Below are positions 1-64,000 of a stretch of 64,000 bases of DNA, one piece after another. The DNA is taken from the NCBI GenBank assembly GCA_001179505.1, contig CDMY01000303.1:1-64000 (forward strand), in the 5' to 3' direction. The notes under the pieces were generated by a model, which was not told the origin of the DNA, searched no databases, and saw only the letters and a program-made list of their open reading frames with translations. The translations under genes were made by a program, and so were the position numbers. This stretch comes from Vitrella brassicaformis CCMP3155 (lineage: Eukaryota; Protista; Chromerida). Every line of letters starts with the position of its first letter. Position 1 is the stretch's first letter.

Positions 1-1672
1 ATCAATGGTGTAGTGGTCCCACGCACGCCACTCAAAGATCACAGTGCCCTTCCTGAGAGCACTCACACAGACAGACAGACAGACAGACAGAAGCAGGCAG
101 GTCTGTGCTCATGGGGCCGGCCGGGCTGGGAGTGTGTTTGGACGGACGGACGGACCTATCGGTTTCGGTGACGGCTGCTACCTGCAGCGGCACTTGGTGG
201 CCTTTGTGCCAGACAATCTCGCGAAGCTTGTGCAGAAAGAGAGACCCGCCTGACGCACACACAGATTGATTAAGTATGCATGGGAAGAGCGCATCGCACT
301 CGCACACCTCCCCACACCACACCACACCACACGCGACAGCAACCGCCACGCCCTCACCTGAAGCAAGCTTTTTGAAGTCATGCGCTGAGAGAAACAACGA
401 AGAGCAGCCCATCGATCCATCCATCCACCCACCCACCCACTCATCGTTGTGTGGTGGGGTGGGGTGGGGTGGGGTGTGGCCTCACTCACAGTCGGCTGTG
501 TATCCGTGCGGTGCGGTGTTCTTGCGGACGAATCTGTAGCTCTTGTCGACCTCCGACAGGCCGAAGACCATGTGGCCATTGGCGTTGATGTCGAAGTTGG
601 CCCGCCCCGCCATGGAGATGTTGTCCTTGAGCCGCAGGTGGAAGACCATGTCGCCCCGGTTGTCCAGGACCAGGAGGTAGGGAGTCCACATCTTGCTCTT
701 CTCGATCACCTGGGACTTCTTGTTGGAAGCCAGAATATACCCATCGCTCACCTTGCCCGCCTTGGGCGGCACCGACAGCCGCACCCGGGGCAGTTTGTGC
801 TCGAAGGGCAGCGTCTTGTAGCCGCTCCGCAGGTAGTGCGCCAGCTGGAAGGTCTTCATCTCGTGCAGCCCGTCGTGGAACCGGGGCGATGCCTTCATCG
901 CCGTCGCGTTCTCACCACCATCGATGACAGGATAGTCTTCGGTGAGCGCGTGTGCGCTGTAGTGGCTGTTGAAGTCCAGGGGCGATACGGGTCCGTCCCA
1001 CGAGTGGTCGTAGCCGAAGGTGTCGTCAAAGTAGAAGGACCGCTCGTTGATGATCTGTATGCCGGCCGCCCTGCCAAAGTCCTGCAGCCGCTTGGAGCTG
1101 TCGTCACGCGTCAGAAACCGCTGGTCGCCCACATTCCAGCTGTGCAGCGCCTTGCCAGACACACGGAACGACCAACTCAGCCCGCCCAGCGGCTTGCCGG
1201 CCACCGTCCGCAGCCCCTTCTTGACGGTCACCTTGACCCGCTCCCCCGGCTTGAAGGGCCGCACCAGCTTGAGCACGATGGTGCGCCGGTCCTCGGCAAG
1301 CACGACTCTCCCCTTGCCCTTGCCGAGCTTGGAGCCGCTCTTCTCGCCCACGGCCTGAATCTTGCCGACGACGCTGTCCGGCCTGATATGGTCGCCGTGG
1401 CGCACACCAATCGACGTGAAGGGCGACACGTACACGGCATCAGGCCGCGGGTGCACATAGTTGAAGGCGCCGAAGCGCAAGGGGCCGGGGCTTTCGGTTC
1501 TGCCGAGGGTGGGGAAAGGGAAGGTGTGATTGTGGGGCTGTTTGTGGAGGGACTGGCGGAAAGGTTTGCCCGGAGCGGCGCTGGCCAGGTAAGGAGAGAG
1601 GGTCAAGAGGAAGGAGAGAAGCCCGGCGAGAAGGCGGCAGCAGTAAGAAAAGAGCGGGGGTGGAAAGGTCAT
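1..1672 (-). CDS. Secreted arylsulfotransferase (ASST)-like protein with N-terminal Ig-like domain; 3' end lies outside the window
   Basis: 396-aa ORF with a hydrophobic signal peptide (LLAGLLSFLLTLSPYLASA), an Ig-like segment (YVHPRPDAVYVSP...SWSFRV) and PYLLVLDNRG. GT-AG splicing of exons 490-1672, 358-384, 156-249 and 1-52 gives GYTADSHDFKKL...VAAVTETDRKGTVIFEWRAWDHY, matching recalled ASST motifs D-x-H-[DE]-F and VxFEWxxWDH. Confidence 0.75.
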
Positions 1673-2809
1673 GGCTGGACTGTTATTTCTTCCTCGGCGG
1701 TGGTGAATGTGTCAACTCGGGACGACACACGAGACAGACGGCATACCTCACCTTACTCCCTCAGGGAAGGGAATTTTCTGTCTGTGTGGGCACCCACACT
1801 ATGTACATACAGTGGGCGCTCCGTCACTTATGACGCACCTCTGATAGCCTACGTATGCGCGTGTGCATGTGTGTGTGTGTGAACAGCTGGAGGCTAGAAT
1901 GCTGAATGCATCTGCACCGCTTAAGCTTCATTCTAACTACACAGACAGGTCGGCGCACCCGGAAAAGTGTTTCTGCAGTTAATGCGTCCACACACAGCTG
2001 TGGCGTTTTTCTTTGTGTGGCCGCAGACCACTCACTCCACGGGTTCCATCATCTGCTGCAGCTAAGGGCTTGTTTCCCTTTCGTGAAGTGACACCCCTTG
2101 ACAATGTCAGATGACTGACGCTGACTGACGTACTTATTGAAACAACCCCATGCACCTGCAGTGAGTGTCAGCCCGCCAATCCATCCAATTAATGTCAAGT
2201 CAGTCAGTCAGTCAGGGTTTCGGGACCTTGATTGAGGGAGCAAACAGTGATTGAGTGAGAAAGTCAGACATCTGATCGATCGATCGATGTGATAGTATTA
2301 TGTACACTCATGCATTCGACAGACAAAGAATGATAGATACACAAGCAAGCAAGTGTGGCGTGTGGCGAAGGAACAGGTAGGTGGGTGGGTGTGGGATGAT
2401 GATTCTTCTCTGCAGTGTGGTCGGTCGGTCGGTCGGTCGGTTGGTCACTCCCCCCCCCCCTCCCCTGCCTCAGTCCAGCCTCAATAACGACACCCCCCCA
2501 CCCCAGCAACTTCTGGCAGCAGCAAACGTAAAAGGGGAGAAACGTTAAGGAAGGCACTAATGCCCCCATGCCCCGGATGGAAGCAACCATGAAAAAAGAC
2601 AGAGGGCGAGCCAGCCAGACAGACAGGCGGACAGGCAGACAGACAGACAGGCAGATGGGCAGCAGGAAACCCCGTCCGACAAGACAAACCAAACCAAACC
2701 AAACAAACAAAACAACGGCGGAGAGGACCGTTTCACCTTGCCAACCAAATCAAATCAAAGAACCGACACCATACTCCCCGCCCCCCTCCCCTCCCGAGGC
2801 GCATTGCAT

Positions 2810-5800
2810 TCAGGGGCTGTTATTGGGCGGCAGAAGGTGTGTCCTCATGGCCCCCGCATTCGCGGCCTGCCCACTGCCTTGGTCCAGGCCCTCAAACCCG
2901 GTAGTGCCAGCCAGGTGACCGCGTGAGGAGGGCGACGACTCTCGCGACGAGCTGGGGACCGACTGTGTGGTGGGTGGCGCCTGTGCCACCTTGTTGGCGC
3001 CCAGCTCATCGGATGACTCCTGCCGGTTGAGGGTCTCCTGGTCGTCGGTGTCGCGACAGGCGAAGAAGACCGCAACCGCCATGCCCATCAGACCGAAGAA
3101 ACTCCACGCGAAGATCACCTGGATGGATCGGCCAACAGGGCAGCAGGGCACAGCCAGCCACACACACAAACATAATGCTGGCTGGCTATCTGGGTGGGCG
3201 TCTCCCGCACGCACAGCTGTCTGTTGGCTCGTCTGTCTGTCTGTCTGTCGGATGTGTTCACCTTCATTCCTTCTCTGAGTCCCCCGAGGGCCGTCATGAG
3301 TGCTCCGGGAAGCGCGGCGCCTGCACAATGCGCACACACACACACACACACACGTCCTCATCCTTGGATGATGGATGCCAGGGTGTGGTGTCGCAGACTG
3401 ACTGACATACCGACCGGCGCTGTAGCCGAGGATGTTGTAGGTGCACATGGATATGCCGCTGGCGTAGAAGCGCATGTTGAGCGGCACCGTGTTGATGAGC
3501 ATGCCCGTCGCAGGCGGCAGGATGGCGCCGCCGAAAAACAGCTGCACACCATAGCATACACCCAACGTGGAGTGAGTCAAAGCTGATGGACGGACGGACG
3601 GACGGATGTATGGATCTGTCTGCCACCTACCAGCACCCAAATAAGGGCCAGCACCAACACCCACAGCTTCTTGTCCACGGGAAGCCAACCGGCCGTCACA
3701 CCTGCAGCAGCAGCAACGAGGAGATCCACCTAACCTACGTGTCTGTCTGTTGGTTGATCTCTCCCTCTCTCCCTCTCTGCCTCCCTCCTGGCAGACAGAC
3801 CGCACCGCATGCAGTGGCGATGAGTCCGTAGATGCAGCACGCAAAGAGCGTCCTGATGGTGCCAGCTTTGGTGCGATACCCCCCGACGCAGTCGATCGAC
3901 ACGCCCCCCAGCACCACTCCCAGCGTCGGTGCGGTGGCTGCCGTGCCGGCAAACGCACCCACAACCACATGCCGAGGCACCTGCAGGACACGCCAGCATA
4001 GACACGAGTGCATCGCCGCCAACAGGGGTGGCACATGATCCATCCACCAGGCGCCCACCCACCTCATAAATCGCAATGAGAAACTCTGTGGTCCAAAACT
4101 GCACACAGGGAGGGACGGAGCCACAGAGAGTGCTCACGCAGAGAGAGATATGGCCTGCCTGACCCTTAAAGTCTGTCTTTGCTGACTGGCTGGGTACACT
4201 GCGCATTTACCTGGATGCCCGTAACGACAAAGTACAGAGCACAAAGGGAGAAGACCGTCCACACGTACAGAGGATTCCTGCAGAAACACACAAGCGACGG
4301 CCATGACAATTAATTGCAATCCCCCATCCGTGGGCCCATCCATCCATCAGTTGGCGGTGGGGGTGGGGTGGGCATCATTCTCCTCACATGACGAGTGTCG
4401 CGAGCGACTCCCTGAACCCGGGGCCCTTCCGCCCCTCCTTCTGCGTTTCAGCCAGCTCTGCTGCCTGTGACGTCACAGCCAGACCGACAAAACCACACCC
4501 ACCAATACATACCTACAACGTTCATGTCTCTCTGCCTCTCTGTCTGTGTGTGTCTCTGACCTCCTCGAGTTCGCCCGCCTCCGGTATTCGCGGCGGGAAT
4601 ACGTCCGAGACCATGCTCGGCTCCGGTCCGAAGCTGACGAAGGGGCCCGGCACGCGGCCCCCCGAAGAGTCGGTGTCACTGCCTCCCGCCCCAGGAGGTG
4701 GCAGCAGCCGCCGGTGGGCGTGGATGCCTTGTGGGCTGGCCTGGCTCACGGCAAGCTGCACAGGGATAGTGGATGGACGGCAGGGGGAGAGAGAGAGAGG
4801 CGTGGGAGGTAGGAAGGCGTCTGGCTGTGTGTGTTGCCCACCTTCAGGGGAACGTAGACAGATGCGGATGGGGCGCCGACCAGGAAAGTCATCGCTGCAT
4901 TCAGAGAGAGAGAGAGAGATGACAAGGCGGCCAAGACATCGTTAACGGCATGGCCCATGATGCCTCGTGTGCTTGCTGCCTGACAGTGTTTGGATGATAT
5001 CCCGGAGTACTGGGTGTCTTCCGACACATTTGACCCCGACCGAGCGCCCCTGGCCGCCCCGTGGTGGCTCCCGCCCACAGATGAACCCACAGACATCAAC
5101 TCCCATCTGCCAAAACGACACACACACACACACACAGAGCGCATGCCTTGCAACCGCGGAAATGTCATGATATTTCCCCTTCTTTGTTTTGTCACCTGCT
5201 AAATCCGCTTCTCGCCCACGGGGGCGAGATGACCGGCATCCGATGGGACACCCGAGCGGCAGCAGACGAGTACTGTGCAAACGAGCCGGCTATGCTGGTG
5301 TCGATAGCCATGGAGCCCGTGCTCTTCCGCTTGTTAACGAGGAACACCCCCACCCCCGATGGGTCGACTGATCCCACCGAAGACGCCGGCAGGCCGCTCT
5401 GTGTCCGTCGGTGCACGCCCGACGACGAGTGGTCGCTCACCGGCAGCTGGGGCGAGGCCGGCGACTGCCCCGACGTGCTGTTGACGTCCTCTCGGTGGTC
5501 GCTGTCACCCTCGGTGGACCTCCCGATCACACCGGCCTCCCTGTCTCGAAGCTCGCTGGGATGCGTGCCACGCGGCAACGACTGCAGGCCTGGCCGTGAC
5601 GCGGCGGATGGCTCGGGCGGCTGTGATGGAACTGACGCCCCGAGGCCGTGAGAGTGTGTGGTGGTCATTGGCGGGAGGGCGCCCTCCTCGCCCATGCTGT
5701 CGTGGTGGCCGAGACGGCCGTGATGGTGCTGCTGAGGCTGCGGGTGTGGGTGGTCGGACGAGCCTGGAGGGAGGAGACTTCGGCTGCCTGGTTGGCCGTG

Positions 5801-7161
5801 CGAGCCCCGACGTCTGAGAGGCGACGTGGGGGAGGTGGACCGCAGGCTGTTGGGCGACGCGCGGTCAGACGAACCACCTGCATACCCCCAGATAGTAGAT
5901 GAATGGGGTCCTTGTGGTGTCGGGCGATCTATCTTCGTTGCTCGTGCACTTGTCATGTCGCTTACTGTGTCCCGATTCAGGTCCGTGCTGGTCGTCGCTG
6001 TCGAGTAGCGACCGCTCCGTTGCCTCGGTGTGGTTGGCGTCGTTGGTGGCGGTCTGCGTCTCGCCCGTCATGCTCTTGAGGCCCTGCCGCGATCGCTGCT
6101 GACTCTCTATCTCCTCGAGGTTGCGGGACGCCTTCCGCTCCATCGCCGCCTGACATCATAGACACACATGATGCACAGGCGTGATGGGCATGCACATCGA
6201 TTTCGGCGGTGCGGTGGGGTGGCGACCTGCAGCTCTCTCGGGTCGGGTATGTTGATGTATTTGGCCTTGAGGATGACCAGGGCCGCCGTGAGTGGGGTCA
6301 TGATCAGAAACTGCATGCCGATCGACCACCGCCAGTTCCACGCGTATGTGGACAAGAAGCCAGCCATGAGGTAGCCCACCATGACCCCCACCACGGCCGC
6401 CGCCTGTAGCAGGCCCATCCACAGCGACACCCGGTCGGCCGGCGAGAACTCGTCCACCCACACTGGAGCGTAGACCACAAAGGCGCTCTGAGTGAAGCCG
6501 ATCAGGAAGCGGCTCGCAAAGACCATCCAGCCTCGGAACGATAAAGCCAGCAGCAGACACGCCAGCGTGTTGGCCACCAGTGTCGCGAAGAGGAAGCGCC
6601 GCTGTGTGTGGCCTTGGAGCACGCGGCCCACACAGAGGGAGGCAGACGTGAGGCCCACATAGGGCAGGGCACCCACAAGACCTGAGTGAGTCACGCAGGA
6701 AGTCAATGAGTGAAGAATGAGTGACAGAAAAAGAGAGAGCGAGAGAGAGGTGCGGTGCATTCATCGTCCGGAGACCAAGTTCAAAGAATGAGAAGCTGAA
6801 CTCCGACTCCACCTCTCCGAGGACTGCTGGTATGGCGCCCGAGTCATAGTTGACAAACACAGCGGTCGTGAAGACGAGAGCAAAGACCCAACCGATGAGG
6901 CGAGTGTCCTCGCGCGGATGACCAATCTGCAGCCAGGCACACAACACACACACCGAGAGAGTGGAGCCCATTCCCGCGGTGATGATTTGATCCTCTCACC
7001 TTGACTCTTTCCAGCTGTTGCATGATTGACAGTTCCCTTGCTTCAGGTGACAGCTCCTTTGCGCCACTGTCAGGAGAGGGAGGCATCCCGCCGTGGATGG
7101 CCTCTTCTTCTTTCATGTTGACGTCCTCAAGCTTCAACGTCACCTCCACCTGCTCTCCCAT
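2810..7161 (-). CDS. Major facilitator superfamily transporter, Spinster-like, multi-exon, with a very long central loop
   Basis: Exons give VFVNYDSGAIPAVL, SRFLIGFTQSAFVVYAPVWVDEFSP, NPLYVWTVFSLCALYFVVTGIQ/FWTTEFL, TAATAPTLGVVLGG and LFFGGAILPPATGMLINTVP, which are typical Spinster-family TM motifs. Stop at 2810; likely ATG at 7161 (MGEQVEV). Confidence 0.85.
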
Positions 7162-7328
7162 GCCCGGCACTTCCCGTTCCCTTCTTGCGCGCTTAGGTCG
7201 CACAGGGAAGGGGCTTCAAGGGTGGTGAAAGGCAAGGCTGTGAGACCGCCTCAATCACCTGGGGATGAATGTGCACATCAACCAGCCGCTCTCTCGACCT
7301 TCTCGTCCAATCTCTCCTCCTCAGTCAG

Positions 7329-9461
7329 CCTGCCGTGCCCACAACAGCACGACGCTGAAGAGACAAACAACACAGCACCTGGACCAAGCGACCACATCAC
7401 AATCGCAGCGCATGGCGACGAAACACGTCACGAAAGACGGGCCCCGATAACATCAACCATCGACACGAGGGATTCCGTTTCTGGCCATGAGCTGCGTCGT
7501 GAGGAGCGTATTATAGCGGATTTGGTCCATGAGATCAGGGAGGCGGCAGGCTACGAGGCTAGTTTTGAAGAGTGGCCGACCACGCTTGCGTATAAAACGA
7601 TGGATCACCCCGACGGCAGCACAACAGAGGTGTTTGTTGGTGCAACTTTTGAGCCCGAGCCGTTCGTGATGACCTTGAGGCGAATTTCTGTGGCTCTACT
7701 TCAGCAGTCAGCAATTGCTCTGGCCATTGCCATCGTCCTCGTCGGTTGCACTGTAATGTTCACCTATTGGTGTCTGTCAAGTACGTTTGGGCCGGTGTTT
7801 GGTGCCCTCCGCCGCATTGTAGAATGTCTCATGCTGCTGCTCATCGTCGTGCTCGTCACAGATGGGACCGACCTGCGAAGAATGATAGTGCGGCTGAAGA
7901 AGGAGTGGCTCGTCTTTCTTCCGGCATTGGCGCTCGGTCTGTTGATCTCTATTGGTCATGAGCTCCATTTCGACAGCCAAGAACGAAGAAACATCATCAT
8001 TCCGATTTTCTGGAGCTCATATTATGCGGCTTTCTTTGTGTACTTCTGGCGCGTTGCGGGATCGTTGAATATTAGGGCCAGACGAGAGTATGTCATGAAG
8101 GTTACAGCAGCTGTCACGATGGCATTCACTATGTCAATAATTTGGGTCGCTGCCCTCTCGCCACGATTTGCTGCTGCATCATCCACTGACAGGGACCGAT
8201 TCCGGATGGCTGTCATATATCTCGCAGTCTTCATGCCCGCTATCGGACTTGTCAATAAACTCGTGCGGTCGCTCAAAGTACGAACTGACTAACAGAGCCA
8301 CTTACGAGACAGCGGACTTTGTCTCTCACGATGCTATGTGTATCCAGGAGGGACCTCCCACATGCAATTCGCTGCTTATAGCCATACCTGCGGTGGTCTA
8401 CGTGATCTTCCCACGTCAGTCATCTCTTCATGGCTGACACACGTACAATGGGGGGTGTGATGTTCCTGATCAGGAATGCTCCAAGCCGAGGCCGTGAACC
8501 TGAGGAGCAAACTCTTCTACTCTGTCCTCATCTCAATCTTTGACCTGATCATGGACATTTCATACCCCTATTGTACGCGCGTCAGCCATGGACACATCAG
8601 TGAATTCTTGGTCAATTATGCTTGTCTCCTTGTATGCATCAGCAATTCTACTTTATTTGTCGGCCAAAAGGTTTGTCAAGGCCCGGTTCAAGAGACAGGC
8701 AACCACAGCTTATAGCTTGACCGACATCGCGGTGACGGCGACCAAAGCGGAGGCGGTCAGTGGATCAGCCATGAGCAAGGACAACGACGCTACGGAGACC
8801 CAGCACAGCAAGAGAAAGAACAGTCATCTGCTACGACGTCAAAGCTCAATTATGACCACAGCGCTGTCTCTCGCTGCTCCAGTAGGAGGGCTGCAGTCGG
8901 CCTTGGCCTCACTCGAAGTGTCTCCAAGGTACTCGCGGCCACAATAGACTCAGACACGATCCACATAGTGTGCACTTACGTGTACTCATTGCAGGTATCT
9001 ACGTGCACTATCCGACCAGGTGAACATCTGGTCCACCTGTGAGTTGGTGGCACTTTTGTTTACCAACCTGGCTGTACTCACGGCCCAAGCTTACGCAGGC
9101 GTGTCATGGGAGCAGCTTGTGGAGGAAGGCATCGGTTTGGTGTTACTGGTGGCTATCGAGCAGCTACTCGAGCTGTGCGTGCTGTGTGTTTTGATGAGGT
9201 GGAACAACCTTCCCATGCTTTCGTCCAGGTCTGAGAAAGGCGTTCTTCGCCGTATAATGCTGATCTTGTTCCTGGTCGCCGGCACCTGGTAAGGCGCATT
9301 TATCGATCGGCTTCCTGTCTCACTGCTTTTGTCTGTTTCTGTCTCTCTCTCTCTCTGTCCGTGTGTGTAGCATTTCCGGATGGCTGCCGTTCTTCTTGAT
9401 GTCTCTGGTTCGCGCCGTCGGCCGCACCGTTGCACAGCCAGGGGTATCCTACCTGAGCTAG
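7329..9461 (+). CDS. Hypothetical multipass membrane protein (lineage-specific); start not resolved
   Basis: Long open frame to about 8275 with several TM helices. GT-AG junctions link it in frame to EGPPTCNSLLIAIPAVVYVIFPR/MLQAEAVNLRSKLFYSVLISIFDLIMDISYPY/SILLYLSAKRF.../YLRALSDQVNIWSTCELVALLF.../ISGWLPFFLMSLV..., with TAG at 9459-9461. Confidence 0.7.
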
Positions 9462-10768
9462 AGTCGTCCGATTCGGCTGCTTACTGCTTACATTTCTTTC
9501 CTGTCACCTAAAAAGGAGCCGGGCTGCCAGTATTGTGCTGATCATGAGTGAAGAGTTGTCTCGGGGAAGTCAGACACGCAGAGCCCAGCAGAGTGAAGTG
9601 TGACATGCAAGGCGAGCCAGCGCAATTGTTGGATTGGAATGAACATAGGGCCTGCTCAGCGTAGGCCATGGCCATGTGCAGGGATCCATAGATGGGCACA
9701 TAGGAGAGAAGAACCTGGGAATGTGGGACATCTATGGGGCTTTGCCTGAGTGAGACATGCTGAGTTTATTGAAAAGACTGGTCATTGTCTCATTGTCTTT
9801 CTTCCGGGAGTTTTTTGTTGGCTGCAACGCGTAGGGCCATGCTCTTGTCCTCGTCATGTACTTCCGCTGGATTACAATATGGATAGTCAGAGAGGCAAAG
9901 CCACTGACATGTACACACAACTGGATCCGGTGTAATGAGACACTGCACTATGGCTGTGCCTGTCTGTGACTATCCTGTGTCGGCTGTCTGCTCCTTGCCT
10001 GCAGTGCTTCGCTGTCTACTCCCCGGCAGGGCAGCGCAGCACTTCCTGTGCGGTTTCCCCAAGTGTGCAGCGAGCAAGGTTGGATGGCCTGTTGGTTTTG
10101 CTCGAGTGGTGCCCCCTTGTACAGCTGTGAGGGACCGGGTGCCTTGTCATGTGGGCGGATGAATGGATGGATGGATGGACACCTGTAGACAGAGGGTGGT
10201 GTGGTGGTAGATGTACGAAGAGAAGTGACATTCCTCCTTCATGTCACGCTGTGACATACATGAGGATCCACTGACTGAATCATTTGTTGCAATTGCAAAA
10301 GGCATTATGCCAACCATGGCGCGTTTGTGTTGTCTCACCGCTCAGTCATATCTCTTGACAAATCTAATCGGTGCCACGCGCCATGAAGCCGACACACACA
10401 CCAACACTCTTGTCCATCCCACTGCACTCACTCCTCAGCTAACCAGTCTGCTGCCGGAAATGGACCGTCCCACCGCTCTGGCTGCCCCCCTGTCTGTCTG
10501 TCTGTCCAGCTAGCATCTTCTGTGTTTCTCCCTCCCTCTCGCAAGCTATGCGGTCAGCGCCTTCACAAACGTGAATGGATGGATTGATGCCGTCTCCCTC
10601 CCTCCCTCCCTCCCTCCCTGCTCGTTGTCCGCTTCTTGATCATCAGTGCCGCTCGCTTCTTGGTCGCCGATATGCCGTGTGTGGCGAGAGCCACAGGTAT
10701 GTATCTTCAGCAGCAGCTGATGGATGGATGGATGGATGGATGGATGAATGGATGCCAGCGACGTCGAC

Positions 10769-10819
10769 TTTCTCGGGCTCAGGGTTTCTCGGGCTCAGGG
10801 TTTCTTGGGTTCAGGGTTT
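10769..10819 (+). repeat. Three 16-bp units of TTTCTCGGGCTCAGGG (telomere-like)
   Basis: Two exact units and one variant (TTTCTTGGGTTCAGGG), ending about 45 bp upstream of the ECH1 ATG. Confidence 0.8.
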
Positions 10820-10863
10820 GTGAAGGGTGGCGGCGCAGCCTCAAACGCAATAACCAACCAACC

Positions 10864-12550
10864 ATGTCATCGGACAGCGCCTTGGTGTTGGTGCAGGAGG
10901 TTGCGCCATTCATCTACGAGGTGGCGCTGAATCGGCCGAGTGCGAGGAATGCACTCAATGCAGAGATGTGGACGGCGGTCAAGACAGCCTTCGATCATCT
11001 ATCTGCCGATGGCTCATGCCGATGCGTCATCCTGTAAGCAAAGACAATGAATCACTCCAATCTGCGTACAGCCTGTGTGCTTCGCTTCTCTGAAGATCCG
11101 GACGAGGGTCACTCTTCACTGCGGTACGCATGAGCCACGAGCCAGCCAGCAGGCGTGTACTATGCACTGTTCACCACTCACTGGTTGGTTGCATGTGCGT
11201 GCTTTCAGGGAATCGACTGTGAGTGGCGCGGTTGCTTCATGAGGTTGAACACGCGTGTCTTGTTGCTTCTCTGTCGGTCCGTTTGTTCGTTCAGTAACGT
11301 TCGCAATGGCACATATGGCCCAGCAGGAGGGGGAAGGTGAGCGAGAGAGCCGGGGAGCAAACGGCCGGCTTTGACCATTCGTCCAGGCATGCTTTGCCTG
11401 CCTTGTTGCACGCATACCACAGATGTGGCCCGGAGGGCCTTCAAGCTGAAAGCCTTCGTCGAGCACCTGCAGGAGTGCGTGTCGTCTATCGGTACGCACA
11501 CCAACACCACACCGAGTGCGCGAGGCGTGCACATCCGATTGTACGGCTGATTGGGTGATTGATGGTTCAGAGAGGTGTTCGAAGCCCGTGATCGCTGCGG
11601 TGCGTGGCGGGTGCGTGGGCGCCGGTGTGGACCTCATCTGTGCGTGCGACATCCGCCTGTGCACGCATGACGCCTGGTTCACCGTCAAGGAGATTGACCT
11701 GGGGCTTGCGGCCGACCTGGGTACGCCGACGGACGAACCAACGAACCGACAGAGAGGGCGACATGTGTCTTGTCTGTGTGTGTGATGAACTGATTGACCA
11801 GGGACGCTTCAACGATTGCCACGTGTGTGCGGCAATGAGAGCTGGGTGGGCGGATTGGCGGGATGAATGGATCGATGAATGGGTGCACCCATACAGTTGT
11901 GCTCATTTCTGTCTGTCTGTCTGTCAGGTTCGTGAGCTTGCCTACACTGCCCGCCGGTTTGACGCACGAGAGGTAGGGAGGGAGGTGCGGCGCGGTATAT
12001 GAAATGGGAAACTGTAGAGCGAATGACACGCAAGAGGCGATTGTTGTATGTGGCTGTGGGTGTGGGTGTGTATGTGGTTGTGGGTGTGGGTGTGTCGTCG
12101 TGGTTCTTGAGTGAAGGCTTATGAGCGCGGGCTGGTCAGCGCGATAGAGCCGACGGCCGAAGCCATGAGAGGTATGCAATTGACGACCCGCCTCGCTGAC
12201 GGAAGACACTATGTGTGGTCGTCCATTCATTAGATGGTGCGCTCAAGTTGGCATCTGTGATAGCGTCCAAGAGCCCCGTGGCTGTCTGCGGCACCAAGGC
12301 GGCCCTCAACTATTCACGAGACCACTCTGTTGAGGTACGGGTGTCTTTGTGTGTCTGTGCGTCTGCGTGTCTGTGTTTGTGTCTATGTCTTTGTACCTGT
12401 GTGTGCGTGTGCCTGCAGGATGGTCTGGTGATGCAGCGGATTTGGAACATGGCAGCGTTGCAGAGTGAGGACGTCGGCATTGCAGCCGCCGCTGCTGCAC
12501 ACATGGGGGGGAGGGGCAAGACACAGCCGACGGCCTTCTCGAAGCTCTGA
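10864..12550 (+). CDS. ECH1: Peroxisomal delta(3,5)-delta(2,4)-dienoyl-CoA isomerase (crotonase family)
   Basis: Exons encode EVALNRPSARNALN, CSKPVIAAVRGGCVGAGVDLICACDIR, FTVKEIDLGLAADLGT, VRELAYTARRFDA and IASKSPVAVCGTKAALNYSRDHSVE. The C-terminus AFSKL* is a canonical PTS1. Confidence 0.92.
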
Positions 12551-13760
12551 TTGATGCACGCACGAGTGCGTATGGATGGACGGATGGCTGCTGATGGCTG
12601 TCTGTGTACGTTCGCGACGGATGGACAGACGGGGCATTGACGTCTGTCGTTGATGCGCCTGTGATTTCTGACGCGCGTGTATCTCTGTTTCAATGCATCC
12701 GTGTCCTCACACTTAGCCGTCGTGTCAGAGTACGAGCAGCAAACACGCACATATAGGCAGGCAGGCAGATGCAACGACACGCACAGCGTCCATCCATCCA
12801 TCGTCTCATTTGTGTGGAGAAAAAGATCCAGGCAGCATTTCATTCGAATGAATTGCCATGCCATCTAGATGTGCAAGTATGCGTGATGTCGAAACGCATC
12901 CATTCATCCATCCATCCATCGACCTCATGACCCATCAGCCAGCATCGACCAACCCACGACACGGCTGGTGGGGAAACCGCAGGCAGCCAGACAGACAGCC
13001 AGACGGACAAGCAGACAAACGAGGGCAAAGAGAGCCTCCTTTATCCCTCCTTGCCCAACACTCGTGCGCAGATTACATACACACCTGAATGCACACAAAA
13101 GGCCTGCCACTGGTGCAGTGCATGCAACCAAGCTTGTTGGTCTGTCGTGAGACGGACGGACGGCCTCATTCGTGGCCGATAGACAGACAGACACTACAGA
13201 CCTGCCCGCACCGACACGTGATGGGGAGCGGTGCTGTGTGCTCACTGCCGGCCATCCGTGTGCTTGGCCGACAGGAACAACAGGCCAAGACGCCCGTCAT
13301 TTACGTGATGTATGGATGCAGCCAGTAGATACCATCTAGACACCTTGGAGCCGTCATACATCAAACAAACGACCAGCCGTCCGTCCGTCTGTCCGTCCAC
13401 TCAGTCAGCACACAGACCCCTCCCTCCCTCGCTCCCTCCCTCCCCCCTCTCATGAGATGCGTAGATGTATGTGTGTGTAAGGTGTGTGGTGGACGGTGTG
13501 AGTATCTCACTCATGTGAGTGCCCGCCAGCCACTCACTGCCGACCAAGCCAAACATACACACGTACACATATGCAGCACACGTAGAGAGAGAGAGAGAGA
13601 GCCGATCTACACTATAAGCCGCAGGCCGGCCGCTCATCGCTGACATCGATATAGCAACAGAGACACACCACACCACAGCACAGCACACCACAGCAGACAT
13701 GCTGTTGGGGCCGGCCATGTGTCTGTCTGTCTGTCAGTGCTCTTCGGTGCGTACCTGTGT

Positions 13761-16700
13761 TCACTTTGTTGATGGGCTGCGGCGCTGGAAAGTCAGATAC
13801 CTCCCACTAAACTCCGTGTCGAAGCCCTCTGGCGCTTCGGGTCGGAAACGCTCCCACCACTGTCGCATCTTGCTGGCGAGACCGCTCTGGAACCACATGG
13901 TCACATCATCGACGCCCTGCAACGAACGAACCAAACGGACAGAGTGGCATATGAGAGCGTCCCTCGGATCTGCTGCTCGGCTGACGTACCTGGAGTTGTG
14001 TGCACGACGTGAGCATGGCGATGGCATTGCAGAGGAGCGCGCCACACTCGCCGTCATCCACCTCACCTGAACGTGACACACACACACACAGATCCCGCCA
14101 AATACCCATCAGTTCAGGCAGGCCCCATCGTGCACCCCTGTGCACACATTACCGTGAACAGTGAACTGGACGTTCCACATGGGCGGCATATCGGCCGCAC
14201 GCCGCCCCAGCTGCCACCCACTGAGCTCCTGAGCACTCGACACCGCTGCCACCGAAACGTACAGCTCTACGGTGACCCTGATTCTGTTCTCGGTCGACTT
14301 GAGGGCAGTCAGGAAGTCCACCACACCGACAGCGGATGTCAACGGCGATGAAAAACTGCCCACCTCCGCCGATCCCAATTTCGGCATGACGGAGCCGATA
14401 CGGGCGGCTACCGCGCGCTGCTCTGCCGTCGCAAGGGCGCCCGCTGCGACCTCGATGGTGAGGGCCAACGGGAATGTGTCGCTGGTGATGGTCGCTGCCG
14501 TCCCCTCATCCCCCGATACCACCACCTTGTACGCCCCGCTGGCCAGGTAGTCCACGATGTAGCGCACCCAGGGGCAGCGGTGCTGGTGGGCCCAGGTCAC
14601 CAGCCCGGCAGCGATGACACCGATGCTGCCACGGCAGCGGCGAATGGGCTCCTTCAGGGGATCAGCATCCACCACGTCAGCTCTGAATGAATGCCACACA
14701 CAGCACCAGACAGACACATCCGCCAGTACTTACTGTCCCCTCTTTCCCCCCGCTGTGGTGCTTACGTGAGCTCTGCCAGTTCCTGGATCCTATTGCGGTC
14801 TCTGACCATCTGGTGATACTCGTGCCAGCTCGGGTCTCGCGGCGGGATTATCTGCAGTGAGCTGAAGTCGAGCGTGCCCTTGGCCCCCCGCGCCACCAGT
14901 GTCTCGCGCAGCCGGCAGATGGCGTCAGCGTCGGCCGACCACAGCTCGATGCCTCCGAGGGACCGCAGCCGCGAGAGGGACTTGCCGTCCTCCGGCAGGA
15001 CGCGCAGAACCTCCTCAGTCGCCCTCACCGACAGACCCCCCATCCCCAGCTCCTTAAGCCCCTTGCAGCCCTTGACCCACTCCTTGGCTGCCTCTGTGTC
15101 CACCTCTCTCTCAAAGGTGAGGGTGGAGAGGTTGGGCGTCAGCCACGAGCGGCCCGTACGGATGCGGGCGACCTCTCGCGGGACGGCAGTGACGGTCGTG
15201 AGAGCCGGGAAACTGATGGTCTTGATGGGCGAGGGGGCCAGGAGGGGGCCAGGGGTNNNNNNNNNNNNNNNNNNNNNNNNNNNNNNNNNNNNNNNNNNNN
15301 NNNNNNNNNNNNNNNNNNNNNNNNNNNNNNNNNNNNNNNNNNNNNNNNNNNNNNNNNNNNNNNNNNNNNNNNNNNNNNNNNNNNNNNNNNNNNNNNNNNN
15401 NNNNNNNNNNNNNNNNNNNNNNNNNNNNNNNNNNNNNNNNNNNNNNNNNNNNNNNNNNNNNNNNNNNNNNNNNNNNNNNNNNNNNNNNNNNNNNNNNNNN
15501 NNNNNNNNNNNNNNNNNNNNNNNNNNNNNNNNNNNNNNNNNNNNNNNNNNNNNNNNCAGAACGCATCCACGATAGCACAGAAAGGTGAGTGAGGCATGCA
15601 CTTCTGCTGCACTGGTGGGTGCGTAGACTTACCCAGACCCCAGCCAGGGCGGTCGAATGGCGCGCGGACCCTCAAACGATTCAAATGCGTCATCCGCTGG
15701 CCCCACTTGTGTGCGGTGGCCAGTGGCATGGCCGCCCACATCTGACGCGCCGTCTCGTCCTCGCAGTCGATGACCAGGTGGGTGTAGTTGGCGGCCGACT
15801 GGTGGAAGAGGGCCTTGCCGAGGTGCCGTCGGAGGCGGGCCAGCTCCCATGGCTGCAGGTAGGCAAACACGTTGGCCAACTCCTCACGAGAGAGACGGCG
15901 ACAGGCCTGAGATGCCAAGAGAGAGGGCATCAGCACGTCATGGATCAGTGACAAATGCTGTGTGGTGGATGGATGGATGGATGGGGTGTTTGTCTGTGTT
16001 TGTCTTACCGGCTCATGGTTGACGGACGGCTTTCGCCCACTCTTGCTAACCAAACAGTAGGATGGGCCAGCAGCAGCAGCCTGATTGATATCAACCATCC
16101 CACGTGAGACCAGTCATCACCAATAATGCGCGAGTCCTCTCTCTGTGTCTACCTTTGTTGGCTTTGCTGCAGGTGCTGCGGCAGATGGTTTGGACCCACG
16201 CGACGACTTGACCTTTCTCCGTGGCGGGATGGCCTCGACCTTATCCCTCCCGCCGCCCGCCGTCTCGCCCTTGCCCTTCTCGTCCGCCAGCCGCTGCTTC
16301 TTAACCGAAGACTTGAACTGAAGATAGAGAAGACCAAACAGAGATGAATGGAATCTCATCGATGGCCTTCCTGTGTTTGTGCTGTGTTGTGTTGTGTTGT
16401 GTTGTGCTGACCTGCTCGGTGTCGTTGAGTGTGTGTTCCATGGCGTCGAGTGTGCGGAAATGCTTGCCGGCGTCGGCGCACACCATGCTCGACAAGACGC
16501 GGTACTGACGATCAACCTCCTGAACAACACACACACACACACACACACGGACGTGGATGGAGAGAGGAAAGTGCGTTAGTGTGTGTGGTGTCGCTGTCAC
16601 TCACGCTCATGCGGTCTTGATGTTCCCGCGATTGGGGCTCGGGGGCGGCCTTGATCAACTCATCCACCCTACGAAACTGATGGCATCAATACACAACACC

Positions 16701-17236
16701 ACGTCATGTGTGCAGGAGTTCATCGAGGTGCGCCTCCACCTTGGCCAGAAGCTTGGCCAACTCTTCCTCCGGATTGACCTCAGCGACATCCTGAATGACC
16801 CACACAGCCAGGACAACACCACACAAAAATGCAACCAACACCTATTCGCGGCCGTCTGCGCCCCTCAGGCACCCACCTCCATCTCCTCGACGTCACCGCC
16901 GCGGCCGCTACGCCCGCCAAGCCGACCCCCACCAGCAGATGCAGATCCAGATGCCGACGCCGGGGCTCGACGACCAGACGCAGACGGGGCACCTGAAAGA
17001 AAGATTGAACGGATGGGAACACACAATCCATCGGGTCGGACCCACTCGTTGTTTCGGCTGGGTGTGTCATGGGTATTGGTACCTGTCGCCTTCTTCCGCT
17101 TTAGCAGATCTACTTTGCGTTCCTTCTTCTCGGGCTGCTGGGGTGCCTCCTTGGCCTCCTTCTGCTGCTTCTCCTTCTGCTCCGCCAGCCGAGAGAGCGG
17201 TCGACCGGTGGCATACGGTGGCAGGTTCTCCATCGT
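13761..17236 (-). CDS. F-box-like/degenerate LRR-like family protein, copy A (contains an N gap)
   Basis: Exons: MENLPPYATG..., EVDRQYRVLSSMVCADAGKHF, ACRRLSREELANVFAYLQPWELARLRRHLGKALFHQSAANYTHLVIDC, PIKTISFPALTTV...WLTPNLSTLTF...WVKGCKGLKEL, ending RFRPEAPEGFDTEF...PSTK*. Resembles an expanded family recalled from Vitrella. Joining the 5' exons to the rest as one gene is inferred from splice sites. Confidence 0.72.
15257..15556. other. Assembly gap (300 N placeholder)
   Basis: Run of N. The equivalent stretch in copy B (22707-22904) is 198 nt, so the true gap is probably about 200 nt. Confidence 0.97.
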
Positions 17237-19382
17237 GGCGCCGTGGTGGTGGCGGTGGTGGTGGTGGTAGTGTCTGCTGAGCGAGGGGGAGGGCTGCAGT
17301 GGCGGGTGGGACGAGATCCGCACCAACCTGAGGGCACACAGACAGGGAGGCACAGCAGATGGAGGCAATGCACGTGTGTGGATGTTGAGACATGTGCGCA
17401 ATCAACTGTTTCCCTCGTGCCCTCGGTGTGTACCTTGGTCTGCAGCACTCGGAGCCCTGACGGAGAGGAGATCGGCACGAGATGCGCCGATGGATGTGCA
17501 ACTGCCTCAAACCCACACACAGAGAGAGGGAGGGGAGGGGAAAGGCCGGATGATGCCGTGCGATGCTGTGGGTGGATGGAGCCTCTCTGTCTGTCTGCCT
17601 TGCTCGGCAGATCTGGCAGTTCCTTGTGAGGGACTGCCCACTCACCTCGTTCTACGTGTGTGGCAGACCACCACACCTCTATCACTGCGCCGACGCTAAG
17701 ACGCTCATGGAAGGCGCGTCAAATCTCAAATCTCAAATCTCTCGATCGCGCAAATTTCCATTCGTCGAAAGAAGAGGTCCGCACCTGCACACCGACAACG
17801 GCGGCAAGAAGGCGCGTTTGGTCATAGCACAACCGCACAGGCAGACAGCACCGACGCACCTGATCTGACGACGCTCTGTGTGCAGCGGAGGGGACACCAC
17901 ACACGCCGTTCGTCCACTGGCCGCACCACCGACGCAAGCAGCAGATGACCAACAAGCCCTGATCAACGATGTGGGCAACTGAGAGATTTCGGTGAGCGCG
18001 CCAGACGCCGCATGAGAGAGCATTAGGCGGCCATGCGGCTGCCGTCGATAAGATGCCGTCGGCGAAGTGCCTTGGCGGCCACCGCAGCTGGCCGCCACTG
18101 CATCAGAGGAGCAAGACCTCAGGGACCCTCTTACACGGCCGCTGTCCATCGACGTCTTCAGTCAGTTGACTCGGCCAGAGAGACTGGGAGCCCCCGGGCG
18201 GCGAGGGCGGTGCTGCAGTAATGAGCTGGCGGTGTCTGAGAGGCCAACGGGACGCCGTGTGGGTCACCAGACGAGAGGGATGAGCGGAGCACTTGAGCAC
18301 ACTGTCCGGCGAGCGAAGAATGTGAGGTGAGAAGGTGAGCCAGCAATCCACAGCATCGCATCTCACGGCGTCCTCGGTGTCTGACTGTGTCCGGGAGGAT
18401 TGGACGGGAGCGAGATCTGCTCATTTGCGAGCCTAGCTCGCAGACGGAAGGAAAGGACTGTCGAGACCTTTTGTGTTGTTTGTGTTCAACGGGGAGTTTA
18501 GGAATTGGCGTGGGTGTGGCGATCTGTAAGGGGGAGCGGTGATCCGACGCTTTGTTGATTTGCACAGCTTCTGAAGGCTCTAGCGCTTTTTCGGTAAGGT
18601 GGAGCCCATCAGAGCCGCACCTACACGCACCTGTGGCTGTGGTGCTGCGGTGCGTCGCTTCCCTTATCAGCAGAGTGTGTGTGAGTGCGCCATCGGCCGG
18701 AGTCGTCAGAGAGGAGCCGCCAGCCGCACGTCCAGCGGTCTTTTTGCCGAACAGATCTGTGCTTGTTCCGTGGGTCAGTTGCGCAACACAACACAGCACT
18801 GCACTGTGACTGCAGCGGCCATTGCAAAATTAAGACACTTCTTCTTTTCCTGTGTGCGGTTTCAGTTTGCGGCTGCAGAGATCATGCAGGGCTGTAACTG
18901 TTTGCCCAGATGACCGCTCGTTTGTGTCTTCAGAGGGCAGCGAGGTATAGACGGACGGGACGGTTGTAGGATTTGACCTGTGAGAGGCAGCTAGCTGCAT
19001 CGGTGCATGTGTTAGTCGATGGTTTGGCCGTCTCGTGGCTGCGCGTACATGCAGACTGACTAAGACATCTGCTCTGAGCAGCAGCAGCTAACGCGCTTCT
19101 TACGGTGATCGAGTGGGCCACATGCAGTGCAGGTGGCAGGCAGTTGTTAAGGGTCAATCAATTCAGCACACTAAGAAAGCAAACGGCCAAAAGCCTCATT
19201 CATCCGATGTCCGATAGTTACATACGCACAAACGGAGACAAACAAACACGAGATGACCTGTCTCTCTAGTAAGAATGAACACCACTGCCTAAGGACACCG
19301 AACCATTGGGACAGCCAGGCGCTGTTGACGGGTGTGATTGTGTGTAGCTATGTCTTTACACCTGTGTGTCGTGTGCCTGCAG

Positions 19383-19514
19383 GATGGTCTGGTGATGCAG
19401 CGGATTTGGAATATGGCAGCGTTGCAGAGTGAGGACGTCGGCATTGCAGCCGCCGCTGCTGCACACATGGGGGGGAGGGGCAAGACACAGCCGACGGCCT
19501 TCTCGAAGCTCTGA
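19383..19514 (+). pseudogene. Orphan duplicate of the ECH1 terminal exon (DGLVMQRIWNMAALQSEDV...AFSKL*)
   Basis: Matches 12419-12550 except one synonymous change (AAC to AAT). Keeps the ctgcag acceptor. No upstream ECH1 exons are present in 18900-19350. Confidence 0.75.
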
Positions 19515-21238
19515 TTGATGCACGCACGAGTGCGTATGGATGGACGGATGGCTGCTGATGGCGGTCTGTGTACGTTCGTGGCGGATGGACAGACGGGGTG
19601 TTGACGTCTGTCGTTGATGCGCCTGTGATTTCTGACGCGCGTGTATCTCTGTTTCAATGCATCCGTGTCCTCACACTCAGCCGTCATGTCAGAGTACGAG
19701 CAGGAAACACGCACATATAGGCAGGCAGGCAGGCAGATGCAACCACACGCACAGCTCATCGTCTCATGTATGTGGAGAAAAAGAGGCAGCATTTCATTCG
19801 AATGAATTGCCATGCCATCTAGATGTAAGTATGCGTGATGTCGAAACGGATCCATCCATCGATTCATTCATCGACCTCATGACCCATCAGCCAGCATCGA
19901 CCAACCCACGACACGGCTGGTGGGGAAACCGCAGGCAGACAGACAGACAAGCAGACAAGCTGTGAAGAGACAACCGAGGGCAAAGCGAGAGACCCCTGTT
20001 CTTTTCCCCACACTCGAGAATGACCGACCGACAGGCCCCCTTTATCCCTCCTTGCCCAACACTCGTGCGTAGATTACACACCTGTATGCACACAAACGGC
20101 CTGCCACTGGTGCAGTGCATCCAACCAGGCTTGTTGGTCTGTCGTGAGACGGACGGACGGCCTCATCTGTGGCCGACAGACGAAAAGCCGTGGACACACA
20201 GCACACACAGACAGACAGACACCACAGACCTGCCCGCACAGACACGTGGTGCGGAGCGGTGCTGTGTGCTCACTGCGGCCATCCGTGTGCCTGGCCGACA
20301 GGAACAACAGGCCAACACGTGCGAGTATACAACACGTTGCATTGTGGCAGCTAGGCAGAGTGAATGCAGTGTCATCCATCCATGGTCACCCAGTCTCCCA
20401 CTGCACGACTTAAAACGCACCGGATGGTTCATCATGACGACAGACAGACAGATGGGTGTCCGGCCGCTCGACATGACGACCACTCACACGCACAAAAATG
20501 AGAGAGAGAGAAAAAAAGATGAGACGAAAAGAGGCGAGCTCGTGAGTACGGTGACTGGGTGTGGTCTGCATCGGCAGGCCGCTTGCATGCCTGCCTGTCT
20601 GCACGCATTCCATCAGCCCGTCCGTCCGTCGAGTCAAATAGATGGCAAACAGCCAGGACCACGTTTCCCCCGTCCGCCGCCCTCACTGCTATCGACAGAT
20701 GCATGTGGACCCACGCACCCACCCTCGGCGGCCGCCCGATGCACAGGCCGCTGGGCAACAAATACATACGGTATATGTGTACACACCGAATGGTAAGATA
20801 AGATACGCAAGATATCGGCCTGACGACTCGCAGTGGTTTATATACAGCCCCGCCCCCCCCTGTGTGAGCTACCCACCGAGTCAGTCAATGTGTCAGTCAG
20901 CGCACAGACCCCTCCCTCCCTCCCTCCCTCCCTCTCATGAGATGCGTGGATGTATGTGTGTGTAAGGTGTGTGGTGGATGGTGTGAGTATCTCACTCACG
21001 TGAGTGCCCGCCAGCCAGTCACTGCCGACCAAACATACACACATACACATATGCAGCACACGGAGAGAGAGAGAGAGAGCCGATCGACGGGCATCTACAT
21101 TATCAACCGCAGGCCGGCCGCTCATCGCTGACATCGATATACCAACAGAGACACACCACAGCACAGCAGACATGCTGTTGGGGCCGGCCATGTGTCTGTC
21201 TGTCAGTGTTCTTCGCTGAGTACCTGTGTCCACTTTCT

Positions 21239-23178
21239 TCATGGGCTGCGGCGCTGGAACGTGAGAGACCCCATACTAAACTCCGTGTCGAATCCCTCTG
21301 GCGCTTCGGGTCGGAAACGGTGCTGCATCTTGCTGGCGAGACCGCCGCTCGGGAAGCACTTGGTCACATTTTTGACGCCCTGCAACGAACGAACCAAACG
21401 GACAGAGTGGCACATGAGAGCATCCTTCGTTCTGCTGCTCGGCCGACGTACCTTGAGTTGTGTGCACGACGTGAGGATGGCGATGGCATTGCAGAGGACC
21501 GCGCCACACTCGCCGTCATCCACCTCACCTGAACGTGACACACACACACACAGATCCCGCCAAATACCCATCAACTCAGGCAGGCCCCATCGTGCACCTC
21601 TGTGCACACATACCATAAACAGTGAATCGGACCATCCACATGGACAGCATATCGGCCGCACGCCGCCCCAGCTGCCACCCACTGAGCTCCGCAGCACTCG
21701 ACACCGCTGCCGCCGACAGGTGCACCTGGAGCGATATGATCTTCTCGGTCGACTTGACGGCAGTCAGGAAGTCCACCACACCGACAGCGGATGTCAACGG
21801 CGATGAAAAACTGCCCACGATGAGTTGCCATCCAACCCGCATCGCGATGACGGAGGCGATGCTGGCGGCTGCCGCGCGCTTCTCTGCCGTCGCGAGGGCG
21901 CCCGCTGCGACCTCGATCGCGCGGGCGCTGGGGATTGTGTCGCTGGTGATGGTCGCTGCCGTCCCCTCATCCCCCGATACCACCACTATGATCGCCCCGT
22001 TGGCTAGGTAGTTGACGATGTAGCGCACCCAGGGGCAGCGGTTACTGTGTGCCCAGGTCACCAGCCCAGCAGCGATGGAACCGGAAACGTGACGGCAGCG
22101 GGGAATGGGCTCCTTCAGGGCATCAGCATCCACCACGTCAGCTCTGAATGAATGCCACACACAGCACCAGACACATCCGCCAGTTCACTGTCCTCTTTGA
22201 TCCCCCCGCTGTCGTGCTTACGTGAGCTCTGCCAGTTCCTGGATCCTATTGCGGTCTCTGACCATCTGGTGATACTCGTGCCAGCTCGGGTCTCGCGGCG
22301 GGAAGATGTGCAGCGAGCTGAAGTCGAGCGTGCCCTTGGCCCCCCGCGCCACCAGTGTCTCGCGCAGCCGGCAGATGGCGTCAGCATCGGCCGACCACAG
22401 CTCGACGCCCCTGAGGAACCGCAGACTGGAGAGGGGCTTGCCGTCCTCCGGCAGGACGCGCAGAACCTCCTCAGTCGCCCTCACCGACAGACCCCCCATC
22501 CCCTTAAGCCCCTTGCAGCCCTTGACCCACTCCTTGGCTGCCTCTGTGTCCACCTGCCCCTCAAAGGTGATGGTGGCGAGGTTGGGCGTCAGCCACGAGC
22601 GGCCCGTACGGATGCGGGCGACCTCTCGCGGGACGGCAGTGACGGTCGTGAGAGCTGGGAGGTTGATGGTCTTGATGGGCGAGGGGGCCGGGAGGGGGCC
22701 AGGGGTGGGGGGAGGGACCGGGGAAATCGGCACACTCTCGAATGACAGCTCCTCGAGGGTGCCGTCGTCACCGCTCTGTGTCGAGATGGCCACGCCGCCG
22801 CTCGCCTCCTTCTCCGCCGACTGATGCTGCTGCTGCTGCTGCTTCGCCGCCAACGCCGCCCGCCCGTCCGCATGTCCCTCAGTCACGGCGACCCAATGTC
22901 CTGACAGAACGCATCCACGATAGCACAGAAAGGTGAGTGAGGCCTGCACTTCTGCTGCACTGGTGGGTGCGTAGACTTACCCAGACCCCAGCCAGGGCGG
23001 TCGAATGGCGCGCGGACCCTCAAACGATTCAAATGCGTCATCCGCTGGCCCCACTTGTGTGCGGTGGCCAGTGGCATGGCCGCCCACATCTGACGCGCCG
23101 TCTCGTCCTTGCAGTCGATGACCAGGTGGGTGTAGTTGGCGGCCGACTGGTGGAAGAGGGCCTTGCCGAGGTGCCGTC
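21239..23178 (-). CDS. F-box-like/LRR-like family protein, copy B (5' part lost in the gap)
   Basis: Paralogous exons: HLGKALFHQSAANYTHLVIDCKDE, WVAVTEGHADGRAALAAK...NLATITFEGQ, ADVVDADALKEPIPRCR and RFRPEAPEGFDTEF. Confidence 0.7.
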
Positions 23179-23478
23179 NNNNNNNNNNNNNNNNNNNNNN
23201 NNNNNNNNNNNNNNNNNNNNNNNNNNNNNNNNNNNNNNNNNNNNNNNNNNNNNNNNNNNNNNNNNNNNNNNNNNNNNNNNNNNNNNNNNNNNNNNNNNNN
23301 NNNNNNNNNNNNNNNNNNNNNNNNNNNNNNNNNNNNNNNNNNNNNNNNNNNNNNNNNNNNNNNNNNNNNNNNNNNNNNNNNNNNNNNNNNNNNNNNNNNN
23401 NNNNNNNNNNNNNNNNNNNNNNNNNNNNNNNNNNNNNNNNNNNNNNNNNNNNNNNNNNNNNNNNNNNNNNNNNNNNNN
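23179..23478. other. Assembly gap (300 N placeholder) inside the tandem array
   Basis: Run of N whose two flanks are overlapping parts of different paralogs, so it probably hides several kb. Confidence 0.95.
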
Positions 23479-25595
23479 CCCATCCCCAGCTCCTTAAGCC
23501 CCTTGCAGCCCTTGACCCACTCCTTGGCTGCCTCTGTGTCCACCTCTCTCTCAAAGGTGAGGGTGGAGAGGTTGGGCGTCAGCCACGAGCGGCCCGTACG
23601 GATGCGGGCGACCTCTCGCGGGACGGCAGTGACGGTCGTGAGAGCCGGGAAACTGATGGTCTTGATGGGCGAGGGGGCCAGGAGGGGGCCAGGGGTGGGG
23701 GGAGGGGTCGGCAAGATCAGCACACTCTCGAATGACAGCTCCTCCAAGGTGCCGTCGTCACCGCTCTGCGTCGAGATGGCCACGCCGCCGCTCGCCTCCC
23801 TCTCCGCCGACTGATGCTGCTGCTGCTGCTGCTTCGCCGCGAGCGCCGCCCGCCCGTCGGCATGGCCCTCAGTGACGGCGACCAAATGTCCTGACAGAAC
23901 GCATCCACGATAGCACAGAAAGGTGAGTGAGGCATGCACTTCTGCTGCACTGGTGGGTGCGTAGACTTACCCAGACCCCAGCCAGGGCGGTCGAATGGCG
24001 CGCGGACCCTCAAACGATTCAAATGCGTCATCCGCTGGCCCCACTTGTGTGCGGTGGCCAGTGGCATGGCCGCCCACATCTGACGCGCCGTCTCGTCCTT
24101 GCAGTCGATGACCAGGTGGGTGTAGTTGGCGGCCGACTGGTGGAAGAGGGCCTTGCCGAGGTGCCGTCGGAGGCGGGCCAGCTCCCATGGCTGCAGGTGG
24201 GCGAACACGTTGGCCAGCTCCTCACGAGAGAGACGGCGACAGGCCTGAGATGCCAAGAGAGAGGGCATCAGCACGTCATGGATCAGTAACAAATGCTGTG
24301 TGGTGGATGGATGGATGGATGGGGTATTTGTCTGTGTTTGTCTTACCGGCTCATGGTTGACGGACGGCTTTCGCCCACTCTTGCTAACCAAACAGTAGGA
24401 TGGGCCAGCAGCAGCAGCCTGATTGATATCAACCATCCCACGTGAGACCAGTCATCGCCAATAATGCGCGAGCCCTCTCTTTGTGTGTACCTTTGTTGGC
24501 TTTGCTGCAGGTGCTGCGGCAGATGGTTTGGACCCACGCGACGACTTGACCTTTTTGCATGGCAGGATGCTCTCGACCTTATCCCTCCCGCCGCCCGCCG
24601 TCTCGCCCTTGCCCTTCTTGTCCGCCCGCCGGGCTTCTTAACCGAAGACTTGGACTGAAGATAGAGAAGACCAACAGAGAGAAATGGAGTCTGATAGATT
24701 GGCTCCCTGTGTTTGTGCTGTGTTGTGTTGTGCTGTGCTGACCTGCTCGGTGTCGTTGAGTGTGTGTTCCATGGCGTCGAGTGTGCGGAAATGCTTGCCG
24801 GCGTCGGCGCACACCGTGCTCGACAAGACGCGGTACTGACGGTCAACCTCCTGAACAACACACACACACACACACACGGACGTGGATGGAGAGAGGAAAG
24901 TGCGTTAGTGTGTGTGGTGTCGCTGTCACTCACGCTAATGCGCTCTTGCTGTTCCCGCGATTGGGGCTCGGGGGCGGCCTTGATCAACTCATCCACCCTA
25001 CGAAACTGATGGCATCAACACACAACACCACGTCATGTGTGCAGGAGTTCATCGAGGTGCGCCTCCACCTTGGCAAGAAGCTTAACCAAAGCGTCCTCCG
25101 GATCGACCTCAGCGACATCCTGAATGACCCACACAGCCAGGACAACACCACACAGAAATGCAACCAACACCTATTCGCGGCCCTCTGCGCCCCTCAGACA
25201 CCCACCTCCATCTCCTCGACGTCACCGCCGCGGCCGCTACGCCCGCCAAGCCGACCCCCACCGGCAGATGCAGATCCAGATGCCGACGCCGGGGCTCGAC
25301 GACCAGACGCAGACGGGGCACCTGAAAGAATGATTGAACGGATGGGAACACACAATCCATAGGATCGGACCCACTCGTTGTTTCGGCTGGGCGTGTCATG
25401 GGTATTGGTACCTTCGCCTTCTTCCGCTTTAGCAGAGACTTTGGCACCGACTTGGTTGCGATCTCTACTTTGCGTTCCTTCTTCTCGGGGTGCTGGGGTG
25501 CGTCCTCGGCCTCCTTCTGCTGCTTCTGCTTCTGCTTCTGCTCCGCCGGCCGAGAGAGCGGTCGACCGGTGGCAAATGGTGGCAGGTTCTCCATC
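23479..25595 (-). CDS. F-box-like/LRR-like family protein, copy C (3' part lost in the gap)
   Basis: Exons: MENLPPFATGRPLSRPAEQK..., DVAEVDPEDALVKLL, ACRRLSREELANVFAHLQPWEL and LVAVTEGHADG...WVKGCKGLKELGM. Confidence 0.7.
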
Positions 25596-27260
25596 GTGGC
25601 GCCGTGGTGGTGGTGGCGGTGGTAGTGGTGGTGTCTGCTGAGCGAGGGGGAGGGCTGCAGTGGCGGGAAGGACGAGATCCGTACCAACCTGACGGCACAC
25701 ACCCACGGAGGCACAGCAGATGGAGGCAATGCACGTGTGTGGATGTTGAGACATGTGCGCAATCAACTGTTTCCCTCGTGCCCTCGGTGTGTACCTTGGT
25801 CTGCAGCACTCGGAGACCTGACGGAGCGGAGATCGGCACGAGATGCGCCGATGGATGTGCAACTGCCTCACACCCACACACACAGAGAGGGAGGGGAGGG
25901 GAAAGGCCGGATGATGCCGTGCGATGCTGTGGGCGGATGGAGCCTCTCTGTCTGTCTCTCTCTCTGCCTTTCTGTCCGCCTTCCTAGGCAGATCTGGCAG
26001 CTCTTTGTGAGGGAGTGCCCACGCACCTCTACGTGGGCGATATGGCAGACCAGCGCACCTCTATCACTGCCCCAACGCTAAGACGCTCACGGAAGGCGCG
26101 TCAAATCTCAAATCCGCCTCTCTCCGACTCGATCGCGCAAATTTCCGTTCGTCGAAAGAAGAGGTCCGCACCTGCACACCGACAACGGCGGCAAGAAGGC
26201 GCATTTGGTCAAGCACAACCGCACAGGCAGACAGCAGCGACGCACCTGATCTGACGACGCTGTGTGTGCAGCGGAGGGGACACCACAAGCGCCGTTCGTC
26301 CACTGGCCTGGCCGCACCACCGACGCAAGCAGCAGATGACCAACAAGCCCTGATCAACGATGTGGGCAACTGAGAGATTTCGGCGAGCGCGCCAGACGGC
26401 GCATGAGAGTGCATTATGCGGCTGCTGTCCATGGGATGCCATCGGCGAAGTGCCTTGGCGGCCACCGCGGCTGACCGCCACTGCATCAGAGGAGCAAGAC
26501 CTCAGGGACCCTCTTACACGGCCGCTGTCCATCGACGTCTTCAGTCAGTTGACTTGGCTGGAGAGACCGGCGAGCCCCCGGGCGGCAAGGGCGGTGCTGC
26601 AGTAATGAGCTAGCCGTGTCTGAGAGGCCAACGGGACGCCGTGTGGGTCACCAGACGAGAGGGATGAGCGGAGCAAATGAGCACACTGTCAGGTGAGCGA
26701 AGAAGGTAAAGTGAGAAGGTGAGCCATCAATCCACAGCATCAGTCACATCTCACGGCATCCTCGGTGTCTGACTGTGTCCGGGAGGATTGGACGGGAGCG
26801 AGATCTGCTCATTTGCGAGCCTAGCTCGCAGACGGAAGGAAAGGATTGTCGAGACCTTTTGTGTTGTTTGTGTTCAACAGGGAGTTTAGGAATTGGCGTG
26901 GGTGTGGCGATCTGAAAGGGGGAGCGGTGATCCGACGCTTTGTTGACTTGCACGGCTTCTGAAGGCTCTAAGGCCTCAGCGCTTTTTCGGTAAGGGGGAG
27001 CCCATCAGAGCCGCACGCACACGCACCTGTGGCTGTGGTGCTGCGGTGCGTCGCTTCCCTTATCAGCAGAGTGTGTGTGAGTGCGCCATCGGCCGGAGTC
27101 GAGAGAGAGGAGCCGCCAGCCGCACGTCCAGCGGTCTTTTTGCCGAGCAGATCTGTGCTTGTTCCGTGGGTCAGCTGCGCAACACAACACAGCACTGCAC
27201 TGTGACTGCAGCGGCCATTGGAAAGACACGTCTCCTTTTCCTGTGTGCGGTTTCTTTCAG

Positions 27261-27540
27261 GTTGCGGCCAATTTGGTTGCGGCTGCACACGACAAGGCAA
27301 GGTCAGAGCTGGATGGCAAGCTCAAAGATATCGACCGCTGCAAAAAGCCAGATGGTCCATCAGAAAGCCATCTTTCTGCACAGAAAAGACAGCTCTATGC
27401 CACAGCAAGACAGCTTTCTGCACAGAAAGACGGCTTTCTCGAGGTCCAGACAGCTCGCTGAGGCAGAAAGACATCTTTGGGGCGACTGAAGTCATCAAGC
27501 GACTGAGAGCCATTCAGCAGTCACGTGATGATAATGTAGA
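27261..27540 (+). pseudogene. Possible degraded coiled-coil exon at the distal edge of the array
   Basis: After a tttcag acceptor it reads VAANLVAAAHDKARSELDGKLKDID...LSAQKRQLYATARQLSAQK, then helical text continues only in other frames (RQLAEAERHL; EVIKRLRAIQQ). Contains an internal TTTCTGCACAGAAA repeat. Confidence 0.3.
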
Positions 27541-28622
27541 TATTGGCTTGCATGTGTGAGAGTCTGAGTGACTGTCTGAGTGACTGTCTGTCTGTCTGGT
27601 CTGGTGTGCCATGGATGGATGGTGTGAATGGACGGCTTGCAGAGACCCTCGATGGCCAGTTGACGCTTCAATGCATGTCTGTGTGCGTGTGAGTGGGGAG
27701 CGTCGAAGCAGCTGGACATGTAGCTCAGCGGCTGATGCCTCGAGAGACAGGCAGCCGTCAGACTGATCAGCGTGCTGCAAGTGGTGAATCAGTGAGTATT
27801 GATCAGCGATCAGTGCATGTCATCTGTTCATTCATTCGTTCTGCTTGTGGTGTGAAAGCCCTGGACTGTTGGAGCAAATGTGTAGCATTCATTGTCAATG
27901 ATTCATGGAGAGGCTGTGGCAAGCCCAGGAGAGTAGCATCAGTGCAGGCTGCACGCATGTGTTGCTTGGTTGTCATGTGGCGTGCTTGATTAATGCAGAC
28001 TGCAGGCTGCTGCCCTCATTCAATCACTTCCTGGCCATTCTCGAGTCTGTTTGAATGAGAAGGAGTCTGTTTCTCCTAAGAACGTGTTTCACCGGCAGAA
28101 AAACTTCCACATGGAGAGCGATTCCTTCACCTATCGAAAAGTTCGCTCGGCGAGTTTGATGGTGAAGACCAACAGTGATTGTGTGACGTTGCATATTGAA
28201 CGAAATGACTGGGCTCACATCCATTCATTCGATTGATTGACACAGAAGACATCTCGCAGAGCCGACAGATGGATGGATGGATCAATGAATGAGTGGACAG
28301 ACACACACTAGCCGCCTCCCCCCCTCCCTCCCTCCCTCCCTGCCTACCTGCACAACTAAGAGCCACGCCTGTCGACCTGTCTGTCACCTGGCTGCCCTCA
28401 AGCTGCGGAGTCTCCGTCTACCTCTCATACAGACAGACAGACAGACACGCCGTTGGCCCCATCCCCCCTCTCTCCCTTGCAATGAGTGCAAGTCAGTCAG
28501 CACGTATGTATGTATGTATCTACAGCACACGCTACATCAACCATCAGCCAGATCATTGCGGCTCGCTTCGGCTCCGCTCAGCTACACATCGATCTGGAGA
28601 GAGATGCGGCGCCCCTCTATCA

Positions 28623-31600
28623 CTAGTTAGTCGCCTCTTCTGCCCCTCCCCCTCCCTCTCGCTCTCGCTCTCGCTCCACGGCCATCTCCGCCTGATCAGC
28701 CCCGCCCTCCTGCACCACAGCCATGTCGACGTCGCCGTCGCCACCCTTCTGCCCCTCGCCCTGCTGTTGCTGAGGATCCAGCCCACAGAGAAGTGTCGGC
28801 ACAATGCGGCGCTTGGGCTGCTTGCCGTCGGTCTGCTGCTGGGGGGCAACGGCGTCGATGGCCATCTGCTGCTGCTGCTCCTGCTGCTGCTGGTTGGTGG
28901 TGTTGGTGTTGGTGTTGTTGGTCGCTTTGTGTTTGTTGGGTTGCTTGCCTGGCTGCGGCCCCTTGAGGGGAGGGGTCTTGGAGAAGGCGCCGATGGGCGG
29001 AACTGGTCAGCCACACACATGGAAGAAACGGATGGTGATTCGGGAGGGCTATGAGGGCTCAGTTGTGTTGTATGAGTGACCACATGGTGGAGTGGATGTG
29101 TCAATCAACGTGTGAATGTGTGTGTCTATGTGAATGTCACCCACGCACCCACCCGATGTGAGGACCTCTCCGAGCTCGCCCTCCTCGAAATACACGTAGC
29201 TAACGTACCTGCACCGAAAGGACAGACAGATCCGAGTGTACTTCTCTTACTTGATGGACTGACTCATCCATGGTTCGTTCCCCCACCCACTTACCCATCG
29301 CTAGATGACACGGCGAGCACTCGACCGTCACTCGACCTGACCAGCAATCGACAGACAGACAGATGCGTACGTACGTGCATGGCGCAACGAACGATCCAGT
29401 TGGTTGACGGTGCGGTGTCTGTCTGTCCTGCTCACCAGGCCGCGTCAGTGAGGCCCATCCAGTGGTGGCCGCGGACAAACGCTATGGGAATCGTCCGCTG
29501 CACACACACATTTCATTCAGAAAAGAGCGAGTGATTGAGTGAGTGACGGACAAACGGACAAACACCTGTCCGTGTGTGTGGTGGTGAACCACCCAAATCT
29601 GTCTGTCTCCCTGTCTTCTCTGGGCGACTCACCTCACCTACCTCTGTGTTGTAGATGTAGACATTGCCGGTGATGTTGATGACGGCGAAGACGTACATGG
29701 GCGGCCCCACGTAGCCCCCGTCGCCCTCCACCACCGTCCACTTGCCCCTCTCGCCCATCCCGCCCTTGACCCCCTCGACACCACCCCCACTGCCACTGCC
29801 GGCAGCCATGCTAATGCGCGGAGAGCTCCCGCCACCCATGTCAGGCAGCTCAGCCAGCACCTTGCCCACGTACTGCGATATGTCACCGCCATCCGCCCCC
29901 GCCCCCGCCATCTCGTTCTCCTTGTCTTTGTCTTGCCCTTGCTTCTCGCCGCCTGCATTGCCCTCGCCGTCTTTTCCCTCGGCTTGCATTGCCTGTGCGA
30001 GTGAGGGGCTGTACGTGGGCAGCGTGTGGTCGGGGGGATACGCCCAAGACGGCATGTGCGTCACGGCTGGAGGGGCGGGTGCAGCCGCTGCCGCTGCTGC
30101 TGCCGCTGCAGACGAGGATGAGGATGAGGCCGCCTCTGCGTCGCATTTCTTGGCGGCGACCTTGGCGCTCTTGAAGGTCAGGGGGCAGAAGCGGATGCCT
30201 ACCGCGGCGGAGTCGGGCAGAGGGATGCACAGAGAGGGCCTGCAGATACACACACACCCATAGGCAGCCAGGCACAGAGCAAAGTGCATGATACCCTATC
30301 TCTGCATGCGCATCGACCTGCCGAGCCATTCATTCATTGTTGGTCGCGTACCGTTTCATCTGCCCCCGATGAAACACGAGCGTGGCGGGAAGCGCCTTGG
30401 TGTCCTTGAGCACGGCACCGGCCCCCTTGTCGCCATCGCTGACCTCCATCGCCTCACCACCGTCGGGCACATCAACAGACATACTGTTGTTGCCGGCCTT
30501 GGCCTTGGCCTCGTCCGTCTGGCCGTCGGCTGGTGCAGCGGCTGCTGCTGCTACTGCTGCTTGTGAGGGTGAGGGTGAGGGCGCCCTGGCACTGCCCTTC
30601 TTGCCCTGCTTCTTCTTCTTGTCATTGTTGGTCTTCTTTTTTGCCGGTTTGCGGGCCTCCTCCATCCGCCGCTGGAAGCGCTCGGCGTTGTGGGCCATCA
30701 ACTCACGGCCCGACGGCATGTTGCTCAGGGAATACTGACCTGAGCAAAGCCAGAGACAGAGAGAGAGAGAGAGAGAGACGGCAGTACGGTGCTTAAGTGA
30801 AGGGATGGATGGCTGCGTGTGTGGTGCGAGGGAGGCGGTGCGGTCCTCCCTACCGCTTGGAGTGAGGAAGAAGGAGCCGTCGGGGGACCAGTCTGGGCGA
30901 CGAACGAGCCTGATGCATGCACAGGCAGACATGCACAAAACAAACGGATGGGTACGCTACGCTATGCGACACACAACCTTCTTCATGCAGCTAGCTGATG
31001 GCATGTGATGTGTAGTGGGTGCAATTGCAATTCTTACGAGGGGCATGCGGATGAGCTGAGGAAGAGGTTGACCTGCTTGGTGCGGGCGGCCTCCTCGTCC
31101 TCACACTCGTCCTCGTTGTCCTCGTCGTCATCCTCACTCTACAACCACCCAACCACCCAGCAATTACACATCAACGAACGAATCGGTCAGTAACTCAGGG
31201 ATGTGGGCAGAAGTGTGTGTGCTGTGACACGGTCACACGGATGGGGCCATACGTACCGTTCTCTTTTTCTTCATCCTGTTGTTCTCAGGGTCGGTGCCAT
31301 CGAGCGACACCTTGGCCTTGCCTAGCCTCTCCTGGACACAACAACACAACACACAACACACCACTACGTATGCCACACCATCACCATGAACAACACCATC
31401 CTAAGCACAGGCGGGAGGGAGGGAGGGGGGAGAGGGGGCCTACGATTGCTGTGCTGCGGAACTTCCTTTTGTCCTTGAGTTTGGTCCAGACTTTGACACT
31501 GCACCCCATCCATGTGTCCATCCATCCATCCACCAGACAAGTGCAGGCAGACAGACAGACAGACAGACGTGACCGGCGGTTCGGTTGGTAGGTACTTGAG

Positions 31601-32740
31601 GGCGTTTCGTGTCTGTGGGTATGGTGTGGCGCACATGTGTGCTCGCGTACGTACGTTTTGTCCGAGCTTTGCGTGACCAGGAATTGGCTGTGTGGGTCCC
31701 ACGTGACGCCCATGACCGTCTCGTTGTGGTCCGACAGCGTAACAACCGCCCGGGCTGACCACACACAACACACACATCACACTCGCGTATCCATCCATCC
31801 ATCCATCCGTCGCTGTGCATCCATCGCACCACCGTCAACGACATCCACGACGAAGGTCTGGCTCGGAGTCCCATCGCACCCCACAGCTATGTACCGGCCG
31901 CACGGACTCCACGCCAGACACCACGCCATGGCGTTCGTCCTGATGGATTGATAGATGGGCAACACGCGCACGGCACGGCACGCACACGCCTGTCCGTCCG
32001 TCACGTCCACTGTCTGTCTGTCGCTCTCGTGTAGTGTGTGTGCGTGTGAGTGACCTGAAGGTCCCGCTCTCTTTCCAGTACTCGTCGAAATCGTAGACGG
32101 CATCCTCGCCGAACGCTGCACGGTACTCGCTCCGCTTCCGCTGCTGCCAAAACACCACAGTACCATCTGACACACACACACACACACACACGACACTCAC
32201 ACACACGACGCTCACACACAAACACAAACACACGTCACATGGATGCGATGCACCCACGCACATTCACGGACGGGGGCAGGGCAGGTGTGTGTGAGCTTGC
32301 CTGATCCCGCCGATGCAAGTGTGGATCCGTCGGGTGACCATCTGACGGTGTTGATGTCCTTGCCCTGCTCGTGGCGCGACAGCTTGGCCAGTATCTTGAC
32401 TGGCGGGTCCTCATCGCCACCCAGCACCTCCCAGATCTGCGCACATCGGCACACGGATAACAACACACGCAGATAGATCCACAGACAGATGGATGCGTGT
32501 GTGTCCATCCGCCATCCGCACGGTGCAGCCAGCCACGTAGAGTACGTGTATGTCATTGTCGGCTCCGCATGTGGCGAGTCGTCTGCTGCCGTACTGGAAG
32601 TCGAGCGATGCCACCCGCTCCGCTGACCCCCTGGGAGCCTGGTCCTTGCCGCCCTTCTTGTCGGGCTTGGTGCTGCTGCCGGGCCGCTCCTTCTTGAACG
32701 CCTCACTGTGGTACAACACCTCAGGCGTCCTCACCCGCAT
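28623..32740 (-). CDS. CHAF1B: Chromatin assembly factor 1 subunit B (p60/Cac2), WD40 protein
   Basis: N-terminus MRVRTPEVLYH...VASLDFQYGSRRLATCGADNDIH/IWEV; LSRHEQGKDINTVRWSPDGSTLASAG; HNETVMGVTWDPHSQFLVTQSSDKT; RRPDWSPDGSFFLTPSG; C-terminal KRRIVPTLL (B-domain-like). HIRA is the main alternative assignment. Confidence 0.85.
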
Positions 32741-33181
32741 GGCTGCTGCCAAACTTTGACGCTACTCAATTTGACCTACACAAACCGCTCTCCATCATCT
32801 CGCGAGAAGGACACCGCAGAGCCGTTTGTGTAGGCGTAAGATCTAACAAGCGGGCGGAAAGAGCGGAACTTTTGGCCCTCGAAACACTTTCTCACCCGAG
32901 GCGCGCTGTGTAAACGGAAAAACGGAGAAAGCCGAGGAATGGTAGAGAGACAGAACAGACAAGGCGTCGTGCAAGGCATACACACAAGTCCATTTCTTTC
33001 TGCTTCAGGCATTTTTCGGCGTGCCCGAGCACTCCGTTGAGGAACAAGGTGGGTGAAGGCACTACGCGAGGGGCTGAGCACACCAACGCACATGCATCAC
33101 ATCGCTTCAGCACACATGCATGTGACTGTGCTACATATGTATATATTCATGTGTTTGTCGGTAGCGGTAGTCGGCCAGGCC

Positions 33182-36100
33182 ATGTCGGGCGTCTCCGGTT
33201 CCCGCCCGCCCCCATCGTCGTCATCGTCAGCCCACCCCCTTGTGTCGAGCGAGGTGGTCATGTTCCTGCTGTATGTGGACCAGATCAAGCTCCTCGAGCA
33301 TTTCCCCTTACTCACGTGGCACTGCGTCTGCAGGTGGTATGTAGGTGAGTGGGTACGGAAGGGAACACCACACAGCACAGCCGTCGTGAGTCAGTCAATG
33401 GACGGGTGGATAGATGGACGGCTGTGTGCGTGTCTGTGTTGTGTGTGTCTGTGTTGTGTGTGTGGTCAGATTCTGCGCATGAGGTGTCTCGTGAGTTCAC
33501 CTTTGAGCGCGACATCGTCGAGTTGGGATTCTGCAGCTTCCTCGTCATTCCTGTCAAACGGGTACGTAGCACAGAATGGCATGCATCAAACACGGACACA
33601 CAATGGCATCCATCCATCCCACACACACATGCATGTCTATGTCTTATGTCATATATATGTCCTTCCTGCTTTTCGTTCCTCTCAGCTGCCGACCGGCAAA
33701 ATCCTCTCGCGGAAAGTGTCGCTCACCCTTTCATTCGTCAGGCGATCGATGGGGAACGAAAATCGCCCGCACTCAACTAACTACGTGCCTCCGCAATCGG
33801 TGTTGTTCTATCTGTGTGCCCATTTAGGCAAATGGTGAGCACATTGCCGTGGCCTTCCTCGACCTCAAGGACTTCGGATGCACAGAAAAGTTCAAACGCT
33901 GCACAGGTGAGGTGGGCAGAAGATGGAATACGTCATGTCCGAAACCACGAAGCCACCCACTGTCTCCCTCCCTCCCGCTGTGTGTCCGTTGCTTGCTCTC
34001 GTCGGTTCCAGTTGAGCTCAAGAACCAGGCGGGCGTCTTCGCCGTTGTCCAGGTAGGTATGCATACCATCCGCAAACACAATGAGTGATACATAGACAGA
34101 CAAACTGGAGCCACATCCATCCTTCCACACGACCTTTCTTGTCCTCTTCCTCCCTGCCTTATTCACGCACCAGTTGTATTCGGCATCCCAGAAGCGTTGG
34201 GAGGGCTCGCCGGTGCAGCGGCCCCCCGACCCGTCCAAAGGCGCCTTCGTGTCGCCCGAGCGAGACGCACAGGCCGACTACCTCTTCCAACACATCACAG
34301 GGGGAGGCGGCCCGCCACCACCGGGGGCTGCTGAGACGAGGGCAGGGACAGAGGCGAGGGATCAAGTGCAGCGGACGGACCACGGTCAGTCAGGGAATCG
34401 ACCCACTTACACCCTCGTTGGCTGAGGCTTTACCTGCCATGTGTTTTTCGTGGTTGTGGTTGTGTAGATGAGCCTTCCATTTCTGGACCAGGGGAAAGAC
34501 GCACCGGTGTGTGTGTGTTTTCTGTGATGGCTATAGCGCCTACTGATATGTGTGCGAGCTGGGAAACCACCCTCTTTTATGTGTGTGTGTGTGTGTGTGG
34601 ATCAGGTCGGCCAATGCCTGTGGGACGGCGCAACAACAAGAAAGATGCGCCAGTGAGGGGCACATCGCAGGCATCCCCAGCATCGGCAGCAGCAGCAGGA
34701 GCAGGAGTACCATCAGCTGCAGGAGGGGGCAGAGACGATAGACGGATAAGGCAAGGACAAAGAGCACGAGATGACAGTGATCAGATCAGATCACACCACT
34801 CCGTATTGAATGCATGCCTTTGTGTGTCCGTGTCCGCGATCAGCATGAGTTCAGCCGACCAGCTGCTGTCCGAGATCCTCCGAGAGGAAGCCGTTGCTTC
34901 CGCTGCTGCCGCTGCTGGTGGTGGGAGCCACTCATCCGACCAGCCAAGTAACAGATGCAGACACAGAGGCACACGTGTGCCTATCCTATCCTCCTTTGCT
35001 CCACAGTGAGCGCCCCTGCAGGTGCATCTGGTGCTGATGGCCCTTCTGGAGCCACTGCGGCACCGCCACCTCAACACGCGGACGACGAGGCAGCAGGCGG
35101 CAGTATAGAGCAGAAGAAGCAGGAGGAGCATCGGCCTGCTGCTGCCAGTGAGAGAAGCGGGGAGCCGTCGGCACCACCTTCCGTCAGCGAAGACCCGCTA
35201 AGTACGTACGCCATCGTGTCGGCTGGTTGATGGGATGGCTACATATGATACGTAGTTGCATTCCCTCAGCACAAGATGTGAACGTCTCTCTCTCTCTTCC
35301 TCTCTCTCTCTCTCTCTCCCTGTGTGTGTGTGTGTCGTCAGGTTTGATAGACAAGCTGCTGCAGGGTGAGGCCATCCACATCGAGGGCTCGCCGGCCAGC
35401 TCACACCGCAACACAGGGGATGATGACTTGCACCACACGTGAGACACCACACCCGAACCGAGACACTTACTTCACGCAGAGAGAAAGAGACGCCACGCCC
35501 AGCTCCTCGTCTCTTTCTCGCCTGTTTAGTGTGCAGGCTCCCGACCATAGAATGGCCGGGCAGCAGGGAGGGAGGGGGGGTGGGGCTGGGGATGGGGAAG
35601 GGGGCGAGGAAGGGGCCGCAGTGGATGAGCAGCGAGGCGAAAGGTACCTCATACAGCGCCTCTCGTTAGACTCAGAAGGTGCGACCCCTCGACCGACGAA
35701 TCAATCGATCGGCTCTGTACTCTGAGCTGCGTCATGTGTTGGCATCTTTTCTGCAGGGATGGGATTGCGGCTGCGAGAGGAGGAGATCCACGCTCAGGCT
35801 CCTGTGCCACCGACGCAGCCCGAACCCACCACCAAGCCACCTTTACAGCCATCACAGCAGCCACTCCCTCTCGCCGTCCACCCACCCTCAACACACGAAA
35901 CAGCGGTGGCACCCCCACCATCGTATCCGGCCTACCCCTACTCTCCCGCCCTCGTATCTGCCGCCCCTCTGGTGGCCATCACGCCGCCCTCACCCTCAGC
36001 GCCCCTGTCTCACCCCGTCCAGCCATATCGGAGCATCACTGACGTGCGGGCAGTGCCAGTGGTGCCACTCTCAACGCAATTCCAGCAGCAGCAACAGCAG

Positions 36101-38806
36101 CAGCAGCAGCAGCAGGATCGCATTTTCAAAGTGGTTGAGAGGCCTGTCGGCCCAGCTGACAGACAGAGAGTGCGGGAGGAGGGGGGTGGTGTGCATCGTG
36201 CGGTGACGGCCCCGCCGGCCCCTCGACCATCGGCCAAGGAGGAGCACCCCACCGACTTTGCGAGCATCACATCCAGCCGATACTGGGCACATGTCCCTCT
36301 CCAGCTATCATTGCAGCCAAAGGGACAAGAAGAAGGGAATATGCAAAAAGTGCGCATCACGGGCTCGATTCCACCCAGGAAGGACGACGCGCCGACAGAG
36401 CGTCGGGATGTGTCAGAGGGGAAAGGCGGCTTGGGTGAGGACGGTGTGGGTGGCGGCGCTGCCGGGGGTGAGGAGGGCGATCGTCGTGGTGAGGTCATGA
36501 ATTTGAACCTTGACAGTGAGGACGAGCACGAGTTGGAGTTTGTGGACCCTTTCGCGGACGGTGAGGACATGCGCAAGTGGCTCAGGTACGTACGTACGTA
36601 GAATAGGAGGGAGGTTGCACAAAGAGCCTCCAGAGTCTCCACCCCCCCAAACACGGGGGGAAGAAAGAGATGGTGTGAGTGAGACATCCTGCCATCCATT
36701 CGTTTGCCCGCCTGCATCTATGCAGGTCTAACGAGGCTGTGGGGCAGCGTGCAGTGGCCGATGACCGACAGCCGAAAGAGACAGTGAGTGCACACATGGG
36801 CGGCGCCAGTGGTGTGGGCGGAAAACGTTCTGCAACCGGCTGGATGGATGTACACAGCACTCACTGCCCTCTGTCCTCTGTCGCTTTCCTGCAGGCTCTC
36901 GACAAGGATGACGACTACCTTCCCGCAAGAATCAAAGCCATCATGGTAAGGGAGGGAGGTGGTCGGGTCAAGCGCCGCACGGTATTCTGCGGGTCATCCC
37001 TTGCTCTGCCGTCCACTCAGCGGCTCCGCGAGGCCTCTCGGGAGTCACTGGAGGCCGCCCAGCAGCAGCCACTCGGCAAACTGAAAGGCCAGGGACCTGC
37101 ACCAGCCATGCTACAGCAGCACCCGACAGCCAAGGCAAGCGACCCAGCTGGCTGGCTGTGTGACACAACACACCCATCGTCTGTTTTGTTTTGCGTTGTG
37201 TGCTCGGCAGGGCCTCGCTGTGCGCGACGCCTTTCTGTCCCGCGCTGTGGATGACCGGTGGGGCTCGAGAGACCGCCATCTTGCCGAGCTGCTCATGAGG
37301 ATCAACGAGTCGAGACAAAAGCTCAAGTACTGGACTCTCACTGTACAGCTCATCGATAATGAGTATGGAGGTGCTGGATGTTGTGTCGTTCGTTCAGGAA
37401 TGAGTGGCGTCTGCTGGCCGGCCCCACGGCATGCCATGGCAGGAAAGGGGCAGCTGACGTCACCAGGCCGCCCCGTGACGCCCTGGGCTGCGTACTCGAC
37501 ACTCTCGACGTGGCCGACAAAGTCTGCTGGCAGGTGCTAACGAAGGCACACAGAGGGATACAGGCCAGGACAGGGTCCCATCGCGTGTGGATGGGATGGC
37601 GTGCAGATGTGTGTGGACCTGCTGGCCTATGGCGAGGCGCACGACGTCGACCTGGCTGAGTTTCTGACCGCAGGGATGGACGACTCAGGCAATCTGACAG
37701 GTGAAATGCCGGCATTCTTCCCACTGGTAGGTATCATGGGAGGGAGGGAGGGAGGGAGAGGGGGAAAGGTGGCCGACGTGGCTGTCTGCCTGTGTGTGTA
37801 TGCGTTGGGCACATCTCTAGGCCCATCTGGAGATGCTGGCAGCTCTCAAGGAGGAGTTTGCGGCCCTCGACCAGTCGCTGGCGCCGGACACCCACCCCCA
37901 AGGCCACCAAGAAAGGACGGACCAGCCCACCACCCAGCACCACGAGTGAGAGTAGAAAGAAGACACACGGATAACAGCACACAAAGCCATGGCACCCCAT
38001 CCGTTGACCGATCTGGTCTGGCTGCGTGTTCCATCAGGGACGCACCCCGTCCCCGTTCGCTGTCTCCTGCAAGCCGCAGCCGCGACGCATCGCCCCCGTC
38101 TCCTTTGCCAATCCTCGCCCCGCCCTCTCCACCCTCACAGCACCGCCGCGCCAAGCCGAGGCCGCCCATATCGCCTGACGCAGACGCCGAGATTCACCAT
38201 GTGCCGCACGTTCGGGAGCCGCCGAGAGCCGACAGGCCCCGTTCGTCCAGCAAGGCCGCTCCTGCACCTCTGGCACAAGAGGCGGCGCCTCCATGTATCG
38301 GGGGCGGTGGCGGGCAGGGAAAGGGGCAGAGACACAGTGGGCGAGGGGAGGAGGACGGTGGTCGTGGGGGTGTCTCCCCCTCACCAAGGTCGCCAACATC
38401 GCCGGGTGCCAAGTACAGGGCTATCATGGACAAGCTGGACCATAGGGCGGCAAAAGGCACATCGCATGCGCACCGCAGCAAGAGAAGGGACAACAAGGAG
38501 AGACCATTGGAGAGCGGCGGCCCTTTCGCCTACACGTCGATGGATGAGGGCCCCCTGAGCGACAGCGACACGGACCCCCCGGCAGCACACGCCACAAGCG
38601 ACACCTTTGCTGCCAAGCTGAAGGAGATGCGGGCACACAAGGGCACCAGACGAGGGGGCCTCGGCAGGCACGTGCCATCCCCCGATAGGGCTGCGGTGGT
38701 CGAGAGGCAGAGGGAGAGGGAGAGGCGGGGGCTGCCGGGGGGAGGTGGGAGGATTCGCGGCAAGGGGTACCTGCCCTGTGGCAAGACACAAGAGAATCTC
38801 GTCTAG
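33182..38806 (+). CDS. Large hypothetical protein: beta-rich N-terminal domain, long low-complexity regions, central helical domain
   Basis: Chain of GT-AG-bounded coding exons: VMFLLYVDQIKLL, FTFERDIVELGFCSFLVIPVKR, EHIAVAFLDLKDFG, ELKNQAGVFAVVQ, SADQLLSEILREE, RDRHLAELLMRINESRQKLKYW and LEMLAALKEEF. Terminal Pro/Arg-rich exon stops at 38806. May be more than one gene. Confidence 0.62.
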
Positions 38807-39225
38807 TGGCTGGCGGGTGGTTGTGGCTGGCTGCGTCAGACGTCCGTGGTGGGATGAGACACATCTTGTTGTGACTATGTAGCCGCATCAAGGATATGGG
38901 CGCTTGAATCTCTGGGTATGGTGAGCTGGCATTGTCAATCGCGAGAAGCATCCATCTCGCTTGGTATGGTGCAAAACCGTCCACAGATCCCTCAGATGGA
39001 TAAAAATGCACACAGACAGACAGACAGACAGGCAGACAGACAGGCAGGAACGACATGACATCCATCGCAGGTAGGAAGGCAGGCAGGCAGTCACACAAAA
39101 CTGAGCCCAGCAGCCAGTGCACGTGCACGTGCGGCCACAGGGTCATGGTCATATGGTACATTATATAGACTCATGGATGGATGGATGGATGGACCCAACG
39201 CAACTCGCCGGCAAGGCAACGTCCG

Positions 39226-41609
39226 TCACACTTTGCTGTCAGGCGATGTCGACTTGTGGGCGTTCATGGCGATCGCCTCGTCGATCTGCTCCTGCACAAC
39301 ACAACACAACACAACACAACACAACAGACTCTTAAAGCTGTCCCCACATGGGTGCGATGACTGCAGTCAGTGTGGCGCATAGCACCTGAGTGGCCTGTGC
39401 TTCCTGAAGCTTCTCCTCCATCTGTGGGTCGGGGTGCTGCAGAGCCACACACACACACACACACACATACACACAGAGCCGTGTTGGCTGGGCGATTGCT
39501 GGCCACTCATCGATGACTGACTGGTCGTTCGTTCGTTAAGTGATCTACCTACCTGGTCGAGCCACTCAGGGTATGGGATGTCCTTGGCGGAGAGGAACTC
39601 GGGATTGTACTGCTTGTTGGCGTAACGGAACCCTGGTTGGTTGATGAGAGACAGACAGACAGATGGGCACATCCATGGCCAATGTGTGTGTGTGTGTTGA
39701 CTAAGGTGTGTGCCGACCGACGGACGGAGGGACGTACCGGTGTCGCAGAGCACCGTGGCAATCCGCTTGTTGGGCCCCAGCTTCTCGGCTAACCTGCACA
39801 CACACACACACACACACACATTCCTGCAGCTGGACTGACTAACCCATACAGACACACACAGACCGTGTCTGTGGTGCAGACAGACCTGATGGCGGCCGCC
39901 ACATTAACGCCAGATGAGAAACCCATCGGCAGACCCTCCTGCATGAGGGAAGGACACACTTTCTTTCTTGCGCCTGTGTGTGTATGTCAGTCAGTTCGGC
40001 TCTCTAATGCGCTCGTGGCTCAATCGCTGACCGCTTCGAGCAGCTGGAAGGCCATGGGGACCGACTCATAGTCGGGGATCTCGAAGGAGAAGTCCGGACG
40101 GAAGCCCTCCAGATTGGCCGTTACGCGACCCTGACCTGCTCGTATACATCAGTAAGTACCGTCATCAGTAACGACGCCCCACAACAGACACACCCGTCCC
40201 GTGTGTGCGCAGTCGGTCACTTCCACCATTCATTCTCGCGCAGCGTACCAATATTCTCGGTGATGGAGCTGCCCTCGGCCCTCGCCTCGCCCTGAATGAA
40301 CCACAACACACACAACAGAACAGGAGCACTCACACACAACAGGTTGTGCTTGTGCGTGTGTGTAGGTGTGTTGTGTGCGTGTCGAACGGTAGTGTACCGT
40401 GGTGTAGTATCTGTGTAGGACCGCGCCGGGGACGTCAGCGAGGCAGATCTTGACGCGTGGGTTTTTCTCCTTCAGATACATCCCCACCCCCGCCAGAGTG
40501 CCCCCCGTGCCAACAGACGACACGAACGCGTCCACACGACCCTCCATCTGCTCCCTGAGCAATCCATGCCACATCACACCACACCACACCACAGCAGAGG
40601 AGAGCAGACAGAATCTTTGGGTGTGTGTCGGCGGACGATTTGGCAGCATACCCACCCACCATATCTCTGGCCCGGTGGTCTCGTAGTGCGCCCTCCTGTT
40701 GGCCACGTTGTCGAACTGGTTGGCCCAGAAGCCGCCAATCCTCTCAGCCAAACGACCTGCAGAAAAGGGCGAATGCCAACACACAAAGACATTCAGGAAG
40801 GTACACTCACTCACTACACGTCACGTGGATACAGCTGTGTGTGTAGTGAGTGCATGAGATGAGTGTACACACCTGATAATTTGACAAAGTGGTTGGGGTG
40901 CCAGACCTTCTGTGGAGGGACCTCGACGAGCTGAACGCCGAGCTGTCGGAGGAGATCCTTCTTCTGGGGGCTCTGCGTGTTGGGGATGACACAGACGGTC
41001 TTGTAGAGGCGCGTGAAGCCCATGAGTGCCAGGCCGATGGCCGTGTTGCCCGCCGACCCCTCGACGACCGTGTCGACGCCCACGGTCTTGCCCAGCAGCC
41101 CCCGCTCCTCACCGTCGCGGATGATGTACACGGCCGGCCGGTCCTTGACCGACCCGCCAGGGTTGGCATACTCGCACTTGCCGTAGATCTGGCAGCCGCT
41201 GATCAGTGACGCAGTGTTCAGCCGAACCAGCGGCGTGTTGCCGACCAGGCTGGCAAAGTCAGCAAACACGTTGTCCTTGATAATCCGCCTGGGCGTGTAT
41301 TCCGGCGGCCCCATCTGGCCCCGCCACTCGGACTCCCGGCGGGTGTGATGACGGACGGCAAAGCAGCGGGCCTGCATGCGGTGGCCACTGTGCGTGGTTG
41401 CACGGCGAGGAGGGGTGCCGAGAGATGAAGGGGTGGTGCCCGATGGGTGATGCAGCAGACATGAGGCGCCGCGAGAACCAGATCTGCACAGACACACACA
41501 CACACACACACACATGAGTAGATCAGCAGATGACGCAATCATTGAGAGCACGGTGTTTTCGTTGTTTGTTTTCTTGAACCGATATCCCTCGAGAAAGTCA
41601 CCTCATCAT
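39226..41609 (-). CDS. cysK: Cysteine synthase A-like PLP enzyme (O-acetylserine sulfhydrylase family)
   Basis: [24 protein letters not shown] (PLP lysine), [65 protein letters not shown] and [22 protein letters not shown]. About 70-aa Arg/Ser-rich N-terminal extension. Confidence 0.93.
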
Positions 41610-41860
41610 TGGGGTTGGGTGCTGGTGCGCGCGATGTCTGTCCTCCCGTTTCTCGATGAGGCGCACGACGAGAGGCTGCACAGAGCGACAGAGCCGACAG
41701 AGAGAAGTATATCCATCAAGCATGTTGCTCACAGATCTGTGTGCTGCTCACCTTCCTTGAAAGGAGCTCAGTGTGACGGCGATGACGAGGCGCAGATGAG
41801 CTCAGTCAGCATCGACGCAAGCAAAAACACGGGCTTCTCATGGTGGAGAGATTAGCTTCC

Positions 41861-41892
41861 AGGGTTAGGGTTTAGGGCTCAGGGTTCGGGTT
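41861..41892 (+). repeat. Degenerate telomere-like tract AGGGTTAGGGTTTAGGGCTCAGGGTTCGGGTT
   Basis: Seen directly between the divergent cysteine synthase and 42.3 kb genes; CCGAAC repeats lie nearby at about 41965-41980. Confidence 0.75.
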
Positions 41893-42273
41893 GCTGACGA
41901 GCTCCCGGGCGCTGGAATTCACCGCCTTCTTCTGCCCTCCCTTCCCTCTCCAGGCGTGTTCTCGCCGAACCCGAACCCGAATGCCATCATGATGCCCTAA
42001 ATTGATGGATATCTGCTTGCGTTTTTGCTGCTATCGGCATTTCTCCCTTGCCATGGCGTGCGAGTGGCTCCAGGCACCTTCCTGATCCCCTCCCAGCCCG
42101 TCGGCAAGACAGCCGTCAAGGCGCACAGTGTTGCTCTGCGTGCGCAGAAGAGCCAGACCACAAAGAGCGACAGACACCCATGGTAGGCGACACACAGAAG
42201 AATCAGTCAGCAGCCACTGAGAGATCTGTGAGGCCTTATCTTGTGTGTGTTGATTGATTGAGATCAGGCGTAT

Positions 42274-42760
42274 ATGCTCTTCGGTGAAGCCGACCTTTGG
42301 GAGAAAGGCCGAGATTTTGTGGCAGAGGTAGGTAGACACAGAAATGACAACACGGGGGCTCACCTCGGCTTACTTACAGTGCTGACCCCGTGTGTGTACA
42401 CCTACAGGTGGAGGAGAGGGCTCTGGCAGAGGGAAAGATTCCCAAGGTCAGTGACCAGCTCAGGGAACTTCAAAGGGCGAAAGGACGCGCTTTGGACGAG
42501 CTCTACAGCATCATTTACGATAAGGGCTGGTGGGCGCTGGCGTTCTATGGCCGCATCGTTCAGCTGAGGCGGAAAATCGACAAGTGGCAGGACGAGTTTG
42601 ATGAGCTGTGGGCAAAATATCAGAGACTCGGTGCGATTGATCACACACACGGGCACACGTGCGTTCTCTTTCTCATGTATGTCTTTCCTTGTGTGTGTGC
42701 ACACATCACTCAGAAGGGCCACCGGGCCCCAAGACCTGGCTTGAATTATTCCCGTAGCTA
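42274..42760 (+). CDS. Small hypothetical helical protein; 5' end unresolved
   Basis: Two exons joined by a GT-AG intron: MLFGEADLWEKGRDFVAE/VEERALAEGKIPKVSDQLRELQRAKGRALDELYSIIYDKGWWALAFYGRIVQLRRKIDKWQDEFDELWAKYQRL. Confidence 0.55.
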
Positions 42761-42921
42761 ATCAGCAGGGAGGGAATGCACACGTGAGTGCGTAGCCTTG
42801 TAGGTTCTTCGTGGCATGTCTGAATGATGACGCACAGACGATCTACCGATTCCGCCAGGCGGATAGCTGCACCCTACAGACATAATGTGAGCCACCTTTT
42901 TTCCTCTCGATTTGACGCCCT

Positions 42922-42952
<31 letters not shown>

Positions 42953-43984
42953 CGTTCACTCGGGAACACTCACGTGCGTGTCTGTCTGCATTTACGACTG
43001 ATTTATGTGTCTGGCCGGCGCGGCAGACCTCTCATCAGTTTTTTGGGTAGTGGGAGTCAGCCAGGCGCCCATTAAGACACTCAAGTCATCGCAGGACACC
43101 CAGCACACTTGCACGAAGACGCACAATATTAATCGTTGTCTGTCAGCCGCCAGTGAGTGACGGAGATGCCGTCCGATGGCATGCAAGCATGCATTACGCA
43201 GAGTGAGGTCGGCCAGGAAACACATACGGACACCCAACACACACTGATGCCATGCCATTGTAGCCATAAAGACCAACCACAGGGCACGCACACACGAACA
43301 CGAACACGAATTATGCATCCACTCACTTTAATCGAGCCCCATAGGGCGGGAGACCACTCACTCACTCACCAGTATGTAGGCTACCAACGCAGGCACAACC
43401 GTGCCCACGCCCACACACATGTGGCAGGCAGGCAGGCAGGCAGTCTCACTCCCCTCCCCTCCCCACCCCTTCCAGCACTCACTCGGGGCTTATCCCGCCA
43501 TGCAGCTCCAACCAGCGGGGTTGAAACGCGACGCCAGATGCCATCTCATTTGTCACACCGACACACCCACGCACACGCACACGCACAAGCACAAGAGCAC
43601 CAGCAAGATGTGCAATTGATAAAGGAGAGGAGGAACATCCACGTACTGTCCTGTGCTGTCCTGTACGTGGGTGTCAGTCAATTCAGCCCGTCAGCCAGTC
43701 AGCCACACACATGCAGACAGCCCACACGCCACTACTTCATCAAGCAAACAATCAGTGGGCTGGGCGGCCGGCCGGCCTCTAGCTAATCATCTACGGGGCG
43801 GCGCAACAGAACCTGACGACGGGCTGACAGAAGGGTTCGCCTTGCCAGCTCTCGAGAGCCAAGAGGGGAAGCAAGAAAAAAGAAGACCCTCTCGCCATGG
43901 CAAGGGGTCTGCCTGCCGGCCTGCTTGCCATCCCTTATGTCTACACGTCTATGCTTCTATCGGCCTGACTGTCTGTCGGCCTGT

Positions 43985-46900
43985 CTATCTCTCTCTCTGG
44001 GTCGTCTTGTGTGTAAGGGCGACCCTATATTCCTGCTGGTCGCACAGCTTGCCCAGCCGCTCGAATGAGGTGATGGTGTAAGGGGATCGGGCCAGGAGTG
44101 GGTCGAAGTGGTGCGTGTCGAGTGGGGCGTCCCTGCTGATGCGCTTCTTGGTCTTGTCGGGGAGGTGCTCGGCCAGGGGTGCGCCGCAGATGGTGGCCAC
44201 GCACTCGATCAGCGGGATGGCACCCAGGCCGCGCAGCACCACTGTGCGGATGGGGGGGCGCTGCTCGTCATGCTCGTCAGATGAAGACGAAGACGAGGAT
44301 GACGAAGACGATGATGCCGACGGTGAGGATGAAGCCGCCGCACCATTGTGGAAGGGCAGCCCCTGCAGAAACGCCAACACCTGCGCATACGACCCGTACT
44401 TGCGACTCGGCTGGCACCACACACACACACACACACACATATGCAACACAGACAGACATGACTACGCAGGCCCTGCTGCCTTTGCGTGCGTTTCGCTGTC
44501 TGGACTGCTTGCTGTCTGGGTGGCTGGCTGGCTGGCTGACCATGTGCCAGAGCTGCAGTTGCTCTATCTGTGTGAATCTCTCGGGGCGCACGAAGGGCGG
44601 CATGAGGGGGAAGGGCTCGTTGCTGGCATACCGGTTCTCGATGGTGAGGACCTTGCAGCCGAAGTCGAGCGTGGGCGGGACGAACCAGGTGGACTGCACC
44701 TCCTCGCTGGGCTCGGCCATGCGCGCCAGGGTGCTGGTCAAGTTGGGTCGGATGAACACCAGGTTGTGGGCACTCTTGGCCATGAAGGCGAGGCCCTGGT
44801 TGATCTCGGCCGTGTGGTGGTCGGGCATGACGAAGGGCAGGCCGCGGCGGATGGGGATGTGCACCTCGGCGGGGTGCCGCTCGTTGCCCAGCTCGAACTG
44901 GATCTTCTTGCGGTCGCAGACGGCCTTGAGCTCGTGCAGGGCCCGCAGACGCTCGGGGGTGTCCTTGGTCATCTCCAGGTAGTGGCACTGATCCATCCCA
45001 TCCACACATACAACCAGCCGCAACACACCACAGAAAAAGATAGGGATGGATCCGCCCATTTCTGACTCTGTCTGTCTGTCTGTCTGCATGTGTGTGCGTG
45101 TGTGTGTCTGCATGTGTGTGTGTGTACCGGTGAGCAGATGAGTTTGTCCATCTTGTGGGTGACAGGTTCCTGGAGCATGAGGCGGAAGTGCCGCATCTCG
45201 CCGGCGTGGATCGCCACGGCCCCCACCTCCTTCAAACGCCTCCCCTGCAGCCTGCCCAACACCTGACCGAACAACAGACAGATCGATGCACAACAAACGA
45301 AATGAGGACTGACACGACACACTGCTTCTCTCCCTCTCTCCCTCTCTCCCTCTCTCTCTCTCTCTCTCTGCGTGCCGACCTGTGTGAGTGTGGTGACGTA
45401 TGTGACGCATGGGTGGATGGCGAGCAGCTCCAGCGACCGGGTGTGTCGGCACCACTCCATAATGCCGTGGTTCAACGCCCCGTCGTCACTTGGCGGGGGC
45501 GCCGCAAACGGATGCAGATCATCTGATTGACATGTATGTATGCATGGCCATTCATTCACAACACACAACACACACAAACATGCCAATGGGTTGACGGAGC
45601 GTGAGTGAGTGACTGTATCGCGTTGGCTCACAGCGTTCGGCCACGCCGTGAATCATGGTGGGGATGTGGAACTCCTTGAGTGCGGTGCAGCGGCCACGCA
45701 GACGGTGGCTGAGCGAGAAAGGCAGACACAGACGGACAGACAGACAGACAGACATGGATGGACGCTCTCAGACCTCTCTCTCTCTCTCTCTCTGGGGCGC
45801 TCTCTATGTGCGTGATCAGATGGCTTACTGGACGACCAGCCAGACCCCCGAACGAACAAACACCTGAACCAACACATCCATCCATCCATCCAGACGGCAC
45901 ACCCCGCTTGGCTTGACACGTCCCTCCCCACCTCCCTCCACACGTCGAGATGCACCCACCCTCCCCACATACCTACCTTTTCGAGCAGCGGGAAGTCGAC
46001 GTAGACGTCAGGGTCAGGTATGTCGCCCTCGATCTCTGGCTCGTCCACGCCGTGGCCTCCCACAGGCCCCCCGTCGCCCTTGACGGCCGCCTTGACGCGC
46101 TGGTTCCTCTTGTGGCGGTGCCGCTTCAGGGCGCGCTTGCTCGCTCCTTGCGATGCCGCGGACGGAGGGGAGGGGGAGGGGGCCGGTGTGGGGAGGGGAA
46201 TGGCTGCTGCTGCTGCTGACGACGACGACGACGAAGAGGATGCCACCGCCGCGACTGGTGCTATTTCTGCGAATGGGTCGTCGTCATCAGGCCCATCAAC
46301 AGCACCATCCTCCGCATCCTCCCCTTGTTCCTCTCCCTGCTGCGGACCCTCATGGCTGCTGTCGCGCCCCTCATCAGCGTCGTCCCCGGCGCCCTCCTGT
46401 CGGCTGGTCTGCCCCCCTCCCCCTCCCTCTCCCTCTCCCTCCCCCCCTGTGTGTGTCTCTCCTTCTTCTAGCTCCCTGAGCGCCCTCCTCTCTCCTTCTA
46501 GCTCGGCGCGGAGGAGGAAGCTGTTGCCCTTGTTGCTCCTCCCGGGGGTGCGGGGGCCGATGTGGCCGCCCTCCAGAGTGAGGTGCGTGATGCGGGGGGC
46601 CGCAGCCCGCAGGATTGCCAGGATGCGGCTGACGGGCGTGGCGCGGCGCAGGTGGATGTCGGCCGTCTTGACCTCCCCGGAGATGCGCAACACCCACTTG
46701 TCCGGCAGATCCTCCCAACTGTCGCGTCGTATGTATCACAAACACACACACACACACACATCCATCCCCGTACACGTGCCCCCGTGTGGTACCCTCCCTC
46801 CCCTACCCGGCTCCCCCCTCGCGGATGTGTAGGTGTTCGAAGACGCCCGTGTGTGGGGCTGTGACGGCGAGCCACAAAGGGTTGTGGGACGGCCGGCCCA

Positions 46901-47373
46901 GCTTGACGCTCACACGGATGGCCTCGTTGCTAGACAGATGCCTGAATGCCATTCACACACACACGACCATCCATCCATACCATACGTCACACACACACAG
47001 ACACATAGAGTGGCTGGGGGCGGCCAGCTGTCTGTCTCGCTCGCCTGAGTGCTCACTCACTTGAGTATATGTGCGATGACCCATATCGACGTGTTGTTGC
47101 GGATCCGATCAAACAGCCCGTTCCCACCCTGCACACACGCCACGCACACCGAGATAATGAGACTACGAGACTTTCTTGGCCCTCTCTCTGCACGAACCAA
47201 CCTGCACTGGCTGCGGGCGGGCCCACGACGGCACCTCCTCGCGCCCGGCGAAGTAGAAAGCGGCACCTTTCGCATCAGCTCTCCGCTTCAGCTGCAGATA
47301 GATACACAGACAGACAAGAGCATAGACACAAATCCATCGGGGAAGGAGGCAGAGAGCGGCCGCGGCTCACCAT
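43985..47373 (-). CDS. Hypothetical lineage-specific protein with acidic/basic low-complexity insert and possible degenerate LRR-like repeats
   Basis: ATG followed directly by gtgagc at 47373. Exons: LKRRADAKGAAFYFAG, WEDLPDKWVLRISGEVK...ITHLTLEGG, KRALKRHRHKRNQR, RSLELLAIHP, HYLEMTKDTPERLRALHEL...LDFGCKVLTIEN and IRTVVLRGLG. 3' end approximate. Confidence 0.65.
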
Positions 47374-47675
47374 TGCTGCGCTGAGGCGTCGTCAGAGGGG
47401 CTACGCTATCTATTGCTACGCTATGGCGGACGGCCTCGCCGTCATCTCATCAGTGACTGACTGACACCCGCTGCTGTCCAGTGGGGAAAAACAGGCATAC
47501 AGGCACAGGAAGCATCCATGCGAGCTCAACAAAGAGGGCAAGCTCCAATGGCAAGCTCAGAGAAGGGGAGAGGTCGGTCCGTTAGTTGGACAATGCGTTG
47601 AAGAGATCCAGTCCAGTAGGAAGCATCTGCAACGATCCATCCATCCATCCATCCGGCCATCCATCCATCCAGCTC

Positions 47676-50600
47676 ATGTCGAACCGTTCCGATGGGCAGC
47701 CTGAGCCTGAGGAGCCTCAGGCGATGGACGTGGACGTGGACCCCAGCGAGGCGGCTGCCAGTGGTGCGGCTGCTGCTGCCCCGCCGCCGTGCCGAAAGTC
47801 GCAGCGGGTCATCAAGAAGAAGGCTCCGGTAGACGACGAGGAGGACGAGGCGCCCCTGGCGAAGCGCAAGAAGCGCGACAACAAGAAGGAGAAGCCGAAG
47901 GCCAAGTCTGCGGCTCAGACTCAGAGTGCGGGAGGCACTAAGAAGGGCAACAATGGAGGGGCGGCTGGTGGTGCTGCAGCTGCAGGGGGTAGGAAGGGCA
48001 AGCAGGTCAGGCTTGGGGAGGGGGAAGGGGATGAGGATGAGGAGGACGAGGAGGAGGAGCAGATGAATGACGATGACTATGACCTCTGCTGCCTCGTCTG
48101 CGGACAGGTCGGGAGGGAGGGAGGGAGGGAGAGGGAGGGGGGGATGCAGATCAGTTCTGTTCGTTGGCTGCGCATGGTTGTGTGGTTGTGTGGTTGTCTG
48201 TGTTGTGTGCGCAGGGCGGCAATTTCGTGTGTTGCTACGCATGCCCCCGCGTGTACCACCTCGAGTGCATCGGACACAACCGGTCGGTCGGTATGCGGAC
48301 AAAACCACACCACACCACACCCCCACAGATCAACGCGTCTTCCTGTCCTCCTCCCTCCCTCCTTGTCTTGTCTTCTGTTCCACTGGACCATATGGACCAT
48401 GCCATGCAGTGCCTCCCGGGAGCGTGACTGGCTGTGCGGGTGGTGTGACGGCTCCGACTACTCCCCATCCAGCAACAAGCGCCAACACCACCAGCAGCAG
48501 CACAAGAACAAGGCCAGCCCCACACAGCCACCACCAGAACCGGCCATCGGTCTCCCACCGCCCCCTCCCCCAAATCAGGCCAGCGCCGCGGCTGCGGCTG
48601 CGGCTGTTTCGAGCTCCAGCAGCTCGTGTGCCGCCGCCAATGTGGCCATGGGCGCCACAGCCACAGGCGGGGAGGGGGCTGCCGAGGGAGAGCCGGGGGA
48701 TCAGAAACAGGTGTGGCTGGCATGTCCCACGGCACGGACTCGATCTCATCTCACTCATCACTGTGCGCGTTTGTGTAGGCTGTGGCTGGGGCGGGTGGGT
48801 TGGCGGATTGTGAGATGGCCGAGGGTAGCGAGGAGCCATGTGTGCAGGGAGGAGAGGGTAGTGGTAAGCGTAGCAGCAAGGGCGGGGCCGTTGCCAGGGA
48901 GGGCAGCGAGGAGGGTAGCGATGAGATGGATGACGCGGACATGATGGTCGCCACGCAGAAGGCTGTGACCGATATCAAAGGGGGCAGCGAGGAGGGTAGC
49001 GATGAGATGGATGACGCGGACATGATGGTCGCCACGCAGAAGGCTGTGACCGATATCAAAGGGGGCAGCGAGGAGGGTAGCGATGAGATGGATGACGCGG
49101 ACATGATGGTCGCCACGCAGAAGGCTGTGACCGATATCAAAGGTGGGCGGTGGGCGGAGGGCGGTGGGGGAGGGGACACATGGGACACATTCTTGACGTT
49201 ATCGACGTCCGTCAGGCAAGTGTTTGGGCGGTGGGTTTCTGTCCAACCACTTCTTGGTCCACCTGGGCTCCAAGCTCGAGTACATCGACAGACTCCTCAA
49301 GGTCAGGTCACTCACTGACTGACTCAACCAACCAACCAACCACACAACCACCACACCACACCCACGAAAAACCCCTGTGTTGTGTTGATGAACGAACATG
49401 GATGTGATGTGTCTGTGCAGTTGTGCGTTCGGATGGGTGTGCACGCCGACGCCGCCGATGACGTCTTTGGCAAAGACGAATTCGGTGTCAACAGGTGCCT
49501 CAGGGACCGACTCAACAATCTCGCGTACGCTCACACACACAGAAGGGAAACTCACTCGCTCGCCGTTCTGTTAAAACTTTGTCAAATGAATGCCTGGACG
49601 GATGGACGGATGGATGGATGTGTTGTGTTGTGTTGTGTTGTGACGTTCCTTTTGTGTGCAGGCTTGAGCGCATCTTGCCGGCGGTTGTGTCGTCCTCTCC
49701 CTCGCAGGCCTGTCTGGACTTCCACCAGGACGGCTGGACCACCGTCGACGAGGCACTCACTGAGGATGAGGTAAGTTAGTAAGGTGCGGAGGGTGGGGAC
49801 ACACCACACCACACGTGTGTCTGTCTGTGTGTGTGTGTGCAGGTGAATGAGCTGCACGACTGTGTGGTGGACTCGTTCAACACGTACATGCGCGAGATCA
49901 ACAGCCGCGACAGACACCACGTACTCGAGCAAGGCGGCTTCGACGTCATCAAGAAACGGTCATGCCAAGTCATTGTCAGACCCATATCTATCTGTCTGGG
50001 TGGGTGCCTGCCTGCTCATGGGTTTGGTGTGTGCGCAGTGGGTACAACCGCTACGATTTGACGATCCCCAAGCTCAAGCAGCCTCAGTCGTTCCCCTGCC
50101 TGCACAGGACCGCCACCCGCGCGCCGCCCTGGCTGCCTCTCGTGGCTGAAATACTCAACACAGGTGCCTGTTGACCATCGAATGCACCACACACACATGC
50201 ATGTGTGTATGTATGTGTGTGTGTGTGCGTGTGTTGTCAGGTCGTGAGGACGGTCGTTGTGGTATGTCCCAGGTGGAGCTCAAGCACGTGGGCTGCATGC
50301 TCTCGCTGCCCAAGTCTGCCGACCAGGTACCATACCAACACACCTGCAGGCACCGAGATGGATGGCCTGGTGCCCGTGTGTACGCGCGTGTGTGTGTGTG
50401 TGTGTGTGTGTCTGCAGAGCATTCACACGGATGGCCCTCACCTCAGCGAGGAGGAGCACCTCAGGTGGGTGGGTGGGTGGGTGGATGGAGGGTGAATGGC
50501 TGCATCCGTCGGTTTGCTTGTGCGTGCGTGTGTGCAGGGCCCACTGCGTCAACGTGTTTGTGCCGCTGGAGGACATCACCAAGAGCATCGGACCCACAGG

Positions 50601-51307
50601 TGGGTGAGTGAGTCTGTCTACCCACCAGCCACTCCACTCACTGTACTGCCACACATGACATGCATCACTCGATCAGTCCCCCCTCTGTCTGCCTGTCTGC
50701 CTGTCTCCCTGTCTCCCTGCCTGTCTGCCTGTCATTGTGTTGTGCATTCATTCAGAGCTGCATCCCCGCTCGCAGTTTCTGTGGAGCTACTGGGGCGGGC
50801 AGCTGGACGGGGCCGAGGACCACCTGGCACCAGTGACCCCCTGCCTAAACAAGGGCGCCGCCCTCCTCTTCGACTACAGACTCAAGTAACCCAAGCCAAC
50901 GGAGGGAGGGGAGGGCACTCACGTGCTGTGTCGTGTTGTGTGGGCCGCCGGGCGGATTGGCCATGAAAGGTGGTGTCTGTGTCTCTGTCTGTGTCTCTGT
51001 CTGTGTGCGTTGCGTTGCAGGCACCGTGGTCTGGCGAACAAGACGCAGCGTCTGCGGCCCGTCATCTACCTCACCTACAGACGAAAAGGGGTACTGTACC
51101 GGCATACAAGCACACACACACACACACACAACGAACAAGCAGCTCCGTGGAATGCTCTGTCTGTCTGTCTGTCTGTGTGCAACACCAAAGGACAACTGGC
51201 TGGACAAGGACAACTTCCACCGTGGGCGGTTCCCCAAGCTGCTCACACAGACCACCGCCGCGATGAAGGCGGAGAGCGAGAAAGCCGCAGACAGCAGACA
51301 CAACTAG
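47676..51307 (+). CDS. PHD finger fused to a phytanoyl-CoA dioxygenase (PhyH)-like 2OG/Fe(II) dioxygenase
   Basis: Spliced PHD: CCLVCGQGGNFVCCYACPRVYHLECIGHNRASRERDWLCGWC (C4HC3). C-terminal domain: FHQDGWTTVDEAL, RYDLTIP, SLPKSADQSIHTDGPH (HxD), CVNVFVPLEDI...GPT, GAALLFDYRLKHRGLANKT..RPVIYLTY. Confidence 0.8.
48901..49142 (+). repeat. Three perfect 81-bp coding tandem repeats (GSEEGSDEMDDADMMVATQKAVTDIKG)
   Basis: Units start at 48901, 48982 and 49063, are identical and in frame; the last ends at a splice donor. Confidence 0.95.
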
Positions 51308-52154
51308 ACGCAGACACACCGATGGGGAGACAGAGACGCCGACAGAGAGAGAGAGAGGGATGGTGGATAGCGGGGCGGAGGAGGGGGGGAGGGGATGGTC
51401 ACAGTGCTGTGAGATCATGGTGCCAGGTAGCTGGTCAACTGACCCTGTAGGTTAGACTCGCTCAATCGTATTTTTGGTCCCTTCCTGCGGGAATGCGGGA
51501 ATGCGTGAGTGGATGGTGCGTGAGACGGCTGCCGACGGACTCTTGCTTGACCGACAGCGTCCTACGGATGTTGGCAATTGGATGGATGGATGGATGGATG
51601 GATGGAGGCACAGCAGCCGTCACAACAGCCTTTTCACTCAATTCAATCATGCGCACACGCACACACACACACCCACACACACGCCCAACAGCCAGCCAAC
51701 TCGGTCAGTCCCAGACATGACACACACACACACAGAGCCACATGCACACGAACGAACGAACGCGTTTCTGTCGGTCGGTTGGTCACAAAACACTCCACTC
51801 ACTCACTCACGTCACTCCCATCCAGCGTGTTGTGTTTGATTGTGTGCGAGAGAGAGGATGAAGCCGGCAGGCAACCGATAGATAACCATAACAGCAAAGA
51901 CAGACAGGGGGCAAGCAAACGAGTGGGTGGGGAAAACCGAGAGGAGGGAGCCTAGGGCGAGTGGGACGGGACGGGGAGGGAGGGAGGGCAAGGAGGGGTG
52001 GCGCTGATGGGCAGGCACTTCTAGCATGCATTCGATTAGGCAGAAGAGCAACAATAGCAATACATACATCGCGGTCAGTCGGTCGGCCGGTCATGTCAAA
52101 ATCGCAGGCAGGAATGAGACACTGAGGTGAGGTGAAATGGGGTGGGAAGAGAGA

Positions 52155-52185
<31 letters not shown>

Positions 52186-52489
52186 CAAACACTTCGGCCA
52201 GTCAGTCAGTCAGTCAAAAGAGCGAGCGACCAATACACACACACGCCTACACCAAAAGAGAGAGAGAGATCGATCCATGATGATGAACAACCCAACCAAC
52301 CAGCGCACGCACCCCACACGACACACATCATTCTTGTGAACGAACAGAGCTTGCGGGCTCGCAAGCTGAGAGAAAGGAAGAGCGAGGCCATCCATCCATC
52401 CACCCACCCTCTCCCAGCGCGTCACGAAAAAATGATACACCCTTCCGTGCCTGGTGATCTCTGCTCTGCCTCTGGCACACGCCAGGGCA

Positions 52490-55295
52490 TCACGCCGCGC
52501 CGCATCGCTGCTTTAAATCTGCAATAAGGTCCTCCGGCACCACACAGCACTCGGCGTCCTCACCTGCACACACACACACACACACACATGCGCAACGAGG
52601 AAGGGGTGCTTGTGGTGGTGATGGTGGTGGTGGAGTTATGTGTGGTGCCCCTTGGTCTTTCTTCCTACGGACTCACTTGCGCATGTGGCGATGAAGTCCT
52701 GTGCGATGATGTCCTTGAGCTTGGGCAGGTCCAGCAGCAGGTCGTCCAGGTACTCGGCGAACTCACGCACACTGCCACCACCAACACACACACACACACA
52801 CAACAGACAGAGACAGACAGACAGACAGACAGAAGGAGAGATAAAGGCAGGGAGGGCCACAGGTCAGTCAATCCACGCCCCCATAGAAGTCTATGTGTGT
52901 GTATGCGTGTGGTGTGGGTGGTATCGTGGTCAAGCTCGGCCTTCTGATAAGGTCGTCACTGCCCCCCCCTCCACAACCAGGAGGACGGAGAGGAGACTCT
53001 AGAATCCTTCCTTCCCGAAGACAACAGCTCTCTCATCATCCCAACCCTCCCTGTCTCCCTCCCTCCCTCCCTCCTGCCCTGCCTGTCTGCCTGACTGCCA
53101 AGAGAGTTCACTGACCCGTCTTGAATGGCGTCTGGTGTGAGTGGTGCCGGGCTGCCGTCGGTCGATGGCTTGGCCAGGAGGATCAGCAGCCGGTAACACA
53201 CGGCCCGCTCCGACTCTTTGCGCTCCGCTATCCAAGACATCAAATCTGACACCACACGCTGGTCGATCCACAACACACACGTGACGGGAGCGAGAGAGAG
53301 AGAGGGAGAGAGAGAGAGAGTCACATCAATCACACAACATGTATTATGGATCCTGCTGTGTGTGGGGGTGGGGGTGTGTGTGTGGGCGTATGTACCGATT
53401 GTATGTCTGCCGATATGGCCATATCAGCAAAGTTCTTCGTCACGTCCTCGAGGTCATTTGAAAAGGTCTGACGCGCGCACACACAGAGAGACAGAGGGAG
53501 AGATAGATAGGCCGACACGCATGAGGGAGGGAATCTAGCTATCCATCTGAAGTCTCTGCAGCACTCACTGCTGGCGTGCCTGTCTGCCTGTCTGCCTGTC
53601 TGTCTGTCTGTCTGTGTGTGTGTCTGTCGAAGCCCGTACATATTCCTTGATGTAATCCTTGGCCTTTGACCGCATCCGGTGAACCAAGTCCTCCTGACAT
53701 GACGACCAACCAAACCACGCGCAAATCAACCAAAGGAAGGAATGAAGAATCAATCCACCTCACCACCTGGCTCGCCTCTCTCCCTTACCCGGTCCTCGTC
53801 AGCAGGGGCCGCCGACGCAGGCTGAGGGCTCGTCCCCTCCTCTGCACCACCCCCGGCTGCTGCTGCTGCAGCTGATGAAGTGGACCTCTCGTCAGCGGCC
53901 GTTGGCTGCGTGGGCGGGGGTGTGGGTGTGGTAGCAGTGCCCCTGGCCCTCTCCTCCTTCTCGCGCTCGCGACGCTGCCGCCTCTCCCGCCGCTCCTCGT
54001 CGCGATCGCCCCGCAGGTCGCTGCCCTTGAGCACACGGCGGGACGTTATCACACTGCACACACAGACAGACAGACACGGACAGAAAGGCATCCGGTGGTT
54101 GCAGGTAGCGGGACACAAGTGCAGCTGAGGCCCATGGGTATGACGCGGTGCGCGGGCCCATACCTGGTTGGCTGCCCAGGGGTGCGGGATGCGACGCGAG
54201 AGGCCTCCTGGGGACGGGATGACTGACGAACACAACACAGGGAGATAGAGGGAGGGACACACCACCGTGACACTCATCGGCAAGAAGATGCGGTGTTGGT
54301 GTGGCGTGTTGCAAAGTGTTGTGTCGCTTACACTGGCAGCAGCAGCAGCAGCAGCGGCTTGCTGTGCGGGTTTGTTCTTCCTGCCGCCGACAGTGGCCCA
54401 CTCGTCGGCGGCGGGGGGCTCGGGCGCCGCGCTGGGGGTCGGCAGCAGACCCTCCGATGGGGGAGCCAACCCACGCAACTCCTGCACACACAGACACACA
54501 CAGATGATTGTGTGTGTGTCTTGGGGGCAGGGGCTATTGCATCAACCAGGTTGGTTTTGCTGAGCACGATGTCCTCTCCCTTTTCCTCGACGTGTTGTCT
54601 GTGGATGTCCCTCAGCTTGGAGGGGCCCTGCACCTTGCCCGGCTTCACCACCTGGCGCCAACCGTTCGCTCGCAGATCCAACACATCCTACGACCATTGA
54701 ACCACCATAGATAGCCAAACATGCACACACACAGACAGACATCCAATCTCCTGTCTATGGCGCCTCTGTCTGTCTGTCTGCCTCAGGTACTTACTTTCAT
54801 GAGGCACCTGACACGGATGCCGAGGTTTTCGTCGCGCGACTTCTCCTCTAGCTTGTGGAACCACTGCTGCAGATCCGCTCGCCTATTCCACTGCAGCAGC
54901 GAGGGATGGATGGATGCATGGATGGATGGATGGCACACACCCACACACACACATATGAAGGTGCAGATGTGCAGGGGATGTGTGCTTGTGGGTGGCGTGT
55001 TGGTTGCTCACGTCTTGCGCCACATCGTACACGGGCCCGATGGTCGTGAGGAAGGTGCACACGCACTCCTGCACACACAACACACACCCCGAGGGATGGA
55101 TGGATGGATGAAGGGTGCTCTGTGTGCGCAGGGGTGTGTGCGTTGGTAGGTGTCTTACGAATTGTGCCTCTCCCTGTTTGCCTTGTTTCTCGCCGTAGTG
55201 CCAGAGCTCGTCGAGGCACACAAACAGCAACTTGGCGCTCAAGATACGCTCGATCAGCAGCTGACCTGCACCACACACACACACACATACACAAA

Positions 55296-55336
<41 letters not shown>

Positions 55337-58300
55337 GTGTGGTCAGTCAGAGTTGTTGGGAGTTTCTGTCTGTCTGCGTCAAGCAAGGTGTGCCACCACG
55401 TAACGTACCCACGAATTTGATATTGCCGAGCATCTGGTTCTTGTACTTGAAATAAGCCTCCGTGTAGTCGTCACCTGCAGGCACCGACACAACACAAACA
55501 CATGGCATGGAGAGGGCCCAGGGCCGTTTATGGTGAGTGAGTGAATGGATGGAGGTCTGGACAGGTAGGTGGGCGCGCGTGGGAGGGTACCAGTGAGGTC
55601 GTTGAGATTGTCAGGCGGCTTCAGGTACTTCTCAAACGACTCTTGACACCGATTCAACAGGATCCTGGGACGAACGACACACGCCCACACACACACACAC
55701 ACACACGCGAAACCACGTCCGGGGAAGAGAAGACACTTGCAAGAATGGATGCATGCATGAGTGCAGTGCACTGCCCACCTTCTGAACTCCTTGTCCTCTT
55801 CTGTGCCCTCCTTCTGTCCGTCGGCCTTGTCCCCCTTGTCCATGATGGCCTTCAGATCGTCCTTCAGACGCACACACAGCTGAGAATACATCTGATGGAG
55901 CGATGGATGACCCACACAGACAGACAGACAGACAGACAGAAGAAAGGGTGTGTGTGTGTGTGTGATGTGTTGTGTACCTCGATGAAGTGGTGCTGCGTGG
56001 TGGCCTTCTCAAAGACCATCCCCACGAGCGCCTCAATCTGATCGACAGACACAGACAGACATGACATGCATACGCACACACACACACACACACACGGGAC
56101 CTCCATTCCTTGCCGTCTCCTGACTCCCTCGCCGCCTCACTCACCTCAGAGTTTTGAGTGATTCCAGCGTCGAGTATCTGTTGGTAGAGCCGGTCGAACT
56201 TTTCGATCGTCAGCTTGTTCAGGATGCCCTTCAACGCACGCAACACCGCCTCAGACTCGTTCCTGCACAGACACACAGACAGACACACAGACAGACGGAA
56301 CGACGTCGTGTCACAGTATGCATGCTGTGTTGTGTGTTGTAGGTAAACTTACTGTTCAACCTTGGTCTTCTTCATCGAGGCGACCCATGAGTTCTCACCC
56401 ACCACCAGCTTATTGCGATCGCGGTCACGGTCACGGCCTGAAGAAGGCAGTGCAGAGGCAGGGAGGCGACAAGCGTGTCTCCTATCTATCTAGCGGCTCT
56501 TTCTCTCCCCCTACTCCCCCTCCCNNNNNNNNNNNNNNNNNNNNNNNNNNNNNNNNNNNNNNNNNNNNNNNNNNNNNNNNNNNNNNNNNNNNNNNNNNNN
56601 NNNNNNNNNNNNNNNNNNNNNNNNNNNNNNNNNNNNNNNNNNNNNNNNNNNNNNNNNNNNNNNNNNNNNNNNNNNNNNNNNNNNNNNNNNNNNNNNNNNN
56701 NNNNNNNNNNNNNNNNNNNNNNNNNNNNNNNNNNNNNNNNNNNNNNNNNNNNNNNNNNNNNNNNNNNNNNNNNNNNNNNNNNNNNNNNNNNNNNNNNNNN
56801 NNNNNNNNNNNNNNNNNNNNNNNNCTCCCCCTCCCCCCCCCCCCCCCCCCCCCCCCCCCCGTCTCTGGTGGGTGCTGACCTCCCCTCCAGCCGCTGTCGT
56901 CCTCACGAACATCGCGCCTGACAGACGAGACACGCAACAGAGACAGACGAGCATGGCGTCTGTAGGTCAAGTGGCCGCGGCACCTATGTTTGTTTTACTT
57001 ACCATTTGTCGCGGCTCCACTTGTCCGCATCATCACGATCACGGTCGCGCTGACCAGCCAAGCGAATCCATCACACACACACACAGACGCCACAGCCTCC
57101 GTCCGCCGTCCGTCGGTTGGTCCATCCAATAAGTGCATGTGCATGTGTGTGCTTACGTCGTCTCTCCGGCTGTCCCTGTCTGCCGCAGTGCTGTCCCGTG
57201 GCCTGCCCCCGGCCTGCTCCCGGACGTTCCTGAAGTCGACCTCCCTCTGGAAGGTCCCGAACTTGCCCGCACCACCCGGGAGGCGCGCTGCTGAGCCGCC
57301 TGGCCGGAAGATGCCCTTCCGGGAACCGCCCGCACGGTCGATCTCGCTGCTCTCGGTCGGCGCGGCCGAGTGGTCTGAAGGTGGATAAATGGATGGATGG
57401 ATGGATGGATGGATAGGTGGGTGGGAGGCACTAGCTGTCATTCATTCGTTCGTTGTGATTGTGTACCCTTGAGCAGGTAGGGAGGGATGTTGTGGTTGTC
57501 TGGCAGCCTCTGGCAGTACTCCTGAGGCAGGCAGATCAGAACACACATACACAGCTCAATGAGATAGATGTGCACACCACACAGGCATGCAATCAATGCA
57601 TTCAGTCACTGCACTCACCCACTGCAGACATACGTGTGATGTCTATCTGTCTGTGTTTCTGTCTTCGGCACGGAGCGGAGGGACATACATACCTTGTCTT
57701 TGAAGGACTTGAGGAAGTCGATGGGGTAGAACCGCGGGCCACTCCCACTCGCCAGACTCGCGTAACGCGACGACGGAGATGCCTCGGGGGGAGCACTGCA
57801 GAGAGAACAGCAAACATACGAACGAACGAACGTGTATGTGATGTGCATTCCTTTCCCTGTGTATGTGATGTGCATTCCTTTCCCTAAGTCCGCGTCCACC
57901 ACCCATGCCATGCCGTGTACTGTGCTCACATGGCGGGCGCCCCCATGGCGTCGTAGATGTCGTCCGGCGGCAGTCCCGGGCTCATGACATCGCTGGTGCT
58001 GGGCCCGCCGACAGAGCTGCTCCTGTACACCCCCGACGGCTGATCCGAGTCCGTCTGCTCCTCCTCAGCCTCATCCAGCTCGCCCGCATCCTCACGGTCG
58101 CCCTCCACACCCTCGTCCATCGCCGCCTCGGGAGCACCTGGGTGGGCCGCGGCGGGCACTGGCGCGGCGGGTACTGGGGGCTGGGGCGGAAGGGGAGGGG
58201 GAGGGGGAGAGGGAGAGGGTGCAGACGGCGTCTCCTCCGTCTTGTCGGCGGCCGCTGGGCTGACCGCGCTGGCCTTGACCTCATCTGAAGCGGGGATGGG

Positions 58301-61300
58301 CTCCTCGTCTCGGGCCGGCTTTTCCTTGGGCGGCTCCTCAACCACGGGCGGCGCCTCCTTGGCCGCCCCCTGCGACTCTGCTGCGATGGTGTCCTGCTTG
58401 ACAGGCGCCAGGGGCTCCTCCTTGACCGCCTCAATCACGGCTTCGTCCACCTTTGTCTCGCCCGCCGGTGTCTCGCGCTCGGCTGGCGCGGCCTCAGCCT
58501 CCGCAGCAGGAGGTGCAGCCGGCTCGTCTGAGGGCTCACCCTGCACGTCGACCAGACCGGCTGTGGCGTCCCCGGCTGATTCCTCCACTTCAGGAGCAGC
58601 AGATGGCTGCTCCTGCTCATTGACAGCCGCTGCAGCAGCCGAGTCGCCCTTCTCCTGATCAGCAGCAGCAGCAGCGGCGCCCTCGCCCTCAGGAAGGTTG
58701 TCCTTGGGAAGTGTCGTTGCCTCAGCCTCGGCTTCGGGAGCTGTCTGCGGCGGCTCCAGCCTGGCCTCATCCTCCTTTGCCGCTGGCACAGGCTTGGTCA
58801 CGGCTGGAGGCTCCGGCGCTGCGGACTTCTCGGCGGTCTTGGGCTCGCCCACTACTGACGCCCATGACTTGGCTCCTGTGGCTGCGGGAGACTTCTCGGG
58901 GGCAGCCGCCTTGGCCACGGGCGGCACGGGGGGCGCAACTCTTTTTTCCTTGGCAGCAGCAGCAGCAGCAGCAGCAGCAGGGCCAGCAGCCAGCGGCTTG
59001 CTGGTGGTGCTGTCGGTCTTCCGGCCCGCAGCGTCATCAGCCGCCATGGAAGGCTCCTTCTTCGGACCAACTGGCTTCTCTGCCGCCGCGATGGTGGGTG
59101 CCGCCTGTTGCTGCGGCTGGGGTGGCTGGGGTCTCCTGTCGCCTCCAGCGGGCACCGGGCCGACGGGCATGCCCCTGCCCCTCCCGATGGCCGAGGTGCT
59201 AGGGCTGACCCTCGGCTTGGCGGCGGCCGGCGAGGGCTTCCTCTTGGCCATGTCGGCCCAGCTGGGTGTCTTGCTCTCGCTCGGAGATGACGCCGGTGAG
59301 GGCTCTGCTGGCGCAGGGGTTTGTGGAGCGGGGGGCTGTGTCTGTCGAAGGGCGAGGGCTGAGGGAGATGGGGACGCAGAGGGAGGGGACGGCGCAGATG
59401 CCTCAGAGGACGGCGCCGAGGGCGGCTTGGCAGGGGCGGATGGCGCACCAGCAGCCACGGCAGCCGAAGCCGGGGCAGGAGCGGTTGGCTCCTTTGGCTC
59501 CTTCGCCGCCACCGTCGGTGCTGGTGCTGGCGCTGGTGCTGCTGGTGCTGATTCCTGCCCATTGCGTTGGTCGGCCGCTGGTGCCTTGCGCGCCTTGCCG
59601 TCCTTGTCCTTCCGCTCGTCACCGCCCGTCTTGTCCTTGTCCTTCTCCTTAGCGGCGGTGTCCAAGGCAGCGGCCTCCGCGGACGATGCCGACTTGGGGG
59701 ACGATGCCGCCGCACCGGTTACACCACCCTCCCCTGGCCTGGGCTTCCTGCCCTTGTCTCTGTCCTTGTCCTGATCCTCTCCGCCCTTGCCGCCCTTGGC
59801 CTTGCTGCTGTCCTGCACGTCGTTGCCCGCCGATGCGGCCGCAGCTGGCTGCTGGGGCTGCTGTGTTGGCGGTGGGTGGTAGGGGATGACGGGAGGATGC
59901 GAGACGGGCGTGGTCTGTCCGCTGGTCTCCTTGGGTGAGCTGGCAGGGGGCGAGGGAGAGGCTGCAGCGGTGCCTCGTCCCATGCCCCGTGGGGCCGGTC
60001 CCATCTTGGGCCCTGCGGTGGTGCCCTTGGCTTGTGCGGGTGTGAACTGCTTGGGGGGGCCGGCCTTGGGTGCGGGAGCCTTGGCCGTGTTCTTCTTGAG
60101 ACGGTCAGCCCATGACAATGGACCTGTCAGACAGACAGACAGACAGACGAAGAGACATGAGGGTGTCCTTGATTGCTCTCTTTGTCTGTCTGTCTGGTGT
60201 CATTGCGTACCCTGTTTCTCGGGCTCAGGTTGTGGCGGAGGGTCCTTGGGCGCCTCTGCGGTCTCAGCGGGCTTGCTCACGCTCGGTGCCGCCTCCTTGC
60301 GTGCCTCCGGGGCAGGTGTCGCTGTGGCAGCTCCCCGCTTGGAGGCCTCAGCAGGAGCAGCCGATGGTGAGGGAGACTTGTCTTTCTCCTCTGGAGGGGC
60401 CCCAGCGACACCCCTCCCCCCCTCCTCCTTCTCGCCCTTGACAGCCTCCTCCTTTGCCGTGCTGCCGGTGGCGCCTTCACGAGGCTTGCCCCCATCCTCC
60501 TTGGCCCCCTCCCGCTGACTCTCGGTCTTGCCGCTCGGTGCTGGTGTTTTTTCTTTCGGCGGCGGGTCAGCCACACCGTTCCCTCTCCGCCGGTCGGGCT
60601 GTCCCTCGTGTGTCTGCTGGGCGATGGCCCCCTCGTCCTGACCCTGATTGTGGCCCTCCCCGCGGCTGTCTGTCTTCTTCTGCGGCTGTGGGGGGTCCTT
60701 GGTCTTCCTCTCGACCGCCTCGCCCTCGCTGCTGCCGTCCTTGAGTGAGCAGGGGGCGGTGCCGGTGTCGCTGGTGCTGCCCGAGAGGGGCGGGACGGCC
60801 TCGCCCCGGATGATGGACGGGAAGGCCGACGCGTTGGTGGGTGAGAAGGGCTGGGCGCTCGGGTTGAGGGCCGCACCGCCTGTGGTGCCGGCCGACGAAG
60901 GTGTGGGGGCGCCGCTGGGGGCGGCAGCCTTGCCGAGGATCTTGACCTGGCCGTGCACCTTCTTGTCGAGATCCCGCTGCAGCGTATCAGCATAGCTCCG
61001 ACCTGCACACATCAAACCCATCACATGCATACATCGCCACAGTCATATCTCCCTCCCTCCCTCCGTCCCTCCCTCCCCAGCCACGCACCTGTTGCGGGCG
61101 TGTTGGGCGCGCTGGCAGGTGGGGGAGGAGGGGGTGGGGGCGGGGGGTGAGCCTTGGCCGCCGGGGCTGGGGAGCTCTCGACGGAGGGAACGACACTCAT
61201 GTTCGGCGTCCCAGTGGCGGGGGATGACGCCAACGGATGGTGGTGGCTCTGCCCGCCTGAGAAACTGTTGTTGCGGATGCCCCGACCACGCCCACCTAAC

Positions 61301-62712
61301 ATGACATGACATGACACCAAACAAGCGGCAACACCTTTCTGCAAGTCACTTGATGGTGGGTGAAATTGGTGGTCGCTCACCGTTCCTCCTCTCCCTCCCG
61401 CCCCTGTTAGCCCCTCCGCCTCCGGGATATCGAGGGCCGCCGCCACCGCCCGGGTGCTGCGGCGGCGGCTGGTAGGGGGGAAATGTCTGCTGCTGATGTT
61501 GGTGCTGGTGCTGGTGCTGGTGTGAGGGTGAGCTGTGTGTGAGGTGATAGGGGCTGGCCCCGCTGCTGTTGACGTTGGCGGGCTGAGGATAGGCGTACGC
61601 CTGGCCGTGGGCGGGGGGATACTCCTGTCCACTCGGGTACTGACCGCCCTGCCCAGCTCGGCCGAAACCACCTGCACACATACAAACATACATACGCAAA
61701 GTTCCATCCCTCCCTCCTATCACCGGCGTCTGCCTTGGTGAGTGTGTTGATCGACGGCTCACTTGCGTCTTGCTGCTGGTACATGGGCTGCATCGGGTAT
61801 GGCGCAGGGTAGCCCCGGTGTCCATTTGCGGCCGCCCCGTTGGCGCCATACTGCGCCACCGCCTGCGCCACCGCCGGGGGCGGGGGCTGGTTGATGAGGT
61901 AGTCGGGGTGGCTGGCGGCCTGCCATGTCGAAGGCATGGTGCCCGACATGGGAAACGGGGTACCCAGGAGGGATGGCGGGCTGCCGACGGGACGGAAGGG
62001 CCCCTGTTGGGGTGGGTTGAGGGGCAGGGACGACATGCCGCCATACGACGCAGCGCCCCCATACACGTCTGACAGACAGACACGAAAACGGGCGGAGGGC
62101 AAGGTGAGGTGCGGTCAGGGGAGGGACATACTCAGTGAGTGCTTCCTCCACGTGTGTGTGTGTGTGAGTGTCTGTGCGTCAATCGTGTGGTGTCATGTCG
62201 CTCACTGGTTTGGTTGCCGTATCGGGGGTTGTTCATGCCGCTCATGTCGTTGGCCTTGCCCTGCATCAGGAATTGCATCGCACACCGACAAAACAAACGA
62301 AGGAACAGCATGTGGGTGGCGTGGCACAGATCAGAGCGTCTGGTCGCTTCAGTGAGTGAGCTGAGCTGAGATAGATGTATGTGGTCACTCACTCTCCCTC
62401 CCTCCCTCCCGCCGGGCCCACCTGGTTGTATGCGTTGGGTGCCACGGGTGCGTATGGCGCGTATCCGCCCTCGCTGCCCATGCCCTCCACTGAACCTCCA
62501 GTAGTGGCAACTCGGGGATCACTCGCCCCAGGCTACAACAGACAGACAAGACAGACCGACAGAGGGAAGCAGTCGTCAGCGGTTAACCGTGGCTTCTTGT
62601 GCTGGCTGTTCCTCCGTCCGTCCTGCCAGCTTACAGGGAAGAATTCCGGTGCCGTGGCACTGAGCGTTTTGCCTGAGCTCTTGCCTCCAAAACTGTCGCC
62701 TGAGCCACTCAT
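52490..62712 (-). CDS. EIF4G: Eukaryotic translation initiation factor 4G (long disordered N-terminus, MIF4G and MA3 domains)
   Basis: MIF4G: LRALKGILNKLTIEKFDRL, MVFEKATTQHHFIEMYSQLC, ILLNRCQESFE, MLGNIKFVG, ECVCTFLTTIG and IRVRCLMKDVLDLRANGW. MA3-like: KAKDYIKEY and YLDDLLLDLPKL. 4E-site-like RFYPIDFLKSF. In-frame GT-AG junctions traced from ATG 62712 through the 730-aa exon; one gap interrupts the gene. Confidence 0.88.
56525..56824. other. Assembly gap (300 N) beside a poly-C/poly-Gly tract in eIF4G
   Basis: Run of N followed by a C homopolymer of about 29 nt. Confidence 0.97.
57832..57885. repeat. 27-bp direct duplication in an eIF4G intron
   Basis: GTGTATGTGATGTGCATTCCTTTCCCT twice in tandem. 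Confidence 0.9.
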
Positions 62713-63014
62713 ATGACTTCACTGACTTCACTGCTGACTCCTGACGCACACACACACCACGCAGAAGCGCGTGAGCCGCCTCCCGCGGTCAGGAGGACCC
62801 CCCTGGCCCCCCTCTGGCCGTCATGCACCTCCCTGCCGACACTACTCTTCTGTGCCTGCCTTGACACCTTCCTGGTGGAAGCCTACCTGACAGAATGGAA
62901 CTCCTTTAAAGGCATCGCCATGGCGACGCCGTGCTGTCGGCTTTGCTTTTGCTTCTCTCGTCAGTTGCTTCACGCCAAGCTCGCAGATGAGCTTGCAAGG
63001 GAGGGCTGGCGGCA

Positions 63015-63217
63015 TGAGCGGTGGCCCTAGATATCGCATTTCAGGCGCTGGGCGAGGCGGCGGGTTCAGAGGAGCGCTGCCGCCATCGAAAGCCATCCCG
63101 AGAGAGACTCTGAGAGGACGAAGCCCAAAAGGTGACTAAGGCGGCCACGTGGAGTGGACACACGCACAACGCAGACAGCTGACTGCGGGACGGATCCATC
63201 CATCTGCTGCGTGTGTT

Positions 63218-63249
<32 letters not shown>

Positions 63250-64000
63250 ATCCCAAAATGAATGCATTGCATGCCATTCATTGTGTTGATGGCGCCATCC
63301 ATGATCATGCAGGCGATGGGTCTGGGAGTGCTGGCGATGAGGATTCGTCTTACGTGTGCAAGCTGGAGCAGCAGCTGTACTTCATGGGCCTGGAGAACGA
63401 CTACCTCAAGGAGCGGGCCAGCGCGCCGCTCGTCAAGCATGACGTCAAGCAGCACCTAATGGAGAAGTCCCTCACCGCGGCCGAGGCACAGATCGAGCTC
63501 CTCTCAAAGGAGCTCCAGAACACGCGAAGCGAACTCAACGGCTCAGTGGTGAGAAGCCAGCCATCATGGTACCAAAATGCCGGGCAGGCTGGACATAGAG
63601 AGGTCTTTTCCTTTGTGGTGTGCCTATCTCGCGCAGGCGTCGCTCCAGGAGCAGCTACAGGTCGGCAACAGCACAAGGCGCCGCTTATCTGTTTGTCGGT
63701 CTATCGTGGATGGATGTATCGGCCGGCCCGGCCTCTGCGAATGTACGTTACGTGTGTCTGCGTGTGTCAGGGATCTGTCCACGATGTGACGGTGCTGAGG
63801 GAGGAGAAGGCCAGGCTGGAGCAGGCCATCATCACGCAGAAGGGACAGCTAGAGGTAGATAGACAGACAGACAGACAGGCACACACACACACAGGGGGCT
63901 GAAGGCAGGCAGAAAGCCCTCCCTGTCCCATCTTCCGCTCTTCTCGGTCAGGCCGCCGAGCGCGTTGTCCACAAGCTGAAGGAGGACGACACAGCCCGCC
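63015..64000 (+). CDS. Coiled-coil protein, 5' part; continues past the window
   Basis: Probable first exon MSGGPRYRISG...GRSPK, then heptad-rich exons SYVCKLEQQLYFMGLENDYLKE...IELLSKELQNTRSEL and VTVLREEKARLEQAIITQKGQLE. Confidence 0.68.

What the first reader, a model, noticed from the sequence alone, without database searches (positions are those of the whole stretch)
47676..51307. PHD finger fused to a PhyH-family 2OG/Fe(II) dioxygenase: candidate new chromatin-targeted oxygenase
Seen: one spliced reading frame with a basic NLS-like N-terminus (KRKKRDNKKEK), an acidic stretch, a complete C4HC3 PHD finger and a C-terminal PhyH-like domain. That domain keeps the HxD (IHTDG), distal His (KHRG) and 2OG-binding Arg (RPVIY) positions. 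Established: PHD fingers commonly read histone H3 tails, and the well-known chromatin 2OG oxygenases are JmjC, TET/JBP and AlkB types, while PhyH enzymes are mostly small-molecule hydroxylases. Inference: this may be a nuclear histone or nucleic-acid hydroxylase/demethylase from an unexpected branch of the superfamily. I do not recall this architecture, but cannot exclude that it is known.
Basis: partly seen in the sequence, partly recalled or inferred. Interest (0 to 1): 0.72.

Follow-up and report, generated by a model that had tools for sequence, protein, structure and literature searches.

The report
Chromatin-linked PhyH oxygenase with PHD finger
A real 15-exon gene of the alga-like protist Vitrella joins a histone-tail-reading PHD finger to an intact iron/2-oxoglutarate oxygenase of a type otherwise known from small-molecule chemistry. 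Its relatives in many protist lineages carry PHD, chromo, MBD or HMG-box modules, which points to an unstudied family of chromatin-directed oxygenases.

Summary
Window 47676-51307 (+) holds one 15-exon, all GT-AG gene encoding 738 aa. My model is identical to the public prediction CEM00963.1 / A0A0G4ET12 of Vitrella brassicaformis CCMP3155. The protein has basic NLS-like clusters and an acidic tract. It has a C4HC3 PHD finger (closest solved: CHD4 PHD1, TRIM33/24, AIRE, BHC80) and a disordered linker with a 3x27-aa repeat. Its C-terminal PhyH domain keeps H600-x-D602, H678 and R689. The closest solved relative is kanamycin B dioxygenase KanJ. There is no JmjC, TET or AlkB signal. The new result is comparative. 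The catalytic domain defines a large subfamily (979 cluster representatives at E<=1e-30). About 60% of its long eukaryotic members carry chromatin or DNA modules upstream: PHD, chromo, MBD, MBT/Tudor-knot, and a divergent HMG-box in 43 of 99. PHD+PhyH occurs in single intron-free ORFs or single transcripts in Thecamonas, Telonema, Paulinella, trypanosomatids and marine picoeukaryotes. I found no functional study. Best reading: an active 2OG oxygenase recruited to chromatin, substrate unknown. It is a new variant of a known kind. It is not unique to Vitrella, but it is uncharacterised.

The parts
47676..51307 (+). Whole coding region of the PHD-PhyH gene (738 aa). Exons: 47676-48107, 48215-48282, 48410-48710, 48779-49142, 49216-49301, 49421-49524, 49662-49770, 49843-49958, 50039-50163, 50241-50326, 50418-50464, 50538-50599, 50756-50885, 51021-51090, 51191-51307.
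   Evidence: Manual splicing gives GT-AG at all 14 introns. The product is identical to public protein P0060 = CEM00963.1 / A0A0G4ET12. GC3 is 0.73-0.87 in every exon.
47805..47903 (+). Basic, NLS-like clusters: RVIKKKA (aa 44-50) and AKRKKRDNKKEKPKAK (aa 62-76).
   Evidence: Read directly from the translation. The nuclear-import role is an inference.
48015..48083 (+). Acidic tract GEGEGDEDEEDEEEEQMNDDDYD (aa 114-136) directly before the PHD finger.
   Evidence: Translation.
48090..48446 (+). PHD finger, aa 139-179, C4HC3 (C139, C142, C151, C154, H159, C162, C176, C179). It spans exons 1-3 and is interrupted by introns 48108-48214 and 48283-48409.
   Evidence: Pfam PHD E 1.6e-4, 22.0 bits against a cut-off of 24. 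phmmer against PDB: CHD4 PHD1 E 5.8e-8, then TRIM33, ZMYND8, AIRE PHD1, TRIM24 and PHF21A.
48901..49148 (+). 81-nt x 3 tandem repeat, 99% identical and in frame (27-aa unit GGSEEGSDEMDDADMMVATQKAVTDIK, aa 308-388), inside the acidic low-complexity linker (exons 3-4, aa 180-388).
   Evidence: Tandem Repeats Finder score 487; translation.
49720..51060 (+). PhyH-type 2OG/Fe(II) dioxygenase domain, aa 472-690 (exons 7-14).
   Evidence: Pfam PF05721, 38 bits, E 2.8e-9. AF2 model pLDDT 81, pTM 0.81. Foldseek top hits are KanJ, DhiD/8zyb, AndA and TlxIJ, probability 1.0. The profile against PDB gives KanJ at E 3.5e-25.
50424..50432 (+). Codons of the H600-T-D602 iron-binding HxD motif (IHTDG).
   Evidence: These align to the HxD of KanJ. 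They are invariant in 14-, 68- and 31-sequence alignments.
51022..51024 (+). Codon of the distal iron-binding His678 (KHRG).
   Evidence: It aligns to the KanJ distal His and is invariant.
51055..51057 (+). Codon of Arg689 (RPVIY), the predicted 2-oxoglutarate C5-carboxylate ligand.
   Evidence: It aligns to the Arg of KanJ 'RPLLAMT'. It is invariant and nearly invariant.
49957..50057 (+). Subfamily-specific invariant motif R527-x3-R531-Y-D533 (KKRGYNRYD). It spans intron 8 and lies upstream of the jelly-roll core.
   Evidence: Invariant. It is not covered by the KanJ match. Its role is unknown.

Best explanation
This is one gene of Vitrella brassicaformis encoding a nuclear, catalytically competent Fe(II)/2-oxoglutarate oxygenase that is brought to chromatin by its own PHD finger. 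Shown: the gene structure, the PHD and PhyH domains, the intact H600/D602/H678 iron triad and R689, a KanJ-like PhyH fold, and membership of a large subfamily. In that subfamily the eukaryotic members repeatedly carry chromatin or DNA-binding modules upstream of the catalytic domain. Inferred: the basic clusters import the protein into the nucleus. The PHD finger resembles the CHD4/AIRE/TRIM24/BHC80 class, which reads the H3 N-terminal tail unmodified at K4, and is inferred to dock on a histone tail. A roughly 290-residue acidic, repeat-containing flexible linker then lets the C-terminal domain reach a nearby substrate. There the domain would use O2 and 2OG to oxidise a C-H bond. The most likely substrate class is a histone or other chromatin-protein side chain, either by hydroxylation or by oxidation of a carbon next to nitrogen, which removes a methyl or amino group. 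The latter matches the chemistry of the nearest solved relative KanJ, an oxidative deaminase. A DNA base is the second possibility.
For: Gene model. Domains: PhyH above the Pfam cut-off, and the PHD finger matches solved PHD fingers at E 6e-8 to 1e-5. Catalytic residues align to KanJ and are invariant in three alignments. Fold: AF2 pLDDT 81, Foldseek probability 1.0 to PhyH-type enzymes, and the profile gives KanJ at E 3.5e-25, ten orders of magnitude better than the next hit. Subfamily size: 979 representatives at E<=1e-30. Fusions among the 99 long top representatives: PHD in 12, Chromo in 5, MBD in 1, MBT in 1, Tudor-knot in 1 and Pfam HMG_box in 3. Individual architectures are MBD+Chromo+PhyH, HMG+2xPHD+PhyH, 2xChromo+PhyH and Chromo+PHD+PhyH. 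A conserved N-terminal segment in 43 of the 99 gives a profile that hits almost only HMG-box structures: NHP6A at E 2.4e-4, with 19 of 20 hits being HMG boxes. The same PHD-like finger plus PhyH order is found in Thecamonas, Telonema (one transcript), Paulinella, Trypanosoma/Leishmania and Tara Oceans picoeukaryote contigs.
Against: There is no experimental datum: no RNA, localisation, histone-binding or activity data for this or any member was found. Every solved relative acts on small molecules or free amino acids. Pfam PHD falls 2 bits short of its cut-off. The PHD finger has Tyr152 where AIRE-type fingers have an Asp that contacts H3R2 (own knowledge), so its ligand is uncertain. The net charge of the catalytic domains is near neutral and does not hint at a basic or acidic substrate. 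Stand-alone bacterial members exist, so the ancestral role was metabolic. Many short relatives are contig fragments whose N-termini are unknown.
Confidence: 0.6

Rival explanations
1. The enzyme acts on DNA, oxidising a base such as 5-methylcytosine, thymine or N6-methyladenine. The PHD, HMG or MBD modules place it on chromatin, and the catalytic domain modifies nucleic acid rather than protein.
For: The largest clade of long relatives carries one or two divergent HMG-box-like DNA-binding segments. One relative carries a methyl-CpG-binding domain at E 1.6e-10. Two invariant arginines (R527, R531) sit outside the core and could bind phosphate. That last point is inference.
Against: There is no sequence or fold similarity to AlkB or TET/JBP nucleic-acid oxygenases in the top matches. 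The window protein itself has only a PHD finger, a histone-directed module. HMG boxes and MBDs also occur in histone-modifying enzymes (own knowledge).
Confidence: 0.2
2. It is a metabolic, small-molecule or free-amino-acid oxygenase like other PhyH/KanJ-type enzymes. The zinc finger serves regulation, oligomerisation or another protein contact unrelated to chromatin.
For: All solved relatives are small-molecule or free-amino-acid enzymes. Bacterial stand-alone members lie among metabolic genes. The trypanosomatid orthologue was listed as a lateral-transfer candidate of prokaryotic origin (PMC4711719).
Against: This does not explain why the same catalytic subfamily independently acquired PHD, Chromo, MBD, MBT/Tudor-knot and HMG-box modules in about 60% of long eukaryotic members. 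It also does not explain the NLS-like clusters.
Confidence: 0.13
3. The catalytic domain is an inactive scaffold, like the degenerate PhyH protein MRB7260 of the trypanosome RNA-editing complex. The protein would then be only a chromatin reader or adaptor.
For: There is precedent for a non-catalytic PhyH domain in T. brucei (PMC5855954).
Against: MRB7260 lacks most iron and 2OG ligands. Here H600, D602, H678 and R689 are all present and invariant across the subfamily.
Confidence: 0.04
4. The reading frame is an annotation or reader artefact that joins two neighbouring genes: an upstream PHD gene and a downstream PhyH gene.
For: The joining exons 3-4 are low-complexity and repeat-rich, and long open frames are common in this GC-rich DNA. 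No transcript data were available.
Against: The largest gap between exons is 156 nt. All junctions are GT-AG and in phase. The linker exons have the same GC3 bias as the domain exons. An independent public model is identical. The PHD-then-PhyH order recurs in uninterrupted ORFs and in a single Telonema transcript.
Confidence: 0.03

Closest known systems
Kanamycin B dioxygenase KanJ (Streptomyces kanamyceticus; PDB 6s0r, 7cl2) and other PhyH-type tailoring oxygenases (DhiD/8zyb, AndA, FtmOx1, TlxIJ)
   Same: Same Pfam family (PF05721). Same HxD...H iron triad and C-terminal Arg. Same jelly-roll fold: Foldseek probability 1.0, TM 0.56-0.60. Best sequence relative with a structure: single sequence E 3e-6, subfamily profile E 3.5e-25.
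   Different: Only 18-20% identical. KanJ is a stand-alone bacterial enzyme acting on an aminoglycoside. It has no zinc finger, no NLS-like region and no R-x3-R-Y-D motif. The window protein is a 738-aa multidomain eukaryotic protein.
JmjC histone demethylases with PHD fingers (KDM5, KDM7/PHF8/PHF2, KDM4)
   Same: Same logic of architecture: a histone-tail reader (PHD, chromo or Tudor) on one chain with an Fe(II)/2OG oxygenase domain. This is the functional model for the proposed mechanism.
   Different: The catalytic domain belongs to a different family. There is no JmjC or Cupin_8 match in Pfam and none among the top 50 fold matches. The window protein is not a member.
Phytanoyl-CoA 2-hydroxylase PHYH and PHYHD1 (animals)
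   Same: They share the Pfam family name and the general PhyH fold (own knowledge).
   Different: Neither appears among PDB sequences matched by the subfamily profile at E<=0.01. They are peroxisomal or cytosolic single-domain enzymes acting on acyl-CoA. The name 'PhyH' says nothing about substrate here.
PHD fingers of CHD4 (PHD1/2), TRIM24/TRIM33, AIRE PHD1 and PHF21A/BHC80
   Same: Best matches of the window's finger, E 6e-8 to 6e-6, including the C-x2-C-(Q/D)GG-x-(L/V)-x-C-C-x2-C-P-R-x-(Y/F)-H core. This class reads H3 tails unmodified at K4 (own knowledge).
   Different: The window has Tyr152 in place of the Asp in 'CCDxC', and a shorter, Arg-rich loop before the last Cys pair. Ligand specificity was not tested.
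Uncharacterised orthologous group: Thecamonas AMSG_09122, Telonema and Paulinella transcripts, and trypanosomatid proteins (T. cruzi TCDM_04263, T. congolense TCIL3000_3_2150, Leishmania LPMP_290920; probably T. brucei Tb927.3.3440)
   Same: The same catalytic subfamily with a PHD or PHD-like finger upstream. All catalytic residues are kept.
   Different: 28-42% identity in the catalytic domain, with no close orthologue. The trypanosomatid forms are short (about 345 aa), lack a linker, and have a finger that scores as C1/PHD-variant. Several are mis-named 'ADP-ribosylation factor-like protein 3A'. None has been studied.

Membership tests
PhyH family of Fe(II)/2OG dioxygenases (Pfam PF05721) | Match to the family profile above the curated cut-off | tested here: met
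   38.0 bits against a cut-off of 22, E 2.8e-9, aa 472-690 covering profile positions 1-212 of 213.
PhyH family of Fe(II)/2OG dioxygenases (Pfam PF05721) | HxD/E...H iron-binding facial triad | tested here: met
   H600, D602 and H678 align to the KanJ triad. They are invariant.
PhyH family of Fe(II)/2OG dioxygenases (Pfam PF05721) | Basic residue binding the 2OG C5 carboxylate, about 10 residues after the distal His | tested here: met
   R689 aligns with the KanJ Arg and is invariant or nearly so.
PhyH family of Fe(II)/2OG dioxygenases (Pfam PF05721) | Double-stranded beta-helix fold of PhyH type | tested here: met
   AF2 pLDDT 81, pTM 0.81. Foldseek against PDB: 369 hits at E<=1e-3, and the top 50 are all PhyH-type enzymes with TM 0.47-0.60.
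PhyH family of Fe(II)/2OG dioxygenases (Pfam PF05721) | 2OG-dependent oxygenase activity | not testable with these tools
   Needs recombinant protein.
PHD finger (Pfam PF00628) | C4HC3 ligand pattern with canonical spacing | tested here: met
   C139-x2-C142-x8-C151-x2-C154-x4-H159-x2-C162-x13-C176-x2-C179.
PHD finger (Pfam PF00628) | Match to the family profile above the curated cut-off | tested here: inconclusive
   22.0 bits against a cut-off of 24, E 1.6e-4, full-length match 1-47 of 47. However, phmmer against solved PHD fingers gives E 5.8e-8 for CHD4 PHD1 and 30 further hits below 1e-3.
PHD finger (Pfam PF00628) | Binding of a histone tail | not testable with these tools
   Needs peptide arrays or ITC.
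JmjC histone demethylases/hydroxylases | JmjC/Cupin_8-type catalytic domain | tested here: not met
   No JmjC or Cupin_8 hit at E<=1 and none in the top 50 fold matches.
TET/JBP and AlkB nucleic-acid oxygenases | TET_JBP or 2OG-FeII_Oxy_2-type catalytic domain | tested here: not met
   No Pfam hit. None among the PDB sequence or fold matches listed.
Proposed chromatin-associated KanJ-like PhyH subfamily (no published name found) | Subfamily motifs R-x3-R-Y-D, Q-x2-H-x-D-G-x-H, NVFVPL, G-x-TE, FDYR-x-x-HRG-x-x-N and RP-x-x-Y | tested here: met
   All are present in the window protein and are invariant or nearly invariant across 14, 68 and 31 sequences. The window protein ranks 4th of 1.84 billion with 326 bits, but it was part of the query profile.
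Proposed chromatin-associated KanJ-like PhyH subfamily (no published name found) | Chromatin or DNA-binding module N-terminal to the catalytic domain | tested here: met
   The window has a PHD finger. Relatives have PHD, Chromo, MBD, MBT/Tudor-knot or HMG-box modules.

The most novel reading that the evidence does not exclude
The KanJ-like PhyH subfamily would be a fourth, so far unrecognised class of eukaryotic chromatin oxygenases beside JmjC, TET/JBP and AlkB. It would be ancient, being present in alveolates, rhizarians, telonemids, apusomonads, choanoflagellates and kinetoplastids, and apparently absent from the animal, fungal and plant models, which is an impression from the names returned and was not tested. 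It would catalyse a chromatin modification not made by the known classes, for example oxidative deamination or C-hydroxylation of a histone lysine, or oxidation of a DNA base.
Probability: 0.4. Interest if true: 0.85.

Novelty: new variant of a known kind. Interest (0 to 1): 0.68.

Why it matters
Every enzyme known to oxidise chromatin with O2 and 2-oxoglutarate belongs to the JmjC, TET/JBP or AlkB groups. Here a different branch of the superfamily, otherwise used for antibiotic and alkaloid tailoring, has been wired many times over to histone-mark readers and DNA binders across distant protist lineages. If it acts on chromatin it adds an eraser or writer class and perhaps a new histone or DNA modification. 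It would also link chromatin state to oxygen, iron and 2OG supply in organisms that lack much of the textbook machinery. These include trypanosomatids, where gene control is poorly understood and genetics is easy. The finding also corrects a propagated mis-annotation ('ADP-ribosylation factor-like protein 3A') in trypanosome records.

Tried and rejected
- **Two-gene artefact:** rejected.
- **Literature:** ten full-text searches and several paper and supplement look-ups found no study of a PHD-, chromo- or HMG-linked PhyH enzyme. The peptide-dioxygenase survey PMC2938197 mentions PhyH enzymes only in bacterial operons.
- **T. brucei PHD6:** I tested the idea that the kinetoplastid orthologue is PHD6 (Tb927.3.2350) of the promoter complex SPARC. 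There is no support. The words 'phytanoyl' and 'dioxygenase' do not occur for it in the papers or held supplements. The only catalytic-looking PhyH protein of T. brucei is Tb927.3.3440. I did not compare the sequences.
- **Net charge and pI of catalytic domains:** used as a hint to a basic (histone) or acidic (DNA) substrate. The result was near neutral and scattered, so it is uninformative.
- **Neighbour-joining tree of 219 catalytic domains:** the Vitrella protein has no close orthologue (at most 42% identity) and does not sit in a clean PHD clade, and reader types are scattered. The tree is too shallowly supported to count separate fusion events.
- **Simple regular expressions for chromo, HMG and MBD:** these missed most cases. 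They were replaced by phmmer with textbook HMG and MBD domains and by Pfam.
- **Gene neighbourhood of relatives:** uninformative in eukaryotes. A bacterial member lies among unrelated metabolic genes.
Full report
**Observation.** The region is eukaryotic, intron-rich DNA of about 58-60% GC. Starting from the ATG at 47676, I joined 15 exons through 14 GT-AG introns of 68-156 nt into a 2217-nt frame that ends with the stop at 51305-51307. The product has 738 aa. All exons, including the low-complexity ones that connect the two domains, share the same codon-position bias: GC3 is 0.73-0.87 and well above GC2. Eleven introns have lengths that are not multiples of three, and the other three contain in-frame stops, so none can be read through. 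A protein in the public 15-billion-sequence library (P0060) is identical to my model over all 738 residues. Its records are CEM00963.1 and UniProt A0A0G4ET12, 'PHD-type domain-containing protein', from Vitrella brassicaformis CCMP3155. I could not examine transcript data for Vitrella.

**Anatomy.**
- Residues 44-50 and 62-76 are lysine/arginine clusters (RVIKKKA, AKRKKRDNKKEKPKAK).
- Residues 114-136 are almost purely acidic.
- Residues 139-179 form a C4HC3 PHD finger that introns 1 and 2 cut into three pieces.
- Pfam scores the finger at 22.0 bits, 2 bits under its cut-off. A direct comparison with solved structures removes the doubt. CHD4 PHD1 matches at E 5.8e-8, followed by TRIM33, ZMYND8, AIRE PHD1, TRIM24, CHD5, TRIM66 and PHF21A/BHC80.
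- From my own knowledge, these fingers read the H3 tail unmodified at K4. The window's finger keeps the acidic residues before the first cysteine but has Tyr152 where that class often has Asp, so its ligand remains open.
- Residues 180-388 are low-complexity and include an in-frame 81-nt unit repeated three times at 99% identity.
- Residues 472-690 match Pfam PhyH over the whole profile, 38 bits against a cut-off of 22.

**Catalytic domain.** Against solved structures, the best single-sequence match is kanamycin B dioxygenase KanJ (E 3e-6). IHTDG aligns to the KanJ HxD, KHRG to its distal His, and RPVIY to its Arg. In alignments of 14, 68 and 31 relatives, H600, D602 and H678 are invariant, and R689 is invariant or nearly so. 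An AlphaFold model built on a 14-sequence alignment is confident, with pLDDT 81 and pTM 0.81. Its Foldseek matches in the PDB are all PhyH-type tailoring enzymes: KanJ, 8zyb/DhiD, AndA, TlxIJ, OkaE and SptF. They have probability 1.0 and TM 0.47-0.60 at 14-20% identity. A profile of the subfamily hits KanJ at E 3.5e-25, ten orders of magnitude better than the next structure. It does not reach human PHYH or PHYHD1 at E<=0.01. No JmjC, TET/JBP or AlkB signal appears anywhere. The domain is thus an intact 2OG oxygenase on a KanJ-like branch of the PhyH family.

**Relatives.**
- A word-indexed search with the C-terminal 350 aa gave 59 hits, the best at 41-43% identity.
- The sequences were already telling (weak Pfam support). 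A Tara Oceans protein (P0001, one uninterrupted ORF) and a Trypanosoma rangeli protein (P0011) both have a Cys/His finger upstream of the PhyH domain. P0007 has a chromo-barrel/MBT-like 'VHYEGW...DCWI' segment.
- An exhaustive HMMER profile search of 1.84 billion representatives found 11,474 proteins at E<=1e-3, 4,357 at E<=1e-10 and 979 at E<=1e-30. Many are 500-1150 aa long with the PhyH domain at the C-terminal end.
- I scanned the 99 longest of the top 150 against Pfam. All but one have PhyH. In addition, 12 have PHD (plus NSD-type PHD variants), 5 Chromo (best E 2.3e-29), 3 HMG_box, 1 MBD (1.6e-10), 1 MBT and 1 Tudor-knot.
- Individual architectures: MBD+Chromo+PhyH (P0078), HMG+2xPHD+PhyH (P0079, P0071), Chromo+PhyH (P0069), 2xChromo+PhyH (P0095), Chromo+PHD+PhyH (P0201), and PHD+PhyH (P0064, P0073, P0061, P0066).
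- The largest clade, with 400-790-residue N-terminal extensions, showed only recurrent sub-threshold HMG hits. I aligned its conserved segment. The resulting profile hit almost exclusively HMG-box structures: NHP6A at E 2.4e-4 over the full length, then WDHD1, HMGB3, PMS1, HMGB2, SSRP1, HMGB1 and UBF. Nineteen of the 20 hits were HMG boxes.
- An HMM of that segment finds one or two copies in 43 of the 99 long representatives. That count is partly circular, because 11 of them built the model.
- Taken together, roughly 60% of the long eukaryotic members carry a recognisable chromatin or DNA-binding module upstream of the same catalytic domain. The more distant Pelagomonas-type group (about 320 aa) and a bacterial member have none.

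**Distribution.** Named members are Thecamonas trahens AMSG_09122, Telonema subtile (a single Trinity transcript with PHD and PhyH), Paulinella chromatophora and two Salpingoeca species. More distant members come from Pelagomonas and Tetraparma. A well-conserved trypanosomatid group covers T. cruzi, T. rangeli, T. theileri, T. melophagium, T. grayi, T. conorhini, T. vivax, T. congolense, T. equiperdum and at least six Leishmania species. For L. tarentolae, the database itself records an NSD-type PHD variant plus PhyH. Several trypanosome records carry the wrong name 'ADP-ribosylation factor-like protein 3A'. One paper states that T. brucei has only two PhyH-domain proteins: the degenerate RNA-editing factor MRB7260 and Tb927.3.3440 (PMC5855954). 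The latter is probably the orthologue. Its number places it beside ARL3A, which is my recollection of the ARL3A gene number and was not checked, and that would explain the mis-name. It appears elsewhere only in a list of lateral-transfer candidates (PMC4711719). The Vitrella protein has no close orthologue, at most 42% identity in the catalytic domain. A stand-alone bacterial member lies among unrelated genes on a contig with ECF sigma, FecR and methylmalonyl-CoA mutase genes.

**Mechanism.** Shown: one gene, a PHD finger, an intact KanJ-like PhyH oxygenase domain, and a subfamily-wide association with chromatin and DNA modules. Inferred: nuclear import through the basic clusters, docking of the PHD finger on a histone tail, reach through a long acidic flexible linker, and oxidation of a nearby C-H bond using Fe(II), O2 and 2OG. 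I favour a chromatin-protein side chain as substrate, at about 45% of the total. The window protein and many relatives use histone-mark readers. In addition, the PhyH family already contains amino-acid hydroxylases and, in KanJ, an enzyme that oxidises a carbon next to an amine. That is the chemistry needed for demethylation or deamination of lysine. A DNA base is the main alternative, given the HMG-box and MBD fusions. A purely metabolic role, a dead scaffold and a mis-joined gene are less likely (see rivals). The invariant R527-x3-R531-Y-D533 motif outside the jelly-roll core is specific to the subfamily and remains unexplained.

**Comparison and novelty.** The protein is a member of the Pfam PhyH family and carries a PHD finger. 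It is not a JmjC, TET/JBP or AlkB enzyme. It works, by inference, like the PHD-JmjC demethylases (reader plus oxygenase on one chain) but with a catalytic domain from another family. Ten literature searches and targeted reading found no description of this architecture or subfamily. The library does not cover most subscription journals, so I cannot exclude a prior description. The architecture itself is visible in public databases under automatic names. I rate it a new variant of a known kind. It is interesting mainly because the comparative pattern is strong and the family is experimentally accessible in trypanosomatids and as recombinant protein.

**Limits.** There is no experimental evidence of any kind. 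Most relatives are metagenomic, many are truncated, and only 30 of the top 150 were looked up for names. The tree of catalytic domains is a quick neighbour-joining sketch. The HMG-box assignment of the large clade rests on E-values of 1e-4 to 1e-2, though the hits are consistent.

Noticed in passing
window 48901-49148: An 81-nt unit is repeated three times at 99% identity, in frame, inside exon 4 (27-aa acidic unit, aa 308-388). It is either a very recent expansion or an assembly collapse or expansion. Copy number may vary between strains.
   Followed up: partly
window 47635-47671 and 51579-51606; introns throughout 48108-51190: An (ATCC)9 microsatellite ends 5 nt before the start codon, and a (TGGA)7 lies downstream of the stop. 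Most introns are filled with GT/CA, CTGT and GGAT-type microsatellites.
   Followed up: no
window about 14100-16100 and 22200-24450 (- strand): A tandemly duplicated block holds near-identical ORF pairs ('MVDINQAAAAGPSYCLVSKSGRK...' and '...HASLTFLCYRGCVL...'). It is interrupted by runs of N (assembly gaps) near 14.9-15.3 kb and 23.0-23.5 kb. There is no Pfam match.
   Followed up: partly
window 55632-62100 (- strand): The stretch at 58-62 kb has GC 0.66-0.70 and AT skew of -0.27 to -0.31. A 730-aa Pro/Ala-rich ORF (57926-60118) lies beside an exon with a weak MIF4G match (55632-56288). This is probably an eIF4G-like gene with a long disordered N-terminus.
   Followed up: partly
window 40814-41551 (-) and 6107-6760 (-): There is an exon of a PLP-dependent cysteine synthase/CBS-like enzyme (PALP, E 4.5e-27) and an exon of an MFS transporter (E 1e-20).
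   Followed up: partly
relatives P0011, P0165, P0231, P0233, P0235, P0236 (trypanosome records): PHD-like finger + PhyH proteins are named 'ADP-ribosylation factor-like protein 3A' in several Trypanosoma genome records. This is a propagated mis-annotation, perhaps from the neighbouring ARL3A gene. The T. brucei counterpart is probably Tb927.3.3440.
   Followed up: partly
relatives P0015, P0017, P0056 (Pelagomonas-type group, about 320-350 aa): A more distant stand-alone PhyH group carries a conserved C-terminal segment of about 60 aa with weak similarity to the PFU ubiquitin-binding domain (E 0.004-0.02).
   Followed up: no
L001 1659-2924 (Tara Oceans scaffold carrying P0001): The gene next to the picoeukaryote PHD-PhyH gene, on the opposite strand, encodes a Cupin_8 (JmjC-related) protein. 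This may be coincidence.
   Followed up: no
window protein aa 527-533 (49957-50057) and all relatives: An invariant R-x3-R-Y-D motif lies upstream of the jelly-roll core and is not covered by the match to KanJ. It is a candidate substrate-binding element of unknown role.
   Followed up: no
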